Positions 1 to 64,000 of a stretch of DNA of 64,000 nt are shown in pieces. The DNA is from Okamejei kenojei. Lineage: Eukaryota. The translations under genes and the position numbers were made by a program. The DNA lies in contig CM069164.1 in the NCBI GenBank assembly GCA_035221665.1, positions 16,058,001 to 16,122,000 on the forward strand, in the 5' to 3' direction. The notes below the pieces were generated by a model that worked only from the letters and a program-made list of their open reading frames with translations, was not told the origin of the DNA and did not search any database. Each line of letters starts with the position of its first letter. Position 1 is the stretch's first letter.

Positions 1-407
1 CTGGGGAGGGACCAATGTGCGCATGCACGGTTACAAGATTAAAAAAAGCCGACTGACAGCTCACCGGGGAGAGAATAATCTGCGCATGCGCGGTTTTCAA
101 GATTTTTAAAAGCCACTGCCTACCCTGGCTGATTACTCACGGCACGTGCCTGGTAAGAACCGAATTGGTGAAAAAATAACTTAACCTGAATATCTTTGTA
201 AATAGAGAGTTTGGCAATTGGTGTAGTATTTCGTTTGGAATGTGGGTGTCACTGTTCCTACTCGCTTGTTCCTACTTGCCTTTGAGAAGTCCACCTTCGC
301 AAACCGTTGCACTTCTCATGAAAATATTGCCACAATGCTTTTGGGGAGGCAATGTCATAATTTAGTCACGATGAAGGACTGTTATTTAGCCTTTCCATCC
401 TTTGGTC

Positions 408-789
408 ACATAGAAACATAGGTGCAGGTGTAGGCCATTCGGCCCTTCGAGCCATTCAATATAATCATGGCTGATCATCTAAAATCAGTACCCCGTTCCT
501 CCTTTTTCCCCCATATCCCATGATTCCTTTTGCCCTAAGACCTAAATCTAACTCTCTTGAAAACATCCAGTGAATTGGCCTCCACTGCCTTCTGTGGCAG
601 AGAATTCCACAGATTCATAACTCTCTGGGTGAAGAAATGTTTCCTCATCTCAGTCCTAAATGGCCTACCCCTTATTCTTAAACTGTGACCTCTGGTTCTG
701 GGCTCCCACAACATTGGGAACATTTTTCCTGCATCTAATCTGTTCGATCCTTTAAGAATTTTATACGTTTCTATAAGATCCCCTCTCAT
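408..789 (-). mobile_element. CR1-clade LINE 3' fragment (HER1-like)
   Basis: ORF 535-894 carries the CR1 ORF2 C-terminal motif RGDLIETYKILKG...RTRGHSL...FFTQRV.NLWNSLP; catagaaacatag tail. Confidence 0.9.
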
Positions 790-1147
790 GAAGATGAAGG
801 ACTGTTGATGCTGTATCTCTCCAGATGAGGAGGGTGTGCAACTTGGGGAAGAAGATCTCAAGTGGTGGTGCTCTGGTGTTAATTTCTGATGCATTAAACC
901 AGCAGAAATGTAGTTTGTAAACTGGATGGGACAGTAGCTGACATCAGTGATGTGTGGGGTTGGGAATGGTGATGATCACAGTGTCAGATACCAGAGCACT
1001 ACTGGAAGAGTACAAGGTGGAAGGGGGGGGGGGGGGGGTGGTTTGTTTAAAGATGTGAAGTAACTTTGCAGAACTTTCATTTGAAATATAATGCTTTATT
1101 TGTGATAATTGTAAAAAAAATGTTTTTTTGTCTTGCATTGTTTGCAG

Positions 1148-1303
1148 TGTCTGAGAGTGAAAGTGCAAAGGGCAGTGGAGACTGTCTGCCCCATTTCGAA
1201 TTTGAAGGGCCCAGAAGTAACTTGAAAACTGTATCCAGCATTGTAAAGATGAATTGCAGCTTTGAGACAGCTCAGCCAAACCAAAATACTGAGGAAAGTA
1301 ATG
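1148..1303 (+). CDS. DENND4A: DENND4A internal coding exon (first in window; gene begins upstream)
   Basis: tttgcag acceptor, gtgtgt donor, 156 nt, phase 1/1; encodes VSESESAKGSGDCLP, resembling vertebrate DENND4A VSESESTKGSADCLP. Confidence 0.85.
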
Positions 1304-2100
1304 GTGTGTAATCCATTTCATATCTAGGAGATCAATTTAAAAGTACTTCATTCTCTGCTGCACTTGTAATGTTTGATGATTTCAGTAACTCCTGTACATC
1401 TATAAGTTGAAAGATTTAACTGTTCTAAAAAGGTTTTAACGTAGAATTGTTGCAGCTGTCTGCAAGGCAAATGCAATCAATCATTCCCTGATTTTTTTCC
1501 CATTGGGTATTTATCCCTCGAGTATCTTTTTAATCTCTTTCCTAGTTCCTAAATTCTGACTATAAGATTGAATCCTCCTTTCTGCCTATGCTCTTCAGTC
1601 TGCAACCACTCAGTTCCATCCTTGACTCCGGCACCAGGCACACAGCTCACCATCCTGGATTCATGTCTGTGGCAACACACATACAGACACTCACTCACAT
1701 GCAACACACTCTGCTCTGGCTGTGTTGCCCAAAGTTAACTGTGACTGTCAGGTAAAACAAGATGTGCTCCGGTACGGCTGCATGGCCAGCCTGATCTGCT
1801 TTGATTGTCTGACTATCCTTCACCCCCCCCAAACCCTCTGTTGGTGTCCACTTAAACCGGAGTGATTACCTCCTGAAACATGCCGCTTGCATTGATTTCA
1901 GCCACAAACAGGATTCTGGTATCGGCAGATGCAAAATATCTGGAATTTGAGCCTTGCAACAGGCAACAGTTCTTCTGTGTGTAGTCATGCAGATTGTGGG
2001 AAGCATCCTGGATTATCTGCGTGGCACAATGTGCACTTTCAATGGCACTAAGTAAAGTATTAACTATTCTGGGTGTATGTATCTATGTATATGTGTTGAA

Positions 2101-2316
2101 ATAGAAACATAGAAAATAGGTGCAGTAGTAGGTCATTTGGCCCTTCAAGCTTGCACTGCCATTCAATATGATCATGGCTGATCATCCAGAATCAGTACCC
2201 TGTTCCTGCTTTTCCCCCATATCCCTTGATTCCATTAGCCCTAAGAGCTCTCTTGAATACATCCAGTGAATTGGCCCCCACTGCCTTCTGTGGCAGAGAA
2301 TTCCACAGATTCACTG
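2101..2316 (-). mobile_element. CR1 LINE 3' UTR fragment
   Basis: Closely similar to 408-620. Confidence 0.85.
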
Positions 2317-2491
2317 ATAAGGTGCATGGGTAACAATATGTTTTCTTTGTTACCAACTTTGTTTTCAGAGATTATGAAAACCTGTTACTATATTGATTAT
2401 ATTTCAGCTATATTTCAACTTTTAATTCATAAATATAGTATGCTGCCTCTCACCTTTGTGCAATGTTTATGGAGACTAATATACAGTGCTA

Positions 2492-3137
2492 AGATAGACA
2501 ATAGTGCAGGAGTATGCCATTTGGCCTTTCGAGCCAGCACTGTCATTCAATGTTATCATGGCTGATCATCCCCAATCCCCGTTCCTGCCTTCTCCCCATA
2601 TCCCCTGACTCCGCTATTTTTAAGAGCCGTATCTAGCTCTCTTGAAAGTATCCAGAGAACTGACCTCCACCGCCCTCTGAGGCAGAAAATTCCACAGACT
2701 AGATTAAAATGTCTTTTATTGTCATTCAAACAGCGGGAGAAGTTGCCGTTGCGGGAGCTCCAAAAAGCGGCCTCCCACCAGGGACCTGCGAGCTCCCGAT
2801 GTTAACGTCCACCAGGCCTGCAGTCGGAGACTCACAACTCTCTGTGTGAAAAAGTGTTTCCTCATCTCCCTTTGAAATGGCTTGTCCTTTATTCTTAAAC
2901 TGTGGCCCCTGGTTCTGGACTCCCCCAACATCGGGAACATGTTTCCTGCTTCTAGCGTGTCCAAACCCTTAATAATCTTATATGTTTCAATGAGATCCCC
3001 TCTCGTCCTTCTAAATTCCAGAGTATACAAGCCTAGCCGCTCCATTCTCTCAGCATATGACAGTCCCGCCATCCCAGGATTTAACCTTGTAAACCTATGC
3101 TGCACTCTCTCAATAACAAGAATGTCTTTCCTCAAAT
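2492..3137 (-). mobile_element. CR1 LINE 3' fragment interrupted by a short insertion (about 2701-2828)
   Basis: ORF 2722-3240 RKDILVIERVQHRFTRL.PGMAGLSYAERMERLGLYTLE. Confidence 0.9.
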
Positions 3138-3415
3138 TAGACACAAAAAGCTGGAGTAACTCAGCAGGACAGGCAGCATCTCTGGAGAGAAGGAATAGGT
3201 GACGTTTCAGATCGAGACCTTTCTTCAATGGGAAAGGCAATTAAGTGTTTAGGAACCGGGAGATGAGATCGGTCCAGGCGGACTGAGCGAAGAAGTTCAG
3301 CAAAACGATCGCCCAGTCTATGTTTGGTCTTGCCGATGTATAAGAGTCCACATCTTGAAAACGGATATAATAGATGAGGTTGGAGGTTGGAGTCTTCATC
3401 CACTGGCATCTCCTC
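3138..3415 (-). mobile_element. Penelope-like element relic (GIY-YIG fragment plus pLTR end)
   Basis: SNLIY...SRCGLLYIGKTKHRLGDRFAE.LRSV, then ttgaagaaaggtctcgatctgaaacgtcacc and the gatgctgcctgtcc tail. Confidence 0.85.
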
Positions 3416-3954
3416 CTAACAAATCTACTGTATCCATTTTTTAAGATGGTCTTCATGGTTTAGGGAAGAGCTGTCTGAATAGCATAGACAAATAACTGCA
3501 GTGCAATCTGTGCTTGCGATGAAGGAAGGAATGATTAGGATGGTGGAAAAATTGCCAGTCTGCACTGAGAGCTCCTTGAGTTGCTTGAGCTGCATCCAGA
3601 CAGGTGAGGAGCTTTCCCTCATACTGCAAATGTGCTGTTAATGGTGGGAATATTTTGGAATATCAGCAAATGAGTTAGTCGCCACAGGATATGCAGTCTC
3701 TGGCTTACTTTTAGAATCTGTATTAATGTGCCTATTCCATGAAATTTCCCATCATTTTATCTCTCTACCCCACTCGGGTCCTAACCCCCTTTTCAACAAG
3801 TCAAACATAATCTGTACAGAGAGAAGCAGAATATATTTGGTAAAGGGCATGACCTAAAACCTCTACTCTATTTCTGTCGTCATAGCTGCTGCCTCACCTT
3901 CTGAGAGTTTCCAACATTTTCTGTTCTTATTTTTAACTATATTATTAGACATTT

Positions 3955-4240
3955 GGGGTGGCACAGTGGCACACCTATGGAGTTGCTTCCTTACAGACCC
4001 AGGTTCGGTCCTGCTGTCTATACGGAGTTTGTACGTTCTCCCTGTCCACAGGGGTTTTCTCCAGATGTTCTGGTTACACGCACCAAAGCAATATAGGTTT
4101 GAAGGCTAATTGGCTTTGGTAAAAAATTGTTAATTGTCCCTAGTGTGTAGGATGGTGCTAGTGTACGCTGGTCGGCACAGACTCAGTGAGCTGAAGGGCC
4201 TGTGAACAAGCTATATCTCGAAAGTCTAAAGTAAAGTCTG
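3955..4240 (+). mobile_element. tRNA-derived V-SINE (HE1-like)
   Basis: tRNA-like head (ggcacagtgg...ggttcg), V-domain ggagtttgtacgttctccc, CR1-like tail gaagggcctgt, taaag repeats. Confidence 0.75.
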
Positions 4241-4311
4241 AATATATGAAATAGAACAAAATACGTTTCTACTACTAATCAAAACTGAAAATATTTGGTA
4301 TTTGTTCACAG

Positions 4312-5462
4312 GAAATGCTGCAGAAATGCCATTTACAACATCCTTCAATAAAGCCACATATCCTGATCCTGGGCTAGTCCACAGCAGCAGCTTGCGCAAG
4401 AGGCATAAAAGTGCTGTGGAGCCAAGCTTAAAGGAACAGATGGTATGGGGAGGAAGGAACCGCAACCTTAGTGGTGATGTTTTTGCAGGGCTTATGTTGC
4501 ACAGAAGAAGCGTGGACAATGACCTCAGGGAGATTACAGATAAATTGGGTGCTGATGCTAAAATCTTATCAACAGCTTTACAATTGGCCACAAGGCCAAA
4601 CACATTACAAATTGGCAAACCCAGGCACATGCTTCAACAGGAAAGCTTAATCCAAGAAAAGGAACTGAGTGATGAAGATGCTCCATTTGAATTGGATGAA
4701 GCATCAACTAATATGGAGGATAAAACAGATTCTCCTGCCATCTTTGATTTGGAAGACCTGGACAATGATCTTGATAATGCAAAGTCTCAAGGAAAATCTA
4801 ATCAACACCGAAGGCAGCCACCCAAACAATTGCAAAGGAGTTTAAGTGCAGGAGCAGGGATCAAACCAGCAGAAAGAAAGGGAGTTCAAAGAGGCTATGA
4901 CCCCCTTTCTATTCTGGTTGCAGAAACTGATCAAGTCGAAGATGAAGACTATGATAAATGTCTCTCCACTCCTTTAGCCCGTCGAAACTTGGCTGAAGAA
5001 ATAGAGATGTACATGGACTCCATGAATAGTCCTTTGTCAAGTCGCACACCTAGCATGGATTTCTCAAAGCCCGAGGAAGAAAGCAGTGCATCATTTATCA
5101 CCAAAGTTATGCCTGCAGTAAAAGGATCAAGGAGATCCAGCCTTCCGTCAGGCTCACCCAGATCAGCAGGACTTTCACGCTCCAGAACATTTCAACCACA
5201 AGCAAATGTCAAACGAAGAGACAGACTATGGTCCTCACCATCATATTCTCCAAGTAGCAACAGAGGAGTTGGAGGTCGAGAGACAGGTAGAGCTTTGACC
5301 CTCATGTCTCCACCTCCATTTAAATTGGACTCGTTACTGCCACCCACCTTTGATGTTTTAAAGCACAGTATGTTCTCAGCTGGGAAGGGAGTGGCAGAAA
5401 AGGCAAACAAGTGGTACACCAAGCTGGCAACATATGCTGTACCTATCAAGGAAAATGGCAAG
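4312..5462 (+). CDS. DENND4A: DENND4A large internal exon
   Basis: Core of ORF 4302-5516; ttcacag acceptor, aag|gtagga donor; motifs RKRHKS, NRNLSG, LGADAKIL, IFDLEDLD, YDPLS, LAEEIEMYM, SMFSAGKGVAEKA. Confidence 0.95.
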
Positions 5463-6071
5463 GTAGGAAACGTTTTAATGGTAGAAGCAATTGTTCTTGT
5501 TTCCTTGAATAAATAGCAAAACTCTTTAAAAGAGCCAGTGCAGGCACAATGAACCACATTCACTCCATCTGTGCTTTATGGCTCTGAGATTTGCACTAAG
5601 ATTTTGCAACTGCATTATTGTCTCAAGCCATAACTTGTTTGCTGTATTAGTTGTCTTTTTAAAAGCTTCTTAATCACGAAGAATGAGTTGAAAAGGAGCT
5701 TCTGTTGTGGTCTAATATATAGAATACAGTAAATTATTTAAAAATGCTGGAAAAACTCAGCAGGTCAGACAGCATCTGTGAAGAGAAAACCAGTTAACGT
5801 TTCAGCTTAAAGACCATTCATTAAAACTGAGAAAGAATCCTAGTTCTGAGGAAGAGTCTGCAACCTGAAAAATTAACTCTAGTTTCTCTCTCCACAGCCA
5901 GACTCGCTGAGCGTTTGCAATATTTGTTTTCAACTTTGTATCTCCAATTCTTTGATTATCAAATGCAGGTTTTTTTTCTGTATGCAAATACATTCCAGTA
6001 AGTGTTCTCCATGGGAGGAATGCACAATCTCTAATATGTACAAACTTAATTTGCTTTCAATTTATTTTTAG

Positions 6072-6288
6072 GGATATTATTCAGAGAGGGATAATGCCAC
6101 CTTTGCAGGAGAGCAGGATCCAGAAGCATCATCCTTGGATGAAGAGTGCATTGAAGATTCAGACAGATTAGCCTCCAACCAAGCTGGGAGCATGCCTGCA
6201 GGCGAGACCAAAGGATGGGGTGTGAGACAAGCTAGTATGGACAGCTCTGGAAATCACGATGGAACTCCTAGGCAACAATTACAAATTG
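6072..6288 (+). CDS. DENND4A: DENND4A coding exon
   Basis: tttttag acceptor, gtaggt donor, 217 nt phase 0/1, stop-free (GYYSERDNATFAGEQDPEASSLDEEC...); phases fit both neighbours. Confidence 0.85.
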
Positions 6289-6929
6289 GTAGGTAAAGTC
6301 TGGGGTGAAGACTTGGTCAAAGAAATGTCTGCGGAAGAAGAGTTCACCATCATGTCAGCTGTGACTTTGTTTAGATGGGAACAGATGCAGACTGAGGCCT
6401 CTGCTGAAGAATAATCAGGGTGTTTAATCTGAAATGCAATTTCTGCTTCTCAGCCACAGATGTTACATAATCTACTGAATGTTTTCTGCATTTTCTATTC
6501 TGATTTCTGATTTCCAACATCTTTTTTTTTTTTTTCAGGTAAAATCTGGGTATACTCTGCCAAGTAAAAATCTCAAAATATTTAAACTGGCATTTCAAGC
6601 TGGCATTACCATAACCATGCGATACAAAATGCAAATTGATTATTAGTGGATTGTAACAAATGATGCTACATATTAAATCTGATAGGGCAATTCCGAATTT
6701 TGATTCTCTATCATGTTAAATAAATTCAGCAGTTTCATGAGTGAAATGGCAATCTAAATTGCTAATGAAACTCTGTTTTTATATAAGAAATGAAAAGTAT
6801 ACAAATGAGTACCAGCTGCTGATGTATTCAACGGCATTGTTTAAATTTGTGCCACTGACAAGCGGCCTAAAGTAGTTAGACTGTAGAATGCCGACAAATC
6901 CTTTAATGATCTGTTCTGAAATGGTCTCG

Positions 6930-7470
6930 AGAGTCATACAATGCACTCGTCAATGCCAACCACAGTGCCCATCTAAGCCAGTCCCATTGTATATATTTGA
7001 CCTGTGTCCCTCTCAACCTTTTCGATCCATGTACCTCTCCTAATGTCATTTAATTATTTTCTCGCCTCAGTCAATTTCAGCTCGTTCCAAATACATACCA
7101 TACTTTGTGTGAAAAGGGTGTCCCTCAGGTTCCTTTAAATCTATCCCCTCTCGCTTCAAGCCTATTCCCTCTCGTTTTTGATTTGCCAACCCTTGGAAAA
7201 AAGCTATATGCATCACTATATCTATGCACCTCGTAATTTTGTATACCTCTATATGATTGCCCCTCAGTCCCCAATCCTCAACAAAAATAAACAACATGCC
7301 TGCCCAACCTCTCCCTATAACCCTCCCTCAAGTCCTGGCAACATCCTCATAACATTTATCTGTGCTACATCCAGCTTAATGGCATCTTTCCTATAGCAGG
7401 GTGACCAAAATTGAACGTAATTTTCCAAGTATGACCTCACTAATATCAATTGTACAACTGTAACATGCAA
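6930..7470 (-). mobile_element. Degenerate CR1 LINE 3' fragment
   Basis: LRGNHIEVYKI... ORF2 remnant and CR1-type tail. Confidence 0.75.
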
Positions 7471-7563
7471 ATTGGGTGATTGTTCCTTTAAAAACGTGGG
7501 TCTCCGTGTAAAAAAATATGATGATTAATTTATAATTCTATTTCTGATTCTGTTTGTGTTCAG

Positions 7564-7670
7564 GCAGTGCTCAGTCAGCAAGTTCCAACTTTCCTTTGCC
7601 AGACAAATCAGATGTTGGGTCTTCTCGATATACAAGCAGCACCAGCATCTTCCAGAACTATGCCATGGAG
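7564..7670 (+). CDS. DENND4A: DENND4A coding exon
   Basis: ttcag acceptor, gag|gtaacc donor; ends ...[10 protein letters not shown]. Confidence 0.92.
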
Positions 7671-7809
7671 GTAACCTGAGCTTGCCATGCAGTTGTCTCA
7701 TGTATTGTCACTTCTGTTTAAAAGCAAATGTAGCTTGTGCTTATAGAAGAGTGACTTGGGTTTACCCACACAGTAAACTTAAGCTATACGGTTGCTTGCG
7801 TTCATTGGT

Positions 7810-8390
7810 CAAGGCATTGTGTATTAGATGTTAATCATGTTGTAGCTTTATTAAACTTTGGTTAATTGTGTTTAGAGTATTCTGGTTGCCCCATTAAAGG
7901 AAGGATGCAGCTGCTTTGAAGAGGTTGCAGAAGAAATTTACCAGAAAGTTGCTTGGATTAGAGGGTATTAAGTAGAAGGAGCTGATGAACAAACTTGTAT
8001 TGTTTTCTATGGTATCGGAGGTGAGGAGAGATTTGATGGAGTATATAAAATCATGAGATGCAAAGATAGGGCAGCTAGTCAAAATGTTTTTCCAGGGTAG
8101 AAATGTTAAAAGCCCAGAGGCCATTGTTTGAAGGACAGAGGGAAAGTTTAAAGGAGATGTGCAGGGCAACATTTTTACACAAACTGGTGGGTGCCTGGAA
8201 TGTGCTGCCAGTGGTGGTGGAAGCACTGGGATAGTGGCGTTTAAGAGGCTTTTAGAGAGGTAAATGGATATATAAGGGAATCGAGGGATATGGATCATGT
8301 GCAGGCATGGCACATTAACTTGGCATCATGTTTGGCGCAGACATTGTGGGTTGAAAGGCCTGTTCATGTGCTGTATTGTTCCATGTTCTA
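7810..8390 (+). mobile_element. Degenerate CR1 LINE 3' fragment
   Basis: aggaaggatg...gaggttgcagaagaaatttaccaga ORF2 remnant through an aaggcctgtt...atgttcta tail. Confidence 0.75.
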
Positions 8391-9593
8391 TCAGAGTGCA
8401 AGTGTGTTGAAAGAGAGTATAACACTATCACAAAATATTTCAGTGCCGATGAGGAGCAGTTTAAAATGTGGATTTGGACAGGCTTTCCAAAATGGGGAGA
8501 ATATAAACAAAGCATAAGGGAGTTCAAAGAGCAGGACCCAAGAGACTGAAATCTCTGGCATTGAGAGGGTCAGCGGGAATGAGGGAACTACTGGAGACCT
8601 AGTTTGAGTGAACCAGCACATTGAACTAGAGTAGTTCCACAGGTGGCATGGCCCAAGGATGTAGAGACATTTAGAAGGATTTTAAACTCGGAAGATTGGC
8701 AATGATGGGTGAGAGGCAAGCGCACCCTGTCTGTGCTTTGGAAGTTGATGAGAACAGTATTGAAGAAGCCGAGTCTTTTAAGGTGGTCAAGGCGCTGAAA
8801 GGCTTAGATGGGAGAAGGAATCGCGTTTTCTTTTCATGCATTTTGGGAAGTCAGCAATACTGGCATGGCCAGCTTTTATTGCCCATCCCTAGTTGCCCTT
8901 GAGACAGTGGTAATCCCCCTGTGGTGACGAAGGATGGGAGATTTATTTCCAGGTTTGCACAATTGAAGGGAGCCTTTTTGTTTTTAGATGCTGAGGGTTT
9001 GAGAATTTCTTTTGTAATCAGGGTGAACAACTGCAGTGCATTTTGTAAGTGGTATATAGCCATTGATGGAGGAAATGAACTTTTAGAGTGGTTGGTGGAG
9101 TGCCAATCAATGGGTTGTTTTCTTCGATGGTGTAAAGCTTCTTGGAGTTGTTCATGTCACACTCCTCTAGAAGTCAAGTGAAGAGTATTCCATCACATTC
9201 CTAAAATGTCCATATACATGGTGGAAGGCCTTTGGGAGTGAGTCATTCACTGCCTCTGACCTGCTGTTATATTAATACCACAATATTCATGTGGCTATTA
9301 CTGTGGAAATGTTGATCAGTGGTGACCCCCAAGATATTAGTTCAATGATCCAATTGTACTTTATTGTCATATGTACCTAGGCACAGTGAAATTCTTGTTT
9401 CACATGCAATCCGGTAAAATCAGACTATAGATAAGTACAAATGCGTAATGATGTAGTGTATTTGTAGGTAATATACAAATAGTCACCACGTTTCTGGCAC
9501 CAACTTGTGCCCTTCAAGTTTCAAAGTTGTTAATAGTACAGAGTCTTATCTTAAAGACCCATTGCCCTGAGTGCTGCTTGTTCATATTTCCAG

Positions 9594-9769
9594 ATTCTTA
9601 TCTCCAGCTGTTCCCGATGTCGAACTTGTGACTCATTGGTATACGATGAAGAAATAATGGCTGGCTGGACTGCAGATGACTCTAACCTCAACACAAAATG
9701 TCCGTTCTGTGGCAACTTGTTCCTTCCTTTCCTGGGAATTGAAATCAAAGATCTGCGAGGACCGGGCAG
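9594..9769 (+). CDS. DENND4A: DENND4A coding exon (Cys-rich segment)
   Basis: [47 protein letters not shown]; ttccag / gtaatt boundaries. Confidence 0.96.
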
Positions 9770-10080
9770 GTAATTTATTTCTGATGCCTCATGTAGAATA
9801 CAAGTGAATTTATGCTTTATTGTGTTTGAGTGAAGATTGGTAATGTGAGTGCGTGGCCTCAAAGAGTGCATGCTTCAGTCTAGTGTGTTTCTTTTGAAAG
9901 CTTATTTGTTGAACGGAGTCAAAGAAACAACTTAACGGTGACAATCGAAACAAACTGCCCACCTTCAGCTTTTTGTTTTGGGCTTTCTTCCCATGTCATT
10001 TTGCTCATTAGTAACTGATCATTTTCTAGAATTTAATTAATCAAATAAAGTACACTATTGTTCTTTTTTAATTTTATTAG

Positions 10081-10251
10081 ATATTTTCTGAAATCCACTG
10101 CATCTGCAGAAAATGTACAGAATTTGCAGTCAATGCAGTCTTGCCGAAGAGTTAAGAACTTTGCGGTCTCCCCACCTCGCCTGGATATGAACGATGACAA
10201 CAAGCCTCACTCTCCAAGAATTACAGTGCAGGAAGTTCCAGACATGCAAGG
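10081..10251 (+). CDS. DENND4A: DENND4A coding exon
   Basis: ttattag acceptor, gtaaat donor, phase 2/2; (R)YFLKSTASAEN... Confidence 0.88.
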
Positions 10252-11209
10252 GTAAATGTCAGCCTCTTGGCAAAACTCATCTTGTTCCTTCATCCTTATC
10301 AAACCTACAACTCGGCTGTTTGGTTTTATGGTTGTAAGTTAGGGATCTGTGGATTTGTGTCACCATATTTCAACAAATGCTCTTCAGTTGTGCAGAATCA
10401 AACACAATAATTGTGAATCTCTTCTGCACCCTATCTCAAACCCTCCCATCTTTCCTAGAATATGGCAAACATAGCTGAGGGCAATTATGCAGTAATGGCC
10501 AAAGCAATGTTTTATGAACTTCCACCAGGACTGCCTTGTCCTTGTGCTTATTGCCCTTATTTATCAAACCCAGGATCGTATATGCTTTTTAACCACTTTC
10601 TTGAACGGCTATCATGTCATTATCTTATTGTTGTTAGAGGGAGCTTGCTGTACAGAAATGAATTACAATTTGTCTTGTATTACAACAATGATTATACTGG
10701 AAAAGTTCCTTGCTGCCTGTAATACACTTTGAGACATCCCAAAGATGAGGAATGCTTTTAATTCAGAAGTTTTAAAAAGCTACATAACCTTTCCATGACA
10801 AAGAATGTCAATTCTCAACTTGTACTATGATGCCACACTCACGCTTTTAATTGTTGTACCACTCACCTCTGGACACTGAATAAGGAGTCATGTGCTCTCT
10901 CAGTCTCGACTTCTAGATTAAACTTCTCTGTCCTGAGATACATGATAGTTCTGAGTACTTTGCTAAAATACTTAATTTGTTCAGCCGTGCACCCTATTCT
11001 GACCTACCTGACTATATTTCTGAAGTATTATAGCAAAGATTGATGTAGAGCATTGTTTGCATATTTTCCCTACCTGAGTTAGTCATTGCATTGCAATAAA
11101 TGTGAGACTACTTGTGGGAGGAAGGTCTGGCCAATTGTCAGAGAGCTTTGGAGACCTAGATTCCCAAGCTCATACATTTGTGTCAGTGTTTGTGTTCATT
11201 GCACATATG

Positions 11210-11890
11210 TCTCAAATACATAATTTTCTGAAAGTGGCAACACAAATCTACAGGGTGGTGAAGAAACCGTTGGCATGCTGGTCTTCATCAATCAAGGCAT
11301 TGAATACTAGTTGAGATGTCATGCTCAACTCTACAAGATGTTGGTGAGACCATACCTGGAGTATGTTGTACATTCCTGGTCACCCAGCTACAGGGAGGAT
11401 GTCATTTAGCTGGAAACTGTGCAGAGAAGATTCACAATTATGTTGCCAGGATGGAGGGCTTGTGTTTCAAGGAAAGATTGGATAGGTTGGGATTTTATTC
11501 CCTAGTGTAAAGGAGACTGAGGGGTAACCTTATTGAGGTATATTAAATTATGAAGCTTTAGATAAGATGAATGATCAGTCTTTTTCTCGGGGTATGAGAA
11601 TCTAAACCTAGAGGACGTAAATTTATAATGAGAGGGGAAAAGTTTAAAGGGGACCCAAGGGGCAAGTTTTCTACATAGACGGTATATCCTTATGCCACTT
11701 TGAGAACAAGCTGCCAGAGAAAGTGGTAGAGATGGCTACAATTATAATGTTTAAAAGACATTTGGACAGGTACATGATTTGGAAACTTTTAGACAGAAAT
11801 CGGCTTGATGCAGGTAAATGGTTCTAGCTGAAGTAACTTAGTTGGTGTGGCCGAAAGGCCTGTATCCCTAATTAATAACTTTGACTCTAG
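11210..11890 (+). mobile_element. Degenerate CR1 LINE 3' fragment
   Basis: LYKMLVRPYLEY-like and ERLDRLG-like remnants; gccgaaaggcctgt tail. Confidence 0.75.
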
Positions 11891-11958
11891 TACTAATCAG
11901 GATTTCATTATAAGAATTGAAGTGGGCAATTTATCCATCAATATCTATTTCTTGTCAG

Positions 11959-12157
11959 TTGTGTCCAGCCTTCTTCACCAAGAAGCATTCAGATTCCTTC
12001 AGATCGATGGCGTGGGATCAGTGAGTCCTTTCCTTTGGGCCAGCCGATAGCAAGAAGCATCAGTGGATACAGCTGCATGGCTGAGGAGTCTGGTCCCTGG
12101 CGACATGTTCACACTGTTCCAACAGGCAGCTTGCCCACCAATCTGAATGATTCAAAG
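11959..12157 (+). CDS. DENND4A: DENND4A coding exon
   Basis: tgtcag acceptor, aag|gtatct donor; RSIQIP...ARSIS...TGSLP. Confidence 0.9.
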
Positions 12158-12485
12158 GTATCTGGAGTAATGTCATGTCATTTTGGAAACTTTGGAGATT
12201 TAAAAACTACATATTGGAATAATGCATGATTATGGCTGTAGACAGAGTTAAAGATATGGAGCAGGATCAGTAATGGGCAAGTAGCATCTATAGGGGGTGC
12301 TTTTTATTCAAATAATTTCATGTTTGTCACTTACTATAAATTTAAAGCCAGTCAGAAAAAAAAATGTTTAATGGATCTGTTCAAATTTCTTGATGAGTTT
12401 TTCAGAATGTTTAATTTTCCAGCAGAATGATTTTCTGAAGGGACTGGCATGGAATAAATTTCAACACCACTGTTCATTTTTCAAG

Positions 12486-12740
12486 GATCCATTGGACCTG
12501 GAATGGCAGTTAACCCATCCTGACCCTATAACAGTCCCATACTTGAGCCCCTTAGTGTTGTGGAAAGAGCTGGAAAGTTTGCTCGAGAATGAAGGTGATC
12601 AAGTGATATCCATGGCATCATTTGTGGATCAGCATCCAATAGTATTCTGGAATTTGGTGTGGTATTTCCGTCGGATTGATCTGCCCACCAACTTGCCTGG
12701 ACTTGTGCTAACTTCAGAACACTGCAACAAAGGTGTGACG
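12486..12740 (+). CDS. DENND4A: DENND4A coding exon
   Basis: [37 protein letters not shown]...[10 protein letters not shown]; 255 nt; gtaagc donor. Confidence 0.96.
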
Positions 12741-13969
12741 GTAAGCCATCGGTAGGAAAAGCTCTTGAGTGTTGCCTTGTGTTCATTAGGGGCTTGCATT
12801 GTCTATGAAAGAGAAAATGCACAAAAGCCAAGCAGAAGTGATACTGATCCTGATTGCATTGTTAATTCACTTGCACCACATCAGATAATGATAGCAAAAC
12901 CCAGGTAACATTCGCACTTGGCCATTGTGGCACGTAACACTTGCACCACTCAAATAATAGACGATAGTATTCTCAAGAAAGGAAGAATTTATCTACCTCC
13001 TGTTGAAGTTTTAATGTAGTACTGTCAGTTTCACAGGATCACGAGTGGCCAGACACCATAAATCTTGTGACCGATAAGAGTGTTTGGATTCCCCTAAATC
13101 TCTCCACCATCTCAACAATGCGCTCTACTTCCCTGTATGAATGCAATTTCAACCATATTGAAGCTTGACATCATCCAGAATAAGAAAGAATACTTGCTTA
13201 GTGGCCCATCCAGCACCCTGAACATACATTCTCTGGACCACTGGCACACCATAGCCATAGTGTATATTATCCGTTAATACTATGCCGCAACATGGTAGCA
13301 ATCTGATTTATAAATATATCTCATATTGTTGGATATGACCTGGAACTCCCTATCTAATGACAGTGAGAGCACCTCGACCAGAAGCACACTCGGGAAAGTT
13401 GGCCAGCACCATGCTCTCGAAGGTAATCAATGAGTAGTACCAAACACGTCTTGCAACCATGTCCACATGCAATGAATTTTTTTTTAATGATGTGCAGCCC
13501 ACTATTTAAGAATTGTCACTTCTACCAGTCAAGAGTAAATATGTAAGCCTCAGTTCTGCTTTCCTTTGTTAATTGTATCCCAAGTGTGGAAGAATCATGT
13601 CTGTAATTGGACAAATAGATTAATAGGTTCATAGTGCTAAAAATTCAAACTATACGAAATCTTATCAACAGCAGACTATTATAAGTAAAAGTGCAGAGCA
13701 ATGACTATCTACTTTCTGCTGGCACTGACTGATTGCTGCAAAGGCACTATCTGACCAACTAGATTTATGTTGAGTCCCTTGCTGATGCATGTCAAACTGC
13801 ACGATGTGCAGCTCTGATCCCATTAAGGTTACCCAGTTCCATCTCATAATCATAGATTGTTTTATTTGACATAATCATTTATAGATGTTACTGTGTTTTC
13901 TTTGAGTTGAGAAGTATTGCAAGGTTTGTGTTCAAACCTCTGGCATGCATTAATGATGCTGTTTCACAG

Positions 13970-14087
13970 ATCCCTCGAAGTTGGATGTCAGAAGACAGCA
14001 AACACGTCCTGATTCAGATGCTGTGGGACAATCTGAAATTGCATCAAGATTGCAGCCAACCTTTCTACATCCTCTGGAATGCTAAGA
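13970..14087 (+). CDS. DENND4A: DENND4A coding exon
   Basis: [27 protein letters not shown]...; ttcacag / gtgagt. Confidence 0.95.
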
Positions 14088-15481
14088 GTGAGTGAAAATG
14101 TAACTGATAATTGTACCTTGATCTTAATTAGGAAAAGGAAATACAAAATTAATTAATATGTTTGATGTTCAATTGATTCCACAATTGTGCATCAGCAATA
14201 TTGTTGACTTAAATTGGTTACTGAAGTAATTTTTGTATATTAATGGTCAGTATGACCACCTATCCCAGTTTTATACTAATTATTTTGGGTCTGATTCAGT
14301 CTGGACTATTCCAACACACTGTTGGATATTGTCTTTTTCCATCCTCCATAAACTTAATCCAAATATTTGCTGCCCTCATGTGAATCTAATCTGCCCCCTT
14401 CTTCAGCACCCATACCTCTGACCACATTATTCCCCTTATTGTTCAAACCTGGAGAATCTCTTTAATTTTCACCAACCCTAAAATCCTTCAGATCTCTGCA
14501 CTTCAAGAATTCTCGTCTCCAGTTTAAATTTGCTTTCCCCTTCTTTAATGTCTGGGTTCCAACTTTTGATTGATCAACTATTTATGAAATAACTCAAAAT
14601 ACCTTTTTTTGTGTCAAAGGACGTACATGATTTAAGTAGTTACTGATATCTTCTTTGTATGTCAGCATAGTTATTGTCATTTACCACACGTTGCACTTAA
14701 TTCTTAAAAATGTTAAAGACTTTTCAAACCTTGCTGTTTTACTTGAGGCTATTTCCAGTCGAACCTCGCAGTAGCTGCATCATCACCTAGAACTAGGTTC
14801 TAGTATTTTAGGATGCTAACTGATAGGCCCATGCTTGCAATATTTTTCCCTCCTCTAGCACAAGCAAATGACTGCACCAGCTTCCCGTGGCATTTGATTT
14901 TGACCATTTTATTCACAAGCTACGCTTCAGTTTCAGATATAATAACCATTTGATTTTATTTTAGTGTCACAGCTTTGTTGCTCATACCCACAGAGCTTTG
15001 TGGCAATGAGAACAGCAATGTCACTTTTCTGTCTTTTAACTTGTTGTTGACTGCCTTCCTAAAAACTGAGGGAACTGGGCTCAAGCTCTAGTATAATGAG
15101 AGGCCCAGTAAAGTAAATAGGAAGGAACTATATAGCTTTACAAAGGTATTATCAACGCAGGACCTAGATTTAAAGTAATTGTTCGAACCCTTAGAGAGAG
15201 ATGGGAGGGGGGGATAACTCAACCAGAAAGTGGCAGGTTCTAGTGGTCGGGCAGAAAACCACCTCAGATATTATCGGTATTTGAACATATACTTGAAGAG
15301 TCCAGCTGCAGAATCGGAGACACGGTGCTTAAAAGGTGGCTTTAGGCTGGGTAACTCAAAACTGAGCACAAACAAAAAATGAAACAGTGGCCCCTTTACT
15401 GTGTCTTATCTGTTCTGTGATTCTCAGAAATAGACCTGAGTAGCAAATACTTCTTAACAAGCCAAGAGATTTGAGCATATA

Positions 15482-17034
15482 TAGTGGCTTGCAAAAGTAT
15501 TCATACCCCTTGAACTTTTCCAAATTTTAATCACGTTACAACCACAAACGTAAATGTATTTTATTGGGATTTTATGTGATAGACCAACACAAAGTGGTGC
15601 ATAATTGTGAAGTGGAAGGAAAATGATACATGGTTTCCAACTTTTATTACAAATAAATAACTGAAAAGTGTGGCGTGCAAAAGTATTCAGCCCCCCTGAG
15701 TCAATACTTTGTAGAACCACCTTTCGCTGCAATTACAGCTGCAAGTCTTTTGGGGTATGTCTCTACCAGCTTTGCACATCCAGAGACTGACATTTTTGCC
15801 CATTCTTCTTTGCAAAATAGCGCAAGCTCAGTCGGATTGGATGGAGAGCGTCTGTGAACAGCAATTTTCAAGTCTTGCCAGAGATTCTCAATTGGATTTA
15901 GGTCTGGACTTTGACTGGGCCATTCTAACACATGAATATGCTTTGATCTAAACCATTCCATTGTAGCTCTGGCTGTATGTTTAGGGTTGTTGTCCTGCTG
16001 GAAGGTGAACCTCCGCCCCAGACTTAAGTCTTTTGCAGACTCTAACAGATTTTCTTCCAAGATTGCCCTTTATTTGGCTCCATCCATCTTCCCATCAACT
16101 CTGACCAGCTTCCCTGTCCCTGCTGAAGAAAAGCATCCCCACAGCATGATGCTGCCACCACCATGTTTCACAGTGGGGATGGTGTGTTCAGGGTGATGTG
16201 CAGTGTTAGTTTTCCACCACACATAGCGTTTCGCATTTATGCCAAAAACTTCAATTTTGGTCCCATCAGACCAGAGCACCTTCCTCCACATGTTTGCTGT
16301 GTCCCCCACACGGCTTGAGGCAAACTGCAAACAGGACTTCTTATGGTTTTGTTTCAGAATCTCCCACCTGAGCTGTGGATCTCTGCAGCTCCTCCAGAGT
16401 TACCATGGGCCTCTTGGCTGCTTCTCTGATCAATGCTCTCCTTGCCCGGCCTGTCAGTTTAGGTGGACGGCCATGTCTTGGTAGGTTTGCAGTTGTGCCA
16501 TACTCTTTCCATGTTGGGATGATGGATTGAACAGTGCTCCGTGAGATGTTCAAAGCTTGGGATATTTTTTTTATAACCTAACCCTGCTTGAAACTTCTCC
16601 ACAACTTTATCCCTGACATGTCTGGTCTGTTCCTTGGGCTTCATGATGCCCAAGGAACATTGTTTGTTCACTAATGTTCTCTAACAAGCCTCTGAGGCCT
16701 TCACAGAACAGCTGTATTTATACTGAGATTAGATTACACACAAGTGGACTCTATTTACTAATTAGGTGACTTCTGAAGGCAATTGGTTGCACTGGATTTT
16801 ATTTAGGGGTATCAGAGTAAAGGGGGCTGAATACTTTTGCACGCCACACTTTTCAGTTTTTTATTTGTAAAAAGATTTGAAAACCATGTATCATTTTCCT
16901 TCCACTTCACAATTATGTGCCACTTTGTGTTGGTCTACCACATAAAATCCTAATAAAATACATTTACATTTGTGGTTGTAACGTGACAAAAGTTGGAAAA
17001 GTTCAAGGGGTATGAATACTTTTGCAAGCCACTG
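15482..17034 (-). mobile_element. Tc1 DNA transposon, Passport-like, defective (IR/DR type)
   Basis: About 215-bp terminal inverted repeats ((c/t)agtggcttgcaaaagtattca...), TA on both sides; transposase 16644-15701 with VLWSD, FQQDN and SPDLNPIENLW, broken by a frameshift, a deletion and a stop. Confidence 0.95.
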
Positions 17035-17324
17035 TAGTTAAAATTGAAAAGTATTTTTGTTTCTCATGTAAAAAATACGTTTCAATTCATTAACAAGAGG
17101 AGCACTTCACTTCGGTCACGCAGTAAGCTGGTGGCTGGAATAATATGTGCGAATGAAGCATATTCACAACCTCACAAATGCGAGGCATCGCTTGGTGCCG
17201 GATTATTTCAAAGCATTAAAAAAAAAAAGAGGGCAAGTTAAATTTTTAATCAGCAGTTCCTCAAACACGGTTGATTTGTGATCGAATCTGATTGTGACTA
17301 ACACAACTTTCTGTGTCTTCACAG

Positions 17325-17351
17325 GTCTTAATTACACTCTTTTATTTCAGA
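17325..17351 (+). CDS. DENND4A: Candidate 27-nt alternative microexon of DENND4A (SLNYTLLFQ)
   Basis: gactaac branch point at 17297-17303, pyrimidine tract ending cacag at 17324, gtgagt donor at 17352; phase 1/1 like the host intron; no stop. Confidence 0.6.
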
Positions 17352-18799
17352 GTGAGTGTTAAATTTATTCTTGATCTATTGTGAGCACTTGATTTAGTCA
17401 TCATTTTCTTTCAAGTAGAACCTTCATTTACTTGGAGAAAAAATGTCCTACCAATAATTATTTTAATCACTTTTAAACATTAATTGCAAGGTTTTCTATG
17501 CCAGGGAGTTAGTTGCTGGTTCCAAATCATTTTCTATCTCATATTTTAAATTGCATTGATTTTGAAATATATGCAGTGCGAAGGTTATGAACTACATCTA
17601 AAGCCTTCTAGTAATCGTTCAGTATAATGTTTTGAAGTTATCTAATGCTTGTTGTCATGCTAGTAATCACTAAGCTCCTCTTGAGTCGGTGTCTCTGATT
17701 GCATGGATAACATGCATTAGTTCATCTCACAATTCATTCTGTGTATGGACTAAAGTGGAATTTTAATCATTGATCATATTGAGCAGAAGCAAAAATTAAA
17801 ATCAATGCAAGTGATGTGAAATTCTTGTATCATAAATTGTGATATGGTTTTGTTTGCTCCTTCCCTCCCACCAGCCTTATCCAGATTCTCACTTTGCGTG
17901 ACTTTGGTCGCCCTTTATTACAAATTGGACTAATTTTATTTTGGATCGTGAGTCTATTTGCTAACCCAAAGAATTGATAACAAGCAGCAAGCAGCAATGC
18001 AGAAGAAGAAAGTTAGGAGAAATTAAGAGTCAAGAATATTTAATTGTCATGTGCACAGGACTGGAACAATTAAATTCTTATTAGCTGCAGATTTAAAGGC
18101 ACATTAATGCAACAACAGAACAAATAAATTTACCATAAATTCTTAGCTATTCCAGATAAAGCAAATGCAAAACAACTCCAAGTTCCTTTTATAGAGCTGA
18201 ATGAGAAATGTAAACAGATATTAACCAAAAATGTAGTGAGATTGAAACAGACTGGTGAAAAAATATTACTTGCCTTCATGAATTGCAGTTACATCAGACA
18301 CACACTAATCTCGCTTGCAAAATACATTGGTAAGGGAAGTAGTGTGGAAGACAGAGAGACCCCCACACAGATATCCACATAAATCTATCTTTACCAAATT
18401 CCTAAAAATATTTGTTTTGGTTCTCCTGTCTGAAAGGAAAAGGTAACTTGCATAACAGTATCCTCATCACAGCTGTGAGGAGGCAGTGGTTTCCCTGCAG
18501 ACTTTGATGAAGATGAATTTCCCAAAGGTGGATCCTGAACAAAATGGCTTGCCAAATGTACCAACCACAACTAAAGTAAAATAAAGTTAAGAAGAATTGC
18601 AGTAGTTCAGAGGAGTCACAGGTTATTTTTTTTTCTTTTGACAGACATTCCTGTCGCCATCACAATTTTTGAGTCCATGATGCTACATTTTACTATTCGA
18701 ACAAGCAGATTATTAAAATAGAAATTATACGTTGTCATTTTCTTTGGTAAAATAACAAATGCATTCAGAATTAATAAGTGTTTATTTTCCTATTAACAG

Positions 18800-18962
18800 C
18801 TGAAAAGCATTCACTTGTTCACACCCTGCGGGATGAGGGCCACTTATTTAACAAGGATTTTCTAGACAGCATTGTTAGAAGCATTCAGATGAACGACATC
18901 TATAAACCAATGAGTAAACTTCTGGATGTATTGAGCATACAAACAAATCTTAAGCGACAAAG
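18800..18962 (+). CDS. DENND4A: DENND4A coding exon
   Basis: taacag / gtaaga; ...SIVRSIQMNDIYKPMS...KRQR. Confidence 0.93.
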
Positions 18963-19315
18963 GTAAGAATGGAGCTATTTAAACGCATAGTGGCCCACTC
19001 ACAATTCACCTTTTATATTTCAAGCACAGAGGATACCTTTTTCACATTTCAAGCTTCCAGTGCAATTAATTCTATTTCAACTCTTGGTCTTCATGACATG
19101 TTAATTGATTCTGATTCAAATGCTCACTTATGCCCTGGGGATAAAGTGAGGGACTCTGGTCTTCTCTTTCTCGAACATTGTTCTCTGTCAAGCATGAAGT
19201 ATTTTTTACCCTAAATAGTGATATAAAGTAAGAATTGATTTAGAAAAATATTTAACAAGAAGTTGCAGCATAATTTTTTGCCATTTTTTAATTTGTTTTA
19301 ATTTCTTCTTTGAAG

Positions 19316-19380
19316 GAGTCTCTACAGGGAAATTCTGTTCCTTTCGCTGGTTGCTCTTGGGAAGGACAACATAGATATAG
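19316..19380 (+). CDS. DENND4A: DENND4A coding exon
   Basis: SLYREILFLSLVALGKDNIDI; tttgaag / gtaatg; 65 nt phase 2/1. Confidence 0.95.
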
Positions 19381-20149
19381 GTAATGTTTCTTACAGTGTT
19401 TAAGATTTTCCAAACTGTTCATTAAGAACTAGAAATATTCAGTGCTCTATGCAAACCATGGAAAGGTTATCAGTACTCCCATGTAAACTCAACTGATACT
19501 AATCTGTTAATCATTTTATAATTAGATAATCTGTTTTGACCTAATTAGACTAGGTTAACTGATATGTGTCAGTACTTCAGAAGAGCCATTGGTGCTTGTC
19601 AGTGAAAGCATGGCAATTTTATTCACCAGTGAATTAAATAACCAGGGTCAAATACTTAATCGCAAGTACTGTAAGAGGAAACCTGCAGACTGTTAGCATC
19701 AATTTCTGAATGACATCACTAACGGAGAATAAAATGACTGAGGATGGTAAAGATATTGCTAATTTACCTATATTCTGCAATTCCTTTCAGCTTTATGAAG
19801 GTTGGTCCTTCTGACCAACATAAACAAAATTCCATTGTTAAAAAAATGTTTTTGTAAACCCATATTCTGTATAAGTAGAACACATCACACCAGGGCACTT
19901 AAAGATGCCACAAGTTATGCTGATTAAAACTGTCATAGTACAGTGTCTTTCTATGTAACAATGCATCTTTTGACCTTTCCTTATCCTATCCTCTCCTTTC
20001 CTTTGCCTTCCTCTCCTTTCCTGAATACCAGTGAGGAGGTGGGTGTTGTCACTGAGTCGTATGGACTTTTTTTGACCTGAAAGTGATGTTAGCCAGCGTA
20101 ACTTACTGCATCAGCGAAAACGAAGCCTCAACTCAAAGATAAAGCTAAG

Positions 20150-21000
20150 GGACAAGTTTGTTTAATTATCATGTACACCAGGAATGGAATGATGAATTTC
20201 TTTCTTGCTACAGCTTTATAGACACATTAACACAGCAGCAGAACAAGTAAATATGCAATAATTCAATGAATTATCAGTTAATACTAGGTAACCAGACATG
20301 AATAGAGAGGTCCGAAGTATATAGTGCAGTCTATGCAAAGTCCATAGTAGTTCATTGCTGAGATAGGGATGTGGTTGGGGTTGTGCGTTGTGGTTTAAGA
20401 ACCTGATGGTTGGAGGAGTTCCAGAATGAGCTGTTCTGGAGGTCACGGTTCTCAGGCTCCTATACCTTCTTCCCGATGGTACTAATGAGATGAGAGTGTG
20501 GCCAGGGTGGTGTAGATCTTTGATGATATTAGCTGCCTTGTTGAGGCAATGTTTCCTGTAGATCCCTTCAGTGTTGGGGAGATCAGTACCTGTGTTGGAC
20601 CAGGCAACATCCACCACTTTATGCAGCCTCTTCCTTTCTTGGGCTATTGAGTTACTGAACCAGGCCATGATGCAACCCATCAATATACTTTCTACTATAC
20701 ACATGAGGAAGCTTGATAGTTTTCAGCAACATGCCACATGTCCTCAACTTCTGAAGAAGTGGAGACATGATGAATGTGATTGCATCAATGTGTTGGGCAA
20801 AGGATAGATCTTAAGAGATGTGCACACCCAGGAACTTGAATGTGGTGGCACTTTCCACTACCATCCCATCAATGAACACAGGTTCATGAATCCTGTACAT
20901 TCTCTTCTTGAAGTCAACAATCAGCTCCTTGATCTTGCTAATATTAAGATAAAGATTCTTATTCTGACACCATTCATTCAAATTATCTAAATCCCTACTC

Positions 21001-21038
<38 letters not shown>

Positions 21039-21270
21039 ATATACTCTGACTCATCATTATCGGTTATTCGTCCACCAACGATGGTTTGTCGGGGCATTGG
21101 AGCTGCGTCTGGCTAGAGTCATGGGTATAGAGCAAGTAGACAACGGCCTGAGCTTGCAGCCGTGTGGTGTCAGTGCGCTTGCTGGTGGTCAAAGAGGACA
21201 ATTCGTACTGATCGTGGTCTGACGATGAGGAAGTCAAGGATACAATTACATGGGGATGAACAGAGAACCA
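20150..21270 (-). mobile_element. Rex1/Babar-like LINE 3' fragment
   Basis: ORF 20216-20704 ESILMGCIMAWF...IIKDLHHPGH.L.SL.PSGRRYRS, typical of the Rex1 RT C-terminus; contains a poly-C run at about 21002-21038. Confidence 0.8.
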
Positions 21271-21512
21271 GGTCTAATTATACACGAGAAATGTAAGCCT
21301 CATGATAGCTTAATAAATCTGCTCCGTTCTTTAAAACATTAAAGCCACATAAAGTTGTTCATGTGAGGGGAGGATGTGCAACGTGCATCTCCAGACTACG
21401 GTGTAAGGTGAAAGGAGTGCTATTTGATTTAAATACTTGGTCTCATTTTTAGTTCAACCTTTCTTAATGTTAATGTAATGATTCTCTTGTCTATTTTCTG
21501 TTTTTTAAACAG

Positions 21513-21649
21513 ATGCTTTTGACCGAGAGTATAAGATGGCATATGATCAGCTGACTCCCAGCCAGGTGAAACTGACCCAGAATTGCGACCGGCCTCCCAG
21601 CTCTGGTGTTATGGAGTGTCGCAGGATCTTTGGGGAACCCTACCTCTAA
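21513..21649 (+). CDS. DENND4A: DENND4A terminal coding exon
   Basis: [20 protein letters not shown]...[14 protein letters not shown]; the FGEPYL ending matches DENND4A as I recall it, not DENND4C; TAA at 21647-21649. Confidence 0.95.
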
Positions 21650-22739
21650 GAGTCCTATTGATATTACCCTCAATGAAGGCGCACATCAGTCTGTGTTCAT
21701 CCTCTACACTGCTTATGTTCATTGGAATTTCAGTTCGTGGAGTCTCTAAATTTAACAATGTTAAATTATGATGAATGATTTGTAATTTTAAGTCTGGGAA
21801 TTATACAGAGAGTAAGATCAAATGGAAAGCATTGTAAATATAATTGAAGGTCATTTAAATATCTTTGTATTATAGTGCTATTGGTTAGGTTAACAAAAAA
21901 TATTGCATCCATGCTAGGGAGCTTGGCTCTCAAAAGTAAGCTACTATGTACATAATAGCCCTGGCTACTGTTGCATCTCATTGTCTGTTACCCGTTTAGT
22001 TTTTAGGAGTACTTTTGGTCTAAAGTATAAAAATGTTCATAAAAGAGAAATGTGAACTAGAGGCACTGTGTAAAGGTAACAAGGCTTTCAGGTTATTACA
22101 AAGTACTTTTCAGTATTTGTATATTTAAATAACAAGATCTTTTGCTGATATCAATCTTTATATACACATATTATATAGTTCTAAGTATGGTTGATACAAT
22201 ATATATAATAATGTGGTGCGATATGTTCAAGTTAGAATATGCTTTGCAGTTTTTGCGGTAGCTGGCCATCTGAGAGAACTCACTTCGACCTACTGAATTC
22301 GTATCTGCTAAGGAAAGGAAGAAGTAACGGCATGAGAAGTATGTGCATCTGTATTACTGAAGGGTCAGCGGTATGCTGCCTGTATAAACTATATTTGTCA
22401 GGGCTAAATTCAAAGGACTTTGATATCAGAGCTAATATGCAATCTCTCTTTTTATGTTTAAAGTCAATTTCCTATGGGAAAAGTACTGTATTTATTAGCT
22501 TATTAAATAACACTTGAATGATATTACTATCGGATTTGTGAATATGAAAATCCACCAAAAGTGATGTCTAATAGAATATTTTTATGCTGCAATGTTCTTG
22601 TCTAACAGCAATGCTTTGTTAAACAATACAGTTTTATATGTTCTAGATCAGTCCTGGAGGCTAAAGGCAGTTCAACCCTGTAGTTTCATTAAGAAGAAAA
22701 CTTCTGTATAATAAGTTTTCTAAACCTGTCCCTTTGAAA

Positions 22740-22745
22740 AATAAA
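22740..22745 (+). promoter_or_regulatory. Candidate polyadenylation signal of DENND4A
   Basis: AATAAA about 1.1 kb after the stop, following an AT-rich stretch; other hexamers exist (ATTAAA 22502, AATAAA 23086). Confidence 0.35.
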
Positions 22746-23509
22746 TTGACAAAATACAGCCAAGCTTCCTTAAAAGACTCTTATTGTTACCACAAACAGC
22801 CAAGTTTGTCCAAACTTCATCTCACACCAATCTGCAGCTATAATCTATGCACAAGAATCAGGATTTGTGTGCAGCACTGCTCCAAACGATGGATACATTT
22901 TGCTGATTTTCTATCATCTGATCCTACTTCATTTAATATTAATTTTGGCTCAAAGTTAGCAGTGACCACGGCCCACCCCAGAGGTATATGGTCACACTGA
23001 TCTGTTCTGTATTTATTTATGCCTACTGTATTCTGTTACGCTGAAGCAAAGCAAGAATTTCATTGTCCTATCTGGGACACATGACAATAAACTCTCTTGA
23101 GTCTTGAATATTGAATCTTGATTGAGCATAAATCCCAGGCAATGGCTGAAGCAACTGGAGTCAGAACATTTGGTAAAATCGACCTTAATAGATACAAGGC
23201 CAGTGCACCACTTGTACAAATTGAGTGCAGAAACTTTTTAAATGCATTAAATATTTGATTGCTGCTTGCTTGCTTAAATTCTAAGATAAAGAAAGTCCGT
23301 CCAGTCCACCACCATTATCCTGATCAGTGCAGCACTAATGAAGTTGTTGGGTGGTAGCACCAATCATGATCTTGTATGGCAGGGCAGGCTCAAGGGGCCT
23401 CTCATGAAAGTAAATATTACCACAGTAGCCAAAAAGTTAGATATTAATGAGAACCTCATTGTTGGCAGTTGAAGAATCTGATTACTACTTTCCACGTTTC
23501 AGTGACTTA

Positions 23510-25066
23510 CAGTGCATTCAGAAAGTATTCACATTTTGTTACGTTACAGCCTTATTTTAAAATGGATTAAATTCATTTTTTTAAATCATCAATCAACACA
23601 CAATACCCCAGAATGAAGAAGTGAAAACTGGTGTTTAGAAATTTTTGCAAAGTAATTAAAAATAAATAACTTAAATATCACATTTACATATGTTTGCTAT
23701 GACACTCAAAATTGAGCTTAGTTTCATCCTGTTTCCATTGATTATCCTTGAGATGTTTCTATAACTTGATTGAAGTCAACCAGTGGTAAATTAAATTGAT
23801 TGGACATGATTTGGAAAGGCACACGCCTGTCTATATAAGGTCCCACGGTTGACAGTGCACGTCAGAGCAAAAACCAAGCCATGAAGATGAAGGAATTGTC
23901 CGTAGACCTCCCAGACAGGATTGCGTTGATTCACAGATCTGGGGAAGGGTATAAAACAATTTTGGCAGAATTGCAGGCCCCAGAGAGCGCAGTGGCCTCC
24001 ATCATTCTTAAATGGAAGAACTTTGGAACCACCAGGACTCTTCATAGAGCTGGCTGCCCAGCCAAACTGAACAATCGGGAGAAGGGCATTGGTCAAGGAG
24101 GTGACCAAGAACCTGATGGTCACTCTGACAGAGCTCCAGAGTTCCTCTGTGGAGATGGGAGAACCTTCCAGAAGGACAACTATATCTGCAGCACTCCACC
24201 AATCAGGCCTTTATGGTAGAGTGGCCAGACGGAAGCCTCAGTAAAAGGCACATGACAGCCAAAAGGCATGTGAAACAAGATTCTCTGGTCTGATGAAACC
24301 AAGGTTGAACTCTTTGGCCTGAATGTCAAGTGTCACGTCTGGAGGAAACCAGGCACCGCTCATCACTTGGCCAATACCTACGGTGCAGCGTGGTGGTGGA
24401 AGCATCGTGCTGTGGGGATGTTTTTAGGCGGCAGGAACTGGGAGACTAGTCTGGATCAAGGGAAAGATGAACAGAGCAATGTACAGAGGGATCCTTGATG
24501 AAAACCTGCTGCAGCTTTCTCTACCTCTGTGTGGGGCAAAGGTTCATCTTCCAACAGGACAATGACCCTAAACAGACAGCCAAGACAACGCAGGAGTGGC
24601 TTTGTGACAAGTCTGTGAATGTCCTTGAGTGGCCCAGCCAGAGCCTGGACTTGAACCCGATCGAACATCTCTGGAGGGACCTGAAAATAGCTGTGCATCA
24701 ACACTCCCCATCCAACCTGACAGAGCTTGAGAGGATCTGCAGAGAAGAATGGGAGAAATTACCAAAATACAGGTGTGCCAAGCTTGTAGTGTCATACCCA
24801 AGAAGACTTGAAGCTTTAATCGCTACCAAAGGTGCCTCAACAAGGTACTGAGTAAAGGGTCTGAATACTTATGTACATGTGATATTTCAGTAATTTATTT
24901 TTAATTACTTTGCAAACATTTCTAGACACTTGTTTTTGCTTTTTTATTATGGGGTGTTGTGTGTAGATTGATGCTAAAAAAAAAAATTAATCCATTTAAA
25001 AATAAGGCTGTAACGTAACAAAATGTGGAAAAAGTGAAGGGGTCTGAATACTTTCTGAATGCACTG
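23510..25066 (+). mobile_element. Second Tc1 DNA transposon (different family), defective
   Basis: TIRs cagtgcattcagaaagtattca / tgaatactttctgaatgcactg, TA flanks; transposase remnants 23881-24851 (MKMKELSVDL..., WSDETK, FQQDNDPK, DLNPIEHLW). Confidence 0.95.
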
Positions 25067-26852
25067 TATAAAATCTGAATGACTCTCAATGACTGCAAGC
25101 TTCTAGGCATTGCTTCATTTCTGTATTGTTAAATCACCCTTTTTTAACACATAAGCTACTCGCTTAGTTTTAAGTTGACTCTTTTTGAATGCTATTCAAG
25201 CCATGAAAGGGCCTTATTCATTTAAATTATTTTACCCATCCTTGCTATGCTGATGCTTTGATAAAATAATTGTAGAGGAATAAATCATCCTTTCTGCAGC
25301 TGGAAGTAAAAAATATTTTGATGTTAAGCCTGCAAAGATAAAAACCACAGGACAATGATTCCAAGATGCATTAGACTTGAAACTGTTTAATTGCACTGAT
25401 GTCTTCAGTTCTACTTGTGTCCGCTGAGGCCGCAAGCCCTGCTTGAAAAGCATTGCAGTCGCAGAGTATGGAGCTGACAAATGCACTCAAGGTGTTGACT
25501 GATAATATGGATGCGGCACTAATGGACTGGAAGGGGTCCCAAGAAATAACAGAATTAGTCAAAGGTACAAGTAAAGATTGTTCATAAAATTAAATAAAAC
25601 TCAAATGCTGGAACTCTAAAATAAAGACAATTCTGGAAATACTCAGCCAGTTAGATGTGGGAAGTAAAAACAAAGCTAACATTTCACATCAACCTACAAC
25701 GTTAACTCTGTTTCTCTTTCCAAAGATTGCTCAGGGCTAAGTGTGCTCCAGAGAAACGTTTAGGGATTGTAAGTACTTACTACCCATTTAACTGTGACAA
25801 AAGAAGAGGTGTAATGAAAAATCAACATTTTTTGAGAATGTGGAGTTCACTAAAGTTTATCTTTGCATTAAATATCCTTTGTTTGTACACACATGCCACT
25901 AGCGTTCCTGTTTTAAATTTCTATGTCCATTTATGTTGAAAACAAACAAGATGAATTGCACTTCACAAAAGGTTAAGCTGTTATAATTTCAAATCTAAAG
26001 GAAGAACTGAATGGTATGACATGTTCTTGTAGAATAGTTCTGGTATAAGTGTGAATATATTCCCATTTTAAAGTCAAATTTGTTTAAGTGATTCTCCTCA
26101 AATGCATCACCCCAATATGGAACATTATTGGAGATCCATGCATGTTTGAAAGTTGAAACCTGCAAATATGGAAAAACTGAAATAAAAACAGATTGCTAGA
26201 GATGTTCGTCAGGTCAGGGCAACTTCCATGAAGAGTGCAAGTGCACTCCATCCTATCAGACGGAAATGGCACTAGCTAGGTGGTACTTCTGGTACTGATG
26301 TAAATCATCAACCTGAAACATTGTCTCTTTTTCCACAGATGATGTCTGACTGCTGAGTACAGGTTAGTCTGTTGTAAAGCACATTTCCATAACACAAATT
26401 AGATATAACGAGCAATGAATTAGGGAAAATATTTGCATTACAGGGGGTTGAATTGGTTATAACGTAATTTCAATTGGGAACACGAGAGCCATTTAAAAGT
26501 TACTTTGGAAATCAACAAGCATGAAAATGTTGCCTTGGATTTAAAAAGTCTTTGGATAAATAACCCGTTTCCATGTAATCACCCCACAGTAATCAGACAC
26601 CATTCTCTCAAGAACATATCTGCTACGTTAACTGGGAGGCCATTGAAATTGACATGCTATTGAGACATGTGCAATGCTCTCTATTAAAAATGTTGCATAC
26701 AGTCTTTAGTGTTTCTAGCTTGCAGTTACAAAAATAAACCCTTATTGCTATTGAAGAGATCTTTATTGTTGAAAATCCTGCAGAAAAAATAACTTTGTTA
26801 TTGTGAGCCTGACAATAGGCTAGCCACTCACCCCCTTTCCTCCATTGACACA

Positions 26853-26983
26853 NNNNNNNNNNNNNNNNNNNNNNNNNNNNNNNNNNNNNNNNNNNNNNNN
26901 NNNNNNNNNNNNNNNNNNNNNNNNNNNNNNNNNNNNNNNNNNNNNNNNNNNNNNNNNNNNNNNNNNNNNNNNNNNNNNNNNNN
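26853..26983. other. Assembly gap (131 N)
   Basis: Run of n. Confidence 1.
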
Positions 26984-27220
26984 ATGACAACTGTCATGTG
27001 TTCACTGAGTAATCACAAAATGATATTTTGAGCCAACCATCACCACTTATTTAAAAATAGGTTTATTATCTGATATTGCCATAGATGTTATCAATGGTAT
27101 AATCAATCTTTCATATATTAAATGTTTTATCCCAAGAATATATCCCAGTCATTCTGGCAATCTCCTTCAGACCACCTAACCATCTTCTACAGTATGTGTA
27201 GCGTTTGAAATGCGAGTGAA

Positions 27221-27284
27221 ATCTTAGAAAAAGCTGTACATTGAGCTTAATTATCTTAGAAAAAGCTGTACATTGAGCTTAATT
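27221..27284. repeat. Perfect 2 x 32-bp tandem duplication
   Basis: atcttagaaaaagctgtacattgagcttaatt twice. Confidence 0.95.
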
Positions 27285-29592
27285 ATTACACACATATAAA
27301 TTTAAAAATCCAGCTTCTCCTTCCGTTTCGTGAAACAGATCAAATGGTTGGGGCACTGCTTTTTTTTGCTTTTTCTTCCCGACCCAAAGGGTCATCTATA
27401 CATTCCCTCCTCAGATGCTGCCTGACCCGCTGAGTTCCTCTAGCACTTTTTTTTTGCTCAAGATTCCAACATCTGAAAGTCCTGAGATTTTCTTTTGCTC
27501 AGTGACTCAAAAGTGCCGACTTCAGTATACTTACTTTTTTATTTATATTCTCTCTTGGCTCTCCCAACATAATACAGTTTGGAAGAACTGTATAGCCCTG
27601 ACTACCAATGTCCCCTCATCAAATCGACAGACTACCGCAACCTTTAGTGTAAATAAACATATTACATCTCAGAATATTTCTACAATAACTGTATCTACAG
27701 AGAGCATTGACTTTTTTTCTGTTACCTTTATGCTGTTAAAAGCATGGAGCAAATTTGAGGAAGTTTTCTCCCCTCCTAGAATCCATGGAAAGCTCAATAT
27801 TTCTCATTGCACACCCACCTAATTAGTTTCACTGATTGTTGCTCAGAATGCCAGAATAAACCCATCCTCTGCATAACAAAGCATTATCAATGGTCACATC
27901 TCCATTGCAATTATATCAGAAGAAATAATTCAAATCAAGCCATTTTCAAATAAAATGAGAACACTGAGATGACAAAGGGAAAGTATGGAATTCCCCAAAG
28001 ACGGGTTGTTGCTTATGGTGTCAAAGGATGTTGAAGCACAGAAAGGTACATGGATTTGAGGTATAGTTCGTCATTGGCTATTAAATGGCAGAATGCTCTC
28101 GAGGGGCTGAATGGATTCTGTTCCTATGTTCTAGTTTATGTGAGGCATACTGTGAAACAGAGCAGTATGATATCTGAAGCATTCTACATTCATATAGATT
28201 AGTGTATAATTTATCCAAATGAAAATGAGGTGCAGTGAGGAATGAGATAATTTTAAACAATCTTTAATTTTCTATATGAAAATAGTTTGTGTTTAAATTT
28301 CAAAGGAGCTTGTGAGTCCTTGTAAAATTAGATAATCTCTGTTCAATTACTTATTTATTTGCTTGATGGAACTTTTTAGAGGAAATTGTATAATTTGAGA
28401 TCCAATTTGGAGGGCATTTAGCAAAAGTGATTCCCATCAGAGAATCGGCCTTTGGCACCTGGTTTAAGAAAATATTCCTCTTTAATCAGATTTGGGAGGA
28501 GCACCAAATAGTCTGTTGTCATCACCTCCATTTCTACACACTGTAGTTTCATATTTGACACCCTCCATACTGGTTTAAAATACTAAATTAGACTCAAGGA
28601 CACCTATCTCAAGTGACAAAATCCTAATAAGGATTTTGCATCAATAACCAACTTAGTTGGTTGGAAAAAATATTTGCTTCTAAGCTGTGTTTATTGGTAT
28701 ACATTGACAATTGTGTATGATACAGATAGTGGCATATTGAAATATTGAAACGGGTGTGTAAGAGGTGCTTTGCAGGCGGCCAGTATTGGATTCGAGTTTC
28801 TAGAACCTATGAGTTCTGCCTTTATAAGTATTCAAAGGTGAGGTTATTGGAGTACACACTCAATGGTTGCTGCGTGTCTATCACCTCTTGTGATATCTTT
28901 GAGCCTTCTCTTTTTAAAACAATACTGATTTGTTTAAAAGATATTGCATTAACTAAAAAACCTTGGAAAATGTATAATATGTTGTGCCACGGAGCGGGGG
29001 GGGGGGGGGGGGGGTTCTGGTTTGCTTCAATTAAAAAAGCCATAGCTGAAGTTCTTTCAATCTTTTCCATTATGTTTTTTTCTTTTTTTTTCAAATTGTT
29101 ACTTAATTGTAATACTTAACAATTAGGCAATTGTTGCCTAACAATCAGGCAACAATTGTTACCAAAGTGTTGCCTGATTGAGTTTAATGCTGATTCTGTG
29201 CCGTATTACTGGTATATAAAAAATCATAACGTCAGAATGTACATTGGGGTTATATCATAATGAACATTTCATAACCATCAATCACATCTAATTTGGAAAG
29301 TGACAAAACTGCTCTGTAGCTCCTAGTACAAGACAATAGGGATGGATAACATTATCTTTCTCCTCATGTTTACAATTGTTGCCAACTGCCTCCATGTTCA
29401 GCAAACTCCTGTAGTGGTCTAAATTTGTTACTGTCAAAGCAACAATAGTAAAATGTAAATTCTGGGTATGGTTGAGGTTGGTGCTTTTGAATATCTCCGT
29501 AACTTGCGATCTTCATGTTGACAACCATTTACGTTGCATCGGATCCTCTCCTCAGTAGTTCCCTCTGTCACGAATGGGTAGAAAGTCAGAGT

Positions 29593-29842
29593 TTATATGG
29601 ACACTGGGCACGCAATGATCCTGTCCTCTAGCATTACACTGAAAATTAAGAATAGGAAGTAGAGGCAAAACATGGTGAAGCCCAACGCTTTGTTCATCTT
29701 CCACTTGGAGAGGCCAATGGAAATGATCACAAACAGCAGCATCAGAAAGAGAAGTACGATGGCACAGAACAGGCCATTACTGCTGACTGGAACTGGCTGT
29801 AAATTGTTAAACATCGCATACAATAACCAGGGCACTGGAAGC
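29593..29842 (-). CDS. SLC24A1: SLC24A1 (NCKX1) terminal coding exon
   Basis: LPVPWLL...QPVPVSSNGLFCAIVLLFLMLLFV...SVMLEDRIIACPVSI*, an NCKX1-type C-terminus; tttcag acceptor. Confidence 0.95.
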
Positions 29843-29894
29843 CTGAAACAGAGAAAATCAAAGTAAGTTAAAAGGTGCTTTTGATGACTTCTAC

Positions 29895-30218
29895 CCACCA
29901 GCATTGATTGGCGAGTGCCCAGTGGACATGGTTGGAGACACGGAGTGAAGATAGCTGGAGGCAAGGACAGGCAGCCATTTGGCTGAGTTTGACGTGATCC
30001 TGCTTCTGAATGGTGGCAGATTTGGAAAAGGGAAGATGCAACGAGACCTGGGTGTCATGGTACACCAGTTCATTGGCTATATTTAAGAGGGAGTTAGATG
30101 TGGCTAAAGGGATAGGGGGTATAGGATACTGTGTTGGATGATCAGTCATGATCATATTGAATGGTGGTGCAGGCTCGAAGGGCCGAATGGCCTACTCCTG
30201 CACCTATTTTCTATGTTT
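29895..30218 (+). mobile_element. CR1 LINE fragment (internally deleted)
   Basis: RT remnant (gtgcaacgagacctgggtgtc-like) joined to the 3' tail that is the reverse complement of 408-480. Confidence 0.75.
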
Positions 30219-30884
30219 CCCCAGACCGGTTACTCACTGATATAAGTGCACAGACAAAATAACATTTACTGGTCCTTGGCGTGTTGGAGAAAGGGGAGTA
30301 TGACAGATGAGGCAAAATGGATGGAATTTTGCATTCTCATCCTCTTTGTTCAATTGGCTCAGCACTCTCAACTCTCATTTCTCTGAGAATACCCTATTCT
30401 GCATATCTGTCCACTTGATCAACACCAATCTTTTTAACCTACCATTGGTGCTACATAATTGTGAGGATAGGTCAGATACAAGAGTAGCTAAAAGCAATAC
30501 TAAGGAAATGAGGGAGGATGTCCTAAAAGGCTCTTCAAATGAGGCCACATGGGTAGAGCTTATAAAAACAAAAAGGATGTGATCACTTTGATGGGGTATA
30601 CAACAGGTCTAATAGTCACCAGGACATAGAGGAACAGATAACGAGACAAATCGTAAAAAGGTGTAACAGGAATAAGATTATAGTAGTGGGAAATTTTAAT
30701 AACATAATGCAGGACCTGGCCAAGGTAGACTAGGAGCAGCCCCTTGCAGCTTAGTCTATTTCCAACCTGCGAGTCATTTAAACGTGTAATAGCAAGATAT
30801 CAAGGCTAATATGTTTCCATAAGGATGAAAGGTCAGAACGTCATTCCCATCGAATCATGCATGTCAAGAGATATTGAAAGATAT

Positions 30885-30977
30885 CTGAAGAAGGGTCTTG
30901 ACCTGAAACGTCAACCATTCCTTCTCTCCAGAGATGCTGCCTGTCCCGCTGAGTTACTTCAGTATTTTGTATCTACC
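30885..30977 (+). mobile_element. Short Penelope-derived repeat starting with a hammerhead-like core
   Basis: CTGAAGA-agggtcttgacct-GAAAC-GTC; flanked by a caagagatat direct repeat (30865-30874 / 30978-30987). Confidence 0.75.
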
Positions 30978-31369
30978 CAAGAGATATCAAAAGTTGGATA
31001 AAGCTTCGGGAAAATCCCCAAACATTTTTTATCATCTTAAAGGCAAGAGGATAACCAGTGAAAAATTAAATCTGTTTGAAACTAATGGGGCAAGTTGTGC
31101 ATGGAGTTGAGGATGCAGGTGAGTTCTTTAATGGAAACATCTCATCAGAAAACAGAACCATCAAATGTGAAGCTCTCCCTCAGTACACCACAAAATGATC
31201 TGCCCATTTGTCTTCATTCATTAGAGCCCACAATCTGTCAGTAAGGCAAGTTATTCTGAAGTTAGAAGGACATTTTGAAAGTTATGCTCTGGCGGTGTGG
31301 GTCTGAATTTTTACAGATGGTCTGCAGAAATCAAGAAATGTGAGACACCATTTTGAGAGTGATTCTTAC

Positions 31370-31536
31370 CCAACTGTGATGTCAAAGATGTTGCTTCCCA
31401 CTGAGCTGGACACTGCCATGTCCCCAAGACCTTTTCGAGCGACTATAACACTAGTGATGAGGTCAGGGATCGAGGTGCCTGCTGCAAGGATAGTTAAACC
31501 CATTATCTCTTCGGAAATGCCAATTGTTTCACCAAC
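31370..31536 (-). CDS. SLC24A1: SLC24A1 coding exon (alpha-2 repeat)
   Basis: [56 protein letters not shown]; ctcag / gtaaga. Confidence 0.97.
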
Positions 31537-32672
31537 CTGAGTGAGAAAGGAAATAGTTGTGATACCAATGCTCCAAAAGTCTGTTTTAAAATAACGGGAT
31601 CCCAGAACTCATGAAATATTATTGATCTGAAAAGTTAACTGAACTGCTGAATGTTTGTTCTTAGATCACGGATCAGGTCAACATTTTCACCTAGCCGGCT
31701 ATAGATAGAGGCTGCCGGCTGGACCCTGGGTTTGAATTGGCTACTTGCAGGTGAACAGAGGTTGGCCATTAAAACATGATCTTTCTGCCACTGGTGATGC
31801 TAGAAAATGGCCATTAACTGTTCCTTTGTTTGTCTTTGGAAGATATATCAACGCAAGGATATTTATCAACATCAGGAAGTGGTTCATAAAGCATGCCTTC
31901 AACATTCAATATGTCTGGGACTTATCACAGAAATAGTCACTTGAACATGGTGTTAGCCTGCTGCAGATCCACATTGACCATGTCCAGCTTTTTTACCCCA
32001 CGGCCAGACAACACCTTCCTGGATTGTATCCCAAAGAGCATTGCACCCTGCAAACTCTGACCAACAGACAGTCTGCGTTTTCATTAAAAGGAGAAAACTT
32101 TATGAAGTACCTGGACGGTGCTGAAGTCTTTCTCATTTACTCAACTCAACCATTTAAGGCAAATTCTGTGGAAACCATCTCCCCTCCATCCAGACGATGG
32201 AAAAAGTAATCAAATAATTTTTCCCATTCAGTTTTTTTTGAAACGTACACTTTCCCAGATGTTTGCCCGGATAAGATTTATAATTTAATGAGAAGATTTA
32301 GTCACACACACATCTACAAAATGTAGTGGTTTTGATGCCACTTCAAGCTTAATTGCATCAGTGTTACATCTCACAATGAGATCAGTGGTTTCAAACTCTC
32401 TTTGAATTTGTATAACCTGTTTTCTATGTATGAAGTTGTGTCACTTTTATCATTTTAAATACTTAGTAATCCACTAAGAGGAGGGTGACTGTCTTGAGCT
32501 GTTGTTTATTGGAATTCTTTCTGAAGAATAACATCTGCAATGTCAGATTTGTGCTTCTTTGATTTATTTAAGTGTTTCGTGACTTAAAGCTGTGCATCCT
32601 GGGTTTAATATTCTTTCTGTAGTTGACACAGACATGGATTGAGCCCACGTGGGGTCAGGAACACGTACCTAC

Positions 32673-32762
32673 CTGGTGAGCCAGGTACACCATCAAGTAT
32701 GAAAATGCGCCGATCCACAGAATTGATCCAAAGAAAGTGCCAATGAAGTATTTCTTTGAAGC
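32673..32762 (-). CDS. SLC24A1: SLC24A1 coding exon (TM segment)
   Basis: ASKKYFIGTFFGSILWIGAFSYLMVYLAHQ; ttttacag / gtaggt; 90 nt. Confidence 0.93.
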
Positions 32763-32993
32763 CTGTAAAAAAAAAATAAAGACACCTCACCAGTATCCCT
32801 TTTACAATTTTTAGGAAATATAACCTAAACCTTTGGGGCAGGCAAACAAAGCAAAGGGATTTGTATGCATAGAAGGCACAGAGTGATCATGTTGCTCATG
32901 TCCATAGATTCCTGGTTAAGAAATGATCAGACTTTGGGCATGACACATGCTCATTGCTAATAACTAATCTTTTCACAATACTGCCTCACTTAC

Positions 32994-33248
32994 TGGGTTT
33001 CTGACGTCAGGCACCGTGAGCCAGAGTGGAAACACAATGGGGAGAAGACATAGGTAAGTGACCTGTTTCCTTCGTGTGTCTGGCCATTCAAGACTTAAAG
33101 GTTCTTCATCATCGGATTCCTCCTCATCCTCCTCCTCTTCGTCATCAGAATCTTCATCGCTCTCATCGCTCTCATCGTCATCGTTACCATCAGAACCTCC
33201 ATCACCACCTCCACCTCCATCATCTTCACCCTTGCTGTCTGATTCTTT
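32994..33248 (-). CDS. SLC24A1: SLC24A1 coding exon (Gly/acidic tract plus PLSLEWP)
   Basis: ...DGGGGGDGGSDGNDDDES...EEEEDEEESDDEEPLSLEWPDTRRKQ...LWLTVPDVRNP; the long acidic run is typical of NCKX1; 255 nt. Confidence 0.95.
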
Positions 33249-34483
33249 CTAATGGGAAATGACTGAGCATCAGAATTACAGAAATTCATTCTAGGCATTC
33301 ACTGCACATTGAAATTGCTGTGAAATATGCCATGGGCAAACATCGGAAATACAAAGAGCAGTGCAAAAATATTCTGAAAGAGTATGGTCCTCCAAAGCCA
33401 GGAACAGAATTTACTGTTCAAAGCTATAATATAACCATAAAACCATACAACAATTACAGCATGGAAACAGGCCCTCTCAGCCCTTCCAGTCCGTGCCGAT
33501 CATTTGTTTTCCCCTAGTCCCATCTACCTGCACTCAGACCATACCCCTCCATTCCCTTCCCGTCCATATACCTTTCCACTTTACTTTTAAATATTAAAAT
33601 CGAATGTTCTTAATAAGGTCAAACCCATGTTATTCAGAAACAAGGTAAAACACCACATCCATATGGGATAGCTGAGTGACCCTTACAATTCTATGCTTGA
33701 AGTGCATCTACTTCAACCAATCATCATTCTCTTGAAGTTTCAACAGCTTCACTGTTTATAGCTTCTCTGCACAGTTTGAAATGAAGACCGATGTACCAAA
33801 GTCTGGGTTGCTAACGTGTCGTAGAGAACAGTGGTTCAGTATCCCCATCCTGGGAAATTACCCCACAATCTTCCCTCCATCCTGAGAAATAACATTTCAC
33901 CATCACTCTCTGCTTTCTGTCCCAATGACATTATGTAGTTCCACAGCCAATGCTCCTTCAAACTCTCAAGATTCATTTGTGTTATGATGTGGCATTTTAT
34001 CAAAATATTTCTGAAAGTGCTCAGAGACAAATCACCAACATCAACCCACGTGAGTTTGTCATTTCTTCAACAAACACATCCATAAGATGGAATCCATGCT
34101 AGACAAATTGAAGTCGAGATGAATTGTCAATATATCCCTGATTTCCACTTAGCATCCATAGAATGCTACTTGTCTCTCATTCGAATCATCCCAATGTTGT
34201 TTTCCATCTGATATTTCCTTGTAAGATCCTCATCTAGCTTTACATAATCCCCTTTAAAAATTGTAAAACTTCACCCAGAATATCAGTGTCAGCTCAACAA
34301 AGCATACACTGAAAGAGTTTCGGTGCTAGACTGAAGCCCCAGAGCCTGTATCTCAGAGGATACAGTACCCAATTAACACTGAACCTGACCCAGTAGCACC
34401 ACCCTCACCCTCCTGCCTGCTAGCCATTGAACCCCACAGAGAAAAGGAACAAGCATCTTAGTGGAACCTTTGGGATCACGTAC

Positions 34484-34596
34484 TGGGTCCTGGTTAGTAT
34501 TGGCATCATCCTTAGTTTCGGGTGGTGATGTGGCTGGCGGGTCAGTTGGGACATTCACCGTGTTCGGGAGATCTGTCCTCTCCTCTGTCTCTCCAT
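34484..34596 (-). CDS. SLC24A1: SLC24A1 cytoplasmic-loop exon
   Basis: gtttcag acceptor, gtacgt donor; 113 nt phase 1/0 bridges the flanking exon phases; DGETEERTDLPNTVNVPTDPP... Confidence 0.75.
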
Positions 34597-34616
34597 CTGA
34601 AACAGAGTGTGTGGGA

Positions 34617-35089
34617 ACACAGCTTTAGCATTTCCAAACCAAAGGCAACACAGCTTTAACGTTTCCAAACCAAAGGCAGCACAGCTTTAGCATTTCCAAA
34701 CTATATTTTCACACCACATTAAGGGCACTGACAGGTCAGTAAAACCACTCGCATTTTAGTAGACATGTGTTTAGCGTTATTCAAAGCTCAGACTGAGAGA
34801 TGTGACCCTCTCGCTCTCCCATCTTGCAGAGACTGACTGAGGCACTCAACACTTTCGGGTTTTATAGTCCCTCCAGAAGGGGCGTGGTCTTCAGGAGAGA
34901 TAATCTCAACATTTTTTAAACACTAATAACTCTTATTTTTCATCAATGGGAAAAATCCTGTCCTGCTCAGCAGAGTGGGACTCTGAGTAAGATGGCCAAA
35001 AATCACAGCCGTAAGTGGCAGCATTTTTTTCTAAAATCAATATACAGAACAACAGGAAGTGCTCAAGATCAGACTTTTCGTAATATAGA
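34617..35089 (-). mobile_element. Non-autonomous Helitron-like repeat, with 30-bp tandem subrepeats
   Basis: Begins A|TCTATATTA on the - strand; acagctttagcatttccaaac units at 30-bp spacing (34620-34700); no CTRR 3' end seen, so class is uncertain. Confidence 0.45.
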
Positions 35090-35674
35090 TAAATAAATAC
35101 TAAAAATGAAAAGACTGTCCATTCCTCCACAGTTGCTGCCTGACCTCCAGCTGCTCTTTTTTTTGCTACCTGCTCCAGCATCTGCAGTTTGTTGTGCCCC
35201 CTAAAATTGAAAAGTTTATTTCAGGTAAAGTTTCAATGAAACGGATTCACCAACTTAAGGAGGTGCCCTAATATCCTTTCCTGTACTGGGCCAAATGAGA
35301 CTCCAGTCTCTGGCACATTTGATTGATTATTTAGTGAACTCTGGGCAGTCCCAGTATGACTTTCCTTTACATCATTCTCATCTGAACAACCAATCGGTAG
35401 CAAATACCAAAAATTTTACTTCAGAATGATTTTTTCTTTAATCTCAGAAAAGTTCATTTAAATTTAACCATAATGGCAGTCTTAATTAATAAAAATTATC
35501 ATTAAAAAATTATCATTGTTGAGGTTAGTAAGCAAAAGAATCACATGTCTAATCTTTCTCTGTTGATTATTGTGTTGGAGCTGACCTCCTGGTTTGTAAT
35601 TCTGCTTTAACATGGTTACCAGAGGATTCCTAAGTGGGACATTTGCTCAAGATATATTTGCTCAATATTCCTGC

Positions 35675-36065
35675 AGATGCTGGAATATTGAGCAAAACAA
35701 CAAAGTGCTGGAGGAACTCAACACTTTTGGGTTTTATAGTCCCTCTAGAAGGGGCGTGGCCTTCAGGAGAGATAATCTCAACATTTTTTAAACACTAATA
35801 ACTTACAGAGTCAGGCAGCATCTGTGGAGAGTTTGGACAGATGATGTTTTGGGTCAGGACCATTCTTTAAACTGGTAGAAAGAGGGAAGGGGAGGGATGG
35901 AGCAAGAGCTAGCAAGTGATAGGTGGACCCACGAAGGAGTGGTTGAAATGGTAGAGTTTAATAAAAAAGGAATAAAATGTGAAGCCAAATTCAAGTGGAT
36001 AGTGACTGGGTTCTCCATCTGGCCCTACCAGACAGAACACAAGTGTTGGGCAAAGCGGTCAGCAA
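35675..36065 (-). mobile_element. Penelope-like relic with an 88-bp foreign insertion
   Basis: tgcagatgctgg...gctggaggaactca / gtcaggcagcatctgtgg pLTR end. Confidence 0.65.
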
Positions 36066-36360
36066 GTTTAGACCAGGACATAACATCACTAGATAGCTGA
36101 ACTCAGCTTTTCCCAAGCCAGATTAGTGGACCAAATGGTTGTACTAAGGTTCAGGTGGCAGACTGGGGAAGATAATTACCCCAGCGTTTGGTCAATAATA
36201 AACTGCCGCCTTTCCTGGGAAATCTGCGATGTATTTGTTCCCCTTCCATTTGTTCCACAACTGAAACTCAGTTTTGGCCAAGCAAGAAACAGTGCTTGGA
36301 CCCACCGATGGTGAGACCATTCATTCCTCTACTGCCCTCACTGGCATTTCTGGGTCTCAC

Positions 36361-36447
36361 CTTTCGTTTTTGTTTGTCGTTCTTCTTTTGGGCTTCCATT
36401 TCCCTTGGCCATATTGTTCATTACTTCAGCCTTCTGCATAAACTTCA
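36361..36447 (-). CDS. SLC24A1: SLC24A1 cytoplasmic-loop exon
   Basis: tttgcag / gtgaga; 87 nt phase 1/1; VKFMQKAEVMNNMAKG resembles the NCKX1/2 xKFxEKAxILxxIAK segment. Confidence 0.85.
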
Positions 36448-39400
36448 CTGCAAACAAAAGAGATGGAGAAGTTTCTGAAATCACCATAAGTGACTTGGCT
36501 AACACTTAACACAATTTCCCCCCTGAACTCCTGTGGAAGCTGGAGCCTTCAAGTTTCCGATTTTTCAATCATCTGCTAAAATGTGCATGTGCATACAGTT
36601 CACTAGACTAGAAGAAGTGCAAATAAATCACTGCTTGCCTTAGGAGACAGTTTGGGCCCCTGGGTGAAAGGAGACGAAGAGGTGATAAGAGGTTGGTACA
36701 TACAGTGTTTTTTATGAGAAATGTGGGAACATGAGCTGGGTGTTCAGCTGGTGAAGTGCTTTGTGCAGAAATGGGATGCATGTGGGGGCATGTGATGAAA
36801 TGCTGAGGCTGGGGGAAGGTGCTTTGATGGGAGTGGGGTGATGTTTGGTTGAAGGGGAAGAGTGAAATATGGTGGATGGAGAGGATGATAGGTGGGTTGC
36901 TGTGACAAGGCTTTGATGGGGAAGAATGGTGGATGTGGAGAGGGTGATGCAGTTCTGCTGGAGGAGGGGTGATGACTGGTTGATGGGGAAGGGTGAAGTA
37001 TGGTTATTGGTGGAGGGGGTGATAGATGCTGATAGAGCTTTGATGGGTGGGTGTTTGAGGGACGACGGGCTTGGATGGGGAGTGGTATCGGGGAGAGACA
37101 TAATGAGTGGTTGATGCTAGAGGGATGATGGGTGGTTGATGCGGGAGGGGTAGTGTTCATCATTGCTGAAGTTTCCGCACTTATCTTTCTCCTTCAAGGA
37201 TACAGAATACTTTACTGTGATAAACTCTGACTTTACGCAGGTTCTTTATTAAGCTCTCATTTAGAGCAGCAGATGAAAGAATCTGTTTCTTTGAGAGAAT
37301 GGGCAGTGAAAGCACGAACACGCAACTTCCTTGTGACCATCTGCAGGAGTTGGAGATCAGACATGGGGATGGGATTTCATTCAACCTCCACCTGTGAGCC
37401 TGCTGGAGCTCAGTCACCACCCTCTGCATCCAACCTAGACTGGGCCCTCCACCCTGAGATCATTACCTCCAGACCTATGAACATTGTGAAGAGATCTGTC
37501 AGGATAGTGGTCATATGGACTGGACAGTGTGTCTACACTGGGACGTTGTCAGATATTGGTCTGTACAACTGGCCCCAACAATCCCCAAACTTCATTGAAC
37601 TTGAGCTCAGGATGGTGCCGGTCTGAGAATTAATTCAAATTTGGCCCATGACCATACCGATCTTGCCATGCTGACGTGACAAACTTCAGCAGCTTTGACT
37701 TCCTGGCTATGCCAATTTCATGGCCAGCCAGGTTTCAGGATTTGTTGGTTCACTAATGTGCAGTCCACACATGTAAAGGTTTGTGGTTCTTTGCATTGTG
37801 TGAGCATCAGCTTCAGAGCTGTGGATACAGATTGTGAATGGCTGGGGTTCTCGTATCCGTCTCTGAGGTACACAACTGCTCACAGATCCCCAGCCTACAG
37901 TCGATATATTCCTACTCCTTGTTTTCAATCCAATACCAATCCTCCACTCACACCAACTAATCCCCACTGCTGTGCATTCTAGTTATGTTAGTAATCCCTT
38001 GTGTGGTTAATTATCAAAGGTTCAACATCAAAAGATTTATTGAACAAGATTTCCCTTTCATCAATCCATACTGATCGTGTTCCAATCTTATTACTGGCAC
38101 TTCTAGTTTAAAAAACATTCCAGTATCTTCCCTGTACTATCGTAAAGTGAACTGGTCTGCAGTTCTTCATGTTCTCAATTCCATCTCCTCCTAAATGGTG
38201 AGATTACATTAGCCACATTCTAATCTGTGCGATCTATTCAACAACCTGGGGATATTTTTGGAAGTTGACAACAAATTAAGATCTGTGGACCGCCCCTTCA
38301 AAACCCGTGGATCTCCCGAGCTCTGCAGCTTCCTCTCTAATGTCTTTAGCCTTTTGTTTAAAATCTGGGCCACCTCTCCCCTCCTCTTCACTTTTATCTT
38401 CTAAAAGTAAAGAATCCTACAAAATTTAATTTCCACTCTTGCTCACATTGCAACCATGACTATAACATTATGCCATTTTATTTGTTCATGTTATAAATGC
38501 TCTGTGCAGTCACATAAACAGCTTTTAGCTTTTGTTCAATACCACATTTCCCAGGTCTGACTCAAGTCAGAGGTTTTCTCTTATGCTTGTGTACATTAAC
38601 CAGTCTTGTTAATGTAACCTTTTCACTATCTTGCATTAACCTCCCAATACAAGTTCCCCTACAGTGGCATGACTCCTAGCAGAAGATGTTCTATGTTCTA
38701 CACCTGTACTGCCAATCCCAGGTTCTCTACATGCAACCACCATCAGAGTTGGTGCCTGAAGAATGGAAAATTGCACATATTCCCTTGATCAAAGTATAGG
38801 GATCAACCCCAAAACTACACCCCAGACAGTTTATCCACGGTGATGGAGCAAGTCCTTGGATCAAGATTAGAGGAGCTGGGGTTCCCTCCTTGGTACAGGG
38901 CTGTATGCAAGATGATCGGATGGGGGGATTTAAATTAATGAAGGATGTATAATGGAAAGTGTTCCCATTGATGGAAGGGCCGAGAGGAGAAAGTTAAAGT
39001 AGTTGGGAAATAGTCAAAAATGACATGAGGAAATAATTATTTACATAGCAAGTAATTAAGGCAAGAAATGTGAAGCTGGAGAAGTGGTGAGGGCAAATTC
39101 AAACTCGCTTTCAGAAAAAAGCTGAATAAGTAGTTGAATGGATATGATTTGCAGAACCGTGGGGAGAAGATGGAGTCTAGGGCTAGCAAGACAGCCCTTG
39201 GACAACCCAGTATGGGCTGGAGAGTCGGATGGAGTATTCCTGCAGTAACTGTCCTGTATCTGTGCAGATGCTGCCCTTGGTCAGTGAGTGATAGTGAGAT
39301 GGAGTCACTCTGCAGGCAGCAGCTGCTGCAATGGAGCGGACAGGGTTCGCTGAGCACTAACTCATCGCTTGGTGTTAAGCTGATTGGCTCCCGCTTTGAT

Positions 39401-41707
39401 CCAGCTTTCTTTCAGCTCTCAACAAATCTTATTACTACCCAAGAACTTTCCTTCATCTCGCACGCATCCAGAAACAGGGACTGGCTGCCTGAGCAAAGCC
39501 AGGTTGTTGGGAAGGTCAAACATGGAATTTGCAGAGGGAGAAAAACTCCCAGTAATTTGCAAATTCCAATCAACAAAATCAATTCCATTCAGCCGTCCAT
39601 TGAACTATATCTTTGCGAGTTGAGATTTGAAAAAGATTCAGGTCTGTGACTACCGGGGCTTTCCTGACACTGAAACTAATGACATTTTATGTTAAGCAAA
39701 GGAACAAGTATGCTACTTCATTGGGAGGTGCGTTTGAGTTTTTCCAGAAATATGAAAGGACATTTTAATCTGGGCCAAAAGTTTAATTCAAACCCCAGCT
39801 CAAATACTCTGAGAGGTGGATTTGGAAAGAAGGTCAGGGCAAGTTATTTTTGCAAGGACCTGACAAAGTTCCTCAGCTCAGGAGCAAGGGAACGTGTTCC
39901 AGAGAAAGGGCAGAGAGAATTGGCAGGAAACATACCTATGTATTACATTTGCAGAGCTACAGTCTGGCCAGTGTGTTGGTGGGTGAGTGAGGATGCAGTG
40001 TTGAAATACTAACTGCAGTTCATTAATCAGCAATTTGTTAATTTACATTTCTCTCCCCAGTGCTGACAACTGCTTTCATATTGCACCTGTAACACCACAC
40101 CGATCATCACCACATCAAACATTGGCAGTGAAATGAGGAAGCAGAACTCTGGAAGTCGAAGCTCCAGCTTCCATATGAGGAGCCCCTGAGACTCTGAACT
40201 GTCTAAGCAGTAGTGCCAGGGTCCTTAGCAGTGTTTGATTGCAGGCCAAGAATCATTTATTCATCCAACTGGCTATGAGACAGTTGATGAACAACCAATC
40301 CACAGGGCTTGTGACTATTGGTGAAACTATCAGTGATGTGTCTGCCTGGTATTGACAACTCTGAGCATTTATCGAAGTCCGGGGAAGAGAGAAAGTTCTT
40401 TGCTAAGGAAGAAATCCATCTTCATTTTGTATTGGTTATCATCCCTTTCGACTCTTAAACCTGATGCAGAGTCTCAAGTCGAAATGTTGACATTTCTTTC
40501 CCTCTATAGATGCTGCTCAACCCACTGAGTTCCTGCAGCATATTGTTTGTAAATTCTGTACTAGGGAACGTCTGAAGTAGCCTCCCTCTATAATTAGGGA
40601 TTTGATAACATGGGTGCCTCCTCTTGAGCCCAGTGTACCAGTGGAGAGGGAAAGAGCAGGGCACTGCTTCATGGGGACAGGGCAGCAGCTGCAACTCCTC
40701 TCACTTTATCTGATTAGCCTCCAATCTCTGCTTATCTATCTTTGTAAAGCAGAGTTGGTAATCCTGCAGGTGTCAGAGGGCGAGTGAGAAAGGAGACTCT
40801 CACTTTGCTGAGTTAAAAGGCCCTTTATTGATAATATGAAGCTGTTTATTAGGTTATTCTGTGACATGGGAAAGGGTCAGATGGATGGCGAGTCGACCCT
40901 CCATGGAATCACTACTGGCTGGACATAAACACGGTAACAGGATCAGAGACCAGACTCCGTGCCCATCCTCTTGAACATGCAAATATATGAATTCAGAGCT
41001 GGAGCCCATTCCATCCCACAAGCCTCTGCCACCATTCAATAATTCATGGTTGATGTCCCCTCAACAATGTTTCTGCTCTTTGCTTATCTCGATCTGTCTA
41101 CTTCTGCCTTGGTAATATTCAATGACCCAGCTTCCATCTCCCTTTGAGGAAGAGAGTCCCAAAGACTCTCAATTCTATGAGAAAATAAAAATTGCACCTC
41201 TTCTCTGTTTTAAATAGGCAACCCCTTGTGTTTAAACACTGACCCCAGGTTCCAGATTCTCCACGAGGAAACAGTCTCTCCTCCCTGGCAAAGCCCGTGA
41301 AGATCTAAGGAATGGGAAAGAACAAGACTGGGAGAAATGAGGAATGATCTTAAAATCTTTTACAATTTATTGCTATTTATTAATGGTGTGTTAAACCTCC
41401 ACTGAAATTCCAGTTAAACCTCTGTCCAGTGCAGTGAGAGTCTTTCACAAAGTCAGCCTGGCTGACCACTTGACACAACGAACTTTGTGGAAAAAACAAT
41501 ACATTGTTTTTGGTTAACATTGAACTAACTTTGCTATTACACCAAAGATTTTTTTTGGCTTAATATTCTGATGGGAAGTTTAGCCACTTTGAATTTTTAA
41601 TCATAATTCCCTAGTTATAAATAACGGTAAACAGCACAAGATTGCATCTCATTACGGGGACCTGACCTGACCTGTTCAGTGTGAGTGATCTGTTACTCAT
41701 GGCTCAC

Positions 41708-41810
41708 CTTCAGTTAAGGGGTCCAGTGTGTTGATCATGAGCTGGAATATGGTGCTTCGCAGGGTGCTGTTGTGTAGAGAGGGTGTGCTGCATCCTGGCG
41801 CCAGAACCTC
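41708..41810 (-). CDS. SLC24A1: SLC24A1 cytoplasmic-loop exon
   Basis: ...SLHNSTLRSTIFQLMINTLDPLTE, a conserved NCKX1/2 motif; gtgagc donor. Confidence 0.92.
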
Positions 41811-43550
41811 CTTTTGGATAAACATTAAATAAGAAATCACACCAACATATTTCAAAATATTTATGTCAGGGAACTTTCAACATTCATTGAACCAAATATA
41901 TACAAAAATGGAAATTAGGAATCGGAATAAAACCACTGAACTGACTCTACCCTCAAATCACATTTGCATCTATCCCTGGTTTTCTCTCATCCATGGAAGA
42001 GAGTTCCAGAGGGTCTGAATGAACAATGTTCACCTTGTTTTGGACTTAAATGGATAAACTCTTAACAGTAACCTCCTAATCCCCATAGGAGGAAACGTGC
42101 TCTCCACATCTGACAAGCACCCTTGGCAATCTCGCTCTCTCTCCCTCTCCCCCCCCCCCCCCCCCCCCTCCTCCTCTCCCCCTCTCCCCCTCCTCTTTCT
42201 CTCCTCTTTCTCTCGCTCTCTCCCTCCCCAAGATGTATCTGATTAAAGTGTGGGAGCTCCTACTGTAACCAAAGGAAGGCCTACTACAGAACATTCACAT
42301 GTCAAAGTGCCACAATCTGTTTCACATGAGTGTTATCAAGCAGAATTTGAGTCCAAAAGCTTGGCTAAAGAGGTAGGTCCATTTAAGGAGCTAGAGGTAA
42401 AGGGTCAGGGAGAGATTTCCAGAGTCTGGGCTAATTAGCAAGGAGGTGGAAGAGAATAAATAAAGTGTTAACAAATTGCTCCCATAAAAAAGTGAGTCTG
42501 GGGAATAAGTAATTTAAATGAATTGGGGGATGAATGAAACAAGTGTGTAGGATCAGTCTTTATGATAGAAAATACAAGAAATAATACCAGTAGCTCAATA
42601 TTGGGAAATAAAAGGCAAGGAGCTGAGGAAAAGTACAATAATCAGGCCTGTGGGACTGAGCAATAAACTGAACAGCTTCTTGGTCCTGACAGACTTCATT
42701 CTAGGATCTTAAAAAAGTGATTGTTCAGATAGTTGATGCACTATTTTTACAAATGTTCCAAAGTCACTGGGAAGGCTCCATGGGATTGGAAATGGAAAAT
42801 GTAACTCTTTTATTCAAAAATGGAGGAAGACTGGACATAAAAAAATTACAGCCTGGTTAGTTCAATGTCTATCATTTGGAAAATGTGGAACCTGTTGTTA
42901 AATATGTTAAAGCTGGGCATTTAAATCAATTCAGGGTCATCGGGCAATGATTTGAAGAAGGGAAATTGAGTTTGACTGAGTTATTCGAATTGTTTGAAAA
43001 AAATAACTGGTGTTGTGGATGAATGGGAAATAGGGGCAGTACTATCCAGAAGGCTGCATTACAGGTTATGATCGGAAAATAAAAGCTTGTGATGTAGGAG
43101 ATAACATAATTGCATGAAGATCGGTTGGTGAAGAGAACCGTAGGGGAGAATAAATGAGTTTGTTCCTGGTTGTCAAGGTGTAAGGAATGGTGTGCCATAG
43201 GGACCAGTGCAGTGCCCACAACATTTCACAATTTAGATAAATAACAGGTGGAATTATTGTGTGAAATTTTCAGATGAAAAATGTTTAAAAGTACTTTCCA
43301 GAGGGAAGAGATATTGAATGTAGGGAAGTCATGACCACTTATGTAGGGCATTGGCAAGACCAGTGCAGTGCACATTTTTGGTTTCCTTATCTAAAAAGAA
43401 CTTCATGCTTTGGAATCAGTTCAGAGAAAATCTACGACGCAGTGCCTGCAATGTTGTCTTAAAGAAAGGTTAGATAAAGCAATTCTCGTATGTATTGGAC
43501 TTTAGAAGAGTGAGAGGGATGTCAATGGAAACATACAAGATGCTGAGGGT

Positions 43551-43750
43551 AGACACAAAAAACTGGAGTAACTCAGCGAGACAGGCAGCATCTCTGGAGG
43601 GAAGAAATGGGTGACATTTCGAGTCAAGGCTCTTCTTCAGACCTGAAACGTCAACCATTCCTTCTCTTCAGAGATGCTGCCTGTCCCGCTGAGTTACTCC
43701 AGCTTTTTGTGTGTATCTTTGGTTTAAACCAGCATCTGCAGTTCCTTCTT
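43551..43750. mobile_element. Palindromic Penelope-derived repeat
   Basis: About 43551-43620 is the reverse complement of about 43645-43715, around the junction cttcttcagacctgaaac. Confidence 0.85.
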
Positions 43751-44039
43751 TTATTTTTTTTTTCAAAATATACTTTATTCAAGTGATAAATATATACAAT
43801 ACATGAACCTTGCGTAAAAATCCATCCGACATTTTCGGAGGCTGTACAATACCGTTTAGACATTTCTTTTCCCCAAATTTCCACAAATCAGTCCCCCACT
43901 CGTGCCACAATGGCGTGGGATACCTTCCCTTATTTTTGGGGGGCGTCTCCACCATACCGTGCCCCCCATGTCCAGCGGCGGAAGGGCCTTAGACTGTTGC
44001 CCTCCCCCACCGAGCCTTGACGTTGGCTGCACCGAGCTT
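43751..44039 (-). mobile_element. L1/Tx1-like LINE 3' end
   Basis: - strand reads KLGAANVKARWGRATV*, then a 3' UTR, AATAAA and poly(A). Confidence 0.6.
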
Positions 44040-44708
44040 ACACAAGATCCTGAGGGGTTTAATGGGGTAAACACGGACAAGTGAGAGAATCTTGAACTTG
44101 GGGTCACGTAAATGGGTCCCCATTTAAGATAGAGTGGGGGTGAATATTTTTCTCTCAGACGGTCAGCTGTGTTTGGAATTCTTGTTCTCAAAGGGTGGTG
44201 GAGGCACAGTCTTTGAATATTTTTAAGACTGAAATGGTATTAATAAGCAAAGGATTGAAAGGTTGCCGCTGATAGATGGCCTGTAAAGCAGAGGTTATAA
44301 TTAGATCAGCTGCGATTTTAGTGACTGGTGAAGGGATCTGAGAGGCAGAATGCTTCCTGCTTGTAATTTGTCAATCTCTGAGGCAATGTCTTCATTCTCT
44401 TTGTTTTTTCCTGCAATCCTTCTCAACAAACATATAATGACATTGTGTCCTAATGCCCCATAGCTGAGGACATTTGGAGTGTAAGGCTTAACAACCTGGT
44501 TGATTCAAACTGAGAATCTATTTCATTTTCCATCTTATCAATAGGAAATGTGACCATGATGGATTGTAGAGATGACCTTTACTCCATGAAACCATGATTC
44601 TTGTCGTAAATTTCCTAAAGCCACTTGTCACATGAACCAAAAGCTATATCTGCTTTGCATGGTGTTTCTACATATTAATTACTGGAATCTGCCTAATTGG
44701 ACTTTTAC

Positions 44709-44762
44709 CTTGAGCCTGGTATTATCACTTGGTTCTTCATCTTTGAGATCAATATCGTTCTT
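44709..44762 (-). CDS. SLC24A1: SLC24A1 54-nt loop exon
   Basis: tttctctttcttgcag acceptor, aag|gtaaaa donor, phase 0/0; KNDIDLKDEEPSDNTRLK. Confidence 0.75.
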
Positions 44763-46079
44763 CTGCAAGAAAGAGAAATTGAAAATAATTCACCATGCAA
44801 ATGTTTCATAATACTGACTTCCATAAAGATTTGAATGGCAAATGGTGACAGATTAGATCTTTGGATACAATCCCACCCCCATTAAGACTTTCTAAATATT
44901 CATAAGCAAGTGGCCATTATTTCATTAATGTTCACTTGCATGATCACACCTGGGCAGTAGAGTTTTAAGAAACAATACAGAGCTAAGAACAAGGATATCA
45001 GGACTGGTGCTCACAGACTTGGTCAATGAGGAAGCTTCCGAGGACACTCTTAAAATCGGAGACCAAGCTAGAGCAGTTTGGGAAGTGTTCCAATTACATT
45101 TGAAAATAAGATCATTTTCAGGAGACACAAAAACACTGGCGTTGCCGGAATCTGGAGTCAAAACAAAATTGAAGTGCTGGAGGAACAAGTATTTGATGTG
45201 TGTTGGGAAATGTACAGATGACATTTCTCTTTGGGATCTTTTTTTCGTGTTTATTTTCAGTCTTTCTACATAACTGTCTCCCTTTGCAATCTGAACAGAA
45301 CTCTCACTCAGAAAACCAGAAACCACCTCAAACTGATGGGTTTGAGTCAGGTCTGCTGGTTAATTGGATAGAGGAAGGTCAGTTATTTTTTACCATGTTG
45401 CTTTAGTTTAATGTTTTTAGTTACTTCCAGGTGTTCTACGTGTTTTAATTAATTTTAGATTTTTATCAGAAAATAAAGTAATTCTTAATCTTTTTCAGTA
45501 TTCAATTACATTTTCAAAGAACTTGAAATTACTCAAAAACAAAGCTCCACCCCCATCTTTGCTGCCTGTCAAACTTCATCTGTGCTTAGAGGATGGGCCT
45601 CTCTATGACTCCACCCATACAGATATTCAGACCTGGCTGTGTGAATGGCGGGGCAGGCAGTTAGTGAGCCCAGCCCTCTCTCGCTGGCCCAACAAATGTT
45701 GGGATGGGATGGCAAGCAATGATTCCAGGTCATGGAAACGCACGAGACAACACTAACACTCTGCCAACACTCTAATTCCTCTGGCAGCACTCACCCTCAA
45801 AAACCTCTCTTTCGATTAATCCCTGTTTCTACAAATCAAAGGAATAGTCATGAGCACACCTGCGCCAATTTTTATATTGGCTACAGGGAATAGTCCTTGT
45901 TCCAAATTTACTCTGGCACCTATCCCCAACTTGTTCTCTGCCACTGACAGCTGCGTCCTGCACTCGCTAGGATTTTATCATCTTTTCCACCAACCCTGCC
46001 CTCAAATTCACCTGGTAAATGGTCCAACACCTGTCTCTATATCTCCTCTCCAACCTCAATCCAAGGAAAATTAAGTCTT

Positions 46080-46380
46080 TGAAGGAGAGGCAGAGATTCA
46101 AGTGTACTTCCTCTATTTGGTGACCTCATCTACAATGGTGAGACCAAGCGCATACTAGATACGGTTGCCCTGACCTGACGGCGGACATCTTGAGCTTCCA
46201 GTTACATCTCATTTCAACTTCCTTTCCCATTTCCACACCCATCTTTCCTCAGTTGTCCATACCCACATTTCTTCGCAGCCAGGTTGCGGACAAAAGCAAA
46301 CTAGAAGAACAACACCTGATATTCCACTTGGGAAGCCTACAGCCCAATGGTATGAATGTTGATTTTTCAATTTAAGGATC
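46080..46380 (+). mobile_element. Penelope-like GIY-YIG relic
   Basis: ggtgagaccaagcgc (GETKR), LPV..HFN, KLEEQHLIFHLGSLQPNGMNVDF. Confidence 0.8.
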
Positions 46381-48879
46381 CCTGATCCTATTTTGTTCCT
46401 TTCCCACTCTTTCCAATCCACACGGGGTCTCTCTCCCTTTGCTCACTTTTTTCATCCCTCCCCCTCACCTCTCTCATTACCAAGATTCAACTCTCTCCCC
46501 CTCCTGGTTCCATTTGGCCATCATCATCCCTTAACTGGTTCCACCTATCTGACCTCCTTATGTCAGCTATCTCCCCTCTACACTGTCAGTCTTAATGCAA
46601 TGTCATGACCCAAACGGTCTGCCGTGTACTTCCTCCAGTCTCTTGGCTCCCGATTCCTGGATGTTCCCTGGATGCGGTGGGTCCTTTCTTTGCAATCTTT
46701 CATTGGGGAAGTTTTCTGTACGTCACTACGAGATGTTAAATAGGTGGACAATTTCCAGGTGGTTGAGCGGTCACAATGATCATGCTTTCTCTTTTAGGTA
46801 AATGGAGGGGTGATATTTTACACAAAATATGCACAAAGGGTATGGTGAACTAAATACTTAAAATTAAGGCCGTGTTTATCCACAATACTTAATCTCTCTC
46901 GTTTCACAGGCTCATGTGCAAAGCTCCACAGCAATTAGTTTAAAATGGGTCAAGGTAACACAGGATTAATCAGAGTGAATTATGAACACTCCCTGTGAGA
47001 TGAGCTGCCGCTGGAGGTCACTCAAGGAAGGAGAGCAGACACACATTGCCACAGCCTGGGACATTTCCTGTCATTACTGTGACAAGGGAACCATTTTAAA
47101 GAAAAGGTAATGACTGAGACTGTCAGCAGACTGTGGTTACTGACAGAATTGAATGAGCAGTGTGCATGGAGGTTGCAAAATAATGCCAATGGCATACAAA
47201 TTTGCTGGTTGCTCTAAAGTGTGTATGCTGTTGAGAAATAATTTGCAAGTGGACTCAGAACAGAAGTTCATTGTGGAGTCTATCAAACACATTGTCATGG
47301 AGGTGGAGTTGGAAGCGAGGTTACCAAAGCCATCTGTTGGAACAGCCAGTGTTCCAGCTCAACTTCTCTCCACCATAATGTGTAATTCCAACCTTTAGAC
47401 GTATAGTAGTTTGAAAGAACAAAGGGTAGAGGAAGAATGACTGACTCCTTGGGCATGGGATTTATGCCTGCTTAACAAAAGTACCACACATCTTTGCAGG
47501 AAATGAAGAATGCATGTGGCTGGGAAAGGGTCCTTGAGCAGATTTGGTGACTGATGAGGCAACATATTAGCTGTATGAAATAAGTGCTGGGCATACTCAG
47601 CAGGACAAGCAGTATCTGTGCCACAGAGTTGTGTTTCAGGTTGAAGCTCTTTGTTATAACTGGGAAAGAGGGAGACCAAGTCAACAAACCAATTCCTCAC
47701 TTCCCCAGTTCTGATCAAGTTCTTTGACCTGAAGCATTAACTCACGTACCTTTTCCACAGATTCTGCCTGAGCTGCTATGTGTTTCCAGCATTTTCTGAT
47801 TTTTTTTTAAATTTCCCTTTACGGAAGAATGCTGGAACTGCTCAGCTACTTGAACAATGAACAATGACAGAGGAAAGGCTGATATTACAGCTGAAACCTT
47901 CCAGCAGAGCTGGCCAGTCCTTATACAGAAGAAAAGCACGTTTTTCGAGATGATTAAATTCATCGTTGATTCCAAAGAGCTGCAACATGCCCACGGGGAA
48001 GATGAGGTGTTGTTCCTCAAGCTTGGGGCCTTGGAGCAGTGCACGAAGCCAGAGATTGAATAATCAGGATGGGAATGGATGGAGAAAGCTGGTGACAGGG
48101 AACTAGAAGCTCAGAGTCACCCCAATGATGTTCTGTATTTGCCATCTGTGTGACTTCTAATGTCCTCCACCACTTTGCCAACTGGCTCATCTTCACTATG
48201 GATGTCCAATCACTCTCTATCTCCATCCCAGACCTCAAGGGTCTGAGAGCTCTTCTGAATCAGTCCCCACAATTAACTACTTCTCCTTCAACTCTACTCA
48301 CTTTCTTTAAATTAAATGTGAAGTGAAGTGAACTTGTACTGCCTGAGCTACTTGTGTCTTTATCTGGGAGACAGTCCTTGTTTCAGTCCTATTTTGATCT
48401 CTACTCTTATTCTAATGCACTGGTGTGGCTTACTTTGCAACTTCTGTCAGTTCCAACAAGATTCCAATACCACACTTATTCCCCACCCCTCTCCTTTCAG
48501 CCCTCTAGTTATGACTCTCTGATGTGTTCTTCCATCCCCATCTGCCTCTCCCTCATGCTACTTATCCATGTAATTGCTGTTGCACCTCCCATAATTTCAT
48601 ATTTTCCCTTCCTAACATCCAGGGACCCTATCTGTCTTTTAGATAAGACAGCGATTCTTGCACATCTTGCATTTGAGTGCACCAGTGGAAAACTAGCGCT
48701 CAGACTGCAGGGGCAGACATGAGCATACTGTTCCATGCCACTGAAATTCTTCATTCCACTTCACTCTGACCCCTTTATCTGCGGTCTCTGCACACGCAGT
48801 TTCACTAATACACACCGCAGTCACACTGATTGATACACACTCAGTCTCTCTCACTCACACACACACACACACTTACTGA

Positions 48880-50140
48880 GGGTGGGCGAGGGCCCGGGTG
48901 GGGGAGGGGCCGGTGCGGCGAGGGGGAGGGGCCGGGTGGGGGAGGGGGAGGGGCCGGTGGGCGAGGGGGAGGGGCCGGGTGGGGCGAGGGGGAGGGGCCG
49001 GGTGGGCGAGGGGGGAGGGGCCGGGTGGGGCGAGGGGGAGGGCCAGGGTGGGGGAGGGGCCGGGTGGGGGAAGGGGAGGGGCCGGTAGGGCGAGGGGGAG
49101 GGGCCGGGTGGGCGAGGGGGAGGGGCCGGGTGGGCGAGGGTCCGGGTGGGCCAGGGGGGAGGGCCGGGTGGGCGAGGGGGAGGGGCCGGGTGGGCGAGGG
49201 GGAGGGGCCGGGTGGGCGAGGGGGAGGGGCCGGGTGGGCGAGGGGGAGGGGCCGGGTGGGCGAGGGGGAGGGCCGGGTGGGCGGGGGAGGGGCAGGGCCC
49301 GGGTGGGCCAGGGGCCGGGTGGGCGAGGGGGAGGGGCCGGGTGGGGGAGGTCGGCGAGGGGGAGGGGCCGGGTGAAGGAGGGCCCGGGTGCGTCGAGGGG
49401 GAGGGGAGGGGCCGGATGGGGGAGAGGGAGGGGCCGGGCGGGTGGGGGGAGGGGCCGTCGCGGCGAGGGGAGGGGGAGGGGGAGGGGCCGGTGCGGCGAG
49501 GGCCCGGGTGGGGGAGGGGGCCGGTGCGGCGAGGGCGAGGGCCCGGATGGGGGAGGGGCCGGTGCGGCGAGGACCGGGTGGGCGAGCGGGAGGGGCCGGG
49601 TGGGCGAGGGGGAGGGGCCGGTGGGGCGAGGGGGAGGGGCCGGGTGGGCGAGGGGGAGGGGCCGGTGCGGCGAGGGGGGAGGGGGGTTCCGGGTGGGGGA
49701 GGGGCGGTGCGGCGAGGGGGAGGGGCCGGGAAGGGAGGGGGAGGGGCCGGGTGGGGAGGGGGAGGGGCCGGGGTGGGGAGAGGGGAGGGCCCGGGTGGTG
49801 GGAGTGAGGGAGGGGCCGGGTGGGGCGGGGGAGGGGGAAGGGCCGGGTGGGGGAGGGGGAGGGCCCGGGTGGGGGAGGGGGAGGGCCGTTGCGGCGAGGG
49901 GGAGGGCCGGTGCGGCGAGGAGGGAGGGGCCGGTGCGGCGAGGGGGAGGGGCCGGGTGGGGGAGGGGCCGGTGCGCGGAGGGGGGGGGGGAGGGGGAGGG
50001 GCCCGGATGGGGGAGGGGCCGATGCGCGGGAGGGGGGAGGGGGAGGGGGGTGGGGTGGGGAGGGCTCGGAGTGGGGGAGGGGGATGGGCGAGGGGGGGGG
50101 AAGAGGGGCGGGGGAGGGCCCGGGTGGGGGGGGGGGAGGG
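48880..50140. repeat. G-rich minisatellite, about 22-bp unit gggtgggcgagggggaggggcc
   Basis: Directly visible tandem array with variant units; explains the overlapping Pro-rich and Gly/Arg-rich ORFs. Confidence 0.95.
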
Positions 50141-50154
50141 AGGCGCGCTCTCAC

Positions 50155-51377
50155 CTTGACCCCGTGGAGCATGGACACCACTTTGACCACGTTGCTGTTG
50201 TTGGTGACCTGGCGCTTGAACAGCTGCTCGATCTCGCCGTTGTACTTCATGAAGCCGACATAGGTCAGGTAGGCGAGCAGCAGACACAGGCTCTCCCACC
50301 AGCAGATCATGTTGTCCAGGAAGAAGACGATGAGCATCAGCAGGTCGACGATGTAGAAGGAGACGTCGCGGAAGAGCGGCCACCAGCTGAGGTACAGGAT
50401 CTCCCGGGAGAAGATGGCGCACATGCCGATGACGAAGAGGATGTTGAAGACGGCCGAGCCCACGATGGTGCCGATGCCCACGTTGCTGTGGGAGATGAAG
50501 ACCCCGATGAGGGAGGTGAAGAGTTCTGGCGCCGAGCCCCCGGCGGCCATGAAGGTCGCCCCCGCCACGTCGTCCGAGATCTTCAGCCTCTCAATGATCA
50601 CTCCCAAGGACGGAACAAAGAACTCATCGCACACCAGCGCCAGCGCGATGAACATGTACACCATGCCCGTCACATGCAGCAGCACCCAGCCCCGCCGGCG
50701 CTCCTCTAGGCTGAATACATCCACCGGGTACGCGCTGCCGGTGTGGACGGGGCCGGGCCGGGGCCGGGGTCGGGGGGAGGCTCCCCGCTGTTGTCCGGTG
50801 TGAAGGCTGTTGCCGTTGAGGGCGCCGGCACGATCTCGTTGCCCACCAGGATACATCCCCTCAGTCTGGGCTTCACCGACGAGGCCGGTTCACTGCTGAT
50901 GGCGGCGGCGCTGGTCTGGTTGGGAGGAGCCAATGTAGGAGGGGGCCAGTTGGTGGAGTCTCTGGTTAACGGGATATTGGAGCCGAGGGTCCCTGGCCGA
51001 GGGCTCTTGGTCCCGGTGGGACCGGGGTAGGGGGTGCTGGTCCCGTGGGAGTCAGGATGGGGACTCGGGGTCCCGGAGTGAGCGCTTCTGGTCTCCGCAA
51101 GCCCGGAGTCGGGGCTGCTGGTCGTGGCAACCCCTGGCTCGGTGCTTCTCGTCCCGGGGAGCCTGGGGTGTGGAGTCTGGGTCCCGGAGTTGTCAGATGT
51201 TGTGACCTGCAGCAGTCTCCTACTGTAAGGGAAGGAACCGCCTCCGGCCCCCGCTCCCCACAGCGATGATCCCGGCCACGTTCCGGTGGGGAACCGCGAG
51301 AGAGAGCAAATGGCCAGCGCTGCGAGCAGGAAGACGACCCGGCTCCAGCTCAGTCTCCTCCTGCGCCCTGGAAACAT
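50155..51377 (-). CDS. SLC24A1: SLC24A1 large first coding exon (N-terminus to first TM cluster), with apparent 1-nt frameshift at about 50755-50757
   Basis: ATG at 51377 gives [18 protein letters not shown] (NCKX1-like signal/TM0); after the frame change [19 protein letters not shown]...[19 protein letters not shown]...; aag|gtgaga donor; upstream acceptor ttcttctgcag ends at 51729. Confidence 0.9.
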
Positions 51378-54300
51378 CCCGTCTCCGTACCTCAACGCTC
51401 CAGTGTCCAATGTTGGAAATTTTAGACCAAGCCCATCAGCGGTGCCCCGGCTCCTCGCGGTGGATGGGGAGATGGTCCTCGCTCCTGGATCACCGACTCA
51501 TTTCCAGGGACACAGCGTCGCCCAACCCTGGGCTTCTCCTTCTAAAGAGATTTGGGAGCAGGTGAGCGCGGCAGTTTTAAGCCGGGATCTGTAATCAGAT
51601 CTGCGCAGCTCGACCGCCCTTAACCTGAACCTGATCCCCCGGCGGGCCAGACCCGAGCACCGACTAACCAGGGCGCCAAGCCGATGTTAATCAGGCTCCC
51701 GACCGACCTGCACAATCTTGACCCATTTCTGCAGAAGAAAGAACAAGTCTGGGACCGGTGTCTATGGAAACTGAAATAATTTACTCTCTGAATACTCAAG
51801 CAATTCTAATCAGATGTCATTAAATATTCGGTGAATCTGATTAAGGATTCCCACCGACCGGTCCTTTCCCTTCACACTGCCCTGTCCTGGACCTGGGCCG
51901 ACAGTGGACGCATCGGTGCACGGTCGTGGCTTGAAGCTTCGGAGGGGGTGGGGGGTGGAGGGGGGATCGCGGGGGGGGGGGGGGGGGGGGGAAGAGGAGG
52001 GGAGGGAGGGAGGGAGGGAGAGGGGGGGGAGGTGGAGGAGGGGGGAGGTGGAGAGGGGGGAGGGGGGAGATGTTCCAGCCTCCATACTCCGGACTGAGTT
52101 CGGCGACGATGGCCATTGCTTTCGGTCCGTAAAGGGTCCCGCAGCGCCGCGCACATTAAATATTAAAAAATGGGAAATAGTGGAGCGGGTTGGGCGAGGG
52201 TTCATGAAGGGGAAGCACGCCTAATGGTGTTCTGATGGTGTGACTTGTGGAACGGATAAGGGGATCCAGTGGATGTGGGGTATTTTGATTTTTAGAGGGT
52301 CTTCGATAGGGTCCCAAGTTGGAAATTGATCAACAAGGGGTTGGGAATATTAATGCACTAGTGTGGACTGCCAGTATTCCCACCAATTCCCCGGCAGCAT
52401 ATTCCAGGCACCTGTCGAAAATAAATTTCCATCAAAACATAAATCCTCCCCGCTCTTGCCTTAAGGCTACGTCCTCTAGTATTTGCCACTTCCACCCTAA
52501 GGTTAGTGACTTTGACCATCGACCCTACTATGCCTCTCATCTTTATATAAACCTAAGGGAAAACAATTAGTCTGTCTAACTTTTCCTGATCATAAATAAT
52601 ATCTAATGCAGGCATCGCCCTGGCGAACCACTTCTGTCCCCTCTCCAGAAACCCCACAACCTTCCTGTGATGTGAAACCAGAACTGCCCGCAATACTCCA
52701 CATGTGGTCCAACAAACGTTTTATACAGCTGCAACGTTCCCCTCCGCTTTTTCACTTAATGTCCCCACTGCTGAAGACAAGAATGTGGTACCTTCATTAC
52801 CTGTCCAGCCATGTTCACGACCCCCCTGTTCAATGTCCTTAAGTGTCGAGGCCTTTACTGTACATTTACTTCTTACATTTCATCTTTCGAAATGCAACAC
52901 TTTTCATTTTTTCGGCATAAACTTCTTCTGCCAATCCTCCACCCATATTTCCAACTGGTGTGTATCCTGTTGCATTCTTTGGCAATATTATTCACTGTAC
53001 AAAACACTGCTATTTTTCACGTTATCTACAAAACTTTCCAACCAACACATTTATACTCACTTCCAAATTATTTATATATTCATATATATATATATAACAT
53101 AAACAACAGAGATCCCAGCACTGGCCCCCACCTCACAGACCTCTGGGCAGAATATCCCCCCCCTCTCCTCCCCCTTCTCTCCTCCCCCTTCTCCTCCCCC
53201 CTTCTCCTCCCCCTTTCTCCTGTCCCCCCTCTCCTTCCCCCCTCCTCCCTCCCCTCCCCCTCCCCCTCTCCCTACTCCCCCCATCCCCCTCTCCCTACTC
53301 TCCCTACCATTACCCACTGTCTTCTATGAAAGAAGAATTTTGAATCCAGTACATCATGGCACCGTGTGTCTTATACCTCGGACCAGCCTAGCATGAAGGC
53401 TGCTCATCTGAACAAAAGGATGTACTAGTAATCGGTGGAATGCAGCAAAGATTCACCAGGGTTGTCCAGGGATGTTAGGTTTGCGCATGAGGAGAGATTT
53501 CGTGGACTCAGACTGCACTTTCTGGAGTTTGGAAGAATTAGAGGTGATTTCATGTAAATGTAACACATTCCTTCGAGGCCTGTAGTTGATAATGGGGGGG
53601 GGGGGGGGGGGTGCGTTTCACTTGGCTGAAGAGTCTTGAATCAGAATAAGGGCTCATAATCGTCCCACCCTGGTCATTCCTTTTCCCAGCGTCCTGCAGG
53701 AGGTTTAGAAACTTGAAAGCGCCAGACACAGAAACAGCTTCTTCCCTCCGTTATCAGGCTTCTGAACGGCCCTTCTATAAAGCCAAGATACTGTTCGATT
53801 CATCCCTACCCCACTGAGGACATTGCATTTTGTGTAAGGAACCGATGCGCTGCAATGCTAAAAATTATATTCTGCAACTCTGTATCTCGCCCGTTGCTCT
53901 GTCTTTTGTACGACTTTGAACTGATTACAACTATGTATGGTATGTTGGATCTGTTTAGATAGCTTGCCAGCTAAAGCTTTTCACCGTTCCTCGCTATTTG
54001 TGGTAATAATAAACTTAACCTAAGGGGTAAACGGGTTAGAACCAATGAGAGGAACATTTCTTCATCGGAGACTGGATATATTTTTGAAATTCCCAACCAG
54101 AAGGGCTGTGGAGGCTTGCTTGGTCCTTGGATTCATTCAACGTTGAAATCCGCAGATCTTCTATCGATACTCTGGCGTTAATTAAATCAAGCGATTTGGG
54201 GACAGGGCGGGAAAATGGTGCCTGGATCAGCCATGATCTTGTGGATCCCCGGGAACTACATGGCCTCCTGTTCACAGATGTCCTTTGTTCTTATTGCGAT

Positions 54301-54789
54301 CAATCAATTATTACTTATTTTACAGACTCGGGAAAAGACGGTGCTGAGCCAGAGGGCTGTGGAGCATTGCAGGCCAGGTGCGAAGCAGTGTAGTCCCTGG
54401 AGACTCATTACAGTCCCGGCGTGATCTTTCCCCCGGGGGACAGCTGGACGACGCGCCGACGGTTGTTTGGACGCCTCGCTTCTTTCCACTGCATTTTATT
54501 GCAGGTCTGTCTCTCCGGAACCGAGTTTCAGCACCTCGGACAGAGACCCGGCTCCAGCCGACCCAGAGCACGAGTCCAGGACTGTGGGTTGGTACCGCGA
54601 ATGAAGGGGGAGAGGGGGCTAAGGAGGGGTCCCATCCTCTCTAGTTGATTGATGGCTGGCTGGTGGCTGTGTCCGGCCAGAGCTAGAGACTGCAGTTCAC
54701 TCCATGATTGATTGCTGGTAAAGAACATTTCTTAAATAAAACAGATAGGATTGTTGGTATCCACGCTCCAGGCAGCCCCTGGGAGACCC

Positions 54790-55460
54790 GGTGGTGGAGT
54801 AACACTCTCCAAATAAATGTGGGTCGGGCTGCCGAATTGTACATGTCTACCAAACATAAAACCTTTACTTATAATAGGATTAGTCATTGGGAAATCCATA
54901 AATTAGATTTAACGTTCATAGAGCGGGATCTTTTGAAGAATATCTGGGTGCGAGGATTGACCGGATCGGAAGATTTAGCGAGAGCCCAGTGCAATTAGCC
55001 ATCTGGTTAGACAAGACCAGGCTTAAACCTAATGAGAAAGCTAAGCTTGCTAAAGAGTTCGTGATATCTCTATTTTATCCTTTAATCTTGGACGAGGTTT
55101 CGCAAAACACGTCGTCAAGTTTGGATGGCGTTTCCATAACGTTTGTCAAAGATATATTACATCTCCCAATTAGTGTTGGTGATTGTCTTTTGTCCTGCAG
55201 GGTTCGTAATTGGGCCTTGATATCCCTAAATTGTTCATCGTTGCGATTATTAGAAAGTTAGCGTTTAAGAAAATCGACCTTATGTCCTTTAGAACATGAC
55301 AGGGGTTAATATCCGTGGATGGGAGGAGGTGTTCTTTCAGTCAACTATCCATGAAATGCAAGTTTTGCTCATTATAAGGATAGTCTCAACTCCAACTGGT
55401 GAATTAAGCGGTCGAACTTGTTTTATTAAGTCCAACTTGAAAGGTAAAGGTTTTACAGAA
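54790..55460 (+). mobile_element. Degenerate R2-superfamily (RLE non-LTR) reverse transcriptase fragment
   Basis: Frameshifted pieces LQINV..., YLGARID, LKPNEKAKLAKEF...LDG...FVKDILHLP..VGDCLL and KGKGF fall in the order of R2 RT motifs 6-7 and the thumb. Confidence 0.55.
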
Positions 55461-56624
55461 GAAACTGCATATGCTGGAAAATCGAGGGTACACAAAATGC
55501 TGGAGAAACTCAGCGGGTGCAGCAGCATCTATGGAGCGAAGGAGATAGGCAACGTTTCGGGCCGAAACGATTAATATTCGATTACAGATATCTGGCTGGA
55601 TGATAGACTTTAGGGATTTGTAAAATATCTTGATAGTTCCTCATCGGACTCTGTTGAAAGGGAAGAGGCAAAGGGATACACGTGCCTTGCAAACTAACGC
55701 CATTTGGAAGGCAGCACCTGGGGCTCCCAGGGGAAGACTACCCTGACCACACGCCGGGCCTCGTCCCCGCGTCCCCTTCCTACTCGCTGGGGCACCCGTT
55801 CCTGCTTTAGAAATTCGCCTGGTTCCGTGTCCCGCACTCTTTTTACATTTACCGGGGCATTGTTATAAAGAGCAGTACAGCACAGAAAGAGGCCCTTTGG
55901 CCCACAATGTCTGTACCGATTATGATGCCATTCTAAATGTACCCTACCTGCCTGACATGAGCCTCTACTCCCTGCCAGCTCATCCACGTGTTGGTCTAAA
56001 TGCCTCTAAAAAGTTGATATTGCGTCTGCTTGCATCACATTCCCTGGCAGTAGAATCCAGACGCCCACTCCAACTAGAGGCACTGGATCACTCGGGGTTT
56101 CGCATCTTAATCCTGTGCCCTCTAGTATTTGAGAATCAGAGTCGGGTCTAGAATCCCTCTAGTTCCCCACGCTGTCTTTAAACATAGAGCTGATAGTAAT
56201 AATTATCATTCTACCGTGTAACGTTCACACACAGCTAGTCCGGTACCAGGTGTTACGAGTGTAGAGAATTAAAGGAGTTTGATTGTAAAACAGCAGCGTG
56301 GAAGCAAGAGTGAACAGGTAAAACTCCTGTAATTCGAAGCATTAGTGTTGCCGGACAAACGGGTGTTTTGAATTAGTGCTCCATTACATCTTGAATTCAC
56401 TATTCTTTCTTTAAATGTTGCACTGAAGAATAACACATGTTGTGGCTAGAAGGAGCGTCGGACACAGACGCGGGAGAGTTTAGCTGAGCGGGAGGTTCAC
56501 TCCCCGGCTTCTTGGAGCCCAGGTTCGGCTGCAGAGAGCAGGAAGGCCGCGAGGGGGCGGTGGCGTTGCGCGGGGAGTACAACGAGCTCCGAAATCTCCG
56601 CTGACCCAAGCAGAATGTGGCAAA

Positions 56625-56812
56625 AGACAGACTCAAAGTGCTGGAGTAACAGCGGGTCGGTTAGCATCTCTGGAGAAAAAGGATGGGTGAAGTTTCGGGT
56701 CGGGACCCTTCTTCAGACCTGAAACAGCACCTATCCATGTTCTCTAGAGACCTGCCTGACCCACTGAGTTACTCCAACACTTTGCTATAACTCAGCATCT
56801 GCAGTTCCTTCC
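56625..56812. mobile_element. Palindromic Penelope-derived repeat with a hammerhead-like core (- strand)
   Basis: Inverted arms around cttcttcagacctgaaac; - strand 56719-56686 reads ggt-CTGAAGA-a-gggtc-cc-gaccc-GAAAC-TTC-acc. Confidence 0.8.
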
Positions 56813-56919
56813 TATTGCAGACCGTGGATAAAGATAAGTACAGTCCATTTAAAATATAAACACGGGAAAGAAATTCCAGACACCTAGGCAACAGCCTTGC
56901 CCCCATTTAATCTTCAATT

Positions 56920-57130
56920 AGGGCGGCACAGCGGTAGAATTGCTGTCTTCCAACGCCGGATACCCGAGTTCGATCCCGACTACCGGGTGCTGTCAGTATG
57001 GAGTTTGTGCGTTCTCCCCGTGACCGCGTGGGCTTTTACAAAGGTGCTCCGGTTTCCTTCCACACTGGACAGGTTTGTAGGTTAATTGGCTTCAGTAAAA
57101 AAATGTAGGTTGTTGGCAGTGTGAAGGGTA
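56920..57130 (+). mobile_element. V-SINE (HE1-like), 3' truncated
   Basis: gggcggcacagcgg...gagttcgatcc (B box)...ggagtttgtgcgttctccccgtgaccgcgtggg. Confidence 0.8.
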
Positions 57131-57309
57131 CATTACTCCAAGTTGTGGAGTAACTCCAAGTACAGTACTCAAGTTAAATGGTTTAATGCTGATTATCTTT
57201 ATTCATTTTTTATCCATGAGTGAATCATGACAATTAACATTTTCGCGAATTCTCAGAGATAGTGTTGATCCTTAAAGCAGAATGGTTTCAATGTCACAGG
57301 CAAAATGTA

Positions 57310-58240
57310 AACAGGTACTTCACCTAGAAAGGTGGAAGAGAGATTGGAGCAGGATAAAGCTTGTCGAGTAATAGGTAGATACGGGTGAGGGGATGATCGA
57401 AGGCCAGTGATGAAAAGAGAAAAGATGTGATAAGGATTGAACAGTTGTGAATTGTGAAGCTAGAGGATGGAAGTAAATGGGAGGAGAGAAATAGGTGCAA
57501 GTCCAGGTGGGCCGGGGTTTAGTTATACACATAAAAACGGAGAATTCGATGTTCATATGGTTGGGCTGTAAGCTATCGAAGTGGACTATGAGGTGATGTT
57601 CCTCCAGTTTGCATGTGGCCTACCTCTCTGGTGATGGAGGAGGCCCAGGACAGAAAGGTTAGTATGGGGATGGGAAGAGGAGTTAAAATAGTTAGCAACC
57701 AGAAGATCCAGCAGGCTTTGGTAGACCAAGTGCAAGCGTTGCCAAGTTCACGCTTGGACTTGTAGATGTATAGGAGGCCACATCCAGAACACAGAATGCA
57801 GTAGATGTGGTTAGAGGAGATTCACGTGAACGTCTGTCTCACCTGGAAGGAATGCTGGGGTCTCTGGATGGATGTGAAGGAGGAGGTATAGGGACAGGTT
57901 TACATCGCCTGCAGTTGCAGGGGAAAGTATCAGGGCAGGGTTGACTTGGGTGGCTGGAGATGAGTGAACCCAGGAGTTGCGGAGGGAGCGGTCTCTGTGG
58001 AAGGCGGAAATGAGTGGGAATGGGAAGATGTGACTGGTGGTGGAATCATGTTGAAGGTGGAGGAAATGTTAGAGAATTCCTTCCCCGCCCCCTCCCCCCC
58101 ACCCCCATCACAATCAGTTTGAAGAAGGGTCCGACCCGAAACATCATCTATCCACGTTCTCCAGAGTTGCTGCCTGAGCCGCTGAGATACACTTGCACTT
58201 TGTGTCTTTTGTAAATGAGCATCCGCACTTCCTTGTGTCT
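57310..58240 (-). mobile_element. Penelope-like (Poseidon-type) fragment with an inverted pLTR
   Basis: - strand remnant TFPCNCRRC...SFQVRQ.F...SSN.IYCI.C..CGLLYI; oppositely oriented pLTR at about 58110-58240 (ttgaagaagggtccgacccgaaac). Confidence 0.85.
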
Positions 58241-61149
58241 GATCCCATTTTAACAACTGTCGATTCTAACCTCTCCCAGATTTAAAAAAAGCTCCCATCT
58301 CAAACACAGGGCAGCTTACAGGAAATACTAATTCGCCCACGCCATTGCCACTGTAGACGAATTATAACCCTGTCTAGAAGGGAAAAAATACTTAAAATCA
58401 CATGCAGTGCATAATTTTTCGCAGAGACCATTGGCTGCTACTAAACTGCTGCAGGCACCATTCCAAAATTAAATTCCCAAATGCAAAGCATCTGGGCTCC
58501 TGGAATCTACTCCAGCCAAGTTCCTTCACAGGCAGAAAGAGAAACCGTCAGGAAGTGAAACAAATGTAAGAAAGCTAATTCTCACACCAGCAGTGGTTGC
58601 TAAATCTTTGTTAGTGTGTCCAGGCCCCATCCACCAGACTGGGAGTGAAGCAGGTGGGCACGGTCATTAAACTGAAAGGGACCTCTGGGCTGGCGAAGTG
58701 AGTTGTAGCTGGAGAACAATTGTTGACCTTTCCTAAATTTTAACCCCCACAGAATGCACTGCGCCTTCTTAAACAACTGTCTCGATTTTACATTAGGTGC
58801 AAAGCTCCATCAAGAACAGATGCAGATGGACTCGGCTTGGTTTTAAGGGAAATTTAAATCATCGTCCCACCACAGCAATTCAGAATCTACTAAGACATCT
58901 TACCCCACTCACAGGATGGACATCTCAAGATGAGGTAGTACCTACGATGGCCTTAAGCTTAAATGGAGAAACTGGATCAGTCATGGAAACAATGTGCACT
59001 TTAAGTGATAAGTCAGACTCATCAGGAAAGAAAATGGTACCCCCACGCAGTTAAAAGAAAAACTCAGACATCATTGTTAAGCCAGCAGCCAACAGTGCTG
59101 TCATCATGGGCAGGAAACAGCACTTGCTGGAAACACATTGGCAATCAAACAATAGAAAAAAACCCACAGTGCTGGCCAAACTCAGTGGATCAGGGAGAAT
59201 CTGTGAACAGAATGGACAGATAACATTTTAGGTCTTTAAAAGGAGGCGCAGTCCTCTTTCTTACAGTTTGGCTTTCTTCCCAACCCATTGTTCAAGCGCT
59301 TTTGATTGCAATATGCGCCTTAATTTAGTTCAACAAAGAAACTGACAAGTTGCTAAAGAACTTCCTTTTCCTTCTTCCTTCTATGGAAGAACCCTCTTCC
59401 TTCTTATGGAGCATCCGCACCTCAAATGCTGTGTGTCCATTCCCTCCAAAGATTGATTTCCTCCATCACTTTATGTTTTGCTCAAAATGTCAGCTTTTGA
59501 GCAAAACACAAAGTGCTGGAGGAACTCAATGGGTCAGGAAGCATCTTTAGATTGACAGTTTCTTGTCCAAACAATAGACACTGCAACAAACTAACTAAGG
59601 CCATCTATAAAGAGACACAAAGGGAAAATTGAGTGAGACACAATTAGAATATTACAATGGGAAACAGCCCTGAGCCAGAAAATTCTGATCCATGGTCCTC
59701 ACAGTCCAGTCTCCAAACCACCATCTCCTGTCCCATCTCCCATCCGATCTCCACAATCCTGTCTCCACACTCGTGCTCCACACTCCTATCCCGTCTCCTC
59801 CCATTTCCATTTAAATATGTGGTAGCCTGTTTCTCCAGCCCTGTTTCTGTAGCCCTTATTAATGTTTGCAGTTGTTGCGATTTGGCTGAAGGGTCCCCCG
59901 AACCAAAGTGGAGGCGTCAATATGAATGAGACTCATTGTTGTAGACCCATCTGATCTGCACAGCCATGGAAATGCAGGCATTGGACCAAACCTGGACTGT
60001 TCCTCTGCTAATCATTTGCAGACTATAACCGTATGATGCAGACATTGGGAAATGCTGAGCTATATGCAGTGTACAGAGTGGGTGTTGGACCAGTCTGTGT
60101 CCTGGGATTTTCCTCCCACATCCTAATTAAACATTCCTCTTACACACAGCTGCTTCAAGAGTGCAGCCAATATAGCTTCCAACATCTTTGGTTAGGTCTT
60201 GTTTGTAAATTTAGTTTAGGAGAATTGTCGGTAAATTATTTTAGCAGAAATAATTGTTGAACATGAGAGATTGACTCATATTGAATCATTGTGAAAGCAC
60301 CATTGAACCACAAGAAAGAACATAGCACAGTAGGAATACACGTCGAATAGTAGAAATATATGTACAATAGAACATGAACAGGCCTTTCAGACAACAAAGT
60401 CTGTGCCAAATATGATACCAAGGCCATCGCTGGTCTATCTGCACATAATCCATATCCATAATGCCCAGCCCAAAGTCTATTCAATGCCACAATCATACCT
60501 GCTTCAACCACCAATCAGTGCTAGAGTGCTCCAGGCACTCACCACCCTCTGTGTTAAAATAACTTGCCCCACACATCTCCTGCATCAATTGCGACTTGGT
60601 AAGTATGATTGTGATACGAGTAATTCTGAGGTGGCAAAGCTTGGTACTACCGTTCCCAGAAGGATTCTGTACCATAATTCAGATCACTCTTCAGGAAGAA
60701 AAACTATTTTTATGTCGAGAATCCAAGAAATAAGCTGAACTAATGTCTAGTATATGCTGCTTTGCCCACATGAACATTAATGGGCAGCCTTGCTCCAAAT
60801 ATGCACAAAAATGAATCCTAGTCACCACAACCTTGGTGAGGCCAGACAACTAACCGCATATTGTAATTATCTAATGGAATCAATGAGTCATGTTTTTACC
60901 TGCAAAAAAACACAGCAGTTTATGATTTTATACAAAGCTGTTGTGCCTTTTCTGAGTTGTATTGTGCTTCTTTTGCTCATTTTTGACAAGAGCCCGTCTT
61001 TAATAACATATGGTTAGTTTGACAGTCCAGTCACATCAGTTTGTTGGAAAAGTTTAATCATTTCCCCCCATATGTTTTTTATATTTCTCATACACATTTA
61101 CAGTTTCAATGTTTAAGCATTTAATTATACTGTTTGCAGTTCACTCACA

Positions 61150-62545
61150 GTTACACAGCATGGAAATAGGCCATTCAGCCCACTTAGAGTCATAGAGTGA
61201 TACAGCATGGAAACAGGCCTGTCAGCCCAACTTGCCCACACCAGCCAACATGTCCCAGCTACACTAGTCCCACCTGCCTACGTTTGGTCTATATCCCTAT
61301 CCATGTACCTGTTTAACTGTCTCTTAAATGTTGGGGTAGTCCCAGCCTCAACTATCTCTTCTGGCAGCTTGTTCCGTACACCCACCACCTTCATAGCAGG
61401 TTCCATACACCTTCAACCTGAGCCAGTCTCATTTGCCTTCATTTGGCCCATATCCATCTAAACCTTTTGTATCCATGAACCTGTCCAAATGCCATTTAAG
61501 TGTTGTATTTGTACCCACGTCCACAGCTTCCTCTAGCACCATACTCTGAGCGAAAAACGTGCTTCTCTTTTTATCCTCTCACCTTAAATCTATGCTCTCG
61601 AATTTTAGAATCCCCTGAGAAAATGTCTGTGACCACCCATCTTATCTCTGTCCCACATGATTTCATAAAGCTCTATAAGGTCACCCCTCAAAATCGTTTG
61701 CTCCAGGGAAAACAGACAGAGCCTATCCAGTCTCTTCTATAGCTCAAACTGCTCATTCCTGGCAATATCTTTGTGTATATTTCTGCACCCCCTCTATCTT
61801 AATTACAAAATTCTTACACAAGGGCAACCAGAACTGCACACAAAGGTCCAGGTACGGTCTCATCAACTTCTTATGCAATTGTTCCAAAACGGCCAAACAC
61901 TTGTACTCAATGCCCTAAATGATGAAGACAAGAATGTCCACCTTCTTCTCCACTTTGTCCATATTTGTTGGTACTTTCAGAGAACTATGTACTTGCACCC
62001 CTAGCTCTCTGTTCTATAGCACTCCCCAGAGCATTGTCATTTGTGTGTGGGGGTGGGGGGGGGGGGGGGGGGGGGGAGAAACAGGGTTTTAGTCTCTCCC
62101 TTTGGGGGGGATGCGACTTTTTCTTGCCGTGTCCCCCGTCTCCGTCTCCGTCTCCGTCTGTGCTGAGGCCTAATGGCGGGGCTGGCGGCCTCGGGGCTGT
62201 GGCGATGTTCCAGCGTTCCGGCGGCGTTCCGACTTCGGAGCTGCGGCGGCGTACCGGCGTTCCAGCGGCAGCCCGGCTTCGGAGGCTCGGCCGCGGGCCC
62301 AGTGGGCGACAACATTGGAGGCCTGGATCGCCTCAGTGCAGAGGGAGAACAAGGAGGGAAGAAGACAAAGACTTTAAGACTTTTGCCTTCCATCACAGTG
62401 AGCAGGTGCCTGGTGAACTCACTGTGGTGGATGTTAAATTTGTGTTTATTGTGTGTTTTGTTTTTTATTATATGTATGACCGTAAGGCAACAAAATTTTG
62501 TTGGGACCGAAAGGTCTGAGTGACAATAAAGGATACTTTGACTTT
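61150..62545. mobile_element. Nested CR1 3' fragments (-) plus a GC-rich short element (about 62045-62545, +) ending tgacaataaag
   Basis: CR1 tails acagcatggaaa(c/t)aggcc; GC/CpG-rich body followed by a LINE-like tail. Confidence 0.6.
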
Positions 62546-62993
62546 TGATTTACTGTGGAAATCCTGCCCTGGTTTAATTTACCAAAATGCCAAACTGCAC
62601 TTCTCTGAGTTAAATTCAACCTGCAATTTATTTTATAACATCCCCAGTTGATACAGATTCTTTTGCAACCATGGACAATTTTCTTCACCATCGGGTACAC
62701 CACCAAGTTCGGTGTCTTTTGTAAGGGATTACTGAGTAATCAGGTATCATTATATAAGTAGTAGAAACAAAGAACTGCAGATGCTGGTTAATACACAAAA
62801 GAACAGTTGGTAGTGTAACTAGCAGCCCATGTTCTTAAAGATACAGTGATGTCTGATTTCTGTGCAGACACTCTATCCACCATAACTGAAATCCATTATA
62901 GAGGTTCATAATAACAAGGATTTACTATAGCGTTACAGCTACAGAGAAAATGCAGATAAAAATATATGCAAAGACCACAACGAGGTAGATTGT

Positions 62994-64000
62994 AAAATAG
63001 TAAGATTAAATGAGAACTTACCAGTTTGAAGTTTGATCTTTATTTTATGAGGAGTTGCTTTGAGGGATTTCGTGAAGACCCCGCCAGCACGCATGCGCGA
63101 CATTCTTCAAAGCTGCGGTGTGGAATCACAGAACTATCCAGAAATGACTAGTATTGTAAGATTGAAGAGACTCTATATACCAGTTGACCTTATAGTAGAT
63201 GGTTGGGAGTGGAGGGCACGAAATCCCTCATCGCAACGCCTCATAAAATAAAGATCAAACTTCAAACTGGTAAGTTCTCGTTTAATCTAACTATTTCATT
63301 TTGGTCACGTGAGTGACTTTGTGAAGATTTTAAAGCTCTGTGATTACATGCCCTGGATCACGTCCATGCTCACACATGGCCACAATATTGATGGAAGGAG
63401 TATATTAACGTATTTCAGACTTGAAGAGCTGAAAAATAATAATGTTTATTAATCACAAACAAAAAAAACCCTCATACGGGGATAAATGTATGTTGCTGAC
63501 CAGCACTCAGCATGGTCTCCCCAAACATAGCAGGAGCGGTCACAGGTTTGTTGTAAAACCTCTGGAATGTAGCTTCGCTAGCCCAGCCCGCTGTGGCGAG
63601 GATATGGTCCATGGGCACCTCCATGGTCCTCGCCGCTGATGTGGATGCAGCCCTGGTAGAATGGGATTTAAAGATATTGATATCAATACCTGCTGCATCC
63701 AATATTACCCTGAGCCACCTGGAGATCGTCTGCACCATCACCCTGTGATGGGGTTTCTTATGGCTGATCAGCAGGTACCTCTCCGTTCCCCTGAGGGTAT
63801 GCGTCACTTTAATGGAGTGACGGATATAGGTGGCTAAGCAGAGCCTCACATCAGCGGAGTATGCCGGAAATATCAGCTGCAGCCCTGTGAACCCAGGTCT
63901 ATGTTGCATCAATAGAAGATTATTCTATCAGGGGTAGAGACCATATTATCCATATTGATCTTATGTAAGGTCTGAACCCGCTGAGCTGATGTTAGGGCCA
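62994..64000 (-). mobile_element. DIRS1-like tyrosine-recombinase retrotransposon, 3' end (continues beyond window)
   Basis: ORF 63472-63912 with TISRW, HSTR, ILATAGW and F.RFY YR motifs; about 80-bp inverted repeat 62994-63074 / 63217-63298 fits a terminal repeat plus internal complementary region. Confidence 0.88.

What the first reader, a model, noticed from the sequence alone, without database searches (positions are those of the whole stretch)
43551..56812. Two palindromic Penelope-derived elements share an identical central junction and a minimal hammerhead core
Seen: insertions at 43551-43750 and 56625-56812 are inverted duplications of the same pLTR end, joined at the same sequence cttcttcagacctgaaac, although their arms differ in sequence. 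On the - strand the second reads GGU-CUGAAGA-A-GGGUC-CC-GACCC-GAAAC-UUC-ACC. That is the CUGANGA/GAAA/NUH core, a stem II, and a GGU/ACC stem I that closes across the junction. Established: Penelope-like elements carry minimal type I hammerheads in their pLTRs and often insert as inverted copies. Inference: either a distinct non-autonomous hairpin retroelement family, or recurrent template switching at the ribozyme. Both copies are on the SLC24A1 sense strand; the first is intronic and the second is probably in intron 1.
Basis: partly seen in the sequence, partly recalled or inferred. Interest (0 to 1): 0.7.

Follow-up and report, generated by a model that had tools for sequence, protein, structure and literature searches.

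The report
Recurring joint in Penelope hairpin stubs
The two hairpins are real, gene-less leftovers of a common Penelope-type jumping gene, and they share a joint most likely because each was stitched afresh from two short copies of the element's end at the same three-letter overlap; they are not one family, and their self-cutting RNA motif is predicted to be folded shut.

Summary
The junction 18-mer sits at 43632 and 56708 and at 1,647 places genome-wide. Both elements are head-to-head pairs of the pLTR end of a Neptune-type Penelope-like element, with target-site duplications.

They are not one hairpin family. The joint occurs in several pLTR subfamilies, the two arms of a copy share subfamily letters, and no left/right difference is fixed. 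It is the second commonest of seven inverted joints counted (148-3,668 hits each). All of them lie at short overlaps near the hammerhead's first base, where most short copies begin; none piles up at the cleavage site.

Best reading: both target ends prime short cDNAs, one runs off the RNA's 5' end, and the two join at a GAC overlap. The tail lies on the trimmed arm in 32 of 34 scorable copies, which excludes simple fold-back for most. The hairpin out-competes the hammerhead fold by 15-19 kcal/mol.

The layout is published for Penelope-like elements, and this scan found such stubs before on other DNA. Expression and cleavage are untested.

The parts
43535..43549 (+). Element 1, left target-site duplication
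   Evidence: 14 of 15 bases alike with 44042-44056
43550..43642 (-). Element 1, inverted arm without tail: pLTR +2 to about +95, reaching the inferred RNA 5' end
43640..43642 (.). Element 1 joint: 3-nt GAC overlap shared by both arms
43640..43749 (+). Element 1, tailed arm: pLTR +19 (3' strand of stem II) to about +127
43610..43643 (-). Element 1, decayed minimal hammerhead motif (stem II mismatch); predicted buried in the hairpin
43750..44039 (-). Later poly(A)-ended repeat fragment inserted into element 1's tail (LINE-like by its end; family not identified)
   Evidence: 91.5% match to a copy in L064; TSD resumes behind it
44042..44056 (+). Element 1, right target-site duplication
56610..56629 (+). 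Element 2, decayed left target-site duplication (overlaps the arm end)
   Evidence: 15 of 20 alike with 56817-56836; 3 of 300 random pairs score as high
56625..56718 (-). Element 2, inverted arm without tail: pLTR +2 to about +95
56716..56718 (.). Element 2 joint: the same 3-nt GAC overlap
56716..56812 (+). Element 2, tailed arm: pLTR +19 to about +130, with a 12-nt internal deletion
56686..56719 (-). Element 2, minimal hammerhead motif; dimer palindrome ACGU changed to ACUU; predicted buried in the hairpin
56817..56836 (+). Element 2, decayed right target-site duplication
49900..51497 (-). Host gene coding exon, Na/Ca-K exchanger type (context only)
   Evidence: PF01699, E 9e-31; ORFs

Best explanation
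Each element is a gene-less, TSD-flanked pair of Neptune-type pLTR ends joined head to head at a three-base GAC overlap, most likely built independently during one insertion event. Shown: the anatomy, the parent element, the two outer end points (about +95 and +130 of the pLTR), the pile-up of inner ends at -5 to +10, and the spectrum of short-overlap joints. Inferred: (1) The enzyme nicks both target strands and extends both 3' ends on pLTR RNA, one from the far start site (giving the tail) and one from the near site. (2) The RNA begins at about the first base of the hammerhead, probably a transcription start, so the cDNAs are short run-off products of uncut RNA. (3) The run-off end ...CAGAC of the untailed cDNA anneals to GTC in the stem II part of the tailed cDNA, whose overhang is trimmed. 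The same joint therefore recurs wherever this pLTR sequence is copied. The hammerhead is a passenger and is predicted to be locked in the long hairpin.
For: Count: 1,647 genomic hits, about 1% of at least 132,579 copies of the shared word. Parent: Neptune-type ORF with RT, CX4CxxC linker and CxxC-YIG nuclease upstream of the same pLTR; one full pLTR-ORF-pLTR copy, L227. TSDs of 8-18 bp in 33 of 72 copies against 0.4% in shuffled pairs. In 53 of 72 copies with two usable arms, both arms share subfamily letters at 7 columns (for example 12 against 2.9 expected), no column has a fixed left/right difference, and distance is 0.11 within copies against 0.15-0.18 between. No two of the 72 share both flanks. 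Outer ends cluster at 85-107 and 125-133, like the two RT start sites and two-strand extension shown in vitro for the anole element (PMC11167929). Inner ends: 68 of 176 solo copies and 44 of 79 inverted arms start at -5 to +10, and only 8 of 176 in the next 30 nt; the longer arm ends at -4 to +5 in 39 of 50 palindromes. Joint counts: 4-nt centre 3,668; GAC 1,647; TGAAAC at most 829; CT 664; internal 5-nt stem II 545; GA 212; AGA 148; plus 560 direct-repeat jumps at the same GTC. The tail is on the trimmed arm in 32 and on the run-off arm in 2 strictly scored copies. Hammerhead fold costs 18.6 and 15.0 kcal/mol in the two elements, median 25.9 in 56 junction copies, against 9.1 in 30 parental pLTRs.
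Against: No RNA data: the RNA start is inferred from where copies begin. A cap signature is weak: 2 exact extra G among 6 TSD-checked G(-1) copies. The sequence at +1 also looks like a splice acceptor. Later deletion from the 63-nt-centre palindrome would give the same product and the same tail side (9 against 3 in that class), and GAC copies look slightly older (arm distance median 0.082 against 0.034, P = 0.12). Overlap length alone does not predict frequency, since AGA is 11-fold rarer than GAC. A looser alignment puts the tail on the run-off arm in up to 11 copies, and 38 of 72 could not be scored strictly. Loci came mostly from contig 1 and from exact-word searches, which favour young copies.
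Confidence: 0.72

Rival explanations
1. The joint is secondary: symmetric palindromes with a 63-nt centre later lose 17 bp between two GAC repeats by slippage or hairpin-centre repair.
For: The product is identical by construction. The main orientation of the 63-nt class would give the main tail side (9 against 3), and GAC copies trend older (P = 0.12).
Against: The shorter 7-bp deletion between AGA repeats is 11-fold rarer (148 against 1,647). The internal 5-nt stem II joint is 3-fold rarer (545). Several GAC copies have arms 0-3% apart.
Confidence: 0.13
2. Self-priming: one cDNA runs to the RNA end, folds back at GAC/GTC and copies itself (the model proposed for rotifer Penelope junction palindromes).
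For: GAC can pair with GTC 14 nt away in the same strand; self-priming is proposed in PMC3846280 (passages). It could make the few copies whose run-off arm has the tail.
Against: In 32 of 34 strictly scored copies the second arm carries a tail that the supposed template arm lacks. Second arms stop at the RT start sites and do not run on into target DNA.
Confidence: 0.06
3. A distinct non-autonomous hairpin retroelement family: the joint lengthens stem I from 2 to 3-4 bp, makes a better ribozyme, and the hairpin is copied as a unit.
For: Stem I is 4 bp in 32 of 56 junction copies against 2 bp in 27 of 30 parental pLTRs. The GAC joint is over-represented against AGA. Other palindromes are amplified as passengers of a larger repeat.
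Against: The joint occurs in several subfamilies that also exist as solo and ORF-linked copies, with no fixed arm-specific letters. Outer ends vary and the tail is on either side. No shared flanks. The hairpin beats the hammerhead fold by a median of 26 kcal/mol. Element 2 lacks the dimer palindrome.
Confidence: 0.05
4. Ribozyme cleavage, or RT stalling on the ribozyme structure, sets the joint.
For: All joints lie within the 35 nt of the motif. RT pausing at stem II cannot be excluded for the trimmed arm.
Against: Both arms keep sequence 5' of the cleavage site (+31/+32). Only 5 of 255 unselected arms begin at +32 or +33, and the +36 to +45 bump is largely a 54-bp satellite. In vitro, uncut RNA is the main substrate (PMC11167929).
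Confidence: 0.04

Closest known systems
Insertions of endonuclease-bearing Penelope-like elements with inverted pLTR, one-sided tail, junction palindrome and TSD (PMC3846280 and PMC8557442, passages read)
   Same: Head-to-head pLTRs, a 30-40-nt tail on one side only, TSD of variable length, overlap or palindrome at the joint.
   Different: No ORF between the arms; the whole unit is about 190-200 bp; present in thousands; joints fall into countable short-overlap classes; the tail side argues against self-priming.
Poseidon element of the green anole, PAc (PMC11167929, abstract and main text read)
   Same: Two internal RT start points a tail apart, shortly behind the hammerhead and the ORF start; both target strands cut and extended; uncut RNA used.
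   Different: The parent here is Neptune-type (CX4CxxC linker). The ATG lies 20 nt behind the cleavage site (L227), not before it. The paper does not describe two cDNAs joined head to head.
Minimal type I hammerheads of metazoan PLE pLTRs (PMC4209133, parts 1-2 of 4 read)
   Same: CUGANGA/GAAA core, extra base before stem II, G-C first pair, palindromic 15.2-16.2 in the parent, weak stem I; pairs on opposite strands were noted.
   Different: Here the motif sits at the tip of an 80-90-bp hairpin that is predicted to block it; both window copies are decayed.
Non-LTR retrozymes (bioRxiv 10.64898/2026.07.22.740005, part 1 of 5 and passages read)
   Same: Gene-less, pLTR-related, carry a type I hammerhead.
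   Different: Retrozymes are head-to-tail tandem arrays with a hammerhead in each unit; these are single head-to-head units with one whole motif.
LINE-1 twin priming (recalled; start of the PMC2837659 abstract seen)
   Same: Two target ends prime cDNA; inverted join with microhomology; TSD.
   Different: L1 inverts different parts of one RNA; here both arms copy the same short segment from two fixed start sites.

Membership tests
EN+ Penelope-like element (derived fragment) | Arms are the pLTR of an RT + GIY-YIG element | tested here: met
   The pLTR follows the nuclease ORF in most of 30 loci and flanks the ORF in L227; Pfam GIY-YIG E 0.0017, below the curated cut-off
EN+ Penelope-like element (derived fragment) | Inverted pLTR, one-sided 30-40-nt tail, variable TSD | tested here: met
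Neptune clade | [quoted passage not shown] | tested here: met
   CNRRRCNTC and C..C..YIGET in the translated copies
Neptune clade | RT groups with Neptune references in a tree | not tested
Minimal type I hammerhead | Core CUGANGA, GAAA, NUH and stem II | tested here: met
   met in element 2 and the parent; element 1 has a stem II mismatch; no Rfam hit at gathering score
Minimal type I hammerhead | Covariation in stems | tested here: inconclusive
   248 copies: pairs kept 80-90%, no recurring double change; only one-sided U-A to U-G subfamily changes in stem II and stem I
Minimal type I hammerhead | Active fold reachable in its context | tested here: not met
   15-19 kcal/mol above the hairpin ensemble, against 9 in the parent (prediction)
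Minimal type I hammerhead | Self-cleavage as monomer or dimer | not testable with these tools
   needs a bench assay
Non-autonomous family copied as a unit | Shared ends and arm-specific diagnostic changes | tested here: not met
   (72 of 1,647 examined)
Non-LTR retrozyme | Tandem head-to-tail units, each with a hammerhead | tested here: not met
   single head-to-head units
Non-LTR retrozyme | Circular RNA | not testable with these tools
   no RNA reads could be laid

The most novel reading that the evidence does not exclude
These stubs are a genome-wide fossil record of an undescribed step of Penelope-like retrotransposition. A Neptune enzyme dimer makes two 'strong-stop' cDNAs from a capped RNA that starts at the first base of its uncut hammerhead, and the two have fixed roles: the near-primed cDNA runs off the end and supplies the joint, while the tail-bearing one is trimmed. 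The frequency of each joint would then be predictable from the RNA's 5' end and the overlaps on offer, and would replace self-priming as the source of head-to-head pLTRs.
Probability: 0.4. Interest if true: 0.6.

Novelty: new variant of a known kind. Interest (0 to 1): 0.3.

Why it matters
How Penelope-like elements form their inverted ends is open. PMC3846280 proposes self-priming, while PMC11167929 shows two internal start sites and extension of both strands but leaves the later steps untested. A genome with over 100,000 short copies gives countable predictions: where the RNA starts, which arm is trimmed, and which overlaps are used. An in vitro reaction can check these directly. For the host gene, the two inserts are probably neutral; at most they give about 90-bp dsRNA hairpins in its pre-mRNA. 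They are not evidence of a new ribozyme-bearing mobile family.

Tried and rejected
Database searches: Rfam at gathering score found nothing in the window. Pfam found nothing on the broken nuclease fragment and a below-cut-off GIY-YIG match on a long ORF. The plasmid collection had no match. The earlier-notes look-up by sequence showed nothing.

RNA: no RNA holder listed. No reads were laid, so expression, editing, circular RNA and the place of exon 1 stay untested.

Ideas dropped: (1) The joint as a splice product: it lacks a GT donor in register. (2) A second pile-up of ends at the cleavage site: the bump was largely a 54-bp satellite. (3) A cap-copied G: G is the commonest non-C base at -1 among solo copies (about 25 of 52 by my tally of the list), but only 2 of 6 TSD-checked cases are one exact extra G, so this is weak. 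(4) Tail side and age as a test against later deletion: not discriminating. (5) 'Longest overlap wins': refuted by the AGA and stem II classes. (6) Passenger amplification of the GAC class: 5 pairs among 72 share one neighbouring repeat, and none shares both flanks. (7) Both motifs on the host's strand: one in four by chance, and either strand folds into the same hairpin.

Literature: searches for this gene-less joint spectrum listed no paper that describes it by title or abstract start. The library lacks most subscription papers and Repbase, and I saw no supplements, where such elements may be shown.
Full report
Observation. The 18-mer is exact at 43632 and 56708 (chance 0.01). Both elements are inverted duplications of one repeat end and are 72% alike. 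Element 1 is longer than reported: a 290-bp poly(A)-ended fragment splits its tail, and its 15-bp target-site duplication (TSD) closes at 44042-44056. Element 2 has a decayed 20-bp TSD (the control used smaller windows than the element 1 search). The host gene is an Na/Ca-K exchanger type on the minus strand. Element 1 lies between its coding exons. Element 2 lies 5 kb upstream of the first coding exon found, next to a G+C-rich patch, so intron 1 is not shown. The gene name and the organism (skate-like according to earlier notes of this scan) were not tested.

Parent. Longer copies continue upstream through a pyrimidine-rich UTR into an ORF with RT motifs, a CX4CxxC linker and a CxxC-YIG nuclease. 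These are the Neptune marks given in PMC8557442 (12 passages read). L227 is a whole pLTR-ORF-pLTR copy, broken by frameshifts. Numbering from the A of AGTCTGAAG as +1, the hammerhead spans about +2 to +34 and would cut after +31. In L227 an ATG at +54 opens the frame. The family is huge: at least 132,579 hits of one 15-mer and 127,454 first-look nuclease candidates.

Family or recurrence. The junction has 1,647 hits, so about 31 windows of this size should hold two. I examined the first 70 listed plus the two window copies. Of these 72, 33 have a TSD of 8-18 bp, against 0.4% of shuffled pairs. In the 53 with two usable arms (19 dropped as short or poor), both arms share subfamily letters at seven columns, far above expectation, and no column differs between left and right consensus. 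Distance within a copy is 0.11, against 0.15-0.18 between copies. The same subfamilies occur as solo and ORF-linked copies. Outer ends fall at 85-107 or 125-133, with the tail on either arm, and no two copies share both flanks. So the joint arose many times.

Spectrum of joints. Among the first 50 of 4,173 palindromes with centres up to 60 nt, 6 have the 46-nt span of this joint (two of them one segmental duplicate), and 39 have the longer arm ending at -4 to +5. Genome-wide 18-mer counts are: 4-nt central overlap 3,668, partly passengers; GAC 1,647; TGAAAC at most 829; CT 664; internal stem II 545; GA 212; AGA 148. A direct-repeat jump at the same GTC has 560. The patterns differ in how many CpG positions are relaxed, so the ranks are rough. 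A joint is common when it uses an end at about +1 and has a 3-4-nt overlap; overlap length alone does not predict it.

Where copies begin. Among 255 unselected arms, 68 of 176 solo copies and 44 of 79 inverted arms start at -5 to +10, and only 8 of 176 start in the next 30 nt upstream. TSD-bounded solo copies agree. Nothing piles up at the cleavage site. The simplest reading is a second template population whose 5' end is at about +1. The TCAGT there resembles an initiator (consensus recalled; an Inr-like word in a rotifer pLTR is reported in PMC3846280). A cap-copied G is only weakly supported, and a splice acceptor is not excluded.

Mechanism. PMC11167929 (abstract and main text read) shows in vitro that a Poseidon protein cuts and extends both target strands, starts at two internal sites a tail apart, and uses uncut RNA. 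The stubs fit this: one arm starts at the far site and one at the near site. In the GAC class the trimmed arm carries the tail in 32 copies and the run-off arm in 2 (P 7e-8; 38 of 72 not scorable; up to 11 run-off tails by a looser alignment). A cDNA folding back on itself, as proposed in PMC3846280 (11 passages read), cannot add a tail that it lacks, so most copies need two cDNAs. Later deletion from the 63-nt class remains possible. Orientation fits it and age trends that way (P 0.12), but the rarity of the shorter AGA deletion argues against it.

Ribozyme. The motif is the known minimal type I hammerhead (PMC4209133, parts 1-2 of 4 read). The joint does lengthen stem I, to 3 bp in both window copies and 4 bp in 32 of 56 copies, against 2 bp in 27 of 30 parents. 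But the same bases pair in the long hairpin. Forcing the hammerhead fold costs 18.6 and 15.0 kcal/mol here and a median of 25.9 in the class, against 9.1 in the parent (in 3 of 56 the script matched a wrong motif). Element 2 has lost the ACGU dimer palindrome, and element 1 has a broken stem II. Covariation is limited to one-sided changes.

Known and new. The layout of inverted pLTR, tail, TSD and junction palindrome is in print. Retrozymes are tandem arrays and do not fit (bioRxiv 10.64898/2026.07.22.740005, part 1 of 5 and passages). My searches listed no account of gene-less stubs with a counted joint spectrum; supplements and Repbase were not seen. Earlier notes of this scan reached the same reading on other DNA. 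I had recorded mine first, and those notes are not independent support.

Verdict. A real, recurrent by-product of a known retrotransposon class, not a new family and probably not an active ribozyme. It has modest interest as a testable record of the insertion mechanism.

Noticed in passing
L167, L174, L257, L265-L269; L344, L347, L350, L361, L364, L368, L370: Some palindromes with 63-65-nt centres ride inside a repeat of about 600-750 bp that has short terminal inverted repeats (MITE-like; family label not tested). They are amplified as passengers: 7 of 40 sampled in the 63-nt class.
   Followed up: partly
L003, L005, L036, L037, L066, L169: A 54-bp tandem satellite made from pLTR +37 to +90, without the hammerhead.
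   Followed up: partly
L227:2699-6750: Whole but frameshifted pLTR-ORF-pLTR Neptune-type copy. The ATG lies inside the pLTR at +54, and a donor-like AG/GTATGC lies shortly behind the tail.
   Followed up: partly
L097:1364-1442, L114:1340-1435 (as oriented): Short +1 to about +95 pLTR pieces placed in direct orientation right in front of 5'-truncated nuclease fragments, the partial-tandem counterpart of the inverted stubs.
   Followed up: no
L271-L280: 560 direct-repeat duplications of the first 12 nt of the hammerhead at the same GTC overlap.
   Followed up: partly
window 43750-44039: Poly(A)-ended repeat fragment inserted into the tail of element 1.
   Followed up: partly
window 48830-50150: About 1.3 kb of low-complexity C/G-rich tandem sequence right behind the exchanger's coding exon. 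The exon itself is spread over two reading frames (50706-51497 and 48841-50889), possibly an assembly error.
   Followed up: no
window 56400-56620: G+C- and CpG-rich patch directly beside element 2; could be the host gene's promoter or first exon.
   Followed up: partly
window 3138-3227, 5741-5805, 27373-27452, 30884-30974, 35799-35867, 40461-40551, 55457-55561, 58117-58234, 59171-59551: At least nine further pLTR pieces of the same family; 30884-30974 is a solo copy with a 10-bp TSD.
   Followed up: partly
window 62995-63296 and about 63472-63924: An 80-bp inverted repeat with a 142-bp spacer, and a 150-aa frame that looks like a tyrosine-recombinase C-terminus (recalled, not tested).
   Followed up: no
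pLTR upstream edge, several subfamilies: All UTR types end in CCCTRAC, 0-4 nt, then CAG just before the hammerhead. The word is conserved across subfamilies, and its role (promoter, branch point or other) is unexplained.
   Followed up: no
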